Source of the DNA: Rhodothermales bacterium
GTDB taxonomy: Bacteria; Bacteroidota; Rhodothermia; Rhodothermales; JANQRZ01
Assembly (NCBI GenBank): GCA_965214485.1
Contig: CBDCBW010000015.1
Location: 338,000-401,999 of the forward strand
Direction: 5' to 3'
Length of the DNA stretch: 64,000 bases
This document shows positions 1 to 64,000 of this stretch, one piece after another (position 1 is the stretch's first letter; every line of letters starts with the position of its first letter). Position numbers and translations under genes: made by a program. The notes below the pieces were generated by a model. That model saw only the letters and a list, made by a program, of their open reading frames with translations. It had not been told where the DNA came from and made no database searches.

Positions 1-9
1 TTCCTTGCC

Positions 10-72
10 ATTCCCCCCATTCCCCCCATTCCCCCCATTCCCCCCATTCCCCCCATTCCCCCCATTCCCCCC
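10..72. repeat. 9-bp tandem repeat (ATTCCCCCC) x7 upstream of a lipoprotein gene
   Basis: Read directly: seven perfect head-to-tail copies at 10-72, then a degenerate AATTCCCT. The repeat ends 16 nt before the ATG at 88. Confidence 0.95.
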
Positions 73-87
73 AATTCCCTCTCTTCC

Positions 88-438
88 ATGAGAGCACGCC
101 CCCTTTCGCTCGCCCTCCTCCTGGTCCTCGTCGCCGGGTGCGGCGGTGAGCAGACCGCGCTCGACGCCCACGTCGAGGGGTTCCGGCTCGTCCGAGAGGA
201 GGACGGGCGGCAGGTCGTCACCGGCTACCTCGTCAACCCGACCGACCGGGCGCTCGCCAGCGCGGTGGTCAACGTGGACCTCTACGACCAGCCGGTCGAG
301 CCGGGCGTCGAGCCGGTCGAGACGATGCGGGTGGAGGTGCGCGAGATCGCGCCGGGCGAGCGCAAGCGGTTCCGGCAGACGGTGGACACGCAGCTCACGC
401 TCAGCGGCGCGCGCTCCGGGCGCATCGTCGTGCGGTGA
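88..438 (+). CDS. Small lipoprotein, function unknown
   Basis: 116-aa ORF. N-terminus MRARPLSLALLLVLVAGCGG is a signal peptide plus lipobox (LVAGC). Confidence 0.7.
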   Translation: MRARPLSLALLLVLVAGCGGEQTALDAHVEGFRLVREEDGRQVVTGYLVNPTDRALASAVVNVDLYDQPVEPGVEPVETMRVEVREIAPGERKRFRQTVDTQLTLSGARSGRIVVR

Positions 439-520
439 AGCAGAGGGCGGTACGTCAGCAATCAGCGTCGTGGGCACGGAGCGCCACGGCTTACCTCGTC
501 CGGTTTTATTCCCCCTCCCC

Positions 521-1264
521 TCACGCCGTCGCCGCGAGCACTGTCATCAGCTTGTTGGCGATCGTCTCCATCTCGGCGGGCTTGACGAGGTAGCCCTCGC
601 TGCTGACGCTGAGGGCCTTGAGGACTGTGTCGGTGTCGTCCTCCGCCGTCAGGAACACCACCGGCACGTCCTTCAGCCGAGCGTCCTCGCACATCAGCCG
701 GGTCGCCTCCAGGCCGTTCATCCTCGGCATTTGGATGTCCATCAGGATGATGTCGGGCGGGCGCTGCGTCGCCGTCGCCACGGCCTCCTCGCCGTCGGCG
801 GCGGAGACGGAGCGGAAGCCGACCTGCTCGAGGTAAAACCGGACCGCGTCGCGGACCGGCTGCTCGTCGTCGACGACGAGCACGAGCGCCTGATCGTAGC
901 CGGCGTCGGTGTGGGTCGGCGGCTCGTGCTTCGGGAGGACGTCCTGCGCCTCCTCCCCGGACCGGACCAGCATCGCCACCCTCTCGCCGAGCCGCTCGCG
1001 CCACGCGTCGAGACCGTCCCGGCTCCCGAAGAACGACGACAGCGCCACGTCGAGCAGGCCGGCCGCCTCGCTGACGCGGGCGAAGCCGTACATCCCGGCG
1101 CTGCCGCGCAGCTTGTGGACCTGCCCGTGGAGCTCCCGGAGATCGCCCTCGCCCGTCGCCCGGTCCCACAGCGTCTGGACCTCCGTCAGGCGGCCGCCGA
1201 GGTCGCGGGCATAGGCACCGCGCTGGGCTTGCATCTGCGCGTGGAAAGTGTGGAGGTCAGACAT
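521..1264 (-). CDS. Hpt-domain / receiver-domain phosphotransfer protein
   Basis: C-terminal 247 aa of track ORF 521..6061, starting at ATG 1264 (MSDLHTFHAQ). Hpt motif HKLRGSAGMYGF. REC motifs LVVDDE and DIILMDIQMPRMNG...KP. Confidence 0.85.
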   Translation of the reverse strand: MSDLHTFHAQMQAQRGAYARDLGGRLTEVQTLWDRATGEGDLRELHGQVHKLRGSAGMYGFARVSEAAGLLDVALSSFFGSRDGLDAWRERLGERVAMLVRSGEEAQDVLPKHEPPTHTDAGYDQALVLVVDDEQPVRDAVRFYLEQVGFRSVSAADGEEAVATATQRPPDIILMDIQMPRMNGLEATRLMCEDARLKDVPVVFLTAEDDTDTVLKALSVSSEGYLVKPAEMETIANKLMTVLAATA

Positions 1265-1431
1265 AGCGGTAGAGGGGCTGATTCGTAGGTGAGGCAGGGG
1301 TGAAGAACGGCGGACCGGGCGGGGACTGAGTCCCGGAGGGCTGGGCGGTGCAAGGAGGGGGGCGAGGGGTTGCGTGGCCGAGGCAAGGCCGGGGCGAACC
1401 CAGGCGCACGCACACCCACGGGCGCTGCGCG

Positions 1432-1821
1432 CTAGGCGTAGCGGTAGCTCCAGATGGCGCGGACCCGCTCCGGCAGGGCGACGGGGTCGAACGGCTTCTG
1501 GATGACCTCGGCGATGCCGAGGGTCTGGTAGTGGTTGACCTCGTGGAGCTGCGCCTTCGCGGTGAGGAAGACCACCGGCGTCGCCGTCAGCGCGGGCCGC
1601 TTGCGCAGCTCGAGGAGCGTCGTCGGGCCGTCCATCTCGGGCATCATCACGTCGAGCAGGATGAGGTCCGGCGTGAACGCGTCGAGGCGGTCGAGGGCCT
1701 CGACGCCGTTTGAGGCGGTCTCGACGTCGAAGCCGCCGATCGTGTCGAGCGACAGGTGGATGATCGAGCGGATGTCCGGGTCGTCTTCGACGACGAGGAT
1801 GCGCTGGAGGGCGTGGGGCAT
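1432..1821 (-). CDS. Single-domain (CheY-like) response regulator
   Basis: 129 aa. Motifs ILVVEDDPDIR, DLILLDVMMPEMDG, FLTAK and KPF. Confidence 0.9.
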   Translation of the reverse strand: MPHALQRILVVEDDPDIRSIIHLSLDTIGGFDVETASNGVEALDRLDAFTPDLILLDVMMPEMDGPTTLLELRKRPALTATPVVFLTAKAQLHEVNHYQTLGIAEVIQKPFDPVALPERVRAIWSYRYA

Positions 1822-1833
1822 GGGGGGCGAGGG

Positions 1834-4800
1834 TTAAGCGGAAACAGGGGGGCCCGGCTCGGGCTCGGCGGGCTCGGTCTCGTCCGGTGCGGTGTGGCCG
1901 ATGGCGCTGCAGACGGCGTAGAGCAGCTCGGCGTGGTCCACGGGGCCCTTGACGAGGTGGCCGACGGCGCGCTGCGCGGCCTCGGCGTCGGTGGCGCGGG
2001 CCGAGCAGATAGCGACGGGCGTCTCGGTCTCCTTGAGGAGCGGGAGCAGGTCTAGGCCGTCGCCGTCGGGGAGGCCGAGGTCGAGGATGGCGAGGTCGAA
2101 GCGCTGCGCCGCGAGGGCGGCGCGGGCCTCGGCAAGCGTGCCGACCTGCACCACCGCGCCGACCTGCGCCAGGAGGGTTGCCGTGACCTCCGCGCAGTCG
2201 AGGTCGTCCTCGACGTGGAGGATGCGCGCGGCGGGCGACGCGGCGACGCGCTGCACGGTGTCGAGGAGCTGGTCCTCGCTGAACGGCTTGTCGAACCAGT
2301 CGGCGACGGGGAGTGCGCCGCCGCGCCAGCCGTCGCCCGAGGCGGTGCCGTCGCCGGCGAGCGCCTCGTCGCCGAGGGCGCTGCGGCGCTCGCTGGCCTC
2401 CACCGAGACCACGATGACGGGAAAGTCGCAGTCGCCCCACTCGCGCAGCAGCTCGACGCCGTCGGCGTCGGGCAGGCGGAGGTCGAGCGTCGCGGCGACG
2501 TAGGCGCGCTCGGCGACGCGGGCGCGCGCCTGCCGCGCGCTCGAGGCGATGTCCACGCGGAAGCCGTTCTGGGTGAGCAGCTCGTTGAGCAGGTGCGCCA
2601 CGTCGAAGTTGTCCTCGACCACCAGCACGGCGGGCCGCCGGTCGTGGGCTGGATGCAGCGCGGGCACCGCCGCTGCCGGCGGCAGCTCGACGAAGAACGT
2701 CGTCCCCTCGCCGAGCTCGGTCTCGAAGCGGAGCGTCCCGCCGTGGAGCTCCACAAGCGACTTGGTCAGGGCGAGGCCCAGCCCGGAGCCGTCCTTCTTG
2801 CGCGTGTCCGAGCTGTCGGCCTGCGCGAACTTGTCGAAGAGGCGCGCCCGGAACGCCTCGGGGATGCCCTCGCCGTGGTCGGTGACGGCGATGCGGACGA
2901 GGCCGTCCTGCTCCTCGGCGACGACCTCGACGGACCCCTCGGGGGGCGAGAACTTGACCGCGTTCGAGATCAGGTTCGCCATGATCTGCATGAAGCGGTC
3001 CGGGTCCACGACGACGTGGGCGTCCGGGGCGGCCTGCCGGAGGCAGAGCACCACGCCGCGCCGCGCGCCGTAGCCCTCGTTGGCCTCGACGGCGGCGTCG
3101 AGCAGCGCGCCGAGCGGCAGCGTGCCGAGCTCGAGCTCCATCTTGCCGGCCTCGATCCTCTGGACGTCGAGCAGGTCGTTGATGAGGCGGACGAGGCGGT
3201 CCGAGTTGCGGCCCGCGATGTCGAGCAGCCGGAGCGTCGGCGCGGGGACCTCGCCCGTCGCCTGCGCCGAGATCAGGCGGAGCGAGCCGGCGATCGAGGT
3301 GAGCGGCGTCCGCAGTTCGTGGCTGACCATCGAGATGAAATCGTTCTTGATCTGGTCGGCCTGCTTGCGCGCGGTGATGTCGACGACCTCGGCGACGAGG
3401 TGCTCGACGGCCCCGTCGGTGCCGGTGACGGCGGCGACGCTGAACAGGCTCCACACGGGGTGGCCGTCGCGGTGGAGGTAGCGCTTCTCGACGGCGAAGC
3501 TGTCGATTGCGCCCGAGAGGAGGTCCTCCAGGCGCGCCTCGCTGCACCTGAGGTCGTCCGGGTGGGTCATCTCCTGAAACGAGCGGGCGAGCAGTTCCTC
3601 TTCGCCGTAGCCGAGGAGGCCGCAGAGCGCGGGGTTGACGCGGAGGAAGCGCCCGGCCGTGTCGAGCAGGCCCTTGCCGATGGCGGCGTTTTTGAACGCA
3701 CTGCGGAAGCGGCTCTCGCTCGCGCGCAGCGCCTCCCCCGCCCGCCGGCGCTCCACCGCGTGGGTGACCCACAGCCCGAGGAGGCGGACGAAGTCGCGGT
3801 CCTGCTCGCTGAAGGGCGTGCCGGGCGGCTCGGCGCTGGAGAAGTTCAGCGTGCCGTAGACCTCGCCGTCGACGCACACCGGGATGCCGAGGTAGGCCTC
3901 GAGCCCGAAGGCCTCGTAGCACGGGTGCCCGCGGTGCTCCGAGCGCTCCATGTGGTCGATGGCGACGACATCGTCGCAGTCGAGCGTGATGGCGCAGTAG
4001 GTCTGGCCGAGGTCGAACGTCTGGCCCGGCGCGAGGTCGGTGCCGGGCGCGTAGACGTTTTCGACGGCGTAGGTCTCCCCCTCGACGCGGCTGAGAATGC
4101 CGATGTCGAGGCCGAGCAGGCGGGTAGTGAGCGAGAGGGTGTTGTGGATCTGCGCGCTGAGGCTTTCCGAGCTGTCCGAGGTCGCCTGGAGCAAAAGCTG
4201 GAGGCGCTCGGCGCTTTCTTGCACCTCCGCCTCGGTCTGTTTGCGCACGGTGATGTCCTGCACCTCGGCGATGAGGTGGAGCACCTGCCCGTCGGCCCCG
4301 ACCTGGCGCGCGACCGAGAGCAGGCCCCACACGACGTGGCCGTCGCGGTGGAGGTAGCGCTTCTCGAGCTCGTAGCTCTTGATCTCGCCCGCGGTGAGCT
4401 GCATGAACTGCTCGACGTCGAGGTCGATGTCCTCGCGGTGGGTGAACTCCGTGAAGTCCATCCCGAGCATCTCGGCCTCGGTGTAGCCGAGCATCGCGCA
4501 CAGCGTCTGGTTGACCTGGAGCGGCTGGCCCTCGGGCCCGACGAGGGCCTTGCCGATGGCGGCGTCCTCGAAGGCGGTGCGGAACAGCTCCTGGCTCTCG
4601 TGCAGCGCCGCCTCGGCGGCCTTGCGCTCGGTGATGTCGCGGATGATGCCGGTGTAGAAGGGCTCGTCGCCCTCGGTCCACGACGAGAGGGCGAGCTCCA
4701 GGGGGAACTCTTCCCCGCTGCGGCGCAGCCCCGTCAGCTCCACGGGCGTGCCGATCACGCGGCTCTCGCCGGTCTGCCGGCGGCGCGCCATGCCGAGCGC

Positions 4801-5733
4801 GTGGCCTTCGCGGAGGCGCTCCGGCATGAGGCGCTCGAGCGCCGTCCCGAGGGCCTCCTCGCGGGCGAGGCCGAAGAGCGCTTCCGCCCCCTGATTCCAG
4901 TCGATGATCCGCCCCTCCGCGTCCGAGAGGATGATCGCGTCGGGGGCCGAGTCGGTGATGTTGCGCAGCCGGGCCTCGCTCCGGCGCAGCGCGTGCTCGG
5001 TGGTCTTGTAGGCCGTCACGTCCCGGAACGTGACGGCGAACCCGTCGCCGCGCCGGACGGCGGTGTTCTCGAAATAGGCCGTGATGCCGTCGTAGTCGTA
5101 GAAGAAGCTGCCGTGGTAGGGGTCGCCGGTTTCGACGACGCCGCAGTAGGCGTCGAACAGGCCTTCCTTCTTGTTGCCCGGCAGCTCGTCCAGCATCCGC
5201 TTGCCGAGCAGGTCGTCCGCCGAGCGCCCAACGACGGCCTCCGCCGCCGGGTTGACCGCCTCGAAGGCGAAGTCGATGATGGTGCCGCGGGCGTCGCGGA
5301 CGGCGTCGAAGACCATCATCCCGTCGCGCGAGGAGGTGAGCACGCCGGCGAGCAGGTCCCGGGATTTTTCCAGCGCGCGCGGAGCCGACAGCAGCGCGGC
5401 CAGGCCGCGGTCGATCCGCTGGAAGTTCCACGCCAGCAGGGCCAGCGAGGCGAGGCTGGCCGTGACGAGGACGCCGAGCACGTACATCCCCACCAGGCCG
5501 TCGGCCGGGAGGCCGGCGAAGGTGAGGAAGACGCAGTGGACCGAGGCGAGTGGAATAAACGCCAGCACCAGCAAGGCTTCCAGCGCGTAGGTCCGGCGTA
5601 GCTGCCCGCTCGCCACGAGCGCCCGCGTGCGCCGGAGGTAGAGCGCGAAGCCCAGCGCCGCGATGCCCAGGTACGGCAGCATCACGCCGAAGCCGTGAAG
5701 CCACTCGTAGAGCATAGACGGATCGTGGGGCAT
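1834..5733 (-). CDS. Hybrid sensor histidine kinase (TM region, PAS x3, GAF, PAS, HisKA, HATPase_c, two receiver domains)
   Basis: Track ORF 1834..5793. Likely start is MPHDPSMLYEW at 5733, with an alternative at 5793. H-box SHELRTPL, ATPase motifs DHGEGI and GSGLGL, REC motifs VLVVEDN...LDLRLPDADG and ILHVEDD...LDLGLPDGDG, repeated PAS-like blocks. Confidence 0.9.
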   Translation of the reverse strand: MPHDPSMLYEWLHGFGVMLPYLGIAALGFALYLRRTRALVASGQLRRTYALEALLVLAFIPLASVHCVFLTFAGLPADGLVGMYVLGVLVTASLASLALLAWNFQRIDRGLAALLSAPRALEKSRDLLAGVLTSSRDGMMVFDAVRDARGTIIDFAFEAVNPAAEAVVGRSADDLLGKRMLDELPGNKKEGLFDAYCGVVETGDPYHGSFFYDYDGITAYFENTAVRRGDGFAVTFRDVTAYKTTEHALRRSEARLRNITDSAPDAIILSDAEGRIIDWNQGAEALFGLAREEALGTALERLMPERLREGHALGMARRRQTGESRVIGTPVELTGLRRSGEEFPLELALSSWTEGDEPFYTGIIRDITERKAAEAALHESQELFRTAFEDAAIGKALVGPEGQPLQVNQTLCAMLGYTEAEMLGMDFTEFTHREDIDLDVEQFMQLTAGEIKSYELEKRYLHRDGHVVWGLLSVARQVGADGQVLHLIAEVQDITVRKQTEAEVQESAERLQLLLQATSDSSESLSAQIHNTLSLTTRLLGLDIGILSRVEGETYAVENVYAPGTDLAPGQTFDLGQTYCAITLDCDDVVAIDHMERSEHRGHPCYEAFGLEAYLGIPVCVDGEVYGTLNFSSAEPPGTPFSEQDRDFVRLLGLWVTHAVERRRAGEALRASESRFRSAFKNAAIGKGLLDTAGRFLRVNPALCGLLGYGEEELLARSFQEMTHPDDLRCSEARLEDLLSGAIDSFAVEKRYLHRDGHPVWSLFSVAAVTGTDGAVEHLVAEVVDITARKQADQIKNDFISMVSHELRTPLTSIAGSLRLISAQATGEVPAPTLRLLDIAGRNSDRLVRLINDLLDVQRIEAGKMELELGTLPLGALLDAAVEANEGYGARRGVVLCLRQAAPDAHVVVDPDRFMQIMANLISNAVKFSPPEGSVEVVAEEQDGLVRIAVTDHGEGIPEAFRARLFDKFAQADSSDTRKKDGSGLGLALTKSLVELHGGTLRFETELGEGTTFFVELPPAAAVPALHPAHDRRPAVLVVEDNFDVAHLLNELLTQNGFRVDIASSARQARARVAERAYVAATLDLRLPDADGVELLREWGDCDFPVIVVSVEASERRSALGDEALAGDGTASGDGWRGGALPVADWFDKPFSEDQLLDTVQRVAASPAARILHVEDDLDCAEVTATLLAQVGAVVQVGTLAEARAALAAQRFDLAILDLGLPDGDGLDLLPLLKETETPVAICSARATDAEAAQRAVGHLVKGPVDHAELLYAVCSAIGHTAPDETEPAEPEPGPPVSA

Positions 5734-6099
5734 GGTTTCGTCGTTGGGGCGGGGTCCCGGGCGCGGTGCCCGGCTGCCCCCCGCTCTCCCCACACTGAGC
5801 CGCCGGGAGGCGCGGACCCGGCGGCGCGCTTCGTGCTGCGGCTTTTGTCAAGGCAGCGTTCCAAATCCCGCCAGAGCTCGGGCCGCCTGCCGCCGCTGCC
5901 TCGGCGCGCGAGGGAAGCTTTTTCCGAGGCCCGCTCGCCCTGGTTGCCGCGCGGCTTCGTTTCGGTTTCGTGATGCCTCGGCGCGGGCCCGGCGGCGATG
6001 TTTGTCTGCCCGAGCCGGTGTTCGTTCGGACGAGTATCTTTCCCACCGCACGCTCCCGCACGCTCCCGCTTCGCTCTTTCCACCCTCCCTCCTACCCCG

Positions 6100-6432
6100 A
6101 TGGAAACGTACTACAAGCCCGAAGACCTGGGCAAATTCGGCGACATCGCCGAGGGCAATGAGCCCCTGGCCGCCGCCTTCTTCAGCTACTACGGCCAAGT
6201 CTTCGAGGACGGCGCGCTCTCGGCCCGGGAGAAGGCCCTGATCGCGCTCGCCGTGGCGCACGCCGTCCAGTGCCCCTACTGCATCGACGCCTACACGTCG
6301 GAGTCGCTCGAGAAGGGCGCGGACCTGGAGCAGATGACCGAGGCCGTCCACGTCGCCGCCGCGATCCGGGGCGGGGCCTCGCTCGTCCACGGCGTCCAGA
6401 TGCTCGAGCACGCTAAAGCCAAGATGATGTGA
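6100..6432 (+). CDS. AhpD-like / carboxymuconolactone decarboxylase family protein (arsenosugar-biosynthesis-associated peroxidase-like type)
   Basis: 110 aa from ATG 6100 (METYYKPEDL). CxxC motif VQCPYCIDAYT. Sits next to an ArsS-type radical SAM gene. Confidence 0.75.
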   Translation: METYYKPEDLGKFGDIAEGNEPLAAAFFSYYGQVFEDGALSAREKALIALAVAHAVQCPYCIDAYTSESLEKGADLEQMTEAVHVAAAIRGGASLVHGVQMLEHAKAKMM

Positions 6433-6786
6433 AGCCGAAGCGTAAGGCCTAGTGCTACGACAACTCGATTCTGACAGGCTCTCGGCAGCCCGTGCGCCGC
6501 GCGTCAGCGTTGACCTCGTCGCCCGATGCGGTGCATCTAGCTCCTCGGTCGCCTTGACTCGCAGCACCCGAACACGCCGATCTACCCGTCATTCTGCTCG
6601 TGTCGAAGCACTAGGCCCCGTCGCGTAGGTCGGTCCGTCGGCGAGCGAGGTGGCCCGCGAGCAAGGCCGCCGGCCCTGCTCCACCGCCCGCCGTTGGCTG
6701 AGCACGACCTGAGCACGGGGCGGCCTGGACGCCCCCCGCCGCCAGCTGTATATAGTCCGCCCAAACGATCCCCAACCCTAGCCTCC

Positions 6787-7944
6787 ATGAGCACCGCCGA
6801 CCCCGGCTACATCGACCTCACCGTGCTGAGCCGCGAGCTGCTCCTCGACTCCGAGGCGGCAGGCCCGAAGCGCACGACGAGCCTGCACGCCCGCCGCACC
6901 CCGCTCACCGAGCCCGCCGCGCAGTTCCGCGCGCTCAACGCCGCCGCAGTCTCCGGCGGCCCCACCGGCACCGGCCACTTCGGGGCCGACCTCGCCGCGA
7001 GCGGCTGGCCCGGCCTGAGGCCCGCCCCGCTCGAGGTCTTCCAGATCAACGTCGGCAAGCTGTGCAACATGACGTGCCGCCACTGCCACGTGGACTCGGG
7101 GCCGGACCGCACCGACGAGAACATGGACCGGGCGACGGTCGACGCCTGCCTCGCGGCCATCGACCAGGTCAGGGCGGCACCGGGCAGCGCCCTCCACACC
7201 GTGGACCTCACCGGCGGCGCGCCAGAGCTCAACCCGCACTTCGAGTACCTCGTCGAGGCGTGCGTGGCGCGCGGCCTCCACGTCATCGACCGCTGCAACC
7301 TGACGGTCCTGCTCGTCCGGCGCTACCGGCACCTGCCGGCGTGGCTCGCCGAGCGCGGCGTCGAGGTGGCGTGCTCGCTCCCGCACTACCGCAAGCTCGG
7401 CACCGACGCGCAGCGCGGCGACGGGACCTACGAGAAGTCCCTCGAAGCGCTTCGGCGGCTGAACGAGGCGGGCTACGGGCAGGGCGACGCGCGGCGCGTC
7501 CTCACGCTCGTCACAAACCCCGTCGGCGCGTTCCTCGCCGGCAGCCAGGGCTCGCTCGAAGCCGAGTGGAAGGCGGCCCTCGCGCAGCGCCACGGCGTGA
7601 CGTTCGACCGGCTCTTCGCGCTCAACAACATGCCGATGAGCCGCTACCTCGAGTGGCTGCTCGAAAAGGGCCTGACCGAGGCCTACCTCGAACGCCTGGC
7701 GACGGCCTTCAACCCGGCGACCATCGACGGGCTGATGTGCCGCAACACGGTCTCGGTGAGCTGGGACGGGCGGCTCTTCGACTGCGACTTCAACCAGCAG
7801 CTCGAGATGGACGCCGCCGTCCCCTTCGCCCACGTCTCCGACTTCGACCTCGCGGCGTGGCAGGCGCGCTCCGTCCTCACGGCGCGCCACTGCTACGGCT
7901 GCACCGCCGGGGCCGGCTCCTCCTGCGGCGGAGCCACGGCCTAG
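6787..7944 (+). CDS. arsS: Radical SAM / Cys-rich-domain protein of the arsenosugar biosynthesis ArsS type
   Basis: Start at ATG 6787 (MSTADPGYIDL). Radical-SAM cluster motif CNMTCRHCHV. C-terminal Cys-rich tail CYGCTAGAGSSCGG. Paired with the AhpD-like gene. Confidence 0.75.
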   Translation: MSTADPGYIDLTVLSRELLLDSEAAGPKRTTSLHARRTPLTEPAAQFRALNAAAVSGGPTGTGHFGADLAASGWPGLRPAPLEVFQINVGKLCNMTCRHCHVDSGPDRTDENMDRATVDACLAAIDQVRAAPGSALHTVDLTGGAPELNPHFEYLVEACVARGLHVIDRCNLTVLLVRRYRHLPAWLAERGVEVACSLPHYRKLGTDAQRGDGTYEKSLEALRRLNEAGYGQGDARRVLTLVTNPVGAFLAGSQGSLEAEWKAALAQRHGVTFDRLFALNNMPMSRYLEWLLEKGLTEAYLERLATAFNPATIDGLMCRNTVSVSWDGRLFDCDFNQQLEMDAAVPFAHVSDFDLAAWQARSVLTARHCYGCTAGAGSSCGGATA

Positions 7945-8051
7945 GGTCGTAGTCCTTTGTTCGTGCGCGCCCCCGGCCGTGCGCCCGCTGAGCGCAGCGA
8001 GCTCAGCGGAAGCGGGGATCGCCCACGAGCAACGGTCTTGCACGCTACGAC

Positions 8052-8414
8052 TTAAGACTCGGTCTCTTCGGTCACTTCGACCTGGTAGAGCCGGTCCTCG
8101 ATCTCGTCGGCGACTTCGCGGAGCTGCGCGTCGGAAAGCCCCTTGAGGACGCGGCGGGCGGCGCTCTTGAGCGCCCGGAGCGTCGCCCCCGCCGCCACGT
8201 CGATGACCTTCGTGACGAGCGGGCTGAGGCTGAAGAGCCGGGCTGGGGCGTAGAAGTGCACGTCGATGCCGACGCGGACGAACGCGTAGACGAGGGCGTC
8301 CACGGCACCGACCTTCTCGGCGCGCGGCGCGTCCGACCGGAGGAGCGCCACGACGCGCTCGGCCTCGGCGGCGAGGTCATCGGAGAGCGGGGTGCCGAGG
8401 AGGTGGTGCGTCAC
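8052..8414 (-). CDS. Hypothetical protein
   Basis: 120-aa ORF with non-repetitive, helix-rich composition (MTHHLLGTPLSDDLAAEAERVV...). No recognisable motif. Confidence 0.55.
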   Translation of the reverse strand: MTHHLLGTPLSDDLAAEAERVVALLRSDAPRAEKVGAVDALVYAFVRVGIDVHFYAPARLFSLSPLVTKVIDVAAGATLRALKSAARRVLKGLSDAQLREVADEIEDRLYQVEVTEETES

Positions 8415-8473
8415 GGTCCGGTGGGGCCTCTGCCACGGCGCGGCGGCGCGCGCCTAGGTGGAGCGGTGCGCGC

Positions 8474-9097
8474 CTAGTCGCCGCCGCAGCTCACGCAGCC
8501 CACGCCGGGGGCCTCGCCGGTGGTGCAGGTGCACGAGCACGCGCTCCCGTCGTCGGTCGTCCCGAAGCCGCCGGTGCAGAACAGGCCGAGCTCGCCCGAG
8601 GGCACGTCGCAGACGTCCTGGACGATGTAGCCGGCGAAGGGCCGGTCCGGGCCCTGGTGGCGGGCCGGGACGGAGATGTAGAGCACGTCGCGCTGGCTCG
8701 CGCACTCGGCGACCGCCGCGCCGGGGAGCACGAACCCGACGAGGTACGGCTCGTCGAGCGCCGGCCCGAGGGTCGTGCGCGCGAAGGCGACGGCCTCGGG
8801 GCTGGAGCGCGCGAGGTCGCTCAGCCACGCCTCGACGCCGCTGCGGTTCAGCCGCCGCGCGTCGGTCGTGTTGACCTCGGCGCGGTAGAGGCCGAAGAGG
8901 CCGTCGGTGAAGGCCTGCCGGAGGTCGTCCTCGGTCTCCTCGTAGAGCGGGTCAGGCTCGGGCTCGGGCTCGGGCTGGGTCACGACGGTCGGCCCCTGCG
9001 CCGTGGGCGGGGGCGGAGGCGGCGCGGTGACCGGCTCCGTGGCGGTGCAGGCTGCGAGGAAGAGGAGGGACAGGGCGAGCAGACGAGGGGACAGCAT
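8474..9097 (-). CDS. Lipoprotein with Cys-rich C-terminus, function unknown
   Basis: 207 aa. Signal/lipobox MLSPRLLALSLLFLAACT. C-terminal CxC-rich tail (ACSCTCTTGEAPGVGCVSCGGD). Confidence 0.65.
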   Translation of the reverse strand: MLSPRLLALSLLFLAACTATEPVTAPPPPPPTAQGPTVVTQPEPEPEPDPLYEETEDDLRQAFTDGLFGLYRAEVNTTDARRLNRSGVEAWLSDLARSSPEAVAFARTTLGPALDEPYLVGFVLPGAAVAECASQRDVLYISVPARHQGPDRPFAGYIVQDVCDVPSGELGLFCTGGFGTTDDGSACSCTCTTGEAPGVGCVSCGGD

Positions 9098-9131
9098 GGC
9101 GGGTTCGGCGAGGGAGGGGAAGGAGCGCTGG

Positions 9132-9446
9132 CTAGCGGTGGACGTTCTTCGACGTGTCGCGGACGCCCTCTTTGTAGCGGAGCACCTGGCGGCGGAGCTG
9201 GCGCACGCAGCCGCTGACGGCCTCCCGGTAGGTCGGGGCCGCGTCCTGCGCCGTCAGCGTTCGCCGCGAGACGTGGACCTTGACCTCTGCCCTCTTCCCT
9301 GACCGCCCTGCCTCGTGCCCGTCGAGGATGACGTGGGCGTCGTGGATGCCGTCGTAGTAACGGTCGAGCTTGGAGACGGACTGCTCGATGTGGGCGCGGA
9401 GTCCGTCGGAGAGGTCGGTGTGGCGGGCCGTGATGCGCGTCTGCAT
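9132..9446 (-). CDS. hpf: Ribosome hibernation promoting factor (HPF/RaiA family)
   Basis: 104 aa from ATG 9446. MQTRITARHTDLSDGLRAHIEQSVSKLDRYYDGI is typical of the sigma54-modulation/HPF family. Confidence 0.85.
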   Translation of the reverse strand: MQTRITARHTDLSDGLRAHIEQSVSKLDRYYDGIHDAHVILDGHEAGRSGKRAEVKVHVSRRTLTAQDAAPTYREAVSGCVRQLRRQVLRYKEGVRDTSKNVHR

Positions 9447-9590
9447 GGGGTCCTCCGGGATGTGAGCGAGAAGGCGAGAGGTGCTTCGTTGCACGGGTGC
9501 TTCGTTGAACGGGTGCTTCGTTGAATACGGGCGTGGTGCCCTCTTTGTCAAGTGAATCCGTACGACGGAGCAGGCCGTGCGCCGCGTCCC

Positions 9591-11501
9591 TCAGGCCGGA
9601 TCGGCGAGGCTGCGGGTGGCGCGGCAGGCGGGGAAGCCGGAGCAGCCGTAGAACGCCCCGTGCGGCCCGTCGCGCCGGACCATCGGGCGGCGGCAGCGCG
9701 GGCAGGCCGGGAGCGGCCCTCCGGCGGCGCTCGGCGCGGCGAGGCCTTTGCGCGCCGCCGGCGGCCGGAGCGCCGGGACGAGGTCGCCGTGGTAGAACTG
9801 CTGGAGCACGGGCCGGTACGCCTCGCGCCCCGTCGCCACCGCGTCGAGCGCGGCTTCGAGGCGGGCCGTGAAGTCGAGGGCGAAGAGCGTGGGGAAGCGC
9901 TGGACGAGGAAGCCGCACGCCCGCAGGCCGAGGTCCGTCGGGCGGAGGTGGCCGTCGCAGACGGCGGCGTAGCCGCGTTCGGTGAGGGTGGCGAGCGTCG
10001 AGGCATAGGTGCTGGGCCGCCCAATCCGGTGCGCCTCGAGCGCCCCGACGAGCGCCGCCTCGGTGTAGGGCTCCGGCGGCGCGCGGTGCGTCCGGCAGTG
10101 CCGGGCGGTGCCGAGCGCGAGCGGCTGCCCTTCGGCAAGCGCCGCCGGCAGCGGGGCCTCCTCCGGCGCGGTGTCTCCGAACTGGAGGAAGCCGCGCACC
10201 TGCCACCGCGCGCCCTGGGCTCGGAAGACGAACTGCCCGGCGGCGTCGGCGGCCTGGGCCGTCGTGCGCTCCCGCGTCGCCGCCGCCGCCTGGCTGACCA
10301 CCGCGCGGCGGTAGACGAGGTCGTAGACGCGGTACTGCTCCGGCGAGAGGTACTTGCGGACGCGCTTGGGGGCGCGCCCGAAGTCGGTCGGGCGCAGGGC
10401 TTCGTGCGCCTCCTGCGCCGCGCTCGCCACCTCGCGCCTGTGCCGGTGCGGACGCGGCGGGAGGTACCCCGGCCCGAAGTCCCGCGCCACCACGTCGCGG
10501 GCGGCGGCGAGGGCCGCTTTCGCCAGGTGGACCCCGTCGGTGCGCGGGTACGTGAGCAGGCCCACGCGCTCGTCGTCGTCGAGCTCGACGCCTTCGTAGA
10601 GCTGCTGCGCCACCCGGAGCGCCGGGCCGGGCGCGAGGCCGAGCTCGGACGAGGCGGCCTGCAGAAAGGCCGCCGTGGTGAACGGCGGCGGCGGCTTGAC
10701 CGACTCCGCGGCCTGCTGCACGGAGCGCACGGTGAACGCCCTGTCCTGCAGGGTCTCGGCGAGGTGCCACGCCGCGCCCTCGTCGAGCGCGTCGTCCGTC
10801 AGCGCCTCCCCGAACGCCTCGCAGAGCCGAGCCGAGAACCGCTCCCCCGTGGGGAGCTGGAACGTGGCCTCGACGCCCCACCGCTCGGCCGGGGCGAAGC
10901 CGGCCACCGCGTGCTCGCGCTCGCAGAGCAGCCGGAGCGCCGCCGTCTGCACGCGCCCCGCCGAGAGCGGCCGGGGGCTGTCGACGGCCCGTTGGAGCAC
11001 CGGGCTGACGGCGTAGCCGACGAGCCGGTCCACGACCCGCCGCGCCTGCTGCGCCGCCACGAGGTCGGCGTCCACGGGCCGGGGCTTCTCGAGCGCGGCG
11101 CGCACCGCCGGAGCCGTCACCTCGCCGAACGAGACCCGCGCCGCGGCGACGCCGGTGCGGGCGAGCGCGTCGGCGAGGTGCTGCGCGAGGGCCTCGCCCT
11201 CGCGGTCGGGGTCGGTGGCGAGCCAGATGCGGTCGCAGCCCTCGGCGTCGCGCCGCAGCCCGGCGAGGAGGGCTCGCTTGCCCTTCGCCGTCGTCCACGC
11301 CGCGTCGAACGTCTCCTCGGTGTCGACGCCCAGCGCGTCCTGCGGCAGGTCCAGAACGTGCCCTTCGGTGGCCCGGACGCGGTAGCCTTCGCCGAGCCAC
11401 CGCGCGAGCGTCTCGGCCTTCGTCGGAGACTCTACGATGAGGAGCTGCACGGGGTCAGGAGCGGAAGCGAGGACGAGCGGAAGCGCGCAAGATAGGGACA
11501 C
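9591..11501 (-). CDS. Type IA DNA topoisomerase (Toprim + Topo IA core + one C-terminal zinc ribbon)
   Basis: 636 aa. Toprim LLIVESPTKA and DPDREGE. Active-site region LTYPRTDG. Zinc ribbon CPRCRRPM...YGCSGFPAC. An alternative GTG start lies at 11450. Confidence 0.9.
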   Translation of the reverse strand: MSLSCALPLVLASAPDPVQLLIVESPTKAETLARWLGEGYRVRATEGHVLDLPQDALGVDTEETFDAAWTTAKGKRALLAGLRRDAEGCDRIWLATDPDREGEALAQHLADALARTGVAAARVSFGEVTAPAVRAALEKPRPVDADLVAAQQARRVVDRLVGYAVSPVLQRAVDSPRPLSAGRVQTAALRLLCEREHAVAGFAPAERWGVEATFQLPTGERFSARLCEAFGEALTDDALDEGAAWHLAETLQDRAFTVRSVQQAAESVKPPPPFTTAAFLQAASSELGLAPGPALRVAQQLYEGVELDDDERVGLLTYPRTDGVHLAKAALAAARDVVARDFGPGYLPPRPHRHRREVASAAQEAHEALRPTDFGRAPKRVRKYLSPEQYRVYDLVYRRAVVSQAAAATRERTTAQAADAAGQFVFRAQGARWQVRGFLQFGDTAPEEAPLPAALAEGQPLALGTARHCRTHRAPPEPYTEAALVGALEAHRIGRPSTYASTLATLTERGYAAVCDGHLRPTDLGLRACGFLVQRFPTLFALDFTARLEAALDAVATGREAYRPVLQQFYHGDLVPALRPPAARKGLAAPSAAGGPLPACPRCRRPMVRRDGPHGAFYGCSGFPACRATRSLADPA

Positions 11502-11513
11502 CTGAACGCAGGG

Positions 11514-12044
11514 CTACCCCTCTTCCGCTCTTCCTTCGCTCCGCTCTTCCGCCCCCAAATACTTGTCTTCGAGCCGCCGCATCGCCGCGCGCTCGGCGTC
11601 GGTCGCGTCGTCGTAGCCCAGCAGGTGGAGGACGCCGTGGAGCACGTAGCGCCGGGCCTCGGCCTCGAACGTCCCGCCGAACTCCGGGGCCCGCTCGGCG
11701 GCGGTGTCGAGGTCCACGTACACCTCCCCGTCGACCCTCCGCTCCGCCAGCGCGCCCTCGTCGAGGCTGAACGAGAGCACGTCGGTCGGGTAGTCGTGGC
11801 CGAGGAACTCGCGGTTGAGCCGGTGGACCGTCGCCCGGTCCGCAAGCACGACGCCGAGCGCATCGACCGTGAACCCCTCGGCTTGGACCATCCGCTCGAC
11901 GAGCGCCCCGAGCGCGGCGGCGTTGAGGTGCCGGGACGGATGGGCGAGGGAGACCTCGATTTCAGGGTTCCGATCTTGGATGTCGGACTTCACTGATGCG
12001 CTCGCGTGCTCATCCACCTTCCCCATTCCACCCTCCCCGCTCAT
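11514..12044 (-). CDS. ybeY: rRNA maturation endoribonuclease YbeY
   Basis: HGVLHLLGYDD metal-binding motif. Start is ambiguous (ATG 12044 or 12026); the track ORF start at 12077 lies inside a repeat element. Confidence 0.85.
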   Translation of the reverse strand: MSGEGGMGKVDEHASASVKSDIQDRNPEIEVSLAHPSRHLNAAALGALVERMVQAEGFTVDALGVVLADRATVHRLNREFLGHDYPTDVLSFSLDEGALAERRVDGEVYVDLDTAAERAPEFGGTFEAEARRYVLHGVLHLLGYDDATDAERAAMRRLEDKYLGAEERSEGRAEEG

Positions 12045-12188
12045 ACCCAATCGCTGAGTTTGTGCGCCCTCCTCCACGTCAAGTCATCCCCGCGAAGGCG
12101 GGAAACCAGGCGAGGGTTGAGCCACGCGCCCTCGCCGTATGGATTCCCGCCTGCGCGGGAAGGACTCAGTCATTCAGAGAAATGGTAT
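12043..12188. repeat. MITE-like ~146-bp element, copy 1 (second copy at 40853..41012)
   Basis: About 90% identical by eye to 40853-41012. Terminal inverted repeats ATACCnAATCGCTGA / TCAGAGAAATGGTAT. Internal hairpins CCCGCGAAGGCGGG and TCCCGCCTGCGCGGGA. Confidence 0.8.
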
Positions 12189-12205
12189 CAGAGTGTGTCT
12201 GTCTC

Positions 12206-12664
12206 TCAGGGCATGTCCCCGAAGAGCGTCTCGCTCATCGAGAGGGCGACGGAGCTCATCATGATCTCGGCCGGGAGCTGGGTGAAGTCCGTCTGGAGGA
12301 GTCGGTCGTCGACGTTGGCGTAGAGTGAGCACCCCGCCCCGCGCTCGACGACCAGGCCGTTCGTGACGCCGCCCCGGCGGGCGAAGAAGATGACCTCGCC
12401 CAGCTCCTCCGAGGCGAGGTAGCCGGTACAGCCCTGGAGTTGGAGGAAGGCGTTCATGCCGTAGACCGAGATCAGCCCCGTCGGCGTCTCGGCGTCGGCG
12501 ACGGCCTCGGGAAGCGTCACCGCCGGGTGGACCTCGAGGACGAGCCGCCGCCCGCTCTCGGCGTCTTCGAGCTCGAACCGGACGAGGGCCCCGTCGCGCA
12601 CCGGCTCCGCGCCAAAGGCGGCGGCGAGCCGGTCGAAGTCAGCATCCGAGAAGGCGAAGGGCAT
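12206..12664 (-). CDS. Hypothetical protein
   Basis: 152-aa ORF (MPFAFSDADFDRLAAAFG...) with balanced composition. No recognised motif. Confidence 0.6.
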   Translation of the reverse strand: MPFAFSDADFDRLAAAFGAEPVRDGALVRFELEDAESGRRLVLEVHPAVTLPEAVADAETPTGLISVYGMNAFLQLQGCTGYLASEELGEVIFFARRGGVTNGLVVERGAGCSLYANVDDRLLQTDFTQLPAEIMMSSVALSMSETLFGDMP

Positions 12665-12781
12665 GGCGAGGGGGGCGGGGCAGGAGAGAAGATAGGCACG
12701 CGAGCAGAGAGGGAAAAGCCCGAGGAGAGGGGGGCGCTCTTTTCCCGCCCGTCTTCCTCCGGCCCCTCCTCCCGTGTACCC

Positions 12782-15664
12782 TCACCCCTGCTCCGCCGGG
12801 GGCGGCTCCTCGGCGGCGGGCGGCGGCGGGCGTGGGGTTTGGTAGAGCTCGCGCAGCTCCTCCGCCGACTGCCGGAACGCCTCGTCGCCGAGCCGCTCGG
12901 CGATGGTGCCGCTGAAGGCCGCGGCCTCGTCGAAGGCTCCGTTTTCGAGGTAGATCGACTGGACCGTCCGGTAGTACTGCACGGCGAGGTTGATCGCGCG
13001 CTGCGAGCCAGCGGTTTCGAGCTGGCGGAGCGCGAGCGGCTCGGCCTCGCGCATGAGCGCCACGGCGCGCTCGCGGTCGCCGAGCGCGGTGTAGGCCTCG
13101 GCGAGGACGTAGAGCGAGATGAAGTCCGCCGGCACGGTCCCGAGCGGGACCTCCTCCTCGACCCGGGCCAGGAGCGCCCGCGCGGCGTCCGGCCTTCCCT
13201 GCTCGGCGAGCGCCTCGGCGGCCGGGCCGAAGACCGACGAGCGGTAGTTGTCGACCATGTTGCGGACGTTCTCGTCGAAGTACACGTCGGGGTCGTCGAG
13301 GTTGGTCAGGCGGAACTTCGAGAGCCGGTCGAGGAGGACCTCGGGGACGACGCGCCCGCCGGGGCGGTCGCTCGGGATCGGGACGACGCGCGTCGCGAGG
13401 CCCTCGGCCTGCATGTAGCCGCCGAGGCTCACCTGGCTGTCCTGCGCCGCCGTCGTCGCGAAGTAGACCGGGCGCTCCCACCCCCGCCGGGCGTTCTCGA
13501 TGAGGATGTCGAGCACGACGCGGTCGTTGACGTAGATCACGTTCCGGCCCTGGGCGTAGGGCCGCCCCTCGACGGTCCACGCCATCGACGGCGGAAGCGC
13601 GGTCGGGTTGCCCCACGCCTGCCGCGTCTCGGCGGACACGTTCTCGACCGGGAGCTCGACCTCGCGCGGCTCCCAGAGCGACGGCTGGAGCGCGTCGATC
13701 TGCTGGTCGGTGAGCGAGATCGGCAGCGGCGCGGACTCGCGCGAGGCCTGGTTCTTGAGCTGCTTGATGTACCACGGCGTCTGGAGCAGCGACAGGTTCG
13801 CCACGCGCACGTCGCGCCGGACGCCCTCGACCTCCTGGAGGTACCACAGCGGGAAGGTGTCGTTGTCGCCGTTGGTGAAGAGGATCGCGTTCGGGGCGAG
13901 GCTCTGGAGCATGTTGTACGCGAAGTCCGGCGCGACGTAGCGCCCGCTCCGGTCGTGGTCGTCGTAGTTCTGGACGAGCATCCAGCCGGGGACCGCGGCG
14001 AAGAGCAGCGCCGCCGCCGCCGCCGCCAGCCCGAGCCGCAGCCCGCTCGACTTCTCGGCGAGCGCCTCGGCCGTGAGCGCGACCAGCCCCGTCGCCCCGA
14101 TCCCGACCCAGAGGCTGTAGGCGAAGAAGCTCGCGACGTAGGAATAGTCCCGCTCGCGCGGCTGCATCGGGTTCTGGTTGAGGTAGAGGATGATCCCCAC
14201 CCCGGTGATCAGGAACAGCACGGCCACGGCGAACGCCCGCCGCCAGTCCTGCACGAAGTGGAACGCCATCCCGATGAGCCCCAGCAGCAGCGGCAGCCAG
14301 AAGTAGACGTTCATCCCCGCCCGCTCGCTCGGCGTCCGCGCCTCAGCGGTGCCGACCGTCCGCACGACCCCGTCGGCCCAGCCGGCGTCCTGCGTGTCGG
14401 CCGCCTTGCCGACGAAGTTCCACAGGAAGTAGCGCAGGTACATGTGCCCGACCTGGTACTTCCAGAAGAACTCCAGGTCGGAGTCGTACTGCGCGTAGAC
14501 CTGGGCGTGCTGCGGCACCGGCGACCAGCGGCGCGGGAAGAACTTGTCGTCGCGCGTGAAGCGGCGCGTCGCGTCGTCGAAGGTCGGCCCCTTGAGCAGC
14601 GGCGTCGCGCCGTACTGCTCGCGCTTGAGGTAGGAGACGATGGCCTCGGTCGTCTCCGGGTCGTTCTCGTCGATCGGCGGGTCCGCCGCCGAGCGGATGA
14701 AGATCAGCGCGTAGCTCGAATACCCGACGAGCAGCATCAGCACCGAGAGCGCGACGAGGTTGCCGACGGGCCGCCGCCGCGTCTGCGTCCACCACACCGC
14801 CCCGACGACCGCGCCGAAGACGACCAGGAGGGTCATCGTCAGACTGCCCAGCGACTCGGCGAGGCTCGGCAGGCCCTGGATCAGGCCGGGGTAGATGAAG
14901 AGGAAGATCACCGAGGCCACGGCCCCCGCCACGACCACCCCGAGCCACCGCTTCGCGGGGGTCCAGTCCGCCCGGTCGAAGTCGGCGAAGTAGACCACGA
15001 GCGCGATGAAGAACAGCGTCAGCACATTGAGCAGGTGCACCCCGATGGCGAGGCCGAAGAGGTAGGCGATCAGCACGAGGTAGCGGTCGCTCTTGAGGCC
15101 GAACGGGTGGTCCCCCTGCGCGCGGAGCGCGGCCTCCTCCTCGAGCTTCTCCTCGCGCCACCGCAGGATCAGCCACACCACGATGGCCGTGAAGAACATA
15201 CTCATCGCGTAGACCTCGGCCTCGACCGCGTTGAACCAGAACGAGTCCGTCACGGCGAACGTCAGCGCCCCGACGACGCCGCCGCCGAGCGCGGCCAGGC
15301 GGTCCGTCGCCGTCCACACGTCCGGCGTGCCCTGCCAGATGCGGACGAGGCGGACGATCACGAGGTGCGTCAGCACGATCGTCAGCGCACTCGCCAGCAC
15401 GCTCACCAGGTTGATCGCCACCGCCGTCGCCCCCGACGCCATGAAGAGGCCGAGCACCGGCCCGAAGACCATCGAGAAGAGCCGCCCGACGAGCATGTAG
15501 AACGGCGCGCCCGGCGGGTGGGACACCTGCAGCCCGTCGGCGATCGCGATGAACTCGCCCGCGTCCCAGAACGACGCCGTCGGCGCGACGGTCATCAGGT
15601 AGAGCACGAGCGAGAAGACGAAGACGCCGGCTGCGACGAGCCGGTCAACCGTGGTTCCTTTCAT
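12782..15664 (-). CDS. DUF2723-family polytopic membrane protein (glycosyltransferase-like) with C-terminal TPR-like region
   Basis: Start MKGTTVDRLV at 15664 (track ORF reaches 15697). N-terminal motif SFWDAGEFIA...HPPGAPFY, many TM segments, and a helical-repeat C-terminus. Confidence 0.8.
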   Translation of the reverse strand: MKGTTVDRLVAAGVFVFSLVLYLMTVAPTASFWDAGEFIAIADGLQVSHPPGAPFYMLVGRLFSMVFGPVLGLFMASGATAVAINLVSVLASALTIVLTHLVIVRLVRIWQGTPDVWTATDRLAALGGGVVGALTFAVTDSFWFNAVEAEVYAMSMFFTAIVVWLILRWREEKLEEEAALRAQGDHPFGLKSDRYLVLIAYLFGLAIGVHLLNVLTLFFIALVVYFADFDRADWTPAKRWLGVVVAGAVASVIFLFIYPGLIQGLPSLAESLGSLTMTLLVVFGAVVGAVWWTQTRRRPVGNLVALSVLMLLVGYSSYALIFIRSAADPPIDENDPETTEAIVSYLKREQYGATPLLKGPTFDDATRRFTRDDKFFPRRWSPVPQHAQVYAQYDSDLEFFWKYQVGHMYLRYFLWNFVGKAADTQDAGWADGVVRTVGTAEARTPSERAGMNVYFWLPLLLGLIGMAFHFVQDWRRAFAVAVLFLITGVGIILYLNQNPMQPRERDYSYVASFFAYSLWVGIGATGLVALTAEALAEKSSGLRLGLAAAAAALLFAAVPGWMLVQNYDDHDRSGRYVAPDFAYNMLQSLAPNAILFTNGDNDTFPLWYLQEVEGVRRDVRVANLSLLQTPWYIKQLKNQASRESAPLPISLTDQQIDALQPSLWEPREVELPVENVSAETRQAWGNPTALPPSMAWTVEGRPYAQGRNVIYVNDRVVLDILIENARRGWERPVYFATTAAQDSQVSLGGYMQAEGLATRVVPIPSDRPGGRVVPEVLLDRLSKFRLTNLDDPDVYFDENVRNMVDNYRSSVFGPAAEALAEQGRPDAARALLARVEEEVPLGTVPADFISLYVLAEAYTALGDRERAVALMREAEPLALRQLETAGSQRAINLAVQYYRTVQSIYLENGAFDEAAAFSGTIAERLGDEAFRQSAEELRELYQTPRPPPPAAEEPPPAEQG

Positions 15665-15770
15665 ACTGGCGGGCGGGTCCGGGAAGAGCGGAGACACAAA
15701 GCGGGAAGATACGCCCGCACCAACGGCCTAGCCCGGCCTGGATTGCTCTCCTATGCAGATGCCCATCTCG

Positions 15771-16244
15771 TTATCGGGATGCCTCTACTTGCACTATGGC
15801 CGTGCCCTGGTCTTGACCGAATGTTGGACTACGCCCACTATATACCATGTAGTTAAATAGGAAAAACCCTGGTTCAGGACCTGTGTCGAAGGTGACAATA
15901 CCCTCGTCGTTGCTATCAGTAATCTCTCCCAGCGCTGTTCCAGTGACAGCAGCGATCCCACCCAAATACAGGGTGTCGCCATTCGCATCGTTATCGTTGG
16001 CAAGAACATCCACAGAGACTGCCCTGTTGACGGTTGCTCTCACATAGTCAGGTTGAGCTCTGGGAGGACTGGGAGGTGCCTCCTTCGAATCACTAGCAGA
16101 TTCTCCACCGAGTGGAAGTATCCCAATTCTTAGTTGAGCGAGACCTACGAGCAGACCAAGTACCCCAACTGGAAGACCCAGAGCCGTATGCGTGCTAGGT
16201 AGCGACCATCTCAGCCATTGCTTACGAGAGGGGATTGAACTCAT
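15771..16244 (-). CDS. Membrane-anchored protein with a cadherin/VCBS-like Ig domain
   Basis: Start MSSIPSRKQW at 16244, one TM helix, and VSVDVLANDNDANGDTL, a motif typical of VCBS/cadherin-like repeats. The local sequence has visibly lower GC. Confidence 0.55.
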   Translation of the reverse strand: MSSIPSRKQWLRWSLPSTHTALGLPVGVLGLLVGLAQLRIGILPLGGESASDSKEAPPSPPRAQPDYVRATVNRAVSVDVLANDNDANGDTLYLGGIAAVTGTALGEITDSNDEGIVTFDTGPEPGFFLFNYMVYSGRSPTFGQDQGTAIVQVEASR

Positions 16245-16260
16245 ACGCGCAGGAGATACG

Positions 16261-16449
16261 TTATCGCTTGCCGGTCGCCCCCGTACCGGAGACTCCCGCC
16301 GCTCTCGGCTTGAGTTGCACAACGTTCCGCCCGTCCTCATCTTGCCTCTTGCGAAGGTCCCGGCAGATCGCTTTCACGTCAAAACCGAATCGTGCAGCGT
16401 ACTCCTCGCGGGCCTCACGCACCTCGGCAACAATGGGATCATCTTTCAT
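16261..16449 (-). CDS. Small protein downstream of a PIN gene (possible antitoxin partner)
   Basis: 62 aa from ATG 16449 (MKDDPIVAEVREAREEYAARFGFD). Lies 5 nt downstream of the PIN-domain gene stop. Confidence 0.45.
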   Translation of the reverse strand: MKDDPIVAEVREAREEYAARFGFDVKAICRDLRKRQDEDGRNVVQLKPRAAGVSGTGATGKR

Positions 16450-16453
16450 AGGG

Positions 16454-16927
16454 CTACGCCTCCAAGAGTTCTTCGGGGGTGCATAGGATGGGCGGTTCGC
16501 ATCCACTTGAACGGCACACCCACTCTATCTTGTTTCGCATCGCGGCGTTGGCGATGTGCTTGCAGTTCCACGTCAACAAATACTCCATGCCGTGGATGGC
16601 AGCTGTAGCGATGTGGACCGCATCCAGGGCCGCTTTTTGCGGAAGAGGCCCTTCGCGGAGCAGGCGTTCAGCGATCTCTTCTACGTCTTCGGCGATGTCG
16701 AGGAGCGGCAGAAGAGAGAGTGCCGTAAGCCTAGACTCGGCTGCTGTCTTGTCTCCCCGACCGGCCTCATCGAGAACTGGTTTTGAGGTGTAAAGCGTGA
16801 AGTCCCCACGCCTGTCATGCCACCACCGGTCCGTGATCTGCTGATGGGCCGCGACAATGAGGTCCGCACTGGGTCGAGACGTGAGGTAGCCAACGACACT
16901 GGTTTCGATGTAGACCTTCGGCTTCAT
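16454..16927 (-). CDS. PIN-domain protein (VapC-like toxin)
   Basis: 157 aa from ATG 16927. MKPKVYIETSVVGYL has a conserved acidic residue; DAVHIATAAIHGMEYLLTWNCKHI is typical of PIN domains. Confidence 0.7.
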   Translation of the reverse strand: MKPKVYIETSVVGYLTSRPSADLIVAAHQQITDRWWHDRRGDFTLYTSKPVLDEAGRGDKTAAESRLTALSLLPLLDIAEDVEEIAERLLREGPLPQKAALDAVHIATAAIHGMEYLLTWNCKHIANAAMRNKIEWVCRSSGCEPPILCTPEELLEA

Positions 16928-17001
16928 AAACCAAAGGTACTCAGGTTCAGGGCGCGCGGTCTCGGTAGCTTGCGGCCCCTCGCCTCCGACACCCGCCCCC
17001 G

Positions 17002-18639
17002 ATGCGCCTCCTCCTTGTCTCTCTCCTTCTGCTCCCCTTCCTTCTGCTCCCCGTCGCCGTGTCCGCCGTCGCACAGCCCGCGCCTGCCGATCCCGTCGGC
17101 CCTGCCGGCTACCGCCCCGGCGTCGACGCCGAGCGCTACACGTTCCGGCTCGGCCTCACCGACGCCTCGGACCGGATCGAGGGCGAGGCCGACGTCGCGG
17201 TCCGCTTCACCGCCGCCGGCCTCCCCGCGCTCGTGCTCGACCTCGTCGGGCCGAGGGCGGACGGCACCGGGATGACCGTCGGGCGCGTCACCGAGGACGG
17301 CCGGCCGGTGGCCTTCGAGCAGACCGACACCGCGCTGCGGATTCCGCTCGCCACGCCGCCGGCACCCGACGAGCGGCGGACCTACACCGTGGGCTACGCC
17401 GGGGTCCCCGCCGACGGCCTCGTCATCGCCACGAATCGCCACGGCGACCGGACGTTCTTCGGCGACAACTGGCCCAACCGCGCCCGCCACTGGCTCCCGA
17501 CGGTCGATCACCCCTCGGACAAGGCCCTCATCGAGTGGGCCGTCACCGCGCCCGACCACTACCAGGTCGTGGCGAACGGGCGGCTGCGCGAAGAGACCGA
17601 CGTGGGCGGCGGCCTCCGCCTGACGCGGTGGGCCTCGACCGCCCCGCTCGCCACCAAGATCGCGGTCGTCGGCGTGGCCCGATTCGCCGTGGACTACGTC
17701 GACGAGGTCGGCGGGGTGCCCGTCGCGTCGTGGGTCTATCCGCAGGACCGCGAGGCCGGGTTCTTCGACTACGCCCGCGCCGAGCGGGTGCTGGAGGTGT
17801 TCACCCTGCTCCTCGGCCCCTACCCCTTCGCCAAGCTCGCGAACGTGCAGTCCACGACGCGCTACGGCGGGATGGAGAACGCGAGCGCGATCTTCTACGA
17901 CGAGAACTCGGTCACCGGCACGCGCTCGTCGGAGAGCCTGATCGCGCACGAGGTGGCGCACCAGTGGTTCGGCAACGCCGTCACCGAGCGCGACTGGCCG
18001 CACCTGTGGCTGAGCGAGGGCTTCGCGACCTACCTCACCCACGTCTACCACGAGTTCACCTACGGCCGCGACGCCCTCGAAGCCCGCCTCCGCGCCGACC
18101 GCGACCGCGTCGTCGCCTTTGCCCAGGCGCAGCCGACCCGCCCGCTCGTGGACACGACCTACGCCGCCCCGACCGACCTCCTCAACCCGAACTCGTACCA
18201 GAAGGGCGGGTGGGTGCTCCACCTGCTCCGCCGGCATGTCGGCGACGAGGCGTTCTTCGACGGGCTGCGCGCGTTCTACGACCGGCACCGGGGCGAGAAC
18301 GTGACCACCGCCGACTTCCGCCGCATCATGGAGGACGTCTCCGGGCAGGACCTCGGGACCTTCTTCGCGCAGTGGACCGAGCGCCCCGGCGTCCCCCGCC
18401 TCGACGCAACCTGGAGCTGGGGCGACGGCACCCTCAGCCTCGACCTCCGGCAGGGCGGCGAGGTGTGGGCCTTCCCGCTCGACGTCGGGATCGTGACGGC
18501 AGAGGGCGTGCGCGTTGAAACTGTGACGGTAGATGAATTGACGGAGACCGTGGCGATACCGCTCGACGCACCGCCGCAGGACATCGTTCTCGATCCGAAC
18601 GTGAACCTGCTGGCCGCGCTCTCGCTCCGTGCGGAATGA
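17002..18639 (+). CDS. Secreted M1-family zinc metallopeptidase (aminopeptidase N-like)
   Basis: 545 aa. Signal peptide, GMEN exopeptidase motif (YGGMENAS), HEVAHQWFG zinc motif and WLSEGFATY. Confidence 0.9.
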   Translation: MRLLLVSLLLLPFLLLPVAVSAVAQPAPADPVGPAGYRPGVDAERYTFRLGLTDASDRIEGEADVAVRFTAAGLPALVLDLVGPRADGTGMTVGRVTEDGRPVAFEQTDTALRIPLATPPAPDERRTYTVGYAGVPADGLVIATNRHGDRTFFGDNWPNRARHWLPTVDHPSDKALIEWAVTAPDHYQVVANGRLREETDVGGGLRLTRWASTAPLATKIAVVGVARFAVDYVDEVGGVPVASWVYPQDREAGFFDYARAERVLEVFTLLLGPYPFAKLANVQSTTRYGGMENASAIFYDENSVTGTRSSESLIAHEVAHQWFGNAVTERDWPHLWLSEGFATYLTHVYHEFTYGRDALEARLRADRDRVVAFAQAQPTRPLVDTTYAAPTDLLNPNSYQKGGWVLHLLRRHVGDEAFFDGLRAFYDRHRGENVTTADFRRIMEDVSGQDLGTFFAQWTERPGVPRLDATWSWGDGTLSLDLRQGGEVWAFPLDVGIVTAEGVRVETVTVDELTETVAIPLDAPPQDIVLDPNVNLLAALSLRAE

Positions 18640-18748
18640 CGTTCATGGCAAAGCCCGGACCCGCTGACGCAAACGCGCAGCAGGACCTGGCTTTGCCGTT
18701 CGGGTAGGGGCAGGTTTCAAACCCGCCCCTACAACGCTTCCATCAACC

Positions 18749-18905
18749 TCACGCGATCAGCGGGGCGATCACGAGCGCGACGACCGCGATGAGCTTGAGC
18801 AGACGCCCACTCGGACCCAAGGCGTCCTTGCCGTAGGCGACACCGTCGAAGGGCACACGCCGCCCTCGATGCGCCCCGCGTTGTCCCACACGCCGCCGGA
18901 AACCC
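18749..18905 (-). pseudogene. Degenerate remnant of the hppA 3' end (copy 1, internally deleted)
   Basis: TCACGCGATCAGCGGGGCGATCACGAG... aligns with the real hppA end at 29898 onward. It is followed by a similar GTAGGGGC...GCCCCTAC hairpin as the real gene. Confidence 0.75.
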
Positions 18906-18966
18906 CCGGCACTCCCCCTCGTTGATCGCTATCAAAGTGATAGCACCCACCATCCGGTTTTCCCTT

Positions 18967-19203
18967 ATGGCTCAACTCCTGATCCGTGGTCTTGAAGACG
19001 CGACGGTCGAGCGCCTCAAGGCCCGGGCACGGGCGCGCAACCGCTCGCTCCAAGCCGAGACCCGCCGCATCCTCGAACAGGCCGCCGCCACCGACCCCGA
19101 CAGCTTTTGGTCGCAGGCTGATGCGTTCCGCCGTCATCTCGCAGCGAAGGGCGGTCCCGTGACAGACACCACGGCCGACCTCCGAGAGGACCGAGACCGG
19201 TGA
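18967..19203 (+). CDS. RHH-type antitoxin (FitA/VapB-like)
   Basis: 78 aa from ATG 18967 (MAQLLIRGLEDATVERLKARARARNRSLQAE). Its stop overlaps the start of the PIN gene. Confidence 0.8.
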   Translation: MAQLLIRGLEDATVERLKARARARNRSLQAETRRILEQAAATDPDSFWSQADAFRRHLAAKGGPVTDTTADLREDRDR

Positions 19204-19622
19204 GGCCGCTCATCGTCGATGCGAGCGTGGCCGCGAAGTGGCTCTTCGAGGAAGAGCACAGCGAGGCCGCCGGTCGGCTCCGGGCCTACGCCTTCGACCT
19301 CCATGCTCCCGACTTCGTGCGGGTCGAGTTGGTGAACGTCGTCGCCAAGCACGAGCGGCGGGGTGCCCTCACCACGGCTGAGGCCCTGGAGGCGTCCCGC
19401 CTCATTCTCGCGCTCCCGCTCCAGCTTCATGCGTGGCAGGACCTGCTCGGCCCGGCCTTCGACCTAGCCCTGGAGACGAAACGGAGCGTGTATGACTGCC
19501 TTTACCTCGTCCTCGCCGTTGCTCTCGATGGGACCCTCGTGACCGCGGACCGGAAGTTTCACGCCACGCTCCCTGGAGCTCATGCTGCCCGCCTGCTCTG
19601 GGTCGAGGACATTCCGGCCTGA
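19200..19622 (+). CDS. vapC: PIN-domain toxin VapC
   Basis: 140 aa. GTG start overlaps the antitoxin stop (GTGA). Motifs LIVDASVAAKW and YDCLYLVLA...LVTADRKF. Confidence 0.85.
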   Translation: MRPLIVDASVAAKWLFEEEHSEAAGRLRAYAFDLHAPDFVRVELVNVVAKHERRGALTTAEALEASRLILALPLQLHAWQDLLGPAFDLALETKRSVYDCLYLVLAVALDGTLVTADRKFHATLPGAHAARLLWVEDIPA

Positions 19623-19744
19623 CGCACACGCTGCGCCCGCAGCAGAAAGCCCGGCCCCGCCAACGCAACTGCGCAGCAGGACCGGGCTTTGCCGTTCAGG
19701 TAGGGGCGAGTTTCAAACCTGCCCCTACAACGCTTCCATCAACC

Positions 19745-19995
19745 TCACGCGATCAGCGGGGCGATGACGAGGGCCACCACCGCGATCAGCTTCACCAGGA
19801 TGTTCAGGCTCGGGCCCGAGGTGTCCTTGAGCGGGTCGCCCACGGTGTCGCCGACGACGGCGGCCTTGTGGACCTCGGTGCCCTTGCCGTAGGTGACCCC
19901 GCCGAAGGTCACGCCGCCCTCGATGCGCTTCTTGGCGTTGTCCCACGCACCCCCGGTGTTCGACTGGAAGATCGCGGGGCACGCCCGAGACCGCC
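19745..19995 (-). pseudogene. Remnant of the hppA 3' end (copy 2, about the last 78 codons)
   Basis: Track ORF 19745..20014 translates to ...[69 protein letters not shown]. This is near-identical to the HppA C-terminus encoded at 29898-30130. There is no N-terminal body. Confidence 0.9.
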
Positions 19996-20015
19996 CGCCC
20001 CGATGAGATAGCAAG

Positions 20016-20049
20016 AGGCCCTGCCGACGGCGAAGAGTCGGCAGGGCCT
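20016..20049 (-). terminator. Hairpin terminator downstream of the subtilase-like gene
   Basis: AGGCCCTGCCGAC-n8-GTCGGCAGGGCCT. The same hairpin recurs at 24725-24758. Confidence 0.7.
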
Positions 20050-20091
20050 CTGAGTCAGGACACCTGCTGGGTCAGAGCATCTGCTCCCGCC

Positions 20092-22551
20092 TTAGCGCAG
20101 CAGCGTCACCCGCTCTGTGCCGACGAAGTCCCCCGCCGTGAGGCGCACGACGTAGACCCCGCTCGGGAGGCTGCGCCCGTCGAAGCGCGCCGTGTGATGA
20201 CCGGCCTCGTGTGGTCCCTCGGCGAGGCGGGCGACCTCGCGCCCGACGAGGTCGTAGACGGTGAGCCGGACCTCGGCGGCCTCGGGCAGCGCAAAGCGGA
20301 CCGTGGCTCCATCGCGGAACGGGTTCGGGGCTGCGCCCGAGAGCGCGTACGCTGCTGGCAGTGACGGTTCGGCACGCGCCGCCGCCGTCTCTCCAGTTCC
20401 AATATCCTCTCCGTTTATGCCAGTGCCTTTGCCGCTGACGAGGTAGATGGTCCGTGTGGCTGAGGCTGTCGTGCCGTCGCTGTCGGTGACCCTGACGCGG
20501 AGTCGGAAGGTGGGGGGGCTGGTCTCCGAGATGCGGAAGGAGAGTTGGGAGCCGGTACCGGCCGCCCTCCAGATTCCACATATAGGATTGTCTGGGCCTC
20601 GGCTGGCTATTGCACCGCTCCCGAGGTGCTGAAGTCTCGTGGGCAGGCGATGGGGCAGCGGAGTCGCCGCTGATGCCGCAGCCTCCACGCCTGTGTCCCC
20701 GCTGCGGCAATAGGGGTTGCTGCCGGTGCAATCATCGTCGTCGCACTCGTAGAGATATTCCCAGATGTAATCGCGGTAAGACGGTTCCCCTCCACTAAGG
20801 CGAGCCGTCCAGGTGTAATGCTGGCTTCTGACGACCTCGGCCGGGCCTTCGATACGCACGCTCAACGGCGGTCGCGGGGTTACCATCGTGTAGGCCACCT
20901 CGTAGGTCTGGGGGGACCGGGGGAGGTCTCCATACTCTATGATCCGCCCCAGGGCGTCGTAGAAAGTAGCCCTCCAGTAGTAGCCCTCAACGTTGAACCC
21001 TGAAGCGTCCACCGAGGTGACGCTGAGCGACTTGAGGAGAAAGTCGTTCACGCTCTCGTAATGGTTGTCCTCGGCAACGATTCGCGTATCCGTCCCGTCG
21101 CTCTCCGCCCAGCGGGCCCACACGTCGGGGGCGCTCGACGGGGAGATGTCGCCGAAGTTGACGCGTCCGGTAAAGCGCTTGAGTTGCCCGGTCGCTCTGG
21201 CGAACGCACGCCCTTGCGGAGTGAAGTTGCCCCAGTTCGTGAGCGTGACCGTGCGCGAGTCCGCCGTCTGCGTGCTGACGTTCGAGACACCCGTAGCCGT
21301 TTTGTGCCGGAACACGTTGGCTTTGGCGTAGCGGAGCGCGCGTCCGGCGTCCACGACTCCGAAGCCCGTGGCGTCGTCGAAGCCCGCCGTGCCTACGTCG
21401 CGGGCCGTCCGCTGCAAGACCTGCTCAATGTCCTCGCCGGTGAGGTGAAAGCGCCTGGCTTTGATGAGCGAGGCGACACCCGCCGTGATGGAGGCCGCCG
21501 CGACGGTCCCGCCGAAGTCCGTCCGGTAAGCCGAGTTGGATTCGCCCGACGTAGCGACGACGTCCTTCGCCATCGCCGCCACATCCACGTAGGGCCGCCG
21601 CACTGTCTGATCCCAGACAACAGGTTGGTTGGCTTGGTTTAGCTCTACACCGCCGACGGTGACGACGTAGCGGTCGCTGAGCGCGGGAGCGTAGCTGATC
21701 CCGTCGGAGTACGGGCCGTGGTCCCCCATCGGCGCGACGACTACGTCCCCGTCCACGGTCACGGCGCTGGCCGTCTCAACCTGGAAGGCGCGGAATGGTG
21801 TCGGTGGGCTGGAACAGCCGCTCCCGAAGCAGAGGTCTCGGAAGAGCGTGCCGATGGATTCGCTAAGGCTGTTGACCGCGGGCTGAGGTGGATTCGTAGT
21901 GGGGAACTGCTGTGGGAGAGGGTTGGGCGGTGGGAAGTTCTCGGCGGCTATACCGGAGACGGCTCCTTGGCTGAGGTAGTCGTTGAAGAGGCCCGATGGG
22001 ATACTGTAGGTGATAAGGTGTACCTCCACACTGTGATCCTGTCGGGCCTGCGCCATGCGCTCGGCAAGCACCCCCTCACGGAAGCGAAACGTCTCGGAGC
22101 CAAGGTTGAGGAGGTGGCACTCGTCGTCGCCTGAGCTGCACCCCCCTGACTCCAGCAGGCTATACGTCCGTATGCCAGTCTGCCGAGCGACGCCCGCCAT
22201 ACCGAGGGCATTGTTGGTACGGGCTCCGGCGATGCCGGCTGCTTCGGTGGCGTAGCCGAGGCCGGGACGGTCCACGCCGTTGTCTCCGGAAGGCGGTAAC
22301 GCGCGCCCGTCGAGGTCTTCGTGCCCATAGCGGATGCCGGTGAGCGACTGTACGCCGATGCGGGCGTAGGGCGAGCCTTGCGTCACCGCCCACGCCTCGT
22401 CTACGTGGTGGACGTCGAAGAGGTAGTCCTGATCGCCGGAGATGACAAAGGGATCGTTCGTCTGGCCGTAAGCGACGCCCGTCGAGAGACAGAGCGCGAG
22501 AAGGAGGAGAACCGCGTGGCGGTAGCTGGAGTATGGATGTGATCGTGTCAT
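20092..22551 (-). CDS. Subtilase-fold (S8-like) secreted protein lacking the catalytic triad, with a Cys-containing Ig/PKD-like region and a T9SS C-terminal sorting domain
   Basis: 819 aa from ATG 22551 (MTRSHPYSSYRHAVLLLLALCLSTGVAYGQ). Aligns with paralog 24801..27344, but D->Q (IGVQSLTG vs AIIDSGVD), H->Y (GYATEAAG vs GHGTPVAG) and S->V (GGTVAAAS vs GGTSNASP). C-terminus ...VYVVRLTAGDFVGTERVTLLR is a T9SS CTD. Confidence 0.85.
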   Translation of the reverse strand: MTRSHPYSSYRHAVLLLLALCLSTGVAYGQTNDPFVISGDQDYLFDVHHVDEAWAVTQGSPYARIGVQSLTGIRYGHEDLDGRALPPSGDNGVDRPGLGYATEAAGIAGARTNNALGMAGVARQTGIRTYSLLESGGCSSGDDECHLLNLGSETFRFREGVLAERMAQARQDHSVEVHLITYSIPSGLFNDYLSQGAVSGIAAENFPPPNPLPQQFPTTNPPQPAVNSLSESIGTLFRDLCFGSGCSSPPTPFRAFQVETASAVTVDGDVVVAPMGDHGPYSDGISYAPALSDRYVVTVGGVELNQANQPVVWDQTVRRPYVDVAAMAKDVVATSGESNSAYRTDFGGTVAAASITAGVASLIKARRFHLTGEDIEQVLQRTARDVGTAGFDDATGFGVVDAGRALRYAKANVFRHKTATGVSNVSTQTADSRTVTLTNWGNFTPQGRAFARATGQLKRFTGRVNFGDISPSSAPDVWARWAESDGTDTRIVAEDNHYESVNDFLLKSLSVTSVDASGFNVEGYYWRATFYDALGRIIEYGDLPRSPQTYEVAYTMVTPRPPLSVRIEGPAEVVRSQHYTWTARLSGGEPSYRDYIWEYLYECDDDDCTGSNPYCRSGDTGVEAAASAATPLPHRLPTRLQHLGSGAIASRGPDNPICGIWRAAGTGSQLSFRISETSPPTFRLRVRVTDSDGTTASATRTIYLVSGKGTGINGEDIGTGETAAARAEPSLPAAYALSGAAPNPFRDGATVRFALPEAAEVRLTVYDLVGREVARLAEGPHEAGHHTARFDGRSLPSGVYVVRLTAGDFVGTERVTLLR

Positions 22552-22729
22552 GGTGGTACCTGGTCTGGAATAGCAGGGGACATCGTGGCATGTGGCCTCC
22601 GCTCCCACTGAGGCCGGGGCCGCCGCGGCAACGGCGTGCTCCGGTCGGGATCGGGGGCCTCGTTGGTTCAGGCGTGCGTGGGTCTCGTCATAGGCAACGA
22701 GTGGTTGGTTGGAAAGAGATGAAGCCGAC

Positions 22730-23800
22730 TCAGTAACCGAGACGGCCTCCGCTGGGCGGAGGGAGAGGCGGGAACACCGGTACCGAGTCCGGCAGCGCGG
22801 GCCACAGCACGCGCTCCTGCCCCGAGCCGAGGTCGTAGGCGAAGGGGATCCAGCGCGCTCCCGGTCCCCGGTCCACGTCCCGGATGAAGAAGAACGAGGA
22901 GCCGTCGGCGGCCCAGCGCGGAACGTTGCCGCCGAACTCCGTGATGCGCCGCACATCGCCCCCGTCGCTGTTCATCAGGAACAACTGGTCGGCGTTCTCG
23001 ACCTCGCGCTGGAGCACGACCGTCTCGCTGACCGGACTCGGCACAGCAAAAATGGTGTAGATGGAGTCGCTCGGCACGTTGGTGATGTAGCGCCACGCGC
23101 CGGTCGCGAGGTCGTAGCGCGCCCAGTTGCCGTCGTACTCCTCGAAGAGCGGGTCCTCCCGGTAGACAAACTTTTGTCCGGTAACGTAAGTCTCATTTCC
23201 ACCGAGATACGTTGCCTGCATCAGTTCGAGGAGCGGCCCCTCGATCTCACCCGTCTCGGTGTCGAGGATGTAGAGGCCCCGCGCGTAGGCCTGCTGATAG
23301 CCTGTCGAAGCCACTGAGACCAGCAGCCGTCGCCCGTCGGCAAACCACCCGCCCCAGGCAGCGTTCTCGAAGTTGAAGAACAGGCTGTCCGCTCCCGACC
23401 ACTGCCGCGTCTGGCGCGTCTCCAGGTCCAGCGTGTAGAGGTAGACGTTCAGCCCAACCACAACGTTGACGGCGAGGCGTTCCTCACTCGGGTGCCAGAA
23501 GACGCTGCCGGTGTTGACGCCGATGAACTCGGGGTCGCTGCCGTCGGCGTCGACGATCCAGAGCTGCCTGCGCGGGCTGAGTTGCTCGTCCGGCGTGCGC
23601 TGCCGCACGAGGGCGATGCGGCTGCCGTCGGGACTCGGCGCGAACTGCGTCAAGTGCTCGGTGCCAGGGAGGGCGTCGCCGCCGTAGTCGCCCGGCGCGA
23701 AGAGCGGCTCCTCCTCCGGCGGCGGAGCCACGGGCGAGGAGCATCCAGCCACTAGCAGGGGCACAGTGATGAAGCAAAGGAGAGACGGAAGAAGACGCAT
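22730..23800 (-). CDS. PD40/TolB-like beta-propeller lipoprotein
   Basis: 356 aa from ATG 23800 (MRLLPSLLCFITVPLLVAGCSS lipobox). Repeated SPDG/ADG-type blades (SPDGSRIALV, WAADGSSFFF). Confidence 0.75.
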   Translation of the reverse strand: MRLLPSLLCFITVPLLVAGCSSPVAPPPEEEPLFAPGDYGGDALPGTEHLTQFAPSPDGSRIALVRQRTPDEQLSPRRQLWIVDADGSDPEFIGVNTGSVFWHPSEERLAVNVVVGLNVYLYTLDLETRQTRQWSGADSLFFNFENAAWGGWFADGRRLLVSVASTGYQQAYARGLYILDTETGEIEGPLLELMQATYLGGNETYVTGQKFVYREDPLFEEYDGNWARYDLATGAWRYITNVPSDSIYTIFAVPSPVSETVVLQREVENADQLFLMNSDGGDVRRITEFGGNVPRWAADGSSFFFIRDVDRGPGARWIPFAYDLGSGQERVLWPALPDSVPVFPPLPPPSGGRLGY

Positions 23801-23909
23801 ATGGATCAGCGGGGGGGTAGGCGGAGCACACAACTTACCCATGTTCTACAGCGAAGTCCACCGAAAAACTTGGCATTTCCGGGCACCCTTTCCCACCGAA
23901 AGTCCGTGA
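23801..23909 (-). promoter_or_regulatory. Conserved intergenic region between the AraC-like and propeller genes (duplicate at 28417..28530)
   Basis: Nearly identical to 28417-28530 by eye. On the minus strand it contains TGGGTAAGTTGTGTG about 25 nt before the ATG, resembling a Bacteroidota -7 element (TAnnTTTG). Confidence 0.45.
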
Positions 23910-24263
23910 CTAACGCCCCTGCACCCGCCGTCGGTACGCCCGCATCGAGCACCCCACCTCCCGCTTGAAGGCCCGCGCCCCGCTGTCGGCTCGCGCCCAC
24001 CCCACCGCTCGACATACTTCGGCGATCCGCAGGTTCGTCTTGGCCAGTAACCGCTTCGCTTGCTTGACGCGTACCCGCCGGAGGTGGTCGATCAGCGCCA
24101 CCCCGGCCTCCTGTCGGAAGACCCGCTGCAGCGTCCCGACCGGTACCCCGAACGCCTCCGCTATGCCCTCCGGCCCCATGATCCGAGCGTAGTGGCGCTC
24201 TACGTAGACTTGAACTTCTCGAATATCGACGGACACGGCAACCAGGGTTTCTCCAAGAGGCAA
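23910..24263 (-). CDS. AraC-family HTH-only transcriptional regulator
   Basis: 117 aa. Two HTH units (GPEGIAEAFGVPVGTLQRVFRQ, IAEVCRAVGWARADSGARAFKREVG). No ligand-binding domain. Paralog at 28531..28884. Confidence 0.8.
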   Translation of the reverse strand: MPLGETLVAVSVDIREVQVYVERHYARIMGPEGIAEAFGVPVGTLQRVFRQEAGVALIDHLRRVRVKQAKRLLAKTNLRIAEVCRAVGWARADSGARAFKREVGCSMRAYRRRVQGR

Positions 24264-24453
24264 CCCTCATAGACACCCGAAGCCTGCAGACATAACCCTA
24301 TTAACGCAGATGTACAAAGCCCGGCCCTGCCGACGCGACTGCGCAGCAGGACCGGTCTTTTCCAGAAGACGGAGGACAGTAGACGAGAAACGGTGGTGCA
24401 GAGTCCGGCGACCGAGGTAGCTTTCCCAGCTTCGCCTGTCCTCTGTCCTCTGG

Positions 24454-24705
24454 TCAGGCGATCAGCGGCGCAATGACGAGCGCGACGACGGCGATGAGCT
24501 TGACCAAGATGTTCAGGCTCGGACCCGACGTGTCCTTGAGCGGGTCGCCCACGGCGAAGGCCGACGACGGCGGCTTTCGCTGATCGGAGATCAGCGTGGA
24601 CCTCGGTACCCTTGCCGTAGGTCACGCCGCCTTCGATGCGCCCCGCGTTGTCCCACGCGCCGCCCGCGTTGCTCTGGAAGATCGCGGGGCACGCCAGAGA
24701 CCGCC
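24454..24705 (-). pseudogene. Remnant of the hppA 3' end (copy 3, with indels/frameshift)
   Basis: TCAGGCGATCAGCGGCGCAATGACGAG...GGTCGCCCACGG aligns with the hppA end. A foreign insert lies around 24555-24600. It has the same upstream junction (CTGGAAGATCGCGGGGCACGCC) as copy 2. Confidence 0.8.
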
Positions 24706-24724
24706 CAAGCCGACGAATTGGAAA

Positions 24725-24758
24725 AGGCCCTGCCGACTTTTCGCTGTCGGCAGGGCCT
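24725..24758 (-). terminator. Hairpin terminator downstream of the S8 peptidase gene
   Basis: AGGCCCTGCCGAC-n8-GTCGGCAGGGCCT, a duplicate of 20016-20049. Confidence 0.7.
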
Positions 24759-24800
24759 CTGGGTCAGGACACCTGATGGGTCAGAGCATCTGCTCCCGCC

Positions 24801-27344
24801 TTAGCGCAGCAGCGTCACGCGCGAGGTCCCGACGAAGTCTCCGGCGGTGAGGCGCACGACGTAAACCCCGCTCGGGAGGCTCCGCCCGTCGAACCGCGCC
24901 GTGTGCCACCCGGCTTCGCGTGGTCCCTCGGCCAAGTGGGCGACCTCGCGCCCGACGAGGTCGTAGACGGTGAGCGTCACTTCGGCGGGCTCAGGAAGCG
25001 CAAAGCGGACCGTAGCTTCATCGCGGAAGGGGTTCGGGGCTGCGCCGTCGAGCGCGTAAGCCTCCGGGATTGAGGTCCCGCTCCGAGCCTCGGTTCCGTT
25101 TGCAACGGTTGCCCCACCGGAGCCGCCCCTCCCGCCGCTTACGAGATAGATCGTCTTGATGACGGTCTTTGTCGTGCCGCCAGCATCGGTAACGGTGAGG
25201 CGGAGCTTGAACGTATACACCTCGCTGCTGGGAACACGAAACGAGAGAGCCTGCCCACTTCCTGCGAACTTCCAGGTGCCGCAGTCAGGGACGTCTGGCC
25301 CTCGGCTGGAGATAACCGAAGCCGGGAGCCTCTCGGCGACGGAGGACTCCAGCGCCGGGGTCTTACCCCCGCCCGCATCGCGGCAGTAAGGGTTGCTCCC
25401 AGTGCATGAGTCGATGTCGCAATCGTAGTAGTACTCCCAGTGATAGGAGTAGGGCGCGGCCCCGCCGCTAGCGATGCCCGTCCAGGTGTAGCGCCGCCCA
25501 GCGGTGACCTCGGCCGGGCCGGAGATGCTCGCACTCAGCGGAGCCAGCCGCCCTACGACGGTAAAACCGAAGTCAACATCATCTGGAGCCGACGGATAGT
25601 ATGCGTTAATCTGTCGGCCTTGACTGTCACTCGTGACCCAGTAGACGTAGGTCTCGTAGTCGAACCCGGCAGTCGTAACGTTGGTGATGTTGATCCACGG
25701 TTCTTGGTAGAGAGGGTTGCTGTCATCCCACCCCTTAAGACGGCTCATCTTCGCCCAGACCTGGGGCGGCGTCTGGTACGCCCTCGAGAACGAGACGTGA
25801 CCGCTAACGCGGTACTGCCGCACGCCGTAGTATACACCGTTAGCGAGCGGACCACCCCCTGCGGCCCGGTAGAACGTGTGGGAGTGATTCCCCCATGTCT
25901 GCTCTACGGTTCCATCTGTTCGGGTGAAGTGCGTCACCGTGTTGGGAGCTTGGACGAATCGGAGCGCCTCGTAGGCGTTGACCCGGCCATCGCCGTACTC
26001 CGGGTGAAAGTCCTGTCCACCCATCGCCTGCACGTTGTCTGCCGTGCGACGGATGATCTCGCGGAGATCGTCGCCGGTGAGACCGAGGTTCCGGTCCCGG
26101 CTCTCGGAGAGCAGAAGTCCGGCGACGCCTGCCGTCATCGGAGACGCATTGGACGTGCCGCCGAACGACTCCACACCTCCGCCCATCCTGGTGGACGAAT
26201 ATCCTGTACCCGGCGCGACGACGTCGAGCGAGTTGCCATAAGCGGAGAAATCTGTTTTCCGGTCGTCTCGGTTACTTGCGCCGACGGCCATGACCATGTG
26301 GTAGCTGGCCGGTGGTTCGACGTAATAATCGTCATCGAGCCCGTTGTTGCCCGCCGACGCGACAATGAGGACCCCGCTCCGCCACGCGTTCGTGATCGGC
26401 TCTACAATCATGGAGCGGGGGTTACCATTGTAATCATAGGGGTCAGGGAAGATCGGATCGTCAGAGTCCGGGAAGGAGAGGCTTATGTTGATGATGTCAG
26501 CCCCCTCTTGGCGAGCGTAGTCGAAGCCTTGTGCCACATCGCTGAAAAGGTGCTGCCCGCTACAAGGACCTACGCGCACCGGCATCAGTTGGACATCCCA
26601 CATCACGCCGGCTACGTCGCGGTCGTTGTCGGTGATCGCCCCAACCACACCGGCGACGGGGGTGCCGTGACCTTTGCAGTCGTCTGGGTCATCATCGTCT
26701 TGGAAGAAATCGTAGCCCTGGATGACGCGGCTGCGGTCGCCGGGGTCGAGGTCGGGGTGCTCGTAGTCCACGCCGCTGTCGATGATGGCGACGACGACGT
26801 CGCTTCGCCCGGTCTGAATGTCCCACGCTTGCGGAGCGTGGATGTCGTTCCCCGGCGTCTGGAAGTTGTACAACCCCCACTGGTTGTCCGCTTCAAACTC
26901 GGGGTCGTCGGGGAAAGTCGCATTGGAATACATGTAGTAGTCCGGCGACGCAGCGAGAACCTCAGGTGCCGCCATCAGCTTTTCAGCGAGCGCTTCGATG
27001 TCAGTGCCAGCCTCCACTTCCAGGCGATACCACCGCGAGAGGTCTATGAGGTCTACCGTCTCCTCACGCTTCGAGGTGAAGAGGGTATCCTGCGGCATGA
27101 AGTCGCGGAACAGCTTGGTACCTGCGGTGAAGCGCGCCTGCCCAAGCGCCTGCCGAGCGGCGGGTACTGAGGAGAGGTCGGCGGCAGTGAGCGATGGCTT
27201 GACCTGGGGGAGCGCCTCCGGGGCGAGCTTCACGAGGACCACGCCGGGGGCGTAGCGCTCGCTGGAGGGCGTGGGTTGGGCGTAGGCGCTGGCTCCGAGG
27301 ATCATCAGGAGGCACAGCACCGTTGGAAGGGTCGTTCTCAACAT
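24801..27344 (-). CDS. Secreted S8 (subtilisin-family) serine peptidase with propeptide-like N-terminus, Cys-containing Ig/PKD-like region and T9SS C-terminal sorting domain
   Basis: 847 aa from ATG 27344 (MLRTTLPTVLCLLMILGASAYAQ). Intact triad motifs AIIDSGVDYEHPDL, GHGTPVAG, SAGNNG and GGTSNASPMTAG. T9SS CTD ...VYVVRLTAGDFVGTSRVTLLR. Confidence 0.9.
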   Translation of the reverse strand: MLRTTLPTVLCLLMILGASAYAQPTPSSERYAPGVVLVKLAPEALPQVKPSLTAADLSSVPAARQALGQARFTAGTKLFRDFMPQDTLFTSKREETVDLIDLSRWYRLEVEAGTDIEALAEKLMAAPEVLAASPDYYMYSNATFPDDPEFEADNQWGLYNFQTPGNDIHAPQAWDIQTGRSDVVVAIIDSGVDYEHPDLDPGDRSRVIQGYDFFQDDDDPDDCKGHGTPVAGVVGAITDNDRDVAGVMWDVQLMPVRVGPCSGQHLFSDVAQGFDYARQEGADIINISLSFPDSDDPIFPDPYDYNGNPRSMIVEPITNAWRSGVLIVASAGNNGLDDDYYVEPPASYHMVMAVGASNRDDRKTDFSAYGNSLDVVAPGTGYSSTRMGGGVESFGGTSNASPMTAGVAGLLLSESRDRNLGLTGDDLREIIRRTADNVQAMGGQDFHPEYGDGRVNAYEALRFVQAPNTVTHFTRTDGTVEQTWGNHSHTFYRAAGGGPLANGVYYGVRQYRVSGHVSFSRAYQTPPQVWAKMSRLKGWDDSNPLYQEPWINITNVTTAGFDYETYVYWVTSDSQGRQINAYYPSAPDDVDFGFTVVGRLAPLSASISGPAEVTAGRRYTWTGIASGGAAPYSYHWEYYYDCDIDSCTGSNPYCRDAGGGKTPALESSVAERLPASVISSRGPDVPDCGTWKFAGSGQALSFRVPSSEVYTFKLRLTVTDAGGTTKTVIKTIYLVSGGRGGSGGATVANGTEARSGTSIPEAYALDGAAPNPFRDEATVRFALPEPAEVTLTVYDLVGREVAHLAEGPREAGWHTARFDGRSLPSGVYVVRLTAGDFVGTSRVTLLR

Positions 27345-27513
27345 GAGTAGGTTTGGGTTGGTAGACCGAAGTCTGCTTGAGAGAGCATGAGACCCCGGCA
27401 GGCGGTGCGGCAGCGCGAGCGGTCCTGGCAGATCAGACTCGCGCAGTGACACCGGGCCTGTCGGGGGTTTTTTGTTGATGCGATAGGTACCTCGGGACCC
27501 GTAGGTGGTACGG

Positions 27514-28416
27514 TCAGAAGGTGAGTTGCTGTCGGTCGGAGCCGTTGGGAGCGATGCTCCAGAGCACCAAGCGGTCCTGTTCCGGCGCGAGCGCTTGGAA
27601 GACGATCCGCTGCCCGTCGGGCGTCCACGCCGGGTACGCCCCCCCACGCGCGAGCCGCACCAAGCGGCGCTGCGCCGAGCCGTCGGCGCGCATCAGCCAG
27701 AGCGCGAGCCGACCGTCGCCCTCCTGCGCCGCCCACGCGATGTGCTCGCCGCCAGGGCTGAGCGCCGGGTCACGGTTGTAGCGGAAGTCGTTGGCGGTGA
27801 GCTGCACGGGGTTCGCTCTGCTCGTGTCCGAGCGCCAGAGCTGGCCGAGGCCGTCGCCCTGTTCGTCCAGGAAGCCGAAGACGATCTCGTCCCCGTCGGG
27901 GAACCAGTCGGCGGGGCTGGCCCCGAAGCCGAACTTGGTGCGCGTGGTGTCGGCCACATTGATGAACCACAGGCCCACCTCTTCTTGGTTGCCCGAGCGT
28001 CCATAGGAGATCGTCTCGCCCGAGGGCGACCAGCGGGGGAAGAAGGCGCTGCCGTGGTCGGTGAGGTAGCGGAAGTCGCTCCCGTCGGGGCGCACCACGG
28101 CGATGCCGCCCGCCTTCACCGCCAGCCGCTCCCCATCGGGACTCCAGTCGGGACTCCACACCCCACCAGACTTCACGAGACTGCGCTCCCCGCTTGCGAG
28201 GTCGAACACGTAGAGGCCCGTCGGGTAGGCCTCCTCGCGCTCCGGCTCCGCTTCGTAGTGCCAGTAGGCGAGGCTCTTCCCGTCGGGGCTGACGGCAGGG
28301 TAAGCGTCTTCGGGAATGATGGGTGGCGCGGGCGTGGGGCCCCCGCCGCTGTCGCAGCCCATCGGGAGTAACAAGGCAGCAGCGACCGCACAGAAAAGAG
28401 CTAGACGAAAACGCAT
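27514..28416 (-). CDS. PD40/TolB-like beta-propeller lipoprotein
   Basis: 300 aa from ATG 28416 (MRFRLALFCAVAAALLLPMGC lipobox). Blades VSPDGKSLAYW, WSPDGERLAV, WSPSGETISY, WFPDGDEIVF, LSPGGEHIAWA and WTPDGQRIVF. Confidence 0.8.
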   Translation of the reverse strand: MRFRLALFCAVAAALLLPMGCDSGGGPTPAPPIIPEDAYPAVSPDGKSLAYWHYEAEPEREEAYPTGLYVFDLASGERSLVKSGGVWSPDWSPDGERLAVKAGGIAVVRPDGSDFRYLTDHGSAFFPRWSPSGETISYGRSGNQEEVGLWFINVADTTRTKFGFGASPADWFPDGDEIVFGFLDEQGDGLGQLWRSDTSRANPVQLTANDFRYNRDPALSPGGEHIAWAAQEGDGRLALWLMRADGSAQRRLVRLARGGAYPAWTPDGQRIVFQALAPEQDRLVLWSIAPNGSDRQQLTF

Positions 28417-28530
28417 ATTGACCGATCGGGGGGGGGTTAGGCGGAGCACACAACTTACCCATGCCCTGCAGCGAAGTCCACCGAAAAAACTTGGCATTTC
28501 CGGGCACCCTTTCCCACCGAAAGACCGTGA

Positions 28531-28884
28531 CTAACGCCCTTGCACCCGCCGTCGGTACGCCCGCATCGAGCATCCCATCTCCCGCTTGAACGCTCGCGTT
28601 CCACTGTCGGCTCGCCTCCACCCGACAGCCCGACACACCTCGGACACCTGCAACTCTGTCTCGGCCAAAAGCTGCTTTGCCCGCTCGACGCGCACCTGCC
28701 GGAGGTAGTCCGTCAGCGCCACCCCAACTTCCCACCGGAAGCTCCTGCGCAGCGTCTCGACCGGCACACCGAATGCTTCGGCGACCGCCTCCGGCCCCGT
28801 GATCCGAGCGTAGCGGCGCTCTACGTAGACTTGAACTTCTCGAATATCGACGGACACGGCAACCAGGGTTTCTCCAAGAGGCAA
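28531..28884 (-). CDS. AraC-family HTH-only transcriptional regulator
   Basis: 117 aa. Close paralog of 23910..24263, with the same first 22 residues (MPLGETLVAVSVDIREVQVYVE). Confidence 0.8.
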   Translation of the reverse strand: MPLGETLVAVSVDIREVQVYVERRYARITGPEAVAEAFGVPVETLRRSFRWEVGVALTDYLRQVRVERAKQLLAETELQVSEVCRAVGWRRADSGTRAFKREMGCSMRAYRRRVQGR

Positions 28885-29020
28885 CCCTCATAGACACCCG
28901 AAGCCTGCAGACATAACCTCAGCGATGCAGATAAAAAAGCCTGGCCCCGCACGTAGCGAGACCGGGCCTCGTCCAGCGAACCGCCCGCCGGGCTCGCGCG
29001 GTGAGCGAGAGGGGCACTCT

Positions 29021-29503
29021 TTACTCCCCCGCCAGGCGCAGCACCTCCCGCACCAGAGCGATGTCCACGCGGAACCCCACCGCTTGAAGCTCCTCGACCA
29101 GCGGCCCTACAGCCTCGACGAGGCCGCTTCGCTTGGCGCGGACGAGGAGGCCGAGTGTGCCGACGGTCCGGACCCCAAGCGCCTCTGCGCACCGCCGGGC
29201 ACCTCGGTCGTCCAGCACGGCCGTAGCTTCCGGGTGCTCCAGCACGTAGGCCAGCACCGCGCTCTCACCGGCCCCTACGTCCCAGGCTGCTATTCGCTGC
29301 GGGACCGGACGCGGCGGCTCGACCTCCAGGGCCGCCGCGTCGAGCCACCGCCGCGCGGGGTCCGCCGGTGGAGCCGCTGCGACCTCTTCGGCCACGGCCG
29401 CCGGGACGACGAGTTGCTCCCCCAGCTCCAGCATTAGATCGGCCCGCCCGATGTGCGCGAGCACGATCAGCGGCGAGGCGTCGGCGACGTAGCGCTCAGC
29501 CAC
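29021..29503 (-). CDS. DUF3368-type PIN-like toxin
   Basis: GTG start at 29503 overlaps the antitoxin stop by 8 nt ([19 protein letters not shown]...). C-terminal [15 protein letters not shown] motif is typical of DUF3368. Confidence 0.7.
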
Positions 29504-29750
29504 CGTCCACCTCGCGCCGCAGCTCCTCCGGTGTCGCCTGGAACGGGGAGACGCCGAAGCGGGCGAGGGAGTGGAGGAACGCGGCACGCGTGAGCCCGGC
29601 TAGCTCGGCGGCTCTCGCCTGCGACAGCCGCCCCTGCCCGTACCACGCCGCCGCCGCTGCGAGCCGCATCTCGGCGGCGAGCTCAGCCGGGCTGCTCCGC
29701 AGCGCGGCAACGGCGTCCTCGGGCAGGTCGATGTGGATGCGGACGGGCAT
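29496..29750 (-). CDS. UPF0175-family antitoxin
   Basis: 84 aa. [11 protein letters not shown]...[35 protein letters not shown] matches the UPF0175 pattern. Confidence 0.7.
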
Positions 29751-29856
29751 GGCGGCGGCCTGTGGAGGGAGAGTGGTACCGCCCTTTGCTGCTCCGGGTC
29801 CCGACGACGAAGCCCGGTCCTGCGGTGCACAGGTCCGGGCTTCGCCGCTCAGGACT

Positions 29857-29884
29857 GTAGGGGCGAGGCATGCCTCGCCCCTAC
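29857..29884 (-). terminator. hppA terminator hairpin
   Basis: Perfect palindrome GTAGGGGCGAGGCA/TGCCTCGCCCCTAC, 14 nt after the hppA stop. Related hairpins follow hppA remnants 1 and 2. Confidence 0.75.
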
Positions 29885-29897
29885 ACGCTTCCGCCGC

Positions 29898-32012
<2,115 letters not shown>

Positions 32013-32061
32013 GAGAAAAAGAGGGTGGGTGAGGGGGGGTTGGGTGAGAGGGTAGAGGGAA

Positions 32062-32106
32062 GGGGTTTGAGGCGGCAGGGGCGCGAAACCCCCACCCTCA
32101 AACCCC
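32062..32106 (-). terminator. Hairpin downstream of pth
   Basis: GGGGTTTGAGG...CCTCAAACCCC stem, located 8 nt after the pth stop. Confidence 0.55.
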
Positions 32107-32113
32107 GGACGTC

Positions 32114-32689
32114 TTACCGTCTGTTGTACCGGTTCATGGCGGTCGCCAGGCCCTCACGCACGAACGTGAGCGCCGCCTCGGCCGCCGTCTCCACCGCCGC
32201 CTCGATCGCGGGCTGCTCCTCGGCGTCGAAGGGCGCGAGCACGTAGTCGACTTGGCGGCTAGGCGGGAAGCTAGACCCGATGCCGACCCGCAGACGGGGG
32301 AAATTCGACGAATTGAGCCGGTCGATGAGGTCCTGCACGCCGTTGTGCCCGCCGGCCGAACCGCCGGGCCGGAGCCGGATTTGCCCGAGGTCCAGCGCGA
32401 GGTCGTCGTAGACCACGAGGAGGTCGTCGGTCTCGACCCGGGCCAGCGCGACGAGCTTCGCCGCCGCCGTCCCGCTGCGGTTCATGAAGTCCAGCGGCTT
32501 GGCGACGCCGAGCGGCGTCCCCCGGTGGCTGCCCCACGCGCTCGCGAACGGCCCGCCGCCGGTCTCGAACGCGAGGCCCGCCTTGCGCGCCACCGCGTCG
32601 GCAACCATGAACCCGGCGTTGTGGCGGGTGCCCTCGTAGTCCGGCCCGGGGTTGCCCAGCCCGATGATGATCCGTTTGGCACGTGCCAT
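32114..32689 (-). CDS. pth: Peptidyl-tRNA hydrolase
   Basis: 191 aa from ATG 32689. [20 protein letters not shown] and GGHNGVQD motifs. Confidence 0.95.
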
Positions 32690-32773
32690 CGTGAGTGACG
32701 AGGTACGAACGCCGAGCGGCGAACGGTCACCCCGCAACCGTTCGTCACTCGGCGTTCGTCGTTCGCAGTTCGG

Positions 32774-33448
32774 CTAGCCTTCGTCGTCGGACTCGCCCTC
32801 GGCCCCGGCGTCTGCGGCGGCTTCGCCCTCTTCGCCCTCGGGCAGCTCGCCCTCGGCGAGCTCGCCTTCGAGCAGGAGGCCTTCGTCCTCCTCGGGCTCC
32901 TCCTCGGCGCGGGGCACGGTGATCGTCACGACCGTCCGGGCCGGGTCGGTCAGGATCTCGACGTTCTCGACCTCGAGGTCCGAGACGTGGAGCGAGTCGC
33001 CGATCTCCATCTCGCCGACGTTGACCTCGATCTGCCCGGGGATGTCCTTCGGCAGGCAGCGGACCTCGAGCTCGTTGAGCGGCTGCGAGAGCAGGCCGCC
33101 GGCCTTGACGCCGGGCGCGATGCCGACGGTGACGACCGGGATCACCATGTCGAGCGTCTCCCCGGCCGTGAGGGCGAGGAAGTCGAGATGGATCGGCACG
33201 TCGGTGACCGGGTGGAAGTCGATGTGCTTGACGATGGCCTCGTAGTCCTCGCCGCCGAGCGTGAGCGCGACGACGTGGGTCTCGGCGGTGTAGATCAGCG
33301 AGCGCAGGTCGAGGATCGGCACGCGGAAATGGACCGGGTCGGTGTGCTGCCCGTAGAGCACGCAGGGCACCTCTTCGGCGCGGCGGATGGCTTTGGTGGC
33401 ACGTTTGCCGGTGTCGCGCGGCTGCGCGTCGAGCGTGATGGCGTCCAT
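32774..33448 (-). CDS. rplY: 50S ribosomal protein L25 / general stress protein Ctc, with acidic tail
   Basis: 224 aa. L25/Ctc N- and C-domains (RRAEEVPCVLYG..., IEVNVGEMEIGDSLHVSDL). Conserved pth-ctc-prs gene order. Confidence 0.9.
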   Translation of the reverse strand: MDAITLDAQPRDTGKRATKAIRRAEEVPCVLYGQHTDPVHFRVPILDLRSLIYTAETHVVALTLGGEDYEAIVKHIDFHPVTDVPIHLDFLALTAGETLDMVIPVVTVGIAPGVKAGGLLSQPLNELEVRCLPKDIPGQIEVNVGEMEIGDSLHVSDLEVENVEILTDPARTVVTITVPRAEEEPEEDEGLLLEGELAEGELPEGEEGEAAADAGAEGESDDEG

Positions 33449-33558
33449 GAGGGATGCAGGGTTCGGTCGGATAGGGACTAAAACGTACGGCGTAAAACGT
33501 AAAGGTGCCCGAAGCGGAGCGTCGGCGCAACGCGCCTTTACGTTTTACGCTTCACGTT

Positions 33559-34500
33559 TTACGGGATGAAGAGCGTCGAGACGGACTCGTCGGCGTAGAT
33601 GCGGTGGATGGCGTCGGCGAAGTGGTCGGCGACGGAGATCACCTCGATCTTGTCCGAGGTCCGCTTGAGTGGGACGGTATCGGTGACGAGGAGGCGGCGG
33701 ATCGGCGAGGCCTCGAGGCGGTCGTAGGCCGGGCCGGAGAGCAGGGCGTGCGTCGCGGCGGCCTCGATGCTGAGCGCGCCGGCGTCGGACAGCGCTTCGG
33801 CGGCGGAGACGAGCGTCCCGGCGGTGTCCACCATGTCGTCGAGCAGGAGCACGTCGCGCCCGCGCACATCGCCGATGATGTGCATCACCTCGGCCACGTT
33901 CTGGCGGGGCCGCCGCTTGTCGATCAGCGCGAGCTCCGAGTGGAGCCGCTTAGCGTAGGCGCGGGCGAGCTTGAGCGAGCCCACGTCCGGGGCAACGACG
34001 ACGAGGTTGTCGTCGGCCTGCTCGCGCAGGTGCTCGATGAGGACCGCCGAGCCGTAGAGGTGATCGACGGGGATGTCGAAGAAGCCCTGGAGCTGCGAGG
34101 CGTGGAGGTCCATCGTCAGCACCCGGTCGACGCCGACGGTCGTGAGGACGTTGGCGAGGGCCTTCGAGGCGATCGAGACGCGGGGCTGGTCCTTGCGGTC
34201 CTGCCGGGCGTAGCCGAAGTACGGCATGACCGCCGTGACCCGGGACGCGCTCGCGCGCTTCGCCGCGTCGATCAGGAAGAGCAGCTCGAGCCAGTTCTCC
34301 GCCGGCGGCGGCGTCGTCTGGATGATGAAGAGGTCGGTCCCGCGAATCGACTCGTCGTAGCGGACGTAGATCTCCCCGTCCGAGAAGTCGCGGATCGTGA
34401 CGCCGCCGAGCTCCTGTCCGTAGGCGCGGGCCACCGCCTGCGCGAGCGCGGGGTGGGAGCGCCCGGCGAAGAGCGAGATCGGGAGGTCGTTGGAGAGCAC
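33559..34500 (-). CDS. prs: Ribose-phosphate pyrophosphokinase
   Basis: 313 aa from GTG 34500 (VLSNDLPISLFAG). Motifs FSDGE, MPYFGYARQDRK and LLLDDMVDTAGT. The longer track ORF would run up against the tRNA gene. Confidence 0.9.
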   Translation of the reverse strand: MLSNDLPISLFAGRSHPALAQAVARAYGQELGGVTIRDFSDGEIYVRYDESIRGTDLFIIQTTPPPAENWLELLFLIDAAKRASASRVTAVMPYFGYARQDRKDQPRVSIASKALANVLTTVGVDRVLTMDLHASQLQGFFDIPVDHLYGSAVLIEHLREQADDNLVVVAPDVGSLKLARAYAKRLHSELALIDKRRPRQNVAEVMHIIGDVRGRDVLLLDDMVDTAGTLVSAAEALSDAGALSIEAAATHALLSGPAYDRLEASPIRRLLVTDTVPLKRTSDKIEVISVADHFADAIHRIYADESVSTLFIP

Positions 34501-34591
34501 GGGGCAGGGGTTGGGTGAGCAACCGGAGCGGAGAAACGGGCAACGTCCACCCGTGAGAGGCGGCGCTGGAGGGGAACCCCTCAACGGGGGA

Positions 34592-34662
34592 TCCCTCGAC
34601 GTTGCCCGGGGAGGACTCGAACCCCCACTAACAGGACCAAAACCTGCTGTGCTGCCATTACA
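34592..34662 (-). tRNA. tRNA-Gln (anticodon TTG)
   Basis: Minus-strand sequence TGCCCGGTGGTGTAATGGCAGCACAGCAGGTTTTGGTCCTGTTAGTGGGGGTTCGAGTCCTCCCCGGGCA folds as a cloverleaf. Acceptor TGCCCGG/CCGGGCA, anticodon loop TTTTGGT, T-loop GGTTCGAGTCC. CCA is not encoded. Confidence 0.9.
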
Positions 34663-34906
34663 CCACCGGGCAGGGTGCGGATAAGCGTGCGCCGTGCGGC
34701 GGCAGAGGTCTCACCCGGACAGAAGGGCAAAAATAGCGCTCCGCCCCGCCCGCTGTCAACGACGCAGGGCGGCCCGAAGGAACGCGCGCGCGGCCTGCGT
34801 CGTGCCACCCGCCCGCTGAGGCCCGCACGGGGAGCTACTGCGCCTCTCGCCCGCGACGCCGGGCGCGCGCTTCGCCCCGTCCTCGCCCCGATTTCGCGAG
34901 GCCTTC

Positions 34907-35755
34907 ATGCCCTCGTCTCCCGCTTCTCTCCCCCCGATGGACGACCGCAACGCGATCGACGAACGCAGCGCGATCGGCGTCGTCGGCGGGCTCGGACCCT
35001 ACGCCGGGCTGGACCTCGTCAAGAAGGTCTTCGACAACACCGCCGCCTCGACCGATCAGGAGCACCTCCCGGTCGTGCTGATCTCGTACCCCGGCCATTT
35101 CCCCGACCGTTCGACCTACATCGCGGACCCGTCGAAGCCGAACCCGGTCCCGGCTCTCGCCGAGGTGCTCCGGCGGCTGGACGACGCGGGCTGTGCCGTC
35201 GCCGGGATGCCGTGCAACACGGCCCACGCGCCGGTGATCTTCGACGTGCTCCGCGAGAGGATGCAGCGCGAGGGACGGACCATCCGGCTCCTCAGCATCA
35301 TCGACGCCTGCGCCGAAGCGGCCCTGCGGCGCGACGCCGCCATCCGCCGCGTCGGCGTCCTCGCCACGAACTCGTCGCTGAAGACTCGGCTTCACTCCAT
35401 CGCGCTGGAGAAGGTCGGGCTGGAGGGGGTACAGCCGGACTGGACCTTCCAGAACGAGGTCATCAACCCGGTGATCTTCGACGAGACGTGGGGCCTGAAG
35501 GCGCAGAGCGACCCGCCGACCGAGGAGTCGCGCCACCGCCTCCTGGCCGGCATCCGCCACCTCCGCGAGCGCGGGGCCGACGCCGTGGTGCTCGGCTGCA
35601 CCGAGCTTCCGCTCGCCGTGCCCGAGCCGGAGTTCGAGGGCACCCCCCTCATCGACTCGACGAACGCGCTCGCCCGGGCGCTCATCCGGGCGGGGCACGC
35701 GGACAAGCTCAAGCCGCTCCCCGAAGCGCTCGCGGAGAAGGCCGGGGGGGCGTGA
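34907..35755 (+). CDS. Aspartate/glutamate racemase family protein
   Basis: 282 aa. The two catalytic-Cys motifs are MPCNTAH and LGCTELP. Confidence 0.85.
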   Translation: MPSSPASLPPMDDRNAIDERSAIGVVGGLGPYAGLDLVKKVFDNTAASTDQEHLPVVLISYPGHFPDRSTYIADPSKPNPVPALAEVLRRLDDAGCAVAGMPCNTAHAPVIFDVLRERMQREGRTIRLLSIIDACAEAALRRDAAIRRVGVLATNSSLKTRLHSIALEKVGLEGVQPDWTFQNEVINPVIFDETWGLKAQSDPPTEESRHRLLAGIRHLRERGADAVVLGCTELPLAVPEPEFEGTPLIDSTNALARALIRAGHADKLKPLPEALAEKAGGA

Positions 35756-35836
35756 GGAAGGGGCACCGAGAGCGGGAGATTCTGCGCTTCAACGCCAGGC
35801 CCTTCTTCCGCTCTTTCCCGCTTCCGCTCCTCCGCT

Positions 35837-35887
35837 CTTCAGAGGGCGAATCTCTTCAGAGGGCGAATCTATTCAGAGGGCGAATCC
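35837..35887. repeat. 17-bp tandem repeat x3 (CTTCAGAGGGCGAATCT) upstream of the sugar-transferase gene
   Basis: Read directly: two perfect copies plus one copy with two changes, about 140 nt upstream of the ATG at 36030. Confidence 0.9.
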
Positions 35888-36029
35888 ACAGACCCTTTCT
35901 CAACGAACCGCGCGGCGGGGTTATATTTCCGCATTGTTTCCCCGCGCTCAACCGTTCCCCGTCGGCCCTGCCTATGCTGAGATTGGCTACTGCACGCTGC
36001 TAACCTGTCTCTTCTACCGACGCTGACTG

Positions 36030-37424
36030 ATGCTGAAAGAGCGCAGCCGCCTGCTCCAGCGGCTCCTGTTCGCCGCCGACCTGGGCCTGATCGCCCTGGC
36101 GTGGGCGCTGGCGTGGATCATCCGGTTCGAGATGCTCACGCCGCCGGAGTGGATCCCGCCGGGCCGCTACCTCGGTTTTCTGCCTTTCGTGCTCGTGGTC
36201 TGGGGCGCGGTGTTTCTGCTCTCCGGGCTGTACCAGACGCGGCGCGCGCAGCGGCTGCCGCTCGTCGTGTTCGCGGTGGCGCGGGCGGTGACGCTCGGGC
36301 TTTTCGCGTCGATCGCGGCGGTGTTCTTCTACCGCGAGTTCTCGTTCTCGCGGCTGCACATGCTGCTCTTCGGGGTGCTGAGCTCGGCGTTCCTCGTCCT
36401 GCTCCGGCTTACGATCTACGCCGGGCTGCGGCGGGCGCGGCAGCGCGGCCAGAACCTCCGGCGCGTGCTCGTGGTCGGGGCCGGGCGGGCGGGGCAGCGG
36501 CTGGCGAACGCCTTCCGGCAGTACCCGTGGATGGGCTTCGAGGTCGTCGGGTTCCTCGACGACGAGAAGGCCGGCGAGGACGGCGTGCTCGGCAGCGTGG
36601 ACGATTTTGTGCCGGTGATGGACAGCCTCTCGGCGACGGGGCGCGCGGTCGACCTGGTGTACATCTGCCTGCCGTCGTGGGCGGCGGGCAAGATCGAGCA
36701 GCTCATCGACGACGCGGCGACGCGCTTGGCGCACGTCTGCTTGGTTCCGGACCTGTTCCAGTTCGAGATGATCCTCAACAGCCGGGTCTCGGACATCGAC
36801 GGGCTGCCGGTGATCCACCTGATCGACGAGACGCCGTTCGACTTCCGGCGCATCGTCAAGCGCGGGGCGGACATCGCGTTCTCGCTCGCGGTGCTGGTCT
36901 TCCTCGCGCCGGTCTTCCTCGCGATTGCCCTCGCCGTCAAGCTCTCGTCGCCGGGGCCGGTGTTCTACCGGCAGGAGCGGATGGGGCTCAACGGGCGCTG
37001 CTTCAACATGCTCAAGTTCCGCTCGATGCCGGTGAATGCCGAGGCGCAGAGCGGCGCGGTGTGGGCCTCGCCGGGCGAGGACCGGGCGACGCCGGTCGGC
37101 GCGTTCCTCCGGCGGACGAGCCTCGACGAGCTGCCGCAGTTCCTCAACGTGCTCCGGGGCGACATGTCGGTCGTCGGCCCCCGCCCCGAGCGGCCCGTCT
37201 TCATCGCCGACTTCAAGGACCGGGTGCCGCACTACATGCTCCGCCACAAGGTCAAGGCCGGGATCACCGGCTGGGCGCAGGTCAACGGCTGGCGCGGCGA
37301 CACGTCGATCGAGAAGCGGATCGAGTTCGACCTCTACTACATCCAACATTGGTCGCTGTGGCTCGACGTGAAGATCGTCTTCCTGACGCTCTTCAAGGGG
37401 TTCGTCCACGAGAACGCCTACTAG
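36030..37424 (+). CDS. Undecaprenyl-phosphate hexose-1-phosphate transferase (WcaJ/EpsB-type initiating sugar transferase)
   Basis: 464 aa. N-terminal TM segments. C-terminal bacterial sugar-transferase domain (KRGADIAFS, MLKFRSM, LDELPQFLNVLRGDMSVVGPRP). Confidence 0.9.
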   Translation: MLKERSRLLQRLLFAADLGLIALAWALAWIIRFEMLTPPEWIPPGRYLGFLPFVLVVWGAVFLLSGLYQTRRAQRLPLVVFAVARAVTLGLFASIAAVFFYREFSFSRLHMLLFGVLSSAFLVLLRLTIYAGLRRARQRGQNLRRVLVVGAGRAGQRLANAFRQYPWMGFEVVGFLDDEKAGEDGVLGSVDDFVPVMDSLSATGRAVDLVYICLPSWAAGKIEQLIDDAATRLAHVCLVPDLFQFEMILNSRVSDIDGLPVIHLIDETPFDFRRIVKRGADIAFSLAVLVFLAPVFLAIALAVKLSSPGPVFYRQERMGLNGRCFNMLKFRSMPVNAEAQSGAVWASPGEDRATPVGAFLRRTSLDELPQFLNVLRGDMSVVGPRPERPVFIADFKDRVPHYMLRHKVKAGITGWAQVNGWRGDTSIEKRIEFDLYYIQHWSLWLDVKIVFLTLFKGFVHENAY

Positions 37425-37543
37425 GCGTGGACGAGCGGAGGCACGAGCGAGCGGGAGAGTCCAGGGTGCACCGCCGAGCCCTTCCTCCCCGCTTCCACTC
37501 GCCGGTTTGCTCCTCCTTCCGGTCGTCGGTCTTCCGGTCGTCG

Positions 37544-38619
37544 GTGGCGCTGGCGGCGGTGGGGGCCGCGTTCGTGCTGAAGTACGGGGCCGAGGTCAGT
37601 CCGCTGGCGGGTGTCGCCGCGCTCGCGTTCGGGACCGCGTACGTCGCCGCCGTGTGGGCGGCGCGGCGCGTCGAGGCGGAGGCAGCGGCGCGGGGAGCCC
37701 TCGTGCTGGAGGTGCTGCTCGTCGGGGGCGCGCTGGCGCTGGCGCTCGTCAGCCCGCTGGAGAACGAGGTCGCCCGCCTCCCCGCCCTCGACGTGTGGCT
37801 GGACCGGATTGCCGCGGGGGCGTACCCCTACGGCTCGCCAGTCCGGCCGTCGGGCTTCCCCGGCCTGTTCCTCGCTGCGCTCCCGTTCTGGGCGCTCGGC
37901 CTGCTCCGCCTGCTTCCGGTCGTCGGTCTCGTCGTCTTCCTCGCCCTCCTGCGCCGGGCCGAGGTCGGTCGCCGGCTCGCGGTGCTCGTCGGCCTCGCGC
38001 TGCTGCCGCCGGTCTATTACGAAGTGGTGGTCCACAGCGAGCTGTTTCTGAACAGCACCCTCGCGCTCGGGTCGCTCGTCGTCGTCGAGCGAGCGCGGCG
38101 GCGCGGCGAGGCGCTGCTGCTGGTCGGCGTCCTGGCGGGGCTCGTGCTCTCGACGCGGCTCTACGTCGGCGTAGTCTACGCGGTGTACGGCGCGTATGCC
38201 TTCCGCCCAGCCTGGGCGCGCGGCGCGGCGTTCGCGGGCGTCGCCCTCGCGGTGTGGGCCGCGACGTGGCTTCCCTTCTGGGCGTGGGACCCGCAGCGCT
38301 TCGGTACCTTCGGGCCGTTCGCGGTGCAGACCCTCTACCTCCCGGGGGGGGTCGCGGCGCTGACGGTGCCGGCGGCGCTCGCGTTGGGATGGTGGGCGCG
38401 GGACCTCGCAGCCGTGATCGCCCGTACCGGGTGGCTGCTGTTCGGCCTCGTCGCCTTCGCCGGCATCGTGTCCGTGGACCGGGCGCTGCCCCTGGCGGCG
38501 TTCGCCGGATTCGACGTAGCCTACCTGATCGTGCCGGTCCCCTTCCTGCTCCTCTCCCTGAGCCGACGGCCTCGCTCCGCATCCGTTCGTCGCTCGACCC
38601 TCGTAGCTCGACCCTCCAG

Positions 38620-38623
<4 letters not shown>
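37544..38623 (+). CDS. Polytopic membrane protein of unknown function (possibly a glycosyltransferase/polymerase-type partner of the upstream gene)
   Basis: Tail of track ORF 36101..38623. Candidate GTG starts at 37544 or 37427. About 9-10 hydrophobic segments. Its stop overlaps the ABC-F start (ATGA). Confidence 0.5.
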
Positions 38624-40713
<2,090 letters not shown>

Positions 40714-40852
40714 CGTTCTCAGCCGCGCACCGCTTCCCAGAACTCGCGTGCAGCGGCGGGTAATCTGCACCCGTCAGGGCTCCCTGCGAAGGAGCCGATC
40801 CTACCCCATCCGTTTGATCCGCGCGCGATTGTTTATACCAACGCGATTGCTT

Positions 40853-41012
40853 ATACCAAATCGCTGAGTTTGTGCGCCCTCCTCCACGTCAAGTCATCCC
40901 CTTCAAGTCATCCCCGCGAAGGCGGGGAACCCTGCGAGGGATGAGCCCCGCGCCCTCGCCGCATGGATCCCCGCCTGCGCGGCAAGGACTCAGTCATTCA
41001 GAGAAATGGTAT
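40853..41012. repeat. MITE-like element, copy 2 (with a 14-bp internal duplication)
   Basis: Aligns with 12043-12188. Carries an extra TTCAAGTCATCCCC. Its left flank carries an 18-bp direct duplication (CGCGATTGYTTATACCAA). Confidence 0.8.
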
Positions 41013-41039
41013 TAGCGACCCCACACCCCCCAATGCGTA

Positions 41040-41125
41040 GGGAGAGGGTATGGGGCGTGCCCTTCTACGACCGGCTGCTGGCGCGCTTCGACGAACGGGA
41101 CTTCAAGCTGCGTGCGTAAACTGTC
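41040..41125 (+). mobile_element. Remnant of the 3' end of an IS481-family transposase gene
   Basis: Translates as FYDRLLARFDERDFKLRA*, parallel to the C-terminus LYFYDRLLARLDERSGLRLRP* of the IS481-like transposase at 46800-46878. Confidence 0.6.
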
Positions 41126-41405
41126 ACCCCCCAGCCCAGTCCGATCCCACGGCATCACGATGCGAAGTACGCAAGGCCCGCGACCAGGAAGCAGAACAAC
41201 CACTGACCGAGCACCAAGTAGCGGCGCTCTACGCCTCGCCCGACCACGGACACCGTAGCGAACCAAGCCAACCCGCACAAAGCGAAGTAGGCGCTGAGTA
41301 TGAGGAGGATGGACGGCTCCTCTGGGACTACGTCCGTGAACCCGATTAAGAGAAAGAGGAGGGCGGCAGCGAGCAAGCTGACCAAAACCCAATGCCAACC
41401 ACTCA

Positions 41406-42259
41406 GAGGCTGACTACGAATGGAGTGTGATGGGACGTTGAGCCCGTCCCCCTCGACCGATCGCACGCATGGCACACAGGCCGTACTCGACAGACCTCAC
41501 CGACGCCCAGTGGGCCATCGTCGCCCCGCTGCTGCCCCCGCCCCGCCCGCGCGGTCGCCGACCGACCGTCGACCGCCGCCGCGTCCTTGACGCCATCTTC
41601 TACCAAGCCAAGAACGCCTGCACATGGCGCGACCTCCCGCGCGACTTCCCCAACCACAAGACGGTCTACGCCTATTTCGAGCGGTGGCGCGACGACGGCA
41701 CCCTCGCCTCGGTCTACGAGGCGCTCCACCGCCGGTGGCGTCGGGAGAACGGGCGCGACGAGGACCCGTCGGCCGGGTCCGTCGACAGCCGGAGCGTCCA
41801 GGCTGCGCCCGAGGCCGCCGAGCGGGGGAAGGACCCGAACAAGAAAGTCGTCGGTCGCAAGCAGCACCTGTGCGTCGACACCGAGGGGCTCCCGATCTCG
41901 GTCAGGGTCACCGTCGCCTCAGCCAACGACAAGGCAGCGGCCTACGACCTCATCGACGCGGCGGCCGAGCGGAGCCCGCGGCTGAAGAAGCTGTGGGCCG
42001 ACGGGGCCTATGTGAGCGGCCCGCTCGCCGACCACGCCGCCGAGAAGGAGATCGACTTCGAAGTCGTGAGCCAGCAGAAGGGGCCGTTCGCGCCGATCCC
42101 GCGCCGGTGGGTCGTCGAGCGGACGTTCGCCTGGCTGAAGCGGTACCGCCGGCTGGTGCTCGACTTCGAGCGTCTCGCGCGGACGGTCGAGGCGTTCATC
42201 TACCTCGCGCTGACGCGGCTCCTGCTCAACCGCTTGGCCCCACGTTCATAGTCAGCCTC
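41406..42259 (+). mobile_element. IS5-family (IS427/IS1031-like) insertion sequence, 854 bp
   Basis: Imperfect terminal inverted repeats GAGGCTGACTACGAATG / CGTTCATAGTCAGCCTC. Flanked by a 3-bp direct repeat TCA (41403-41405 and 42260-42262). Single transposase ORF. Confidence 0.85.
41469..42251 (+). CDS. IS5-family DDE transposase
   Basis: 260 aa. N-terminal DLTDAQWAIVAPLLPP motif, DSRSVQA, LWADGAYVS, and the C-terminal VERTFAWLKRYRRL motif typical of the IS5/IS427 group. Confidence 0.9.
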   Translation: MAHRPYSTDLTDAQWAIVAPLLPPPRPRGRRPTVDRRRVLDAIFYQAKNACTWRDLPRDFPNHKTVYAYFERWRDDGTLASVYEALHRRWRRENGRDEDPSAGSVDSRSVQAAPEAAERGKDPNKKVVGRKQHLCVDTEGLPISVRVTVASANDKAAAYDLIDAAAERSPRLKKLWADGAYVSGPLADHAAEKEIDFEVVSQQKGPFAPIPRRWVVERTFAWLKRYRRLVLDFERLARTVEAFIYLALTRLLLNRLAPRS

Positions 42260-42423
42260 TCAGCGCCTGAACCCATGCCGTCCGAGGTTTCCCCGCGTCG
42301 GGGTTGGGAGCGAATTCCTGGAACTCCCGCGCTCCGACGACGGCGTGAGCGCCGAAGGCGAGGAGGGTGAGGGTACCGGCGATGACGGCGAGGACATTCA
42401 TTCCTCAGTTAAAGGTTTCAAGG

Positions 42424-42553
42424 CCGTATACCAAAGGGCCGCTCACCCACGCGGGGAAAACAGGATGATGGTCGGACGAAGCTGCGGAAGCGGTGGAGTT
42501 CGGACGAGGCAAGACCGTGTAGCCCTTCGTCGGCGTGCAGCGGCGGGTTAGGC
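42424..42553 (-). repeat. attC-like site A1
   Basis: Left box degenerate (GTATACC). Inner arms GGGCCGCTCACCC / GTGCAGCGGCGG. Right box GTTAGGC. Confidence 0.65.
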
Positions 42554-42561
42554 AGCCGTGG

Positions 42562-43179
42562 CTACCCACTCACGCCCTGGAACACTTTCAGCACCTCGCT
42601 CTCCGGCACCTGGTTGCTCCGTGGCAACAGGTCTTTGCCCGCGAGCGCCGCTGCCACGCGCGCTACCGACGCCCCATGCTGCCGCCCGCCTTCCAGGGCC
42701 TCGTCCTGGACTCCAACTGGCTCCATGCGCCGCCCGCCCGTCCGCGCGTGAGGCCCCCACCGCGAGCCGGTCGTCTCGCTCCCCGGCGACGACTTCGGAA
42801 ACGGAACCAAAATCATCCCGCACTCCGCCAGTGGGCCGAGCATGGCGAGTTGAGTCAGCTCGCTCCCGCTCCCAGCGTCGCCGTACCCGCCCCCGGTCGT
42901 GAACGCAGCTGCGACCTTCCCGACAAGCTCGTCCGTGAGCCAGAGGTGGTACACGGCGGCGTCGATGAACCGCTTGACGCGCCAATCGAGCATCCCCATG
43001 TGGACCGGCGAACCGAGGATGAGGGCGTCGCAAGCACGTACCTCTTTCTCTGTCGCCTCCTCGACGCCCCGCATTACGACCTCAGTACCGGAGACGGAAC
43101 CCGCGCCCTCACCGACGGCTTCGGCCAGCTTCTTCGTGTTCTCGAAGAGGGTGGTGTAGACGATCAGGACGTTTGCCAT
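42562..43179 (-). CDS. Flavodoxin-fold NAD(P)H-dependent oxidoreductase (WrbA-like); cassette 12
   Basis: 205 aa. MANVLIVYTTLFENTKKLAEAV...LILGSPVHMGMLDWRVKRFID is typical of the flavodoxin-like fold. Stop lies 8 nt from A1. Confidence 0.7.
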   Translation of the reverse strand: MANVLIVYTTLFENTKKLAEAVGEGAGSVSGTEVVMRGVEEATEKEVRACDALILGSPVHMGMLDWRVKRFIDAAVYHLWLTDELVGKVAAAFTTGGGYGDAGSGSELTQLAMLGPLAECGMILVPFPKSSPGSETTGSRWGPHARTGGRRMEPVGVQDEALEGGRQHGASVARVAAALAGKDLLPRSNQVPESEVLKVFQGVSG

Positions 43180-43235
43180 GTCGGTAGGGCCTCGTTTGGT
43201 TATGATACGGTGGAGTTGGCTACGCTGTCACGGGG

Positions 43236-43366
43236 CCGCCTAACAGATTGCCACTCAGCCGCGAAGGGCTGACGGCACGGTGGTAGAACGGAGCGAAAGT
43301 AGCGCCGACGCTCAGGCGAGCCGAGAACGCTGACGCCCTTCGTCGGCTTGCGGCGGCGGGTTATGC
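43236..43366 (-). repeat. attC-like site A2
   Basis: Plus-strand boxes GCCTAAC ... GTTATGC. Arms TGCCACTCAGCC / TGCGGCGGCGG. Confidence 0.75.
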
Positions 43367-43684
43367 CGCAACGATATACGAGCGGCCCGGACGTACCGAC
43401 GGCAAGAGCGCGTTCAACTTCGGTAGTAGCGGTTCGAGGTCTGCCAGGTCTGAACTCGGCGCTCGGACGACGATTACCGCGAGGTCGAGTGCTGCCACGT
43501 TCTGTTGGTACTGCAAGTTGGAGTCGAGCGTCACGAAGACGTCGAACTCTGCCGCTGCGGCTCGAAGCAACTCCCCGTTCTTCTTCCCGCTCCATCCTCG
43601 GTACTTCACCGTCACGACGTCGTGGGCTGCGTCGAAGCCTCGCCGGAGCCGCCAGTCGAGGTTCTCATCCAGGAGCACCCGCAT
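43361..43684 (-). CDS. DUF5615-type PIN-like toxin; cassette 11
   Basis: 107 aa (MRVLLDENLDWRLRRGF...). Paralog of 44856..45176. Its TAA stop lies inside the GCATAAC box of A2. Confidence 0.7.
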   Translation of the reverse strand: MRVLLDENLDWRLRRGFDAAHDVVTVKYRGWSGKKNGELLRAAAAEFDVFVTLDSNLQYQQNVAALDLAVIVVRAPSSDLADLEPLLPKLNALLPSVRPGRSYIVAA

Positions 43685-43702
43685 CAGGCAGGAGCACTCG
43701 CA

Positions 43703-43915
43703 TCAGGTGGTCGCGAGGACGGCGTCCTTCGCCAACGCCAGAAATGCAACCGCCTGCTCACGGCTGACGCTGGGAAACCCTTCTAAGAAGTAATCGAGCG
43801 GTCGGCCTGCCGCGAGATAGTCGAGGAGGTTCTGAACGGGGACGCGCGTGCCTTGAAAGACAGGCGTGCCTCCCAAGATGTCGGGGTCGGAATGGTAAAC
43901 TTGGTGCCTTTCCAT
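43703..43915 (-). CDS. DUF433-type antitoxin; cassette 11
   Basis: 70 aa from ATG 43915 (MERHQVYHSDPDILGGTPVFQGTRVPVQNLLDYL). The ILGG.PVF.GTRVP motif is typical of DUF433. Confidence 0.75.
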   Translation of the reverse strand: MERHQVYHSDPDILGGTPVFQGTRVPVQNLLDYLAAGRPLDYFLEGFPSVSREQAVAFLALAKDAVLATT

Positions 43916-44002
43916 CGGGTCTACGTGGCTGGCGGGTCTACGTGGCTGTTCGGAGAATCGAACGCCTTCTGCCACCTTTCCGATCCAGCACCGGCGCAGT
44001 TG

Positions 44003-44122
44003 CGGCATAACAGGGGGCCGCTCAGCCGCACAGCGCGGCGATTGAACGAGACAAAGTAGGTGGCAAGGTTCGGACGAGGCAAGACGGCGGAGCGCCGTGT
44101 CGGCCTGCAGCGGCGGTTATAC
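44003..44122 (-). repeat. attC-like site A3
   Basis: Boxes GCATAAC ... GTTATAC. Arms GGCCGCTCAGCC / CTGCAGCGGCG. Confidence 0.75.
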
Positions 44123-44130
44123 AGCCGGGG

Positions 44131-44724
44131 CTACATGCCGTCCTGATCCAGCCGGTACGCGAACACCCCGTTCATCTCACAGATGAAGGCGACGTACCGC
44201 TCGTCCGGCGAGAGCGTCAGGCTGTGACAGTTCTCAAACCCGCTCGTCCAGAGCGTCTCCGGTTCCGCGCCGGTCCGAGTTATCACGAACGCGGTGCTCA
44301 TGCCCTCCTGGTGTAGCTCGACGGAGGTACCCCCTTTGGTACGCATGGAGCGAGGGGCAAAGTTCGCGGCCTCCTGCCAGGCAGTGGCTTCGGGTGCTTC
44401 CGCGACAGACTCGCCCGACTGGAGGGCACCGAGCGGAAGATCACCCCGCCATGTCGCCCCGACAAGGGCAAGAGAGTCGAGGCGAACCGAATACCAAATC
44501 CCGGCTACGTTCGCAGCGAGCCGTGAGCCGTCTGGCGACCAGACCGGGAACTCGTCCACAGCTTGGGAGGGGACAATCAGCGCGGTGCTCGCTCCGAGGC
44601 GGGTGAGTTCAGCATCGAGGGATTGAAGAGTGTAGGAGGTGTCAGGCGGTGCATCAGCCTCCTTCTCTTGCGCAAAGGATGGGCTGGCAGCCAAGAGCAG
44701 TAGAGGGAGAACGAGTCTGTACAT
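44131..44724 (-). CDS. Secreted protein with PD40-like motifs; cassette 10
   Basis: 197 aa from ATG 44724 (MYRLVLPLLLLAASPSFAQ signal peptide). Motifs WSPDGSRLAA and LSPDERYVAF. The longer track ORF start would lie inside attC A4. Confidence 0.6.
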   Translation of the reverse strand: MYRLVLPLLLLAASPSFAQEKEADAPPDTSYTLQSLDAELTRLGASTALIVPSQAVDEFPVWSPDGSRLAANVAGIWYSVRLDSLALVGATWRGDLPLGALQSGESVAEAPEATAWQEAANFAPRSMRTKGGTSVELHQEGMSTAFVITRTGAEPETLWTSGFENCHSLTLSPDERYVAFICEMNGVFAYRLDQDGM

Positions 44725-44730
44725 TGGGAG

Positions 44731-44861
44731 GCTGTATAGCAGAGGGCTGCTCATCCGCCTAGGGCAAGCAGCACGAGGGTGGAACGAGGCAGTGTAAGCG
44801 GCGCAGGTTGCACGAGGCAAGACCGTGCAGCCCTTCGTCCGCCTGCAGCGGCGGGTTATAA
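44731..44861 (-). repeat. attC-like site A4
   Basis: Left box degenerate (GTATAGC), right box GTTATAA. Arms GGGCTGCTCATCC / CTGCAGCGGCGG. Confidence 0.65.
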
Positions 44862-45176
44862 TGCCACGCGGATTACGCGCCCCGGAGCCGCCTCCTGCAA
44901 CGCTGCGTTGATCGACGCCACCAACGGGAGCAGGTCATCGATGTCGTTGCTCACGGCCGAGAGCACGATCAGACACAGCTCGATCCCCGTCAGGTTCTGC
45001 TGATACTCGATCCCCCGGTCTATCGTCAGCAGCACGTCGAACTCCAAGGCCGCCAGCCGGAGCAGTGGGCCGTTCTTGATGCCGCCCCACCCACGCTCGG
45101 GCACCGTCAGCGCCTCCGCCTCCAGCGAGCACTTCAGCTTGCGCGGCAGGTTCTCGTCGAGCAGGACCCGGATCAC
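44856..45176 (-). CDS. DUF5615-type PIN-like toxin; cassette 9
   Basis: 106 aa. GTG start overlaps the antitoxin stop (GTGA). Sequence IRVLLDENLPRKLK. Its TAA stop lies inside the TTATAAC box of A4. Confidence 0.7.
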   Translation of the reverse strand: MIRVLLDENLPRKLKCSLEAEALTVPERGWGGIKNGPLLRLAALEFDVLLTIDRGIEYQQNLTGIELCLIVLSAVSNDIDDLLPLVASINAALQEAAPGRVIRVAL

Positions 45177-45385
45177 GCCTCAGCCACCAACTCCTGCTCA
45201 GCCAACTCGAGCAAGGCTTCGGCCTGCTCCCGGCTGACCGTGGGGAAATCGTCACGGAAGTCCTCGATCCGCTTCCCCTTGCGGAGGTAGACGAGCAGCG
45301 TGTCAATAGGCACGCGGGTGCCGGTGAAGACCGGCGTGCCGCCGAGGATTTCGGGATCGGAGTGGTAAACGTCAGTGCGCTTCAT
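45173..45385 (-). CDS. DUF433-type antitoxin; cassette 9
   Basis: 70 aa (MKRTDVYHSDPEILGGTPVFTGTRVPIDTLLVYL). Confidence 0.75.
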   Translation of the reverse strand: MKRTDVYHSDPEILGGTPVFTGTRVPIDTLLVYLRKGKRIEDFRDDFPTVSREQAEALLELAEQELVAEA

Positions 45386-45465
45386 CGCTTCGGCTCATAT
45401 CGTTTCAGGTTGCTCGCCTGACTTCAAACGCCCCTGCTCCCGTTCGGATTCAGCGCGTCGGGAGT

Positions 45466-45598
45466 GGCCGTATAACAGATGGCCGCTCACCCGCGCAGGG
45501 CAAGCAGCACGATGGTCGGACGAAGCTACGGAAACGCAGACGTTCGGACGAGCCGAAAACGCTCGCGCCCTGCGTCGGCGTGCAGCGGCGGGTTATGT
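45466..45598 (-). repeat. attC-like site A5
   Basis: Boxes GTATAAC ... GTTATGT. Arms GGCCGCTCACCC / GTGCAGCGGCGG. The IS481-like element is inserted about 17 nt beyond its right box. Confidence 0.8.
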
Positions 45599-45680
45599 GC
45601 ACGGGCGGTACAGACCGGGCTGATGGTTTACACAATAGTCCAGGCACATGGTTTACACGGACACCCTTCCGTGAGTTGCC

Positions 45681-46878
45681 ATGCCCTTCCAGACTACCGA
45701 CCCGCCTATGGAGCGCGCCCGCCTCGTCGCCGCTCACCTCGACGGCCTCTACTCTGTCGCCGAACTCGCCGACCGCTTCTCGGTCTCCCGGCCCACCGTT
45801 TCTCGGTCTCCCGGCCCACCGTTTCTCGGTCTCCCGGCCCACCGTCTACAAGTGGATCGAGCGATACGCTGAGGGTGGCACCGAGGCGCTCCTCGACCGT
45901 AGCCGAGCCCGACATACCCAGCACGCTAAGACCGACCCGGAGGCGGAGCGCCTGCTCATTGAGGCCCGGCGGGCGCACCCCACCTGGGGCGCACGCAAGC
46001 TGCTGCCCTACCTCGCCCGGCGGCACGAGGGCGTCCGCTGGCCTGCGCCGTCTACGGCAGCGGCCATCCTCCAGCGCCACGGGCTGACGAAGACGCGCCG
46101 CAAGCGCCGGGTGCCGAAGCACCCCGGCTCCGCCCCGCTGGTGACGACGGCCCCCAACGAGGTCTGGACGGCCGACTTCAAAGGCCAGTTCAAGACCCGC
46201 GACGGGGTGTACTGCTACCCGCTGACGGTCTGCGACGCCCACTCGCGCTTTGTGCTCGGCTGCACCGGCCTGCCATCGGTCAAGCAGAAGGGCGCGAAGG
46301 ATCAGTTCGAGCGCCTGTTCCAGAAGTACGGCCTGCCCGAGGCGATCCGTAGCGACAACGGCGTACCGTTCGCCACGCAGGCGCTCTGCGGCCTGAGTCG
46401 GCTGAACGTGTGGGGGCTCAAGCTCGGAATCGGGCACGACCGGATCGCACCAGGGCAGCCTCAACAGAACGGACGCCACGAGCGGATGCACAAGACCCTG
46501 AAGGCCGAGACGGCACGACCACCCGAGCGTGAGATGGCACGGCAGCAGGTGCGCTTCGACGGCTGGCGCACGGAGTTCAACGACGAGCGCCCGCACGAGG
46601 CCCTCAGCTATGAGACTCCCGCTTCACTCTACGTGGCCTCGCCCCGCGCAATGCCCGACGTGCTCCCGAAGCCGGAGTACCCCGGCCACTTCGAGGTGCG
46701 CTGGCTCTCGAAGAGCGGCAACATCAAGTGGAAGCGGCAGCAGCTCTTCGTCAGTCAGGCGCTGGCGCACGAGTGGGTCGGGCTCGAGGAAGTCGCCGAC
46801 GGGGTGTGGAGCTTGTACTTCTACGACCGGCTGTTGGCGCGGCTTGACGAGCGCTCGGGGCTAAGGCTTCGGCCGTGA
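45681..46878 (+). pseudogene. IS481-family transposase (HTH + rve integrase core), frameshifted by a 23-bp tandem triplication
   Basis: MPFQTTDPPMERARLVAAHLDGLYSVAELADRFSVSRPTV (frame of 45681) continues as YKWIERYAEGGTEALLDRSR... only in the +1 frame after 45844. The core contains WTADF...D...RSDNGVPF...E. Confidence 0.8.
45776..45844 (+). repeat. Perfect 23-bp tandem repeat x3 (TTCTCGGTCTCCCGGCCCACCGT) inside the transposase gene
   Basis: Read directly at 45776-45798, 45799-45821 and 45822-45844. Two extra units add 46 bp, which shifts the frame by +1. Confidence 0.95.
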
Positions 46879-46935
46879 GGGGTGTAAACGATGTGGTCAG
46901 ACAAAACTGTAAAGGAACTGACCGGCTCCTACAGG

Positions 46936-47769
46936 TCAGACTTCGTACAGATCGTGGAGGAGTTGTATGGTGTCCCGTGCGAACTCTCGGGCCTCAGACT
47001 TCGATACAGTTCGGTTCCCGTGTACGATGCGGCTCAGGTCAGCGTAGAGATCGCTGATCGGCCCCCGGAATTTCTTGAAGTGATTGCTCCTGTCCAACAG
47101 CGCCCGGAGGTCGGCAGGTTGCATCTGATAATCCTCAGGAATGCGGAAACTCCGGTTCTGCTCTCGCGCTTTTCGCTCGTAGTACGACTTGGTGATGCCG
47201 TAATTCTGGTGCTCAGGGTCGAAGAAGCCTTCGAGTTGACACAGGTGGCGCAGCGCAATCTCAATCACCGTTCGGCAAAGGACGCAAACGGCGAGGTACT
47301 GCTCGAAGGCGTAGCACTGCCGCATCTCCTGCAAGAAGGAGCCGAACTCGGTGGGGGTGTCGTCAGCGCGAGCTACAAGCGCGCCCACTTCCAACATGCC
47401 GGAGACGTATTCGTAGTGGCTGTACCACGGGAAGAAGTGCTCCTCCGCAAGCTCGTCCAACTCGTCGAAGGTGTGCTCGTCATCGAAGAGGTCTGAGAGT
47501 GGAGTGTCCGAGACTACCTCTTCCAGAGGGAGCTTCTTGCCGAGCACGATCCTCTGGACGGTCGCTCGCACATCCCGCGACGCATCATCGGGCAGGAGCG
47601 CAGCCGGTGAATCGAGGAAGTGCTGTTTGATCGAGCGCTTGATCTGACCGTGCTCCTCGACCAGCGCACCGAGCGGCTTGAAGTCCTTCTTGTCGAACGC
47701 CAGAGACAGTGCGTCCGGGAACTCCTGCTCAATCTGCCGGAGGCGTTCGATCTGCTCAGCGAAGTCCAT
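46936..47769 (-). CDS. Hypothetical protein with a DUF4145/HEPN-like C-terminal region; cassette 8
   Basis: 277 aa. The helical C-terminus (CRTVIEIALRHLC ... LYADLSRIVHGNRTVSKSEAREF) is reminiscent of DUF4145/Abi-type HEPN. This is a recall-level assignment only. Confidence 0.5.
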   Translation of the reverse strand: MDFAEQIERLRQIEQEFPDALSLAFDKKDFKPLGALVEEHGQIKRSIKQHFLDSPAALLPDDASRDVRATVQRIVLGKKLPLEEVVSDTPLSDLFDDEHTFDELDELAEEHFFPWYSHYEYVSGMLEVGALVARADDTPTEFGSFLQEMRQCYAFEQYLAVCVLCRTVIEIALRHLCQLEGFFDPEHQNYGITKSYYERKAREQNRSFRIPEDYQMQPADLRALLDRSNHFKKFRGPISDLYADLSRIVHGNRTVSKSEAREFARDTIQLLHDLYEV

Positions 47770-47791
47770 CAGTGGGCACGGTGGGAAGGAA

Positions 47792-47914
47792 GCATAACAG
47801 GTTGCGCTTCAGCCGCGCCGGAACGCGACCGTGGAGTGGAAAGCTACGATGAGTGCTAGCACACCGACGGCAAAACCGCACAGCCCGGCGTCGGTCTGCA
47901 AGCGCGGGTTATAC
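47792..47914 (-). repeat. attC-like site A6 (divergent arms)
   Basis: Boxes GCATAAC ... GTTATAC. Arms GTTGCGCTTCAGCC / GGTCTGCAAGCGCGG still pair, so the structure is conserved rather than the sequence. Confidence 0.7.
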
Positions 47915-48472
47915 CGCCGGGCTTGGCAGTTTTTGTATAGCAAGACCTCGTCCTGATACCCAATCAACGTATTCCCCCCATCCCCCCACTTGAAATACAA
48001 CCTCCACTTGGTCCATTCTCGATAGGTAATTAAGCACGTTCCGATGTTCCGGCTTGTCAGCGAAGCGGATAGACATCCTCGTCACGGACCAAGGAATTCG
48101 AGAGGAATCCTGGTGGTAGATAGCAGATAGCTTCACCTCACCAGCAAAGGTGCTGATGTCATCAACAACCATCTTCGCGGCGGTAACAGGATTAGAAAGG
48201 TCGCAATTATCGCCTGTCAGCGGGTAATCATTCGCCCGAATTGAAGTCATACTGGAATGCCTCTCAGATATGTCGAGTAGTTCTTGCAGCAGTTCAGGAG
48301 CAGGTCGAAAATCATTGCCAGTGGAGATCGTCAAGGCAACCAACCGATCCTTCTCCCTTTGTTGAATGTCCTTCAGTCGTTTGGTTTCGGAGCGCGCCTT
48401 CCGAGTCGCTAACGCTTGCAGATAAAAGGCTAACGCTATACTGGCAACTAAAATAGTTAGGAAAAAGAGCAT
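47909..48472 (-). CDS. Membrane-anchored orphan protein; cassette 7
   Basis: 187 aa. N-terminal TM helix MLFFLTILVASIALAFYLQAL. Lower-GC sequence. Its TAA stop lies inside the GTATAAC box of A6. Confidence 0.6.
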   Translation of the reverse strand: MLFFLTILVASIALAFYLQALATRKARSETKRLKDIQQREKDRLVALTISTGNDFRPAPELLQELLDISERHSSMTSIRANDYPLTGDNCDLSNPVTAAKMVVDDISTFAGEVKLSAIYHQDSSRIPWSVTRMSIRFADKPEHRNVLNYLSRMDQVEVVFQVGGWGEYVDWVSGRGLAIQKLPSPAV

Positions 48473-48487
48473 AGATCAGGACGCGAG

Positions 48488-48619
48488 GCGGTATAACAGA
48501 CGGCCGCTCACCCACGCAGGGCAAGCAGCACAATGGTTGGACGGGGCAACGTAGACACCGATGCTCGGACGAGCCCAGAACGCTTGCGCCCTGCGTCGGC
48601 GTGCAGCGGCGGGTTATAC
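48488..48619 (-). repeat. attC-like site A7
   Basis: Boxes GTATAAC ... GTTATAC. Arms GGCCGCTCACCC / GTGCAGCGGCGG. A second stem is CGCAGGGCAAGC / GCTTGCGCCCTGCG. Confidence 0.8.
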
Positions 48620-48674
48620 AGAATCATTCTTGGTACCTCTGTTCAGGCTAAATAATATTTGATATTTAAGGCTT

Positions 48675-49727
48675 CTAAAATAGCGTAGTCTGCTCAACTG
48701 ACACTTCTGTTTCCGTTGCGCCGTCACCCGAAATAGCCGGGTCAAGCTCATCAAAGCGGAACCGGGAGCTTTCGAGGTACTCTTCCTCAAGCTCGAAGGC
48801 GAGGTAACGGCGGCCCATTTCCTGCGCCACCTCGCCGGTCGTGTTGCTCCCGGCGAAGGGATCAAGCACGAGATTACCTTCTTCAGTAGTAAGGCCGATG
48901 ATGAACTCGGGGAGCGCCTTCGGGAAGCGGGCAGGATGCCGCTTGGCTCCGGTCTCGCGGCACCGCCGCTGATAGCGGTCGTTGCTGGACGTGTTCGACG
49001 CCGCTACGACATTGACGGGGACGGGTTCACCGATCTCGTGCTCAAAGGCGTCATCCTCTAGGATGTTTGGCGGAATCGCGCCGCCGTTGTTCTTTCCGAA
49101 CTTGTCTGAGATGTCGTGTTCGCTCGGGCGGAGCTTCGGCGTGTAGCCGTTCTTCATCAGGTGCTTCTGCGCCTTGCTGTAAGGCTTCAGCACACTCCGG
49201 TTCGTCACTTTCCCGTCCTTCTCATCAACGACGGCAGAGGGGCGAAGCCACCAAACGGTGTTGACTGCATCCTTGACACGGATGCGGCGGACGGTCACCC
49301 ACTCGGCAGGCGTCGGCAGCTTGGCCGGATTGTACCAGTAGAGTTCTTGCGCGAGGAAGAAACCGAACTCCCCGCCTTCCTCGACTGGCTTGCACAGCCG
49401 AAGCAGAAACTCGTAATGGTAGAGGCTGCGATACGGTAGCCCTTTGATCCACGTACCGCCTAAGTCAATGACGAGCGAACCGTCGGGTTTAAGGATGCGC
49501 TTGAACTGCTCTGCAAAGGGTCTAAACCACTCGACGTACTTCTCAGACGTGACGTTGCCGTAGCCTTTCTGTCGGAGTAGCGCAAACGGCGGCGACGTGC
49601 AGATGAGGTCCACGGACTCATCGCCAAGCTGCTTCATCAGTTCCACGCTGTCGCCGAGGTAGGCCGCGCCAGCTTCCGTGGTGTAGTAAGGCTGGGCGTC
49701 GCCGAGGGTTGGGAGCGGCATGGGCAC
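48675..49727 (-). CDS. Beta-class DNA methyltransferase (N4-cytosine or N6-adenine); cassette 6
   Basis: 350 aa. Motif IV TSPPF lies near the N-terminus and motif I DPFAGSNTTG near the C-terminus. The first ATG is at 49721; the track start at 49727 is GTG. Confidence 0.85.
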   Translation of the reverse strand: MPMPLPTLGDAQPYYTTEAGAAYLGDSVELMKQLGDESVDLICTSPPFALLRQKGYGNVTSEKYVEWFRPFAEQFKRILKPDGSLVIDLGGTWIKGLPYRSLYHYEFLLRLCKPVEEGGEFGFFLAQELYWYNPAKLPTPAEWVTVRRIRVKDAVNTVWWLRPSAVVDEKDGKVTNRSVLKPYSKAQKHLMKNGYTPKLRPSEHDISDKFGKNNGGAIPPNILEDDAFEHEIGEPVPVNVVAASNTSSNDRYQRRCRETGAKRHPARFPKALPEFIIGLTTEEGNLVLDPFAGSNTTGEVAQEMGRRYLAFELEEEYLESSRFRFDELDPAISGDGATETEVSVEQTTLF

Positions 49728-49756
49728 CTCTTTAGATTGATTGCGCGATGGAAAGG

Positions 49757-49882
49757 CTTGACAACGTCAAGCGGGGAGCGCTACGTTAACGGCAATTTAT
49801 GCGCTCGCGCCAAAGGGTAGGGCATCTACCTTCGGGCCGAGCGCGCTGAACCATACTACGACAACGCCTTGACTAAGTCAAG
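49757..49882. promoter_or_regulatory. Divergent R-M control region with two copies of the palindrome CTTGAC-n3-GTCAAG
   Basis: CTTGACAACGTCAAG at 49757-49771 and CTTGACTAAGTCAAG at 49868-49882. The second copy overlaps the putative TTG start of the HTH gene. Confidence 0.6.
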
Positions 49883-50111
49883 CAGTTTTTCGCCAGAGGA
49901 CTTCAAGCCGGACGATTGGGTTTCGCAATCGGAGGCAGCGGACATCCGCGGCGTCTCTCGACAGGCGATCCACCAACTCGTGCAGAAGGGCCGGTTCCGC
50001 ACCTACGCTGTGGCCGGACGGACGCTCGTGCTACGGGAGGATGTGGTACAGTACGAACCGGACAAGGGAGGGCGTCCGCCCACCTCGGACGAGACCGAAC
50101 AAGGGGCATAG
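49869..50111 (+). CDS. Small HTH DNA-binding protein (excisionase/MerR-like HTH; candidate controller of the R-M unit); cassette 6
   Basis: 80 aa. WVSQSEAADIRGVSRQAIHQLVQKGRF reads as an HTH. The only in-frame start is TTG at 49869. Confidence 0.55.
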   Translation: MTKSSSFSPEDFKPDDWVSQSEAADIRGVSRQAIHQLVQKGRFRTYAVAGRTLVLREDVVQYEPDKGGRPPTSDETEQGA

Positions 50112-50112
50112 C

Positions 50113-51567
50113 GTGGCATCTGCAAAGAAGGAGAGCCAAATCCCCGTCGGCACGGGCTTCAGCCCCGATCTCGTGAGCCTGCCAGACTACGTTCGCGCCG
50201 CCGTTCGGCACAGCGGGGATTTGGACGCGCTGGAAGAAGCGCTCAACACACCGCCCGTCTGGATCGGCAAGAAGCTGAGGACGACGCGGCGCACCCGCCG
50301 CCACCCGATGGAAGCGGGGGCGCAGTACGGACTGCTCACGCCGGGGAGCTACGAAGCAACCGACCTCACGCGAAAGCTCGCCCGGCTGAGCGAGGACGAT
50401 TTGTACCAAGCGTTTGCGCGGCACATCGTTCTGAACGTCGGTGGTCTCCGTGTCGTGGAGGGAGCGCAGGAGATGCATCTTGACGGGCGGAAGGTCACCG
50501 GCGACTCGCTCGCGCAGTACCTCTCGGATCAGGGCTTCCGGGTCAGCGTCCACAACACCGCGATCAACACGATGCGGATGTGGCTGGCGAAAGCAAAGCT
50601 GTTCCCCGAAAGCGGGCGTGGGGCAGGAGCATGGCGACCGGACCCGGCGGTAAAGGAGCAACTTGTGGGGATGGACGACGATGCTATCGCGGCGCTGGCA
50701 GCATTGACGCCCGAACAGGTCGCGTTTGCTAAAACGCTCGCTCGCCTCGACCCGGACGACTGGACACCGGCGGCAGAGGTACGGGACCTTGCCGAAGCCG
50801 CTGAGGGCGTGCGGATTGGTCGCGGCTCGTTGCCGAACGAAGTGCTCCGTCCATTGGAGGCAGCGGGGCTGATCGAGTACCGAACGGGCGGCACCAGCAG
50901 CGGGAAGACTTCGGAGTTGAGAACGACGGAGGCGTTTCGGGCCGAGGTGCTGGAGCCGTTTCTGGAGCGGACGCTGAAAGACCTCGACCCGGCACTGACG
51001 GCCTACTACCGCACCCGGCCCGCCGACATTTACACTGCTCTCGGCTCGAAGGACAAGCACGAAAAGGGGCAGGCGCTTGAAGCGTTCGCCGTGATGGTGA
51101 TGCGTCTGCTCGGACTCCGGTTCGTCGGCTGGCGGCGGCGGGCCGAGGAAACCGGATACAGCGAAGTGGACGTGCTGATGGCCGGGCTGTTTGGGGCGGT
51201 GCCTACGACGTGGCAGGTGCAGTGCAAAAACACGCCGTCGGGACAGGTCCGCTTGGAGGATGTAGCGAAGGAAGTCGGGCTGATCCCGCTTATGCGGGCA
51301 ACGCACATCCTCGTGCTGGCAAACGCGCCGTTCACCCGCGATGCCCGGCGCTACGCCGACGCGATCATGCAGAACTCGTCGGTTACGGTTTTTCTGCTGG
51401 ACCGGACGGACTTCGAAGCAATTCGGGAGAGTCCCGCTAACCTGGGTCGCATTCTTCAGGCACAGGCCGAGCGCATCCGCGATCTCAAGATGGCAACGCC
51501 GGTATGGCGAGAAGGCGATGCACGCGGGGGACCGGATCAACCCTCGCTCGGTCTACCGCTGGGCTGA
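50113..51567 (+). CDS. Restriction endonuclease-like protein with a C-terminal Mrr-type PD-(D/E)xK domain; cassette 6
   Basis: Likely GTG start at 50113, just after the HTH gene stop. The C-terminus (GYSEVDVLMAG...WQVQCKNTPSGQV) fits the Mrr_cat D...(E/Q)xK pattern. Its stop abuts attC A8. Confidence 0.65.
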   Translation: MASAKKESQIPVGTGFSPDLVSLPDYVRAAVRHSGDLDALEEALNTPPVWIGKKLRTTRRTRRHPMEAGAQYGLLTPGSYEATDLTRKLARLSEDDLYQAFARHIVLNVGGLRVVEGAQEMHLDGRKVTGDSLAQYLSDQGFRVSVHNTAINTMRMWLAKAKLFPESGRGAGAWRPDPAVKEQLVGMDDDAIAALAALTPEQVAFAKTLARLDPDDWTPAAEVRDLAEAAEGVRIGRGSLPNEVLRPLEAAGLIEYRTGGTSSGKTSELRTTEAFRAEVLEPFLERTLKDLDPALTAYYRTRPADIYTALGSKDKHEKGQALEAFAVMVMRLLGLRFVGWRRRAEETGYSEVDVLMAGLFGAVPTTWQVQCKNTPSGQVRLEDVAKEVGLIPLMRATHILVLANAPFTRDARRYADAIMQNSSVTVFLLDRTDFEAIRESPANLGRILQAQAERIRDLKMATPVWREGDARGGPDQPSLGLPLG

Positions 51568-51568
51568 T

Positions 51569-51695
51569 TCTGTATAACAGAGGGCCGCTCACCCGCAGAG
51601 GGCCGCGCGGCGGTGGGACGAGGCAACGTAGACGCCGAGGTTCGGACGAGGCAAGACCGTGCAGCCCTTCGTCGGCGTGCAGCGGCGGGTTAGGC
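51569..51695 (-). repeat. attC-like site A8
   Basis: Boxes GTATAAC ... GTTAGGC. Arms GGGCCGCTCACCC / GTGCAGCGGCGG. Confidence 0.8.
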
Positions 51696-51713
51696 AGAAT
51701 GCGGGCAGTGGAG

Positions 51714-53066
51714 TTAGTTCAGAGTTGCCCTCAGCGAAGGGAAGAAGGCTGAAACCGGATTGTCTACAGAGTCCGGATCGTCAAGAGCTTTCCGGACCTG
51801 GCTGGCGATCTCAGACTTGTACACCTCAAGCCTTGGCACCAGTGCAAAGATGCTCGAGGTATCAATCTGAATCGTCCTCACTTGATTGAGGTCGAACGGA
51901 ATGTGGTCTGCTGCCCGCATGATCTGGACAGTCGGCAGACGACAGGCGTGCCTCAAGGCCAACTCGTAGAATACGTTGGGGTTATGATAAGACAGATCTG
52001 CGATGACTAACTTTGACTTGAGGATGTACTCGATGATCTGGGCCGTGATGATACCAGGCTCCGCGATATAGTCCGCACGCACCAGCTTCAGTCCAAACGG
52101 CTCCAAGGCGGGCTCGATAATAGAGCCCATGAAGAGATCTGAGTGCTGACGCTGCTCCGATTCCTCATCACCTATCGGCGTGATGTAGAAACAAATATGA
52201 TCGAAGTCAGCGCTTGAACTGGCGGGTTTGGCGCGACCTGTCGCAACTACTCCGTCAGGGGCCGGGCGTCCACCCCGGCTTGGGGCACGAACGGCGCGCT
52301 CCAGTCCTTCAAGGGCGTGGTCGAACGTCAAGAGGCGTTCAGCACCTGAAAGAGTTCTGAGAAGGCCCAGATACCGAGCGTTGACGATGAATATGTCAAC
52401 GCACTCGTTCGATCTCTGCTCTGACATACCGGTCTCACGTAACGCGTCGCGCAAAAGAGAACTCGACGGCATTCGTGAGCCTGCAAATGTCTCATAAAGC
52501 AACTTGAACGGCTCGACACCCATTATCCCAAGCTCAATCCGAGCCTTAGTCCGCTCGTGCTCGGACACGTCGTCGCTGGTCGCCTTGTCACCTTCGGGAG
52601 TCAACTGAAGATGCTCCGCTTTATGACTCCCCTTCACAAGACCGTACTTGCTCGCGTTCGTGAGAAGCTGCCGACTCTGACTACTCTCAGGAGACTTGCC
52701 GAACTCATCGAACAAGGTGAGACGACGGACCTGGTTGCTTCCTGCAGTCTCTTGGATGAACTGCGCAAAGCTCACGACCTCCTCAAAGGAGGCATTAGGG
52801 TAGGGTAGCGGCGTTCGCTGTCTGGGCTTCTTTGCGGCAGGCTTCTTCTTATCAGCAGGCTTCTTCTTCCGTGTCGTCTTCTTCCCAGCATTGGCCTTTG
52901 GCTTCCGGCTGGCGGGTTTCTTAGCCGTAGCCTTTTGAGCCGACTCCGCCTTCTTCGCTGGCTCCGCTGCCTCAGTTGACTGTTCGCCCTCCGACATGGG
53001 CTCGGCGTCAGAGGACTTCGACTCTGATTCCCCGAAGAGGTTGGTGCCATTCGCTCCTACTTCCAT
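51714..53066 (-). CDS. Three-part protein: Lys/Pro/Ala-rich basic tail, two winged-helix-like repeats, and a C-terminal nucleoside 2-deoxyribosyltransferase/TIR-like domain; cassette 5
   Basis: 450 aa. Basic tail KKPASRKPKANAGKKTTRKKKPADKKKPAAKKPRQR. C-terminus CFYITPIGDEESEQ...VRADYI...LVIADLSYHNPNVFYELALRHA matches the NDT-like pattern (recall-level). Confidence 0.6.
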   Translation of the reverse strand: MEVGANGTNLFGESESKSSDAEPMSEGEQSTEAAEPAKKAESAQKATAKKPASRKPKANAGKKTTRKKKPADKKKPAAKKPRQRTPLPYPNASFEEVVSFAQFIQETAGSNQVRRLTLFDEFGKSPESSQSRQLLTNASKYGLVKGSHKAEHLQLTPEGDKATSDDVSEHERTKARIELGIMGVEPFKLLYETFAGSRMPSSSLLRDALRETGMSEQRSNECVDIFIVNARYLGLLRTLSGAERLLTFDHALEGLERAVRAPSRGGRPAPDGVVATGRAKPASSSADFDHICFYITPIGDEESEQRQHSDLFMGSIIEPALEPFGLKLVRADYIAEPGIITAQIIEYILKSKLVIADLSYHNPNVFYELALRHACRLPTVQIMRAADHIPFDLNQVRTIQIDTSSIFALVPRLEVYKSEIASQVRKALDDPDSVDNPVSAFFPSLRATLN

Positions 53067-53131
53067 TGGACTAACCGGTCTGTTTCAAGAGCCTGAACAA
53101 GTTCGCGTAGAAGATACTCGGTCGGGGCATT

Positions 53132-53261
53132 CTGCCTAACAGAGGGCCGCTCACCCGCAGAGGGCCGCGACCAGGATGGACTCGAAGATATGACGGCGTG
53201 GGCGCTCGACCGCAGGCAAGACGACCGAGGCCCTATGTCGGCGTGCAGCGGCGGGTTAGCA
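53132..53261 (-). repeat. attC-like site A9
   Basis: Boxes GCCTAAC ... GTTAGCA. Arms GGGCCGCTCACCC / GTGCAGCGGCGG. Confidence 0.8.
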
Positions 53262-53628
53262 CGCAGGCGTTGAGGGCACACCGTTGGAACTGCGAAGCTT
53301 ACCCCCCTCCTACCTACGACGCGGGTCCGCCCGCCTCGGTGAGACTCTGGACACGGCTGCGTAGCGGCGGTGACCGCACTCGCTCTGGATTGGGTGCCCG
53401 GCTGTGGGGGCCGAGCAGACGGAGGAACTGCGACGCCGAGCTCGCACGGCTGGCAGAACCTCCCGCGACGCTGGTAGGCACCCACGAGCACACGCTCACC
53501 CGAGGCCGCCTCTGCCGGGCCGTGGAGGCGAGCACGGGCCACTCGGTCCACAAGAACACCGAGGCTGGCAAGGGCGCGAGTGGTTCCGCCTTGCAAGGAA
53601 ACGGACTCCGCCCCACGACGAGGGCCTG

Positions 53629-53759
53629 CGTGCTAACAGAGGGCCGCTCACCCGCGCAGGGCAAACAGCACAATGGTCGAACGAAGCTACGGAAGCGCAG
53701 GCGTTCGGACGAGCCGAGAACGCTCACGCCCTGCGTCGGCGTGCAGCGGCGGGTTAGCC
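53629..53759 (-). repeat. attC-like site A10
   Basis: Boxes TGCTAAC ... GTTAGCC. Arms GGGCCGCTCACCC / GTGCAGCGGCGG. Confidence 0.8.
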
Positions 53760-54569
53760 GGACCCGTGGGGCACGGCAGTTGGGGACAGCATCTCTTGAA
53801 CCTCCTCAATCGTGTACGGTGGAGACTTCCGGTGGATTACGGCGTGGCAGTTCGGACAGACTGGACGGAGGTCGTCTACCGGATCTACCTCGTACCGCTC
53901 GCCCAACTCTGACACCGGGCGGAGGTGATGGACGTGGATGAAGCCCTCGGTGGCGGCACCGTAGGCACGGGCGAAGTCGAACCCGCAGACGATGCACGCA
54001 ACGCCGTAGTAGGCAAGGCACCGCCGCCGTGCCTCCGGGTTGCGCTCGTACACGTTGAGGCTGACGGCGCGCGGGGTGCCCTCGTACAGCGGGCGCGGCT
54101 CAGCGCTCCGGTTAGAATCCGGCGGGGAGGCCGAGCCGATGACGGAACCCCACTCCCGTTCCAGCGCTTCCGCAACGTGAGGCGGGATCGAGGTACCCGA
54201 CGCCTGGGTGTTCCAGTAGACGTCAGCGAACTCGGGCGCGTCCAGCCGCTCGCGCGGGAGGATCGGATCAGTCTCGGGATCTTGCAGCGCGTCGAACTCC
54301 ACTTCGACGAACCAGCCTGGCGTGTCGCGCTCCGGGTCCCAATGATCGTCTTGGTACGACGGCGTTGTGACGGAGCCGCTGGCGATGATCCCGCGTGGTT
54401 CGAGACCCTGGCGGAGCAAGAAAACGCGGTCGCCCTGCTCGATCCGTTTCGTGTTTCCGCAACTCCAACGACGGACCAATCGCCCGCGCTCGGCAACCTC
54501 GTTTGCGTCGGCGGCGAGGCCGTCCCACTTCCACCGCTTCGGGTTCCACGTCAGGAGATACGTCGCCAT
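53754..54569 (-). CDS. PUA-like (EVE/ASCH-type) domain fused to an HNH nuclease (candidate modification-dependent restriction enzyme); cassette 3
   Basis: 271 aa. N-terminus YLLTWNPKRWKW...GDRVFLLRQG..GIIASG. C-terminal HNH CIVCGFDF...FIHVHHLRPV...CPNCHAVIH. Its TAA stop lies inside the GGCTAAC box of A10. Confidence 0.75.
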   Translation of the reverse strand: MATYLLTWNPKRWKWDGLAADANEVAERGRLVRRWSCGNTKRIEQGDRVFLLRQGLEPRGIIASGSVTTPSYQDDHWDPERDTPGWFVEVEFDALQDPETDPILPRERLDAPEFADVYWNTQASGTSIPPHVAEALEREWGSVIGSASPPDSNRSAEPRPLYEGTPRAVSLNVYERNPEARRRCLAYYGVACIVCGFDFARAYGAATEGFIHVHHLRPVSELGERYEVDPVDDLRPVCPNCHAVIHRKSPPYTIEEVQEMLSPTAVPHGSG

Positions 54570-54590
54570 AGCACAGCGATTCGGAGGGTA

Positions 54591-54720
54591 CGGCTAACAG
54601 TTGACCGCTCAGCCGCGTGGGGCAAACAGCACGGAAGTTGAACGAAGCGAAGGTAGCGCCGACGCCAGAACGAGCCGAGAACGCTCACGCCTCACGTCGG
54701 CCTGCAGCGGTGGGTTATGT
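54591..54720 (-). repeat. attC-like site A11
   Basis: Boxes GGCTAAC ... GTTATGT. Arms GACCGCTCAGCC / CTGCAGCGGTGG. Confidence 0.75.
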
Positions 54721-54745
54721 GGCGTACAGTAGATGTCCACTCATT

Positions 54746-55441
54746 CTAATGTCCGAACCGATACGAACCTAGGTCGATCAGGTCTAACTCCTCGATTCGA
54801 ATCGCCATCGCCTCGTAGGAGACGCCGAAGAGTTCAGCAATTGGCTTCACGGGGTTCCCGGCGAACATTCCAGCCTTTGCCAAGCGAAGAGAGAGTGGCC
54901 GCATATCGGGACTTGTAGCTAGCAGAGGTCCCAAATCTTTAATCCCGAGGGAGAATGCCGAGTCGTTGGATACGATAAACCGATCAGATCCGAAGATCGC
55001 TCGGAATGCCTCTCTCATCACGGACTCGGGCATCAAGAAGTATGCGGCGAACTTGTCGGCTTCATACTCCACTTGTGGGCGGTGGCCCCGAATCAGCGAG
55101 CCATCAAGGCCACGATCTCTGAACTGTTTGTCTGCTTTGTGGAGAATCGCATGACCAAGCTCATGCGCCGCCGTGAAAGCCTGGACCACTGGTACGAACT
55201 GCTCTGATACGGCAGCGTATCGCTTCGGTTTGTCGATGAACCCAGCCACCTCGGTTACGTCGCCACCATCGATGATCTGTCCCAAGAATGGAGCGCGCTC
55301 AAAAGTGTAGCCGAAAGCATGAAATGCGGAGGGCGGATCAAGAACATCGATGACGCCTCTGTCGGTACCGTCTGTCCATATGTCTGACCTATTTCTCCAA
55401 AGGTCGTTCTGGACGTTTTTAGCGATGGAGTGAACGACCAC
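54746..55441 (-). CDS. ImmA/IrrE-family zinc metallopeptidase; cassette 2
   Basis: 231 aa. HEXXH motif AAHELGHAILH followed by EYEADKFAAYFLMP. The GTG start is embedded in the IS200-like end hairpin, so the true N-terminus is uncertain. Confidence 0.75.
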   Translation of the reverse strand: MVVHSIAKNVQNDLWRNRSDIWTDGTDRGVIDVLDPPSAFHAFGYTFERAPFLGQIIDGGDVTEVAGFIDKPKRYAAVSEQFVPVVQAFTAAHELGHAILHKADKQFRDRGLDGSLIRGHRPQVEYEADKFAAYFLMPESVMREAFRAIFGSDRFIVSNDSAFSLGIKDLGPLLATSPDMRPLSLRLAKAGMFAGNPVKPIAELFGVSYEAMAIRIEELDLIDLGSYRFGH

Positions 55442-56020
55442 CCCCAGAGGGGGTGGCTTCTGTATTCCTCACGGCGACCCCTGAAAGGGGATCGCGCGCT
55501 CACGAGAACAGATCGTAGTTGGCCTGCTGCCGCTCCTGTTTCTTCTCCTCCTGCTCCTGATACTGAACGTAGCGCCGGATCAGATCCTCGTTCAAACCCA
55601 CCGTGTTCACAAAGTACCCTCGCGACCAGAAATGATTGCCCCAATACGGCTTCTTCCGCAGACGGGGGTAGCTCTTGAACAGCTTGATCGCCAGCTTCCC
55701 CTTCAGAAAGCCCATGAACTGCGAGACCGCCAGCTTCGGTGGGATCGAGCAGAGCAGGTGGATGTGGTCGGGCTGCACGCTTAGCTCCATCACCTCGACC
55801 TGCTTCCACGCACACAGCACCCGGATGTCGTGCTCGACGGCCTCTTTGATAGCCCCTTCGAGCACACGGTAGCGGTACTTCGGCGTCCAGACGATGTGGT
55901 AGTTGCACTGGTAGACCGTGTGCGTGAGCTTTCGATACTTCGCGTTGCGCTCTGCCATGCTGCCAGTTTACGGCATAGCCGAACACACATCACCACCGTC
56001 AAAGACGGTGGGTTGCTACG
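55440..56020 (-). mobile_element. IS200/IS605-family element (tnpA only; ends approximate) inside cassette 2
   Basis: The Y1 transposase gene is flanked by subterminal hairpins: CCACCGTCAAAGACGGTGG at 55994-56012, and GACCCCTGAAAGGGGATC and CCACCCCCAGAGGGGGTGG at 55437-55492. Confidence 0.7.
55500..55958 (-). CDS. tnpA: IS200/IS605-family Y1 transposase TnpA
   Basis: 152 aa. YHIVWTPKYRYRVL, the HUH motif (DHIHLL) and the catalytic-Tyr region WSRGYFVNTVG. Confidence 0.9.
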   Translation of the reverse strand: MAERNAKYRKLTHTVYQCNYHIVWTPKYRYRVLEGAIKEAVEHDIRVLCAWKQVEVMELSVQPDHIHLLCSIPPKLAVSQFMGFLKGKLAIKLFKSYPRLRKKPYWGNHFWSRGYFVNTVGLNEDLIRRYVQYQEQEEKKQERQQANYDLFS

Positions 56021-56769
56021 CTAAACTCAATCTCCGAGTCAGTATACTTCGAGTCGATTAGACTCTTGTCTCGAATGAGGTTGATGTCCAATCCGAAGCC
56101 GTCATTCGAAGCTTGTGCGCCAGACCTCAACTCCAAGACTCTGGTTTGCAGTTCAGTGCCGATGAGGCGAGCGCGTTCCTCCAACTTTTCCGCGCGAGCT
56201 AGCAACTCCACGATCTCGCTCTCCCCGTTGAAGCTCTTGAGGTTGAGGTACACGATCGAAATAGCGCCGGTCGCTCCAGACAGGGCGGAGTCGATAGCCA
56301 CCTCCGAGTCGCCTCGGGCAGCCTTAAACCCAATGTCGAATACGGTGACGGCGTGTTCGGCGAGCGCCAAACAGCTCTCAGCTATTTCAAGAGGAATTTC
56401 ACTGGCAACATGCAACTCATCCAAAGCCTGCTTCCCATACCTCCATCTCTGGGCGGGATCGGTCTCGGCGTTTCTTGCAAGTCGCGCCTTGATGACCTTG
56501 TCAAACTGAACTGAGTCCTCGTCGAACGCTTCCCACAGCTTGGGCTCGATGTCATTGGTGATGGACTCCTCGATACTGTTAAGCTCGGCTACGGCTTCTT
56601 CATGTTCATGGCCGCCACGTCGCTTCGAAAGATCGATGACGGTTTTCGTCAGAGCGCACGAGATCAGGCCGAGCAGCGCGGCTGCGCTACCCGAACCGGG
56701 CTTGTGCCCGCCAGCGCCGAACTTCCTCAGAAGCTCGTCTAGGGGAAGCTTTGCTAGATCGACTGCCAT
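55999..56769 (-). CDS. Cyclodeaminase/cyclohydrolase (FTCD C-terminal) family protein; cassette 2. Its C-terminus may be altered by the IS200 insertion.
   Basis: 256 aa. N-terminus LPLDELLRKFGAGGHKPGSGSAAALLGLISCALTKTVIDLS matches the FTCD_C pattern (PGGGSAAAL). The last 7 codons run into the IS end. Confidence 0.6.
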   Translation of the reverse strand: MAVDLAKLPLDELLRKFGAGGHKPGSGSAAALLGLISCALTKTVIDLSKRRGGHEHEEAVAELNSIEESITNDIEPKLWEAFDEDSVQFDKVIKARLARNAETDPAQRWRYGKQALDELHVASEIPLEIAESCLALAEHAVTVFDIGFKAARGDSEVAIDSALSGATGAISIVYLNLKSFNGESEIVELLARAEKLEERARLIGTELQTRVLELRSGAQASNDGFGLDINLIRDKSLIDSKYTDSEIEFSVATHRL

Positions 56770-56837
56770 GCCTCTCTGATCTGTGAACCTCGGGAGCTAA
56801 CGCACGCATCCGTAGCAGGTTGCCTTGTGCTCCCGCT

Positions 56838-56970
56838 AGCCACATAACAGACGGCCGCTCAACCGCGAAGGGCAAACGGCATGATGGTGAATCAGAGCGC
56901 AGGATACGCCGACGGTCGGACAACGCGAAAACGCTGACGCCCTTCGTCGGCTTGCAGCGGCGGGTTATGT
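56838..56970 (-). repeat. attC-like site A12
   Basis: Boxes ACATAAC ... GTTATGT. Arms GGCCGCTCAACC / TTGCAGCGGCGG. Confidence 0.8.
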
Positions 56971-57540
56971 GCACGGCTTGTAGCGCGCGGTGATTACGAT
57001 CTCCTGATCGAAGCGAAAACGACCGATCCCTCGGCTCCGCATCCTCATCCGCATCTCGGAGGTCAAGGGAATACCGTTTACTTGCTCGAACGTGATCTCG
57101 GACTCCACCGGCTCCATCAGGAAGCCCGCTAGTCCCGACAGCTCCGGCGAATGCACGATGACACTCTTCAACTCGGCTGGGTCCTTCTGAAACGTGAAGT
57201 CGGCCCCTGGCACCTCAGCCTCAGCCTCCGAGGGTTTCAGGCGCACCGCGCGGACCCGTAGCTCGTTCGACTGGTGGCTAGGAAGCTCGTGGCGCTTGAA
57301 CTCGTCGCCGCTCAACATGGGGAGGAGGTCTTCTTCCTCCGCGTTGGCTTCGGGATCGTCCAGCCGCTGCTCTCCTTTCTCGACCGAGGACGCAGGACCG
57401 AAAGCGCCGTGCTTGATCTGCTTGGATTCGCTGACGGCACATACGCCCCGGACGGCTTCCTGACGACGCTCGAACTGAGCGACGACTTCGGCGATGATCT
57501 GGCGGGCGCCGCCGCTCAGCAGGGTGTCAGTTTGGCTCAT
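56965..57540 (-). CDS. Orphan acidic protein; cassette 1 (junction-proximal)
   Basis: 191 aa from ATG 57540 (MSQTDTLLSGG), 10 nt after the terminal GTTATGTGCAC box. Its TAA stop lies inside the ACATAAC box of A12. Confidence 0.6.
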   Translation of the reverse strand: MSQTDTLLSGGARQIIAEVVAQFERRQEAVRGVCAVSESKQIKHGAFGPASSVEKGEQRLDDPEANAEEEDLLPMLSGDEFKRHELPSHQSNELRVRAVRLKPSEAEAEVPGADFTFQKDPAELKSVIVHSPELSGLAGFLMEPVESEITFEQVNGIPLTSEMRMRMRSRGIGRFRFDQEIVITARYKPCT

Positions 57541-57546
57541 AGGTGA

Positions 57547-57557
57547 GTGCACATAAC
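57547..57557 (-). other. Terminal cassette junction (half-site GTGCACATAAC; minus strand GTTATGTGCAC)
   Basis: Perfect 11-bp reverse complement of the right box of A12 (GTTATGTGCAC at 56964). No attC arms follow it, so this is the candidate attI-side junction of the first cassette. Confidence 0.6.
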
Positions 57558-57714
57558 CAGTGATTGAGCGGAAGCGCGCGGCATAGCGTGTGTCGGCGAA
57601 AGCCGAACCGTTCGGCATAGCATAACGCGATCTGCAAAAAGACGCAAGACTACTGCCTTTCCTCCGTGCTATGCCGACTCAGGCCCGCGCTATGCCGAAA
57701 CAAGGTCGCCCTCG

Positions 57715-58746
57715 CTATTCGTTCCACCCGGAGCGTGGCTGCGGGTCGCGGCGCTCGCCGTAGGGGTGAGTCGCGGTCTGCGTCTCCTCGCCCTGCTCCT
57801 CCTTGCCGGCACCCTCGTCGGTGGAGGGCGTCGCGGCCTCGCGTACGACCTTCTCGGTCTCGACGACCCGCACGGCGTCCTCGTCCGGGCGGATGTGTGC
57901 GCCATAGCGCTGCGCCCAGATTTGCGTAAACTCGGCCCCGACGAGCAGGATCAGAGCCGTGTAGTAGATCCACACGAGGATCACGACGATGGAGCCGGCA
58001 GCCCCGAACGCCTCGCCGGGGTCCGAGCGCCCGAGGTAGAACCCGATCAGAAACTTCCCGAGCACGAACAGCAGCGCCGTCACGAGACCGCCCACCCACA
58101 CGTCGCGCCACGTGATCTGCGCGTCGGGCAGCACCTTGAAGATCGCGGCGAAGAGGAACGTGAACAAAGCGAGGCTGACGGCGATTTCGCCGACCCACGC
58201 GAACGCCGCCCCGACCGGCCCGAGCGAGGCCTCGATCTGACCGAACAGCCCCGAGAGCAGCGCGCTCGCCGCGAGCGAGACGATGAGGAAGAACGCGATC
58301 GTGAGCACCATCCCGAACGAGAGCACGCGCTTCGTGAGGAAGTTGACGACCCCGCTCCCGGATTCGTCGGGCCTGACCTCCCAGGCGCGGTTGAGCGACT
58401 GCTGAAGCTGGACGAACGCCCCCGTCGCGCCGAAGAGCAGCGCGAGCAGCCCGAACAGTTTGCCCACCAGCGATCCCCCGCCGAGGTCGCCCGCGTTCTC
58501 GATCATCGTCCGAATCTCCTCTGCGCCCCGCTCGCCGAGGAGGCCGCCGACCTGCCCCGTGATCTGCTCCTGCACGGTCTCCGCCCCGAAGACCGCGCCG
58601 GCTACGCCGACGAGGATGGCGAGCAGCGGCGGGAGCGAGAGCAGCGTGTAGTAGGCAATGGCCGCGCTCATGCTGGTGCAGTTGTCGTCGGCGACCTCTT
58701 GGCCGGTCTGTTTGACGAGGGCGAGGGCGTTGGAGAACGAAATCAT
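57715..58746 (-). CDS. YihY/BrkB-family membrane protein
   Basis: 343 aa from ATG 58744-58746 (MISFSNALALVKQTG). SAAIAYYTLLSLPPLL and six TM segments are typical of YihY. Confidence 0.8.
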   Translation of the reverse strand: MISFSNALALVKQTGQEVADDNCTSMSAAIAYYTLLSLPPLLAILVGVAGAVFGAETVQEQITGQVGGLLGERGAEEIRTMIENAGDLGGGSLVGKLFGLLALLFGATGAFVQLQQSLNRAWEVRPDESGSGVVNFLTKRVLSFGMVLTIAFFLIVSLAASALLSGLFGQIEASLGPVGAAFAWVGEIAVSLALFTFLFAAIFKVLPDAQITWRDVWVGGLVTALLFVLGKFLIGFYLGRSDPGEAFGAAGSIVVILVWIYYTALILLVGAEFTQIWAQRYGAHIRPDEDAVRVVETEKVVREAATPSTDEGAGKEEQGEETQTATHPYGERRDPQPRSGWNE

Positions 58747-58842
58747 GGCGGGGGAGGCGAAGGGGAGGGAACGTGGACGCTCCGAACTCTTTTCTACAGA
58801 CGTGAATCTAAGCACCCCTACCGACGCGCTTCCGTTCCGCCG

Positions 58843-59166
58843 ATGCCCCGCCTCTCCGACGACGGCACGACCGTTACCCTCGACCTCCACGGCGCGCACG
58901 TGGACGACGCGCTCGACCTCGCCTGCCGCACGGCGGCGCTCGCCGCCCGGCGCGGGCGCTCGGCGCTCCGCCTTATCCACGGCACCTCGACCTCCGACCC
59001 GTGCGCGCGCAACCGCACCATCAAGCACGCCCTCTACGACCTCCTCGACGACGGCGACCTGCCCGAAGCACAAAGCGCCGTCCGGCTCGGAGGCGAGACG
59101 CTCGTTAGCCTTCCGCTCGGCGCACGCCCCGATGCCACCCCGATCCGCCTTTCCGATGTCTCCTGA
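58843..59166 (+). CDS. Smr-domain protein
   Basis: 107 aa (MPRLSDDGTTVTLDLHGAHVDDALD...LRLIHGTS). LDLHG...IHG is the Smr signature. Confidence 0.7.
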   Translation: MPRLSDDGTTVTLDLHGAHVDDALDLACRTAALAARRGRSALRLIHGTSTSDPCARNRTIKHALYDLLDDGDLPEAQSAVRLGGETLVSLPLGARPDATPIRLSDVS

Positions 59167-59248
59167 GGACGGTGGACAGTCAACTCCGGCACGAGGGCAC
59201 GCTGCGCCACGGTCTCGGTAGCTTTGCAGGTTTCCTCCCCCTCCTCCC

Positions 59249-59935
59249 ATGCGTCCACGCATCGGCATCACGACCTCGCTCAACGACGGCGAGCAGCGGC
59301 TCGACCGGCGCTACGTGCTCGCAGTGGAGCGCGCGGGCGGCCTGCCGCTCATCGTCCCGATGCTGGAGACGGACGCGGCGGCGGCGGCCTTCGCCGCGCT
59401 GCTCGGCGGCCTCGTGGTGACCGGCGGCCCGGCGATCACCCGGGGCCTGCTCGGCGAACTTCCGCCGGAGATTGAAGAAACAGCGGAGGCCCGTCTCGCG
59501 TCTGATACGCGGCTTCTTTCCTCGTTCCTCGCGGCTCGACGTCCCGTGCTCGGCATCTGCTACGGTATGCAACTCGGCAACGCCCTCGCGGGCGGGACGC
59601 TCTATGCCGACGTGCAGGCACAGCTCGGCGGCGCGGCGGTCCACAGCCAAGAGCGCGGCGCGACGGAGCACTCCGTCCGCGTCGAGCCCGGCACGTACCT
59701 GAGCCGGCTCCTCCCCGAACACGTTGCCGTCAACACCCGCCACCTGCAGGCGGTGGAGCGGCCCGGCGCGGGCCTCCGCGTGGCAGCCCGCGCGCCGGAC
59801 GGCGTCGTCGAGGCCGTCGAGAGCGAAGACGGGCGGTTCGTCGGCGTGCAGTGGCACCCGGAGCGGATGGACGCTGCGATGGAGCCGCTCTTCCGTGATC
59901 TCGTTGAGAGGGCGGCGCGGGCTTCACCGGTGTGA
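59249..59935 (+). CDS. Class I glutamine amidotransferase / gamma-glutamyl-GABA hydrolase (peptidase C26) family
   Basis: 228 aa. Nucleophile motif LGICYGMQL and VGVQWHPE. Confidence 0.85.
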   Translation: MRPRIGITTSLNDGEQRLDRRYVLAVERAGGLPLIVPMLETDAAAAAFAALLGGLVVTGGPAITRGLLGELPPEIEETAEARLASDTRLLSSFLAARRPVLGICYGMQLGNALAGGTLYADVQAQLGGAAVHSQERGATEHSVRVEPGTYLSRLLPEHVAVNTRHLQAVERPGAGLRVAARAPDGVVEAVESEDGRFVGVQWHPERMDAAMEPLFRDLVERAARASPV

Positions 59936-60016
59936 TTTTTGATGCCCTAGCGCCCGACTGTCCTGCCTTCGCTCGTTGTACTTTTCGTCTCCCTTTTCCA
60001 GCACGGCTTTCTCCCC

Positions 60017-61852
60017 ATGGCTGACCTCCCTTCCGAACCGCCCCGCCCCGAACGCCGGTCGCTCGCCGAGTACCTCACCGACCCGAGCGCCCGCCGCATC
60101 GAGTGGCTCGCGCTGCTGTTCATCGTCGCTTTCGGCGTGTTCGCTCTCGTGATCACGCGGGCCGACCTCGTCGCGCAGGGCGTCCCCCCGGAGACGGCCG
60201 CTGAGGCCGAGACCGAGCCGGAGCCGGCCCAGCCGGAGGCTCCGCGCGGGCCGTACACGTTCGCCGCGCTCGACATCCACCCGGACCGGACCTACGCGGC
60301 GTACCTCTCGGACGCCTTCATGCAGTCGGCGGACGCCGACTCGGCCGCCTCGGACGTGACGCTCGATGACTTCCGCGCGCAGCTCGACATCTACGAGAAG
60401 CGGCAGGGCGTCGACGACAACTTCTCGATCCGCGTGCTCGACAACCGGACGGCGAAGACGCTTGAGGTGTTTACGCTCCGCGCCCAGCGCGAGCGCTACC
60501 AGGAGACGGGCGAGGCCAACTGGGACCACGTGGACCAGGACCGCCGCGGTGCCACCAACCAACTCATCCGCAAGTGGATCGCCCGCGGCGTCCCGAAGCC
60601 TGCCGTCTCGATCCGCTGGGGCCGTGCCAACCAGGTGGCCGAAGCGCGTGAGCGCGACCTCCCGACGATCGAGTATGAGGTCCGCTTCGCCCGCCAGCTC
60701 GGGCTGAGCCTGCTCGCCACCGAGATCGGGACGGTCGAGACGTTCAACCAGGATTGGATGGTCTCGCCGGCTGGGGCGAAGGGGCGGTACCAGATGATGC
60801 CGGACATCCTCGACCTGTTCGACGTGAACACGTACGCGCTCCCGGCGCAGTCGGGGGCGGTACAGGTGCGCGAGGAGCTGCACCCGCTGCTCTCGCTCCA
60901 GGGGTCGTTCCTCCTCGTGCGCGGCTACGCGAACTCGGTCGGCCACGAGATTCCCGGCATCTCGGCCTACCACACGGGGCCGGGCAACATCTTCCACCTC
61001 TACCAGACCTTCCTCCGTGCCAACGCCGCGGACGAGAACCTGGGGAGCAAGACCGTCACCGACGCCTACATGTGGGGCGTGACCGACGGGTTCGAGCGCG
61101 TCCGCAAGCAGTCGTCCTTCGGGCCGCACTCGCGGGCCTACGTGCTCCAGGCCTACGGCTCGCTCCGCGCGGTCGAGGACAAGGAGATCGACCCGGACGA
61201 GACGCTGCGCACCGAGCAGGTGGCCCTCAAGCCCGGCACGTCGGTCTCGCTCAGCGCGCTCCTGAACGCCCTCGAGCCGCACGACGCCCGCCTCGACTGG
61301 GGGCCGGACAACGACCACGCGAACCTCTACAGCCGCTTCTGCGCGCTCAACCCTCACATGAAGCTCGCGGTCTCGGGCAGCGACGAGCGGGTGGGCGTGC
61401 CCGCCGCGGGCGACGTCACGCTTACGCGGTCCGTGGACGGCAAGCGCGTCCGCTTCTTCCTCCCCTACGGGGCCTCCGAGGTCCTCGCGCAGATCGGCAC
61501 CGACCTCCTCGACCCTGGTGCCCTCGTCCGCTTCGACGAGGACGCCTTTGCGGACCCGGCCAAGACCGGCGAGCAGACGCAGTACGACCGCGCCTACGAC
61601 CGGCTCATCCAAGACATCGGGCGTTTCGGGTTCAACAACGCCAACAAGCGCCGCCTCGACGCGCTCTACACCAAGTTCCAGGAGCTCGCCGAGGAGCAGC
61701 CGACGCCGTACCGCATCGCGCAGTTGAAGATCATCACGATCCACCGGCGGACGTGGGGCACGGCGGCGTTCCGCGAGCTTGCCGGGACCGTGCAGAACGT
61801 CCTCGCCTCGCGGGCGGCCCCCGCCTCGGCCACGAGCGGGACGGCGTCGTAG
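60017..61852 (+). CDS. Membrane-anchored protein with a lytic-transglycosylase (SLT)-like region
   Basis: 611 aa. N-terminal TM helix WLALLFIVAFGVFALVI. ATEIGTVETFNQDWMVSPAGAKGRYQMMPD resembles the E...S.AGA.G..Q.MP motif of SLT domains. Confidence 0.55.
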   Translation: MADLPSEPPRPERRSLAEYLTDPSARRIEWLALLFIVAFGVFALVITRADLVAQGVPPETAAEAETEPEPAQPEAPRGPYTFAALDIHPDRTYAAYLSDAFMQSADADSAASDVTLDDFRAQLDIYEKRQGVDDNFSIRVLDNRTAKTLEVFTLRAQRERYQETGEANWDHVDQDRRGATNQLIRKWIARGVPKPAVSIRWGRANQVAEARERDLPTIEYEVRFARQLGLSLLATEIGTVETFNQDWMVSPAGAKGRYQMMPDILDLFDVNTYALPAQSGAVQVREELHPLLSLQGSFLLVRGYANSVGHEIPGISAYHTGPGNIFHLYQTFLRANAADENLGSKTVTDAYMWGVTDGFERVRKQSSFGPHSRAYVLQAYGSLRAVEDKEIDPDETLRTEQVALKPGTSVSLSALLNALEPHDARLDWGPDNDHANLYSRFCALNPHMKLAVSGSDERVGVPAAGDVTLTRSVDGKRVRFFLPYGASEVLAQIGTDLLDPGALVRFDEDAFADPAKTGEQTQYDRAYDRLIQDIGRFGFNNANKRRLDALYTKFQELAEEQPTPYRIAQLKIITIHRRTWGTAAFRELAGTVQNVLASRAAPASATSGTAS

Positions 61853-62102
61853 GGTCCGGACAGGCCTCAACCTCTCCCTGGACGGGGAGTCCCCGGACGG
61901 AGAGAAGGGCGACAGCACACGAGCAACCCGCCTCGACCCTAGGCTCTGTCACGTAGGGCGGTCCGTCGGCGAGCGAGAGACCCTGGAGGGACCCGGCCAG
62001 GCGTCCGACGAGCCAGATGCCGTAGCATCGGGCGAGGAGGACAACGCCGCAGGGCGCTTCAGGGGCCCCGCCGAGCCAGGAGCCGGATTAACGGGACGGG
62101 GC

Positions 62103-62801
62103 CTAGAGCCGGGAGGCCCTGCGCCCCGAGACCACCGCGACGGCCCCGGCGGTGATCACGCTCATCACCGCAAGCTCGCCGCCGTCCTCCACGACGAGCA
62201 GGAAGAAGCTCAGCCCCCACACCGTCTGGAGCGCTTGGTGCAGCAGATCCACGCCTACGCCCAGCCCGGCGAGCACCACCACTGCCCCCGCCGTGTAACG
62301 CGCGACCCTCCGAGCGGCCTCGTCACTGCGGCGGTACGTCGCCACCCCGAGGCCGAGCGCTACCGCTCCCACCCCGCCGGCGAACAGCACCTCACCGACG
62401 TCTCGGGCACGCAGAGGGGGAAGAGCCCCCAGCCCCCATGCAGCCGCGAGGTACTCCCCGGCCAACTCGTGGAGGGTTAGGGAGTCGTCGAGCAGAAAGA
62501 AGCAGAAGAGGGCACTCAGGACGAGGTAGACCGGCTGCCGGGTCTTCCACAGCAGGAGGGCGAAGCAGAACCCTATGGCGAACTCCTTGACGTACTGGAA
62601 CACCTCGGAGTACCCCTGGTCGTGAGCGAGGGAGAACGCAGGGTTTTCCAGCCACCCCACCTTCAGCCCGAAGGAGAGCCCGACGAAGAGCACATCGGCG
62701 GCGAGCAGGGGAACCAGGAGGAGGAGCGGATCAACGCCCCACGTTCGGCGCTGGAGAAGGGGATGCGCGCCCAGGTGCGACGCGCCAGAGAGGGGTCTCA
62801 C
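62103..62801 (-). CDS. Polytopic membrane protein, unknown function
   Basis: 232-aa ORF with about 6 hydrophobic segments. The start is uncertain. Confidence 0.55.
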   Translation of the reverse strand: MRPLSGASHLGAHPLLQRRTWGVDPLLLLVPLLAADVLFVGLSFGLKVGWLENPAFSLAHDQGYSEVFQYVKEFAIGFCFALLLWKTRQPVYLVLSALFCFFLLDDSLTLHELAGEYLAAAWGLGALPPLRARDVGEVLFAGGVGAVALGLGVATYRRSDEAARRVARYTAGAVVVLAGLGVGVDLLHQALQTVWGLSFFLLVVEDGGELAVMSVITAGAVAVVSGRRASRL

Positions 62802-62955
62802 GGAGGGGAAGGGATGGGTTGGAAGACAGAAGTGCCAGCCCCCACCTCGCCGAATCTATACGAGGTCGGTGCGCCGAGCCGGACGGACGGGTCGAAAGAT
62901 GACCCAGGGGGCCTCGGGCCGAACGGGCCGGGCCGGTCCGGTCTTCGGCCTCGCC

Positions 62956-64000
62956 CTACGCCAACTTGGGCTTGACGAAGCTCAGCCAGCCGCTCTCCTC
63001 CTTGTAGCCCTCGACGACCTCGGCGAGCTTGCTCTGGCGGACGGTGCTCATGATGCCCTCGACGTCTTGCTTGAGCGTCGTGAGAGCGTTCGAGACCAGG
63101 TCGCCGCGGAAGCCGCGCGTGCCGAGCTCGATCGTGAGGTCCATCGAGACGACGCGGCTGAGGGCCTGGCCGAGCTCGACGAGCTTGCGCTGCGGAAGCT
63201 GCGCGTCGAGCTCGAAGTCGAGCGCGTCGCGGAGGTACTCGGCGGCGCGGGCCGTGAGGTCGTCCTGCTTGAGGTACTGGTAGAGGTTGGTCTCCTTGAT
63301 GCGGCGCATCCCCTTCATCACGGCCTCGGTGACCTGCTGGTAGAGGATGTCGTTGGAGCCTTCGAAGATCTGGAACGGGCGGCTGTCGACGAAGCTGCGC
63401 CCGGCGATGTGGTCGAGGCGGTAGCCCTTGGCACCGGTGAGCTGGAGGAGCGAGTTGGCCGCGCTCTGCATCATGTCCGAGCAGATCGACTTGATGGCGT
63501 TGGCCTGCACCGCGTCCTTCGAGAGGTCGCGGTCGATGCCGGCGTTTTCGCTCGCGTAGAGGCACATCGCCGAGGCGGTGGTATACTGCGCCTGCATCCG
63601 GGCGATGCGCGCGCGGACCTGGTCGTAGTCGAAGAGCGGGCGGTTGCTGACGAGGCGCTCCTTGCAGTGGCCGAGGGCCTCGTCGAGCATCCGCTTGATG
63701 AAGCCCATGCCCATGCCGGGGAACTGGGTCCGGCTGCGGTGCAGCGTGTCGAGCATCATCTTGATGCCGGTCGTCGTCGGGACGAGGCGGTGCGATTGGG
63801 GGACTCGGGCGTCGATGCGGTTGCGCCCGTAGCGGATCATGTAGAGGCCGAGGTTCTCGTAGAACTCCTCGACCGTGATGCCCTGCTCAGGGACGTTCTC
63901 GTCGCAGAGGAAAAAGTCGATGTCGCGGCTGAGCTCGCCGGTCTCGTCGCGGCGGCGGGCGGTGACGAGCCAGAAGTCCGCCCAGCCGGTGAGGCCGCCC
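62956..64000 (-). CDS. Acyl-CoA dehydrogenase family protein (5' end outside the window)
   Basis: C-terminal ACAD domain (FEGSNDILYQQV, RIARMQAQY). The reading frame stays open upstream of track start 63840 to the window edge (…GLTGWADFWLVTARRRDETG…). Confidence 0.85.
   Translation of the reverse strand, partial: GGLTGWADFWLVTARRRDETGELSRDIDFFLCDENVPEQGITVEEFYENLGLYMIRYGRNRIDARVPQSHRLVPTTTGIKMMLDTLHRSRTQFPGMGMGFIKRMLDEALGHCKERLVSNRPLFDYDQVRARIARMQAQYTTASAMCLYASENAGIDRDLSKDAVQANAIKSICSDMMQSAANSLLQLTGAKGYRLDHIAGRSFVDSRPFQIFEGSNDILYQQVTEAVMKGMRRIKETNLYQYLKQDDLTARAAEYLRDALDFELDAQLPQRKLVELGQALSRVVSMDLTIELGTRGFRGDLVSNALTTLKQDVEGIMSTVRQSKLAEVVEGYKEESGWLSFVKPKLA

Follow-up and report, generated by a model that had tools for sequence, protein, structure and literature searches.

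Two adjacent open reading frames in a 64,000-nucleotide stretch of a Rhodothermales genome (the window), one encoding a cyclodeaminase-like protein and the other an ImmA/IrrE-type peptidase, are almost certainly the two parts of one 475-aa gene, because a 596-nt IS200-group element has inserted after codon 248, in the linker between two domains. The region is a standard one-ORF integron cassette within an array of 12 attC sites, and its product belongs to a widespread family of FTCD_C-M78 fusions that is found as a lone gene in defence islands. The intact protein is most likely, we infer, a partner-less IrrE/CapP-like protease with a folate-type sensor domain in place of GAF. That sensor-protease mechanism is tentative when considered alone; taken together with the interruption of the gene, the explanation as a whole is quite probable.

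The interrupted gene and its insertion sequence

The ORFs concerned all lie on the minus strand, at 55999..56769 (256 aa), 55500..55958 (152 aa) and 54746..55441 (231 aa). The first-pass annotation of this DNA had read the outer two as partner genes of one module, a cyclodeaminase-fold protein and an ImmA/IrrE peptidase, and its domain assignments are sound: the motifs it quoted, GHKPGSGSAAALLGLISCALTKTV and AAHELGHAILH...EYEADKFAAYFLMP, are present in the ORFs, the 256-aa protein matches Pfam FTCD_C (E=2e-27; 96.5 bits against a cut-off of 24.5), and the 231-aa protein matches Pfam Peptidase_M78 (E=1.2e-14; 54.6 bits, cut-off 22). The IS200-like tnpA was likewise correctly placed at 55500..55958, with matches to Y1_Tnp and transpos_IS200.

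The element itself occupies 55430..56025 (minus strand, 596 nt) and is an IS200-group insertion sequence of the IS200/IS605 family carrying only tnpA. Its ends at 56025 and 55430 were fixed through an exact look-up of TnpA, which led to a second copy in another contig (L001) that is 100% identical over the 596 nt, or over 601 nt if the adjoining TTGAG is included; an exact-match scan of the genome contigs using the left end of the IS gave no match, and no second copy was found within the window. The single ORF encodes a 152-aa Y1 (HUH) transposase (55500..55958, minus; Pfam Y1_Tnp E=2.7e-40, and 147 bits against a cut-off of 55 for NCBIfam transpos_IS200, NF033573), there is no tnpB, and the element has neither terminal inverted repeats nor a target duplication. 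The pentanucleotide TTGAG (56026..56030, minus) lies directly 5' of the left end and also precedes the L001 copy, these being the only two copies available, and the sequences beyond it are unrelated. Subterminal hairpins are present at both ends: CCACCGTC-TTT-GACGGTGG at the left (55993..56011, minus; DNA fold z=-3.65), followed by a T-rich tract that a terminator scan finds terminator-like on the gene strand, and CCACCCCC-TCT-GGGGGTGG at the right (55438..55456, minus; z=-3.73), 8 nt from the IS end. A lone Y1 HUH transposase in about 0.6 kb, subterminal hairpins in place of inverted repeats, insertion 3' of a short specific sequence and a terminator-like left end are all IS200 features, and we see nothing unusual about the window element by comparison.

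With the ends established from the second copy, deletion of 56025..55430 in silico fuses the flanking frames into one open 1428-nt frame of 475 aa, which confirms the single fusion gene that the first-pass annotation had allowed only as a fallback. The element does not sit exactly between two genes, as had been proposed; it interrupts a single frame after codon 248, within the stretch that links the two domains, and the reconstructed junction (..SEIE|SIAKNVQ..) aligns without a gap to ..SDIEAIAKNIQ.. of homologues. The IS supplies both the tail of the first ORF, FSVATHRL* (8 codons and the stop), and the first 4 codons of the second, its start (GTG-V-V-H) included. The stop of the truncated first ORF sits in the loop of the left-end hairpin and the GTG in the 3' arm of the right-end hairpin; the first-pass annotation had given the IS-derived tail of the first gene as 7 codons. 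The native gene therefore comprises a 5' part at 56026..56769 (minus; codons 1-248), which encodes the FTCD_C-like domain (approximately residues 10-222) and the start of the conserved linker as judged from Pfam FTCD_C, fold and collinearity with homologues, and which has a GAGAGG Shine-Dalgarno sequence 5 nt ahead of its ATG, and a 3' part at 54746..55429 (minus; codons 249-475 and the stop), which encodes the rest of the linker, an M78 (ImmA/IrrE/CapP-type) metallopeptidase matching Pfam Peptidase_M78, and a C-terminal helical subdomain. What databases list here as a 'cyclodeaminase' gene and an 'ImmA/IrrE peptidase' gene is accordingly one IS-disrupted gene.

Database relatives have the same single-chain form. 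The reconstructed protein gave 689 matches, and nearly all of the top 120 have a length of 460-480 aa and carry PF04961 and PF06114 in one chain; the closest, P0121, shares 84% identity across the full length, and its gene is uninterrupted and lies between attC sites in a related cassette array (locus L002). Comparison with P0121 gives a dN/dS of 0.078 overall, 0.084 for the N-terminal half and 0.066 for the C-terminal half, and with values near 0.08 in both halves the disruption appears to be recent.

These results bear on two other accounts of the split. In the first, the one originally annotated, separate cyclodeaminase-fold and ImmA/IrrE partners form a native two-gene module with the IS in an intergenic spacer. 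Both halves do occur as stand-alone proteins (about 223 aa for the FTCD_C-like domain and about 230-350 aa for peptidase modules), but excision leaves no spacer, stop or start; the continuous frame is collinear with more than 100 single-chain homologues carrying both domains; the tail of one ORF and the start of the other belong to the IS; and the separate halves are never mutual neighbours in 44 loci (0 of 36 peptidase-only and 0 of 8 FTCD_C-only loci). The IS-free reconstruction refutes the module, to which we give a negligible probability. In the second account the IS-separated halves would still be made and would still work, the break falling in the linker at natural stand-alone boundaries. 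The position of the break fits this, as the insertion point after residue 248 falls within a low-confidence linker (pLDDT ~70), natural FTCD_C-only proteins stop at about the position of residue 225, and natural peptidase-only proteins begin near a conserved 'Y-S-x-x-D-I-E' just ahead of the break; both halves are also undamaged by the dN/dS measure. However, undamaged halves are equally expected after a very recent insertion, and the IS is still 100% identical to its other copy; no sigma-70-like promoter was found in 54500-57100, and the GTG in the right-end stem lacks a spaced Shine-Dalgarno. We consider a working split unlikely. The insertion into the single gene probably abolishes its function in the window genome, because the left-end hairpin and T-rich tract are terminator-like on the gene strand and the sole start of the 3' half is the GTG buried in the right-end hairpin.

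The cassette array and the neighbourhoods of relatives

The word 'cassette' used in the first-pass annotation turns out to be literally correct, since attC-type sites flank the unit at 56837..56971 and 54587..54721 (both minus strand). The integron-type cassette (54598..56847, minus strand) begins with the TT of the core GTTATGT (56848-56842) and ends with the G of GTTAGCC (54598-54592); it is 2250 nt long, matching the spacing of the attC repeats, or 1654 nt without the IS. The first site is the attC of the upstream cassette, its R' core marking the start of the split-gene cassette, and it has a covariance model (CM) score of 136 bits and an imperfect long-range stem with bulged bases and compensatory changes; the second is the attC of the split-gene cassette itself (135.9 bits, with further support from the alignment and consensus fold). 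Alignment of the 12 attC sites in the array reveals 18 consensus pairs, 7 of them with compensatory changes, and the sites, which score between 91 and 151 bits, have inverse core (TAAC) and core (GTTA) boxes and an imperfect bulged stem. Once the IS is removed, the 1654-nt cassette holds one 1428-nt ORF. The attC model matched only the window and the related contig of L002, and not 72 other loci, a result that is silent on cassette status in distant taxa.

The array is bounded by a BrkB gene and an IS4/5 transposase, and its neighbouring cassettes carry TIR-like, EVE-HNH and methylase genes. It resembles the phage-defence integron cassettes described elsewhere (bioRxiv 10.1101/2024.07.02.601719) in that a single promoterless ORF is followed by an attC site. 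It differs from them in two ways: there is no integron integrase among the large ORFs scanned beside the array within the window, such that the integrase may lie outside or the array may be an attC cluster without one, and a defence role of the FTCD_C-M78 family is putative.

No gene cluster is common to the neighbourhoods of the 34 fusion loci. Among their 119 nearest neighbours are LmuB (three times), PglX, TRIP13, AbiLi and AriA (twice each), type II/IIG restriction-modification genes and Sa_NUDIX. PADLOC models matched number 366 for these 119 neighbours and 109 for 138 neighbours of a sister peptidase family, and the association with defence islands is to be read qualitatively, as it derives from aggregate family counts and a naive ORF caller and not from a genome-wide enrichment statistic. 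The absence of an Xre-type partner pointed out in the first-pass annotation extends across the family: there is none in the cassette, and HTH_3 occurs in just 3 of the 119 neighbouring proteins. The sister family, which has N-terminal NPYAHL motifs, adjoins genes for the large and small subunits of ribonucleotide reductase (RNR), TSCPD, ATP-cone and thymidylate synthase genes, and the searchable literature yielded no account of an M78 peptidase in nrd operons; the fusion genes lie beside RNR or folate genes at 0 of 34 loci. A 201-aa membrane ORF with a HELGH motif upstream of the L002 orthologue was considered as a missing partner and rejected, as it is absent from the window cassette and the other loci.

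Searches against mobile elements yielded little. A tblastn search of phage genomes gave no match, one of plasmids gave a single FTCD_C-only match (Burkholderia p2), and Foldseek found nothing significant among viral structures. The first-pass annotation did not recognise the pairing as a described module, and we similarly found no description of a protein combining FTCD_C and M78 in the searchable literature.

The two domains of the fusion

The N-terminal domain has the all-helical FTCD_C fold, aligning with FchA (7vg4) at a target-normalised TM-score of 0.89-0.91 and also matching the FTCD cyclodeaminase domain (1tt9/2pfd) and TM1560 (1o5h), and the family profile finds FchA in the PDB at 1e-20. 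It shares with these proteins the Asp (D154) and Asn (N176) positions and a glycine-rich loop in the same place. Nevertheless, it forms a distinct subfamily with invariant GxHKPGSGSAAA, RGDS and LNL motifs. The loop HKPGSGS (residues 22-28; 56686..56706, minus) occupies invariant alignment columns and, in an HMM alignment to 7vg4, replaces the canonical PTPGGGG; RGDS is an invariant addition; and the domain scores 57 bits against a cut-off of 275 for the NCBIfam FchA equivalog (NF045657). NCBIfam otherwise offers just sub-threshold FchA and antitoxin-like matches, and PADLOC has no model for this domain. The strictly conserved polar residues are H22, K23, R152, D154, S155 and N176, which, judged from conservation, would fit catalysis as well as ligand binding. 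The subfamily also occurs stand-alone, at about 223 aa and in the same kinds of locus, so it has an independent function and is not necessarily just a sensor. Its members are fused to a protease or, in P0359 and P0469, which carry the same family motifs, to DHFR, and their distribution is accessory, in contrast to the core-metabolic one of FchA and FTCD.

The peptidase half retains an intact HExxH...E site: the zinc-binding and catalytic motif HELGH (H337, E338, H341; 55151..55165, minus) and the third ligand E369 (55067-55069, minus) are invariant in 35 aligned family members, and their spacing matches H96, E97, H100 and E129 of CapP. The best PADLOC match is capP (E=8.7e-17), and among PDB peptidases the family profile is closest to CapP (7t5t, E=6.5e-10), followed by IrrE (2e-5 and 9e-5). 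CapP and IrrE consist of a peptidase, an HTH-like linker and a GAF domain and are activated by single-stranded DNA (CapP: bioRxiv 10.1101/2022.04.27.489752). CapP, a component with CapH of a regulator of CBASS and other defence operons, thus shares with the window protein the M78 core, a Glu ligand some 32 residues further on, a helical subdomain after it and a setting among defence genes. It differs in having a C-terminal GAF domain, ssDNA activation and a constant partner, the HTH repressor CapH, which it cleaves (bioRxiv 10.1101/2022.04.27.489752), whereas the window protein has no GAF match (just ~80 helical residues after the peptidase core), carries an FTCD_C-like domain at its N terminus, and lacks a conserved HTH partner. 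The IrrE/PprI-DdrO system of Deinococcus and ImmA-ImmR of ICEBs1 and phages belong to the same peptidase family (M78, COG2856) with the same catalytic motif, and by analogy the window protein may likewise be a latent protease under the control of a signal; those systems are two-gene modules that respond to DNA damage with an Xre-family substrate encoded next door (PMC10904395; PMC12828697), in contrast to a solitary window gene whose appended domain is folate-enzyme-like. All of the characterised M78 enzymes (ImmA, IrrE/PprI, CapP) are site-specific protein endopeptidases (PMC10904395; PMC12828697). Elsewhere the peptidase module has N-terminal short linear motifs or a Ser/Thr kinase domain in place of FTCD_C. 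In the AF2 model the pTM is 0.56, at which an inter-domain interface is neither shown nor excluded.

Possible roles of the intact protein

In IrrE and CapP a latent protease is turned on through an added sensor domain (GAF), and in the fusion proteins, where GAF is missing, the FTCD_C-like domain may occupy the sensor position. The signal would probably be a folate or a metabolite of one-carbon metabolism or dNTP supply, or else a protein that perturbs that pathway, because members of the subfamily are fused to DHFR and the sister peptidase family lies in ribonucleotide-reductase operons. The output would be cleavage of a putative target protein encoded elsewhere, whether in the host or in a phage, as the family lacks a conserved partner gene. 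That the family resides in defence islands and cassette arrays suggests that it plays an accessory part in stress or against phage.

Three other readings of the intact protein have to be weighed against this one. It could be a bifunctional folate-directed enzyme in which the FTCD_C-like domain binds folylpolyglutamate and the metallohydrolase cuts the glutamyl tail or the pABA-Glu bond, so as to deplete or remodel folates, and it may then act as an abortive-infection effector or in antifolate resistance. DHFR fusions of the exact subfamily exist, there is no protein partner, FTCD-type domains such as those of FTCD and FchA act on folates, and dfr genes are classic integron cassettes. Yet the site-specific cleavage of proteins by all characterised M78 enzymes (PMC10904395; PMC12828697) speaks against it, and the pairing of the peptidase module with short linear motifs or a Ser/Thr kinase is a better fit to protein-level signalling, and we find this enzyme improbable. 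A CapP-like transcriptional switch, cleaving an Xre/CapH-type repressor of an adjacent defence operon whose position is not conserved, has in its favour that CapP is the best match in PADLOC and the best peptidase match in the PDB and that HTH_3 proteins (3 of 119) and CBASS parts (TRIP13 twice, Sa_NUDIX) turn up among the neighbours. It also has little chance of being right, given that no more than 3 of 34 loci have an HTH neighbour and neither the window cassette nor the L002 cassette holds one, that GAF, present in CapP and IrrE, is missing from the protein, and that an integron cassette travels as a single gene. The databases imply a third reading, naming the N-terminal ORF 'formiminotetrahydrofolate cyclodeaminase', that is, a housekeeping methenyl-THF cyclohydrolase or formimino-THF cyclodeaminase of ordinary one-carbon metabolism. 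The Pfam FTCD_C match and FchA-like fold agree with that name, but the score falls far below the FchA equivalog cut-off (57 bits against 275), HKPGSGS replaces the canonical PGGG loop, the domain is fused to a protease, and the genes lie in cassette arrays and defence islands and not in folate or histidine-utilisation operons; this reading is very improbable.

The partner-less sensor protease can be taken a step further, to a self-contained, single-gene immune or stress sensor that couples folate and dNTP supply to proteolytic signalling, and here we are more doubtful still than about the mechanism. In such a system the folate-type domain would sense phage takeover, or antifolate or thymine stress, acting on one-carbon and thymidylate metabolism, and would thereby release the ImmA/IrrE-type protease against a target of host or phage; the sensor would have been recruited from a housekeeping relative, the RNR-operon family with NPYAHL motifs. 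If true, folate sensing and M78 protease immunity would be connected here for the first time. Current understanding treats ImmA, IrrE and CapP proteases as two-gene switches that respond to DNA damage, and a partner-less family, carried as a single integron-cassette or defence-island gene with a folate-enzyme fold in the place of GAF, would widen the range of signals that such proteases read. Both the DHFR fusions and the sister family of RNR operons suggest a tie to nucleotide supply, which is a major battleground between phage and host.

The label 'cyclodeaminase/cyclohydrolase family protein', attached to hundreds of homologues, masks the protease fusion. Two constructs of the intact form are at hand: the uninterrupted 84% orthologue P0121 and the in-silico reconstruction of the window gene.

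A gene interrupted by an IS200-group element

Three open reading frames lie on the minus strand, and assignments by Pfam, NCBIfam and PADLOC bear out their description, with domains, in the first-pass annotation. ORF1 (55999..56769, 256 aa) matches FTCD_C (E=2e-27), tnpA (55500..55958, 152 aa) matches Y1_Tnp (E=2.7e-40), and ORF2 (54746..55441, 231 aa) matches Peptidase_M78 (E=1.2e-14), all above the curated Pfam cut-offs; the transposase is also backed by NCBIfam (147 bits, cut-off 55). ORF1 has no PADLOC match and reaches 57 bits, far below the NCBIfam FchA equivalog threshold of 275 bits, and the top PADLOC match of ORF2 is capP (8.7e-17).

The ends of the insertion were set by comparison with L001, an unrelated metagenomic contig encoding exactly the same TnpA protein. 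The two are 100% identical across 601 nt and unrelated outside them; the shared stretch opens with TTGAG, and the other 596 nt, corresponding to 56025..55430, start with TTTAGCG and finish with CGTTCAC. Subterminal hairpins lie 14 nt inward from the left end (CCACCGTC/GACGGTGG) and 8 nt inward from the right end (CCACCCCC/GGGGGTGG), and both beat 200 of 200 shuffles in folding. Since, besides these hairpins, the 596 nt have no terminal inverted repeats, target duplication or tnpB, the element is an ordinary IS200-group member of the IS200/IS605 family, inserted 3' of TTGAG.

When 56025..55430 is removed in silico, codon 248 of ORF1 meets the S-I-A-K of ORF2 in frame, leaving 475 open codons. 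The two-gene module first proposed, a cyclodeaminase-fold protein paired with an ImmA/IrrE peptidase, thus does not exist, and the single fusion gene that had been allowed for is what the deletion and the homologues carrying both domains in one collinear chain reveal. The ORF ends are indeed IS-derived, with the GTG of ORF2 in the right-end stem, among the four first codons that the IS supplies, but at the end of ORF1 it supplies the stop together with the 8 codons before it, rather than 7 codons. A homologue search with ORF1 alone already gave proteins bearing both Pfam domains, and the reconstruction gave 689 matches, the best 120 of which are nearly all 460-480 aa long, with PF04961 and PF06114, and are 38-84% identical across about 98-100% of the length. 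An alignment of 35 sequences places the junction SEIESIAKNVQNDLW against SDIEAIAKNIQNDLW and its equivalents without a gap. The closest relative, P0121 (473 aa, 84% identical), is uninterrupted, and its gene on contig L002 is flanked by a pair of attC sites of the type seen in the window.

Between the reconstruction and P0121, dN/dS is 0.078 overall, 0.084 in the 5' half and 0.066 in the 3' half; judged from the sequence, purifying selection acted on both halves of the split gene, and there are no further lesions. Because both halves are undamaged under such selection and the second IS copy is 100% identical, we would date the insertion as recent. On the gene strand the left-end hairpin resembles a terminator, a scan of 54500-57100 detected no sigma-70-like promoter, and the start codon of the 3' half is buried in a stem, so that expression of this half looks unlikely and the gene has most likely been inactivated in this genome; that it still functions as two halves seems improbable. 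The finding is of a single gene disrupted recently by an IS, and IS200 insertion into an integron cassette is ordinary. The interest lies in the gene family itself, which is widespread, conserved and partner-less, and in which a folate-enzyme fold and an ImmA/IrrE protease share one chain.

The attC array

A repeat of ~123 nt occurs twelve times within 42.4-57.0 kb of the window (array 42421-56974, with minus-strand cassettes). Read on that strand, each copy opens with TAACCCGCCGCTGCA and closes with GAGCGGCC..CTGTTA(T/G), and the aligned repeats form a long imperfect stem with bulged bases, with compensatory changes in 7 of the 18 consensus pairs. By their anatomy they are integron attC sites. 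The split gene occupies a cassette of 2250 nt (56847..54598, minus strand) with one site on each side (56837-56971 and 54587-54721). At one end the array gives way to a BrkB-family membrane protein gene (57715-59283), and at the other to an IS4/5 DDE transposase (41469-42251). No integron integrase was found among the large ORFs scanned beside the array, which may be an attC cluster that lacks one; alternatively, the integrase may lie outside the window.

Neighbouring cassettes (48675-49727, 49903-51540, 51714-53066 and 53754-54569) are defence-like in appearance, and include a protein of 450 aa whose C-terminus is TIR-effector-like (PADLOC 3.3e-9), an EVE+HNH protein that is a candidate modified-base-directed nuclease, and an N6/N4 DNA methylase adjoining an ORF of 545 aa without a Pfam match. 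In another cassette a 23-nt unit, GCC(G/C)ACCG(C/T)TTCTCGGTCTCCCG, is repeated three times in tandem at 45768-45845. The first ORF of the array (56965-57618, 217 aa) has no match in Pfam, PADLOC or NCBIfam; its TAA stop lies within the inverse-core TAAC of the next attC, and neither an attC nor an attI was recognised upstream of it. The P0121 cassette has an additional predicted membrane protein of 201 aa with its own HELGH motif (L002:5411-6016), overlapping the start of the fusion gene by 16 nt, where a 78-nt leader is all that the window cassette has.

The fusion family and its neighbours

AlphaFold2 on the family alignment (mean pLDDT 88, pTM 0.56) predicts a five-helix N-domain (residues about 10-222), a linker of lower confidence (about 222-250), and an alpha/beta peptidase domain that leads into a helical subdomain. 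The N-domain model resembles FchA (7vg4; target-normalised TM-score 0.89-0.91), as well as TM1560 (1o5h) and rat FTCD (1tt9), and by sequence the family profile matches FchA (1e-20), FTCD (2e-10), CapP (6.5e-10) and IrrE (2e-5). In the 35-sequence alignment the invariant polar set comprises G20, H22, (K23), P24-G-S-G-S28, R152-G-D-S155 and L175-N-L177, and the peptidase residues H337, E338, H341 and E369 are also invariant, with the same spacing as H96/E97/H100/E129 of CapP. [quoted passage not shown]

Of the 79 loci that a scan of species-representative genomes yielded, 32 have the full fusion in one ORF, in Bacteroidota (including Flavobacteriaceae, Cyclobacteriaceae, Mucilaginibacter and Larkinella) and in others including Planctomycetaceae, Halioglobus, Burkholderiales/Oxalobacteraceae and Brevundimonas; one Cyclobacteriaceae MAG contig (JAHBUC010000001.1; L010 and L020) has two full-length paralogues about 83 kb apart. 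No copy of the gene occurs among 50,697 phage records, and none of the full fusion among 72,556 plasmid records. When flanking ORFs were clustered all against all, the fusion loci had no gene in common. The recurrent families among the 119 nearest neighbours (±2 genes at 34 loci) have defence or mobile-element functions, and these neighbours match 366 PADLOC models. The families include Eco57I and N6_Mtase, SMC_N/LmuB (three), PglX, TRIP13, AbiLi and AriA (two each), IetA, type II and IIG R-M, Sa_NUDIX, BsuBI/PstI and RteC. HTH_3 occurs in just 3 of the 119, and the lack of an Xre partner, already remarked on for the window locus, is therefore a trait of the whole family. Databases label the family only 'cyclodeaminase/cyclohydrolase family protein', PADLOC v2 does not contain it, and we found no description in the literature searched.

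The FTCD_C-like subfamily forms 102 clusters at 50% identity (E<=1e-30); about half of the best 150 matches listed are fusions, and many others stand alone at about 223 aa, in cassette-like or defence surroundings. Stand-alone genes are found in a Lysobacter array of small co-directional ORFs, beside an MmeI-type R-M, a LexA-like gene and an AAA_15/DUF4276 pair, beside ORC-CDC6-like and HD-CE genes, and on a Burkholderia plasmid. Two proteins, P0359 and P0469 (L087:3337-4524), have DHFR at the N-terminus of the FTCD_C-like domain and retain HxPGSGSAAA, RGDS and LNL; these are the best evidence that the domain may handle folates. In two others, P0356 and P0376, it is followed at the C-terminus by an unknown domain of about 170 aa.

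A peptidase sister family and a possible mechanism

The peptidase module starts at a conserved Y-S-x-x-D-I-E linker and also occurs in a large sister family (230-350 aa) without FTCD_C. The two modules are never separate neighbours (0 of 36 peptidase-only and 0 of 8 FTCD_C-only loci). One to three N-terminal N[PQ]YA[HY][LMI] motifs are present in 22 of 36 sister proteins (L039-L075), and one protein has a Ser/Thr kinase domain instead. Sister-family neighbours are not defence-rich (138 proteins, 109 PADLOC models matched), and include RNR large (six) and small (three) subunits, TSCPD (three), ATP-cone (two) and thymidylate synthase. At eight loci, in Beta- and Gammaproteobacteria and Verrucomicrobiota, the peptidase gene lies in the same orientation at most 103 nt downstream of class II RNR nrdJ or its TSCPD gene, a setting for which we found no description in the literature searched.

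ImmA, IrrE/PprI and CapP are latent site-specific proteases, activated by stress via an accessory domain to cleave a repressor (PMC10904395; PMC12828697). In the fusion and sister families the accessory GAF would have been lost and a variable N-terminal module (FTCD_C-like, kinase or short linear motifs) would stand in the regulatory position. Because the FTCD_C-like domain is linked to DHFR, and the sister peptidase to RNR and thymidylate synthase, we tentatively suggest that the intact fusion monitors folate and dNTP supply, or a factor perturbing that supply, and responds by proteolysis of a target whose gene lies elsewhere; its recruitment into defence islands and cassettes may point to an accessory anti-phage or stress role. 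We would class the family as an M78 signalling protease that has a putative new sensor and lacks a cognate repressor. A regulator like CapP, with an HTH partner at no conserved position, is an unlikely reading: capP is the top PADLOC match, but HTH_3 neighbours are scarce. Canonical FchA and FTCD enzymes have D154 and N176 alone in common with the invariant set, and FchA has PTPGGGG and ..ISDAG.. in place of the family's own motifs; that the fusion is a plain metabolic cyclohydrolase is very improbable, and we also doubt that it is a bifunctional folate hydrolase directed at a metabolite.

Examples of sister-family loci are L041:7842-8696 and L044:7650-8681, and of its motif LQNPYAHLDD-G-FSA. 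In an Akkermansiaceae MAG (L049:7089-8750) the same peptidase module follows a Ser/Thr protein kinase-like domain (HRDLKPQN..DFG), and the gene is directly 3' of an RNR gene. At four loci (L040, L041, L042 and L068) peptidase-only genes are followed, 90-250 nt downstream, by RAYT/IS200-like Y1 transposase genes of about 175 aa, a second, unexplained tie of this peptidase gene family to Y1 transposases.

Follow-up and report, generated by a model that had tools for sequence, protein, structure and literature searches.

An attI-like candidate site without an adjacent integrase gene at the head of a Rhodothermales cassette array

The cassette array and its first cassette

The stretch of DNA that we analysed (64 kb, hereafter the window; approximately 70% GC, with proteases that carry C-terminal Por_Secre_tail domains) contains an intact yihY gene, a short intergenic region, here referred to as the head, and an array of cassettes on the same strand as yihY. 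The YihY protein is 100% identical to P0001, and the closest YihY proteins with a source name are labelled Rhodothermales or Bacteroidota. The genes and sites are:

57715-58746, minus strand: yihY, intact (YihY/BrkB family, 343 aa; Pfam PF03631, E 2e-51)
57558-57714, minus strand: head module, between the yihY stop and the first cassette
56840-57556, minus strand: first cassette, a 191-aa ORF (57540-56965) and its attC (56972-56840, 133.8 bits)
42424-56972, minus strand: array of 12 attC sites belonging to one family of about 123 nt
42424-42555, 43236-43368, 44003-44124, 44732-44863, 45468-45600 and 47790-47916, minus strand: attC sites 1-6
48489-48621, 51570-51697, 53132-53263, 53629-53761, 54590-54722 and 56840-56972, minus strand: attC sites 7-12
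40714-40768, minus strand: probable truncated terminal attC (15 bits, E 0.07 with the covariance model R1)

The alignment of the 12 attC repeats shows a single family that begins with TAAC (5') and terminates in GTTA (3'); the repeats fold as imperfect hairpins with compensatory changes and were used to build the covariance model R1. Moreover, in seven of the 12 cassettes the cassette start after G|TT and the cassette's own R'' end show perfect 10-nt complementarity. This is an integron-type cassette array that is read on the minus strand, as was originally deduced: all 12 model matches (89-148 bits) are on that strand, the unpaired attC bases are in the 5' (R''-L'') arm and the cassette ORFs nearest the head (53754-57618) all have the same direction. 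The head is therefore at the high-coordinate end. At the other end of the array, a convergent ABC-F gene terminates in the probable truncated attC, its stop codon overlapping the R'-like GTCAGGC.

Several other elements were noted in and around the array. At its distal end there is an IS5-family transposase gene (41469-42251) and a 31-nt inverted repeat (40906-40990). An IS481-family transposase gene (rve + HTH; 45580-46878, plus strand) lies inside the array, adjoined by three 23-nt tandem repeats (45768-45845), and the cassette ends that flank it (45595 and 47795) are not complementary, which is consistent with disruption. Closer to the head, an IS200/IS605-family Y1 transposase gene (55500-55958, minus strand) has a hairpin on either side (55441-55999), i.e. 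CCACCCCC-AGAG-GGGGTGG at about 55440-55458 and CCACCGTC-AAA-GACGGTGG at about 55993-56011; it is part of a 2.1-kb "cassette" between FTCD_C-like and M78-peptidase genes and may have replaced or split an attC. The cassettes also carry defence-like genes (48675-51567 and 53754-54569), including an N6/N4 DNA methylase gene (minus strand) and a gene for an EVE-HNH protein, and an Mrr-like restriction endonuclease gene on the strand opposite to that of the methylase. A dip in GC content to 0.58-0.64 at 15000-17000, in the 70% GC background, is far from the array.

The first cassette starts at position 57556, with the crossover between G57557 and T57556. Its start reads G|TTATGTGCAC and its own attC begins with GTGCACATAAC; specifically, GTTATGTGCAC (minus strand, 57557-57547) is the exact complement of the R'' end GTGCACATAAC (56964-56974). 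The original prediction had placed the junction at this 11-mer, 157 bp from the yihY stop, and both stand (the stop codon is at 57715-57717), but the predicted distance of 10 nt to the ATG does not: the ATG at 57540 is 16 nt past the G|TT crossover and 6 nt past the 11-mer. That the ORF begins at 57540 is supported by the cassette boundary and by homologues of 191 and 193 aa (P0123 and P0125); the ORF product has no Pfam match. The public gene call for this cassette (P0121; 217 aa, ATG at 57618, 56965-57618) spans the junction and two of the motif copies described below. As a point for annotation, this 217-aa call thus crosses a recombination junction and its start should be 57540.

Core-type repeats between yihY and the first cassette

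The motif CGGCATAGC is present on the plus strand at 57579-57587 and 57613-57621 and on the minus strand at 57668-57676 and 57689-57697, that is, four copies in 119 nt, two direct and two inverted, at the places where they were originally noted. In the orientation GCTATGCCG, the head is built as follows (scores refer to the weight matrix described below):

57689-57697, plus strand: inverted copy 2 of GCTATGCCG, 21 nt from inverted copy 1; 9.14 bits
57668-57676, plus strand: inverted copy 1 of GCTATGCCG; 9.14 bits
57619-57647, minus strand: weak sigma-70-like promoter candidate, TTGCGT (57647-57642), 17-nt spacer, TATGCT (57624-57619)
57613-57621, minus strand: direct repeat 1 (DR1), GCTATGCCG, 34 nt upstream of direct repeat 2; 9.14 bits
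57579-57587, minus strand: direct repeat 2 (DR2), GCTATGCCG, starting 30 nt upstream of the R box; 9.08 bits
57562-57568, minus strand: candidate L box CTCAATC, 4 nt (ACTG) before the R box, from the alignment of three heads
57551-57557, minus strand: R box GTTATGT, 10.7 bits, complementary to the R'' of the cassette's own attC

Four copies within 119 nt are far above chance, since dinucleotide-preserving shuffles of the 64-kb window (n = 100) give 0.35 +/- 0.56 copies of CGGCATAGC per window, and none of the 100 reached five copies, a fifth copy being present in the window at 55971-55979. The two motif pairs in the head are nested, as predicted, but they do not share a centre: the outer pair is centred at 57638 and the inner pair at 57644.5, and the arms are offset by 34 nt and 21 nt on the two sides. 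The inverted repeats extend to 10 bp (CGGCATAGCG) and 11 bp (TCGGCATAGCA), and the inverted copies have only the 9-11-nt motif in common with the direct copies. Direct repeat 1 overlaps a second GTTATGC core, which had been predicted at 57619-57625 and is indeed present, one base off, at 57626-57620 on the minus strand.

The resemblance of these motifs to integron core boxes was scored using a 10-nt weight matrix built solely from the 24 R'/R'' core boxes of the array's 12 attC sites. Its top five matches in the head are the R box and the four motifs (9.08-9.14 bits); among 92,542 background positions outside the array a fraction of 7.6e-5 scores as high as the motifs, and about 0.03 such matches would be expected in the head compared to the five found, R box included. 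Since the array's own matrix scores them at about 9.1 bits, the motifs appear to be core-type (GTTRRRY-like) boxes in which C replaces the second T (GCTATGCCG versus GTTATGCCG). Variants of this kind exist within the array itself: the cassette between 43363 and 44008 has GTTATGCCGC, one base away from GCTATGCCGC, as its core box, and the attC at 44732-44863 has GCTATAC as its R' box.

Other identities of the motif were considered and rejected. The fifth copy, 12 nt upstream of the start of the IS200-type tnpA, was examined as a possible remnant of a head, but its similarity to the head stops at the 9-mer and it is possibly due to chance. Reading the motif as a REP or MITE element does not agree with its distribution, because it is not dispersed in the window, and GCCGAACCGTTCGGC (57602-57616) as a LexA/Cheo-box has the wrong spacing and a palindrome that is broken in the related genome L004 (see below).

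As to expression of the first cassette, no terminator-like site was found between yihY and cassette 1, and since both are on the same strand transcription would probably reach the cassette by read-through from yihY. A scan of the head with a promoter consensus gave no promoter above threshold. The TTGCGT-17-TATGCT candidate, which is below that threshold and whose -10 element overlaps direct repeat 1, might represent a weak promoter inside the site and may add to the expression of the cassette; the aligned places in L004 read TTCCGC-17-TATGCT and TTCCGC-17-TATGTT.

Related loci and the search for an integrase gene

Downstream of yihY in five other orthologue loci (L001/L002, L003, L006, L197 and L198, with YihY identities of 75%, 74%, 81%, 75% and 74%, respectively) the module, the motif and the cassettes are all absent. 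The upstream Smr / peptidase C26 / 611-aa synteny is common to array-less relatives, and the Smr / peptidase C26 part was seen as in the window in L001/L002, L003, L006 and L198. Within 0-100 nt of yihY these loci have a convergent rhodanese gene (L001/L002, L003 and L198) or a 46-aa convergent gene fragment (L006), while in L197 an amidohydrolase gene follows 18 nt after yihY. The alternative raised with the original prediction, that the sequence is simply the terminator or operator of yihY, would have had array-less relatives keep it; the opposite is the case, as the array-less orthologous loci lack it altogether, and the module is therefore not a yihY terminator/operator. We also note that L006 has a core-like site, GTTATCCGGA (2705-2714, 13.3 bits), 22 nt after the yihY stop and with no array, which overlaps the stop of the convergent 46-aa partial gene (probably rhodanese by synteny) and could be due to chance or be an empty insertion point.

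One related genome, L004 (GCA_038746285.1, contig JBCDKT010000079, 13 kb; YihY 79% identical), carries the head module twice, after yihY (8058-8230) and 2 kb downstream (10026-10196), with the window module being homologous to positions 8089-8221 and 10057-10187. Head 1 has the order TATGCTATGCCGAACG..., GCTATGCCGC..., CCTAAACACTG|GTTATACC, i.e. two direct motifs, a weak inverted box and a GTTAT junction as in the window, and is followed by a 149-aa cassette with matching ends and an attC that starts with GGAGGTATAACC. Head 2, which was found by the matrix scan, comes directly after the cobW stop and opens with a 31-nt copy of the yihY 3' end (QPRDGWNE-stop); it contains GTTATGGCG, 33 nt further GCTATGCCG and 30 nt further GTTATGCCG (start to start), and the DNA after it has 45-50% GC in a contig of 70% GC. 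By comparison with this copy, the module in the window may reach about 31 nt into the 3' end of yihY, to approximately 57745. The duplication in L004 could have originated through attI x attI recombination, through segmental duplication and cassette turnover, or through another element. The contig ends in a fragment of an HTH_23/28/29-domain gene that may belong to an IS481-like transposase.

In the alignment of the three heads the repeats are much better conserved than the sequence between them. Each L004 head has two matrix matches; DR1 is conserved in head 1 and is GTTATGGCG, with a canonical GTT core, in head 2. The DR1-DR2 spacing is 33 nt in L004 versus 34 nt in the window, and DR2 is 30 nt from the R box in all three. 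The nested symmetry, in contrast, is not a shared feature, as the inverted copies are specific to the window genome and only the two direct copies are conserved: inverted copy 1 falls in a 24-nt alignment gap in both L004 heads, and the position aligned to inverted copy 2 reads TTTCGCCGCTG, with no copy of the motif. Before the crossover the three heads read (C/T)T(C/A/T)AA(T/A)CA(C/G)TG|GTTAT, a stretch reminiscent of a degenerate inverted L box; the equivalents of the CTCAATC box, which we tentatively consider to be an L box placed like that of attI1, are CCTAAAC (head 1) and CTTAATC (head 2). After the crossover each head continues into different foreign DNA, and the right flanks of the module differ as well (ABC-F in the window, cobW in L004).

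Close homologues of the 191-aa protein of cassette 1 are present in two other assemblies. In L205 (90% identity) the cassette lies after nuoN and a 196-aa core gene, with the junction TACTGG|TTTGTGCAG (1190-1230), and in L206 (92% identity across 61% of the query) an HMG-CoA reductase gene stops 22 nt before it, the junction being CGCCAG|TTGTGTGCAC (7630-7680); in both an attC site of the R1 family follows. The three upstream flanks are mutually unrelated. The homology starts exactly at TT, direct evidence that 57557|57556 is a site-specific crossover of the IntI type, and the comparison shows that the same cassette recently came to occupy the first position at three different chromosomal sites. 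Neither L205 nor L206 has an attI-like module or accessory repeats at the insertion, so that the two are attG-type insertions; as the cassette was inserted at these two repeat-less sites, the repeats are not needed for insertion in this lineage. Taken together with the perfect end complementarity kept by seven of the 12 cassettes, the three sites argue for recent integrase activity and not for a decayed attI, a possibility raised in the original prediction.

No integrase gene was found next to the head, in keeping with the original prediction; its neighbour is the intact yihY. Specifically, a Pfam search of 30 ORFs (20 of them in the 38-64 kb part, at the array ends and inside the array) gave no tyrosine recombinase/Phage_integrase domain, while the same scan detected the IS5, IS481 and IS200 transposases. 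A tblastn search with an IntI1 sequence, used only as a homology probe, had no match in the 64-kb window or in the 13-kb L004 contig, and no intI pseudogene was found. A comparison of related genomes for an intI gene between yihY and the array had also been suggested, and none of the related loci that we compared has one there. Pattern scans of genome and metagenome contigs uncovered no locus with a homologous head beside intI: GCTATGCCG-N(15-40)-GCTATGCCG-N(10-25)-GTTA gave 70 matches in genome contigs, all chance or coding repeats and with neither the source genome nor that of L004 among them, and the 120 matches listed for metagenome contigs, using a looser, over-permissive pattern, were chance or repeats only. 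Scans of viral contigs and a plasmid BLAST gave nothing relevant.

Interpretation and comparison with known systems

On balance, our data tip slightly in favour of the 157 nt being an attI-type, double-stranded site with predicted accessory integrase-binding repeats, the integrase of the array being encoded elsewhere or having been lost very recently. The head is at the promoter-proximal end of the array, the first cassette is joined to it at the G|TT of a GTTRRRY-like core, and it carries boxes that resemble integrase-binding core boxes (9.1 bits, with conserved spacing), although the L box is weak. Position, crossover, core-like motifs and the conserved direct half, together with the fact that the head is not an attC, carry this reading. 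Of the two possibilities originally considered, an attI remnant or an operator, the attI part is thus preferred, given that the motifs fit the core-box matrix and that their spacing to the junction is kept in three module copies from two genomes, while the notion of a remnant is not; nor does any evidence point to a binding array for an unrelated regulator. Several points count against this reading: besides the two insertions of the same cassette at repeat-less sites, the motifs carry GCT and not GTT, the candidate L box is weak, and the two inverted copies are seen in this genome only. Moreover, an attI is by definition located next to intI, and the head is not adjacent to an intI of the same platform. 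For this reason we class the locus as a CALIN whose attI-like head has been preserved, and not as a complete integron.

If this is correct, the minus strand would run from the inverted core-type sites (57697-57689 and 57676-57668) through DR1 (57621-57613) and DR2 (57587-57579) to a weak inverted L box (57568-57562) and the R box (57557-57551), with cassettes entering between G57557 and T57556. The R and L boxes would be bound on double-stranded DNA by a tyrosine recombinase of the IntI type whose gene is located elsewhere in the genome, and this enzyme would also bind the GCTATGCCG repeats as accessory sites, as IntI1 does on DR1 and DR2 of attI1. The site would then be recombined with the folded attC sites of incoming cassettes.

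Could the head instead derive from attC sites, or act at the RNA level? As a single strand the window head folds with z = -2.5 into two stems of 10-11 bp with loops that are large (42 nt) and asymmetric (12 vs 25 nt), and CGGCATAGC...GCTATGCCG resembles RYYYAAC...GTTRRRY with a compensated change of AAC/GTT to AGC/GCT, so that the nested inverted repeats might be fossil attC sites, i.e. R''/R' pairs of decayed cassettes upstream of the first cassette. We consider this improbable, as model R1 had no match in the head on either strand at E<=10 with filters off, the stems are just 10-11 bp with large asymmetric loops, inner and outer pairs have one polarity in common, in contrast to L''/L' boxes, and the L004 heads keep the direct copies without inverted partners and fold no better than shuffles (z +0.9 and +1.8). 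There is no covariation across the head alignment either, the covariation term being positive (unfavourable), and the hairpin in the window is a consequence of the extra inverted copies and not a conserved feature. The same folds, together with the missing covariation, rule out an attC-like hairpin from GGAAC in yihY to GTTAT. The head thus has neither the hairpin and boxes of an attC nor a match to the family model and is, as expected of an attI, distinct from attC; the missing attC match, the unfolded L004 heads and the lack of covariation fit a module that would behave as a sequence-specific double-stranded site. Even less probable, to the point of being nearly dismissible, is an element of the yihY transcript such as a terminator, an attenuator or another 3'-UTR structure. 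The region does adjoin the yihY stop, on the same strand, and its inverted repeats can pair in RNA, but the RNA fold is unremarkable (z = -1.3; 22 of 200 shuffles fold as well), no Rfam family matched, nothing in the region corresponds to a terminator or a known RNA element, the region is missing from the five yihY orthologue loci and its inverted half is not conserved in L004.

The strongest rival, which we still regard as unlikely, is that the junction is an attG-type secondary site that seeded the array and that the GCTATGCCG repeats are unrelated to it, for example a transcription-factor operator for a promoter of the cassette or of the region downstream of yihY. Such sites need just GWT and about 18 bp of double-stranded DNA (bioRxiv 10.1101/2022.09.11.507474), L205 and L206 carry the same cassette without repeats or homology to the head, there is no intI in cis, and repeat 1 in each of the three heads shares bases with a -10-like TATGCT. 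What this leaves unaccounted for is that four sites in the window and two per L004 head fit the core-box matrix at a background of 7.6e-5, that the three heads have the same spacing of 30 nt to the crossover, that one repeat in L004 head 2 reads GTTATGG, a canonical core, and that insertion into the module has taken place on at least three separate occasions; a gene for a regulator is not evident beside it. About half as credible to us is that the module serves for the attachment of some integrative element other than an integron, with the 3' end of yihY as the target; the L004 heads would then be the attL and attR of this element, and the cassette array would simply be located within it or next to it. 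The copy of the yihY 3' end that opens L004 head 2 is a classic signature of 3'-end integration, low-GC DNA follows that head, and the right flanks of the module differ between the genomes. Against this, no integrase of any kind was seen near either head, the abutting DNA starts exactly at G|TT with cassette-type complementary ends, which is integron chemistry, and just about 1.8 kb, one cassette and cobW, separates the L004 heads.

Returning to the attI-type site, one extension of it is that a module of about 165 nt (the last 31 nt of yihY, DR1, DR2, the L box and the R box) could be a self-contained, portable landing pad, an attI acting in trans for an unlinked integrase that can itself be duplicated or moved. 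This is speculative and we would sooner doubt it than assume it. If true, one genome could hold several integrase-less arrays (compare the L004 heads 2 kb apart) and, with L205 and L206, the lineage would show intermediates on the way from a random insertion site to a co-evolved attI, while the extra inverted repeats would be a further elaboration giving a two-armed site. An evolution of random insertion sites into co-evolved attI sites has been speculated by Loot et al. (bioRxiv 10.1101/2022.09.11.507474). The preserved head without intI, its duplication in L004 and the coexistence with bare attG-like insertions of the same cassette are what make the locus worth noting; should the repeats bind an integrase encoded elsewhere, it would provide a natural system for studying the origin of attI and arrays that are serviced in trans.

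attI sites are known in detail for a few integron classes only, and CALINs are usually described without an upstream site. [quoted passage not shown] 2016, PMC4889954; IntegronFinder 2.0, PMC9024848); CALINs are common, and attI sites differ between integron classes (PMC4889954, PMC9024848). The locus agrees with this description (at least two clustered attC sites and no nearby integron-integrase) in having 12 attC sites of one family and a truncated thirteenth, no intI found in the 64-kb window, and IS elements within the array. It differs in that CALINs are defined by attC only, whereas here an insertion site has been kept, is conserved in a second genome and is apparently in use. The integron of Salinibacter ruber M1, the sole complete integron reported in the wider clade, there Bacteroidetes (PMC9024848), comes from the same wider clade as the window but has its own intI. 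With attG sites the head shares a chromosomal insertion outside a classical integron and beside host genes, a double-stranded nature and GWT at the crossover; it differs from them, as attG comprises about 18 bp without accessory repeats while here there are four core-like repeats, a conserved module of about 165 nt and repeated use.

The layout of the head resembles that of attI1. That site consists of a simple site, L and R, and the accessory IntI1-binding direct repeats DR1 and DR2, which are direct and core-like, with DR2 about 32 nt from the R box and about 19 nt between DR1 and DR2. Like attI1, the head lies at the start of the array, has its G|TT crossover in a GTTRRRY-type R box with a weak inverted box a few nt upstream, has a pair of direct core-like repeats upstream of this box, of which the nearer to R is at about 30 nt (compared with about 32 nt in attI1), and is not a folded single-strand site. 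Unlike attI1, it has no adjacent intI and no sequence similarity to attI1, its repeats are GCTATGCCG and not GTTRRRY, the DR1-DR2 distance is 33-34 nt versus about 19 nt, this genome adds two inverted copies, and the module borders on the 3' end of a housekeeping gene, which may even be part of it. Elements of this kind are already known, and the locus adds a new example and not a new kind, namely an integrase-less array with an identifiable insertion site that has an attI1-like layout, a different sequence and, apparently, current use.
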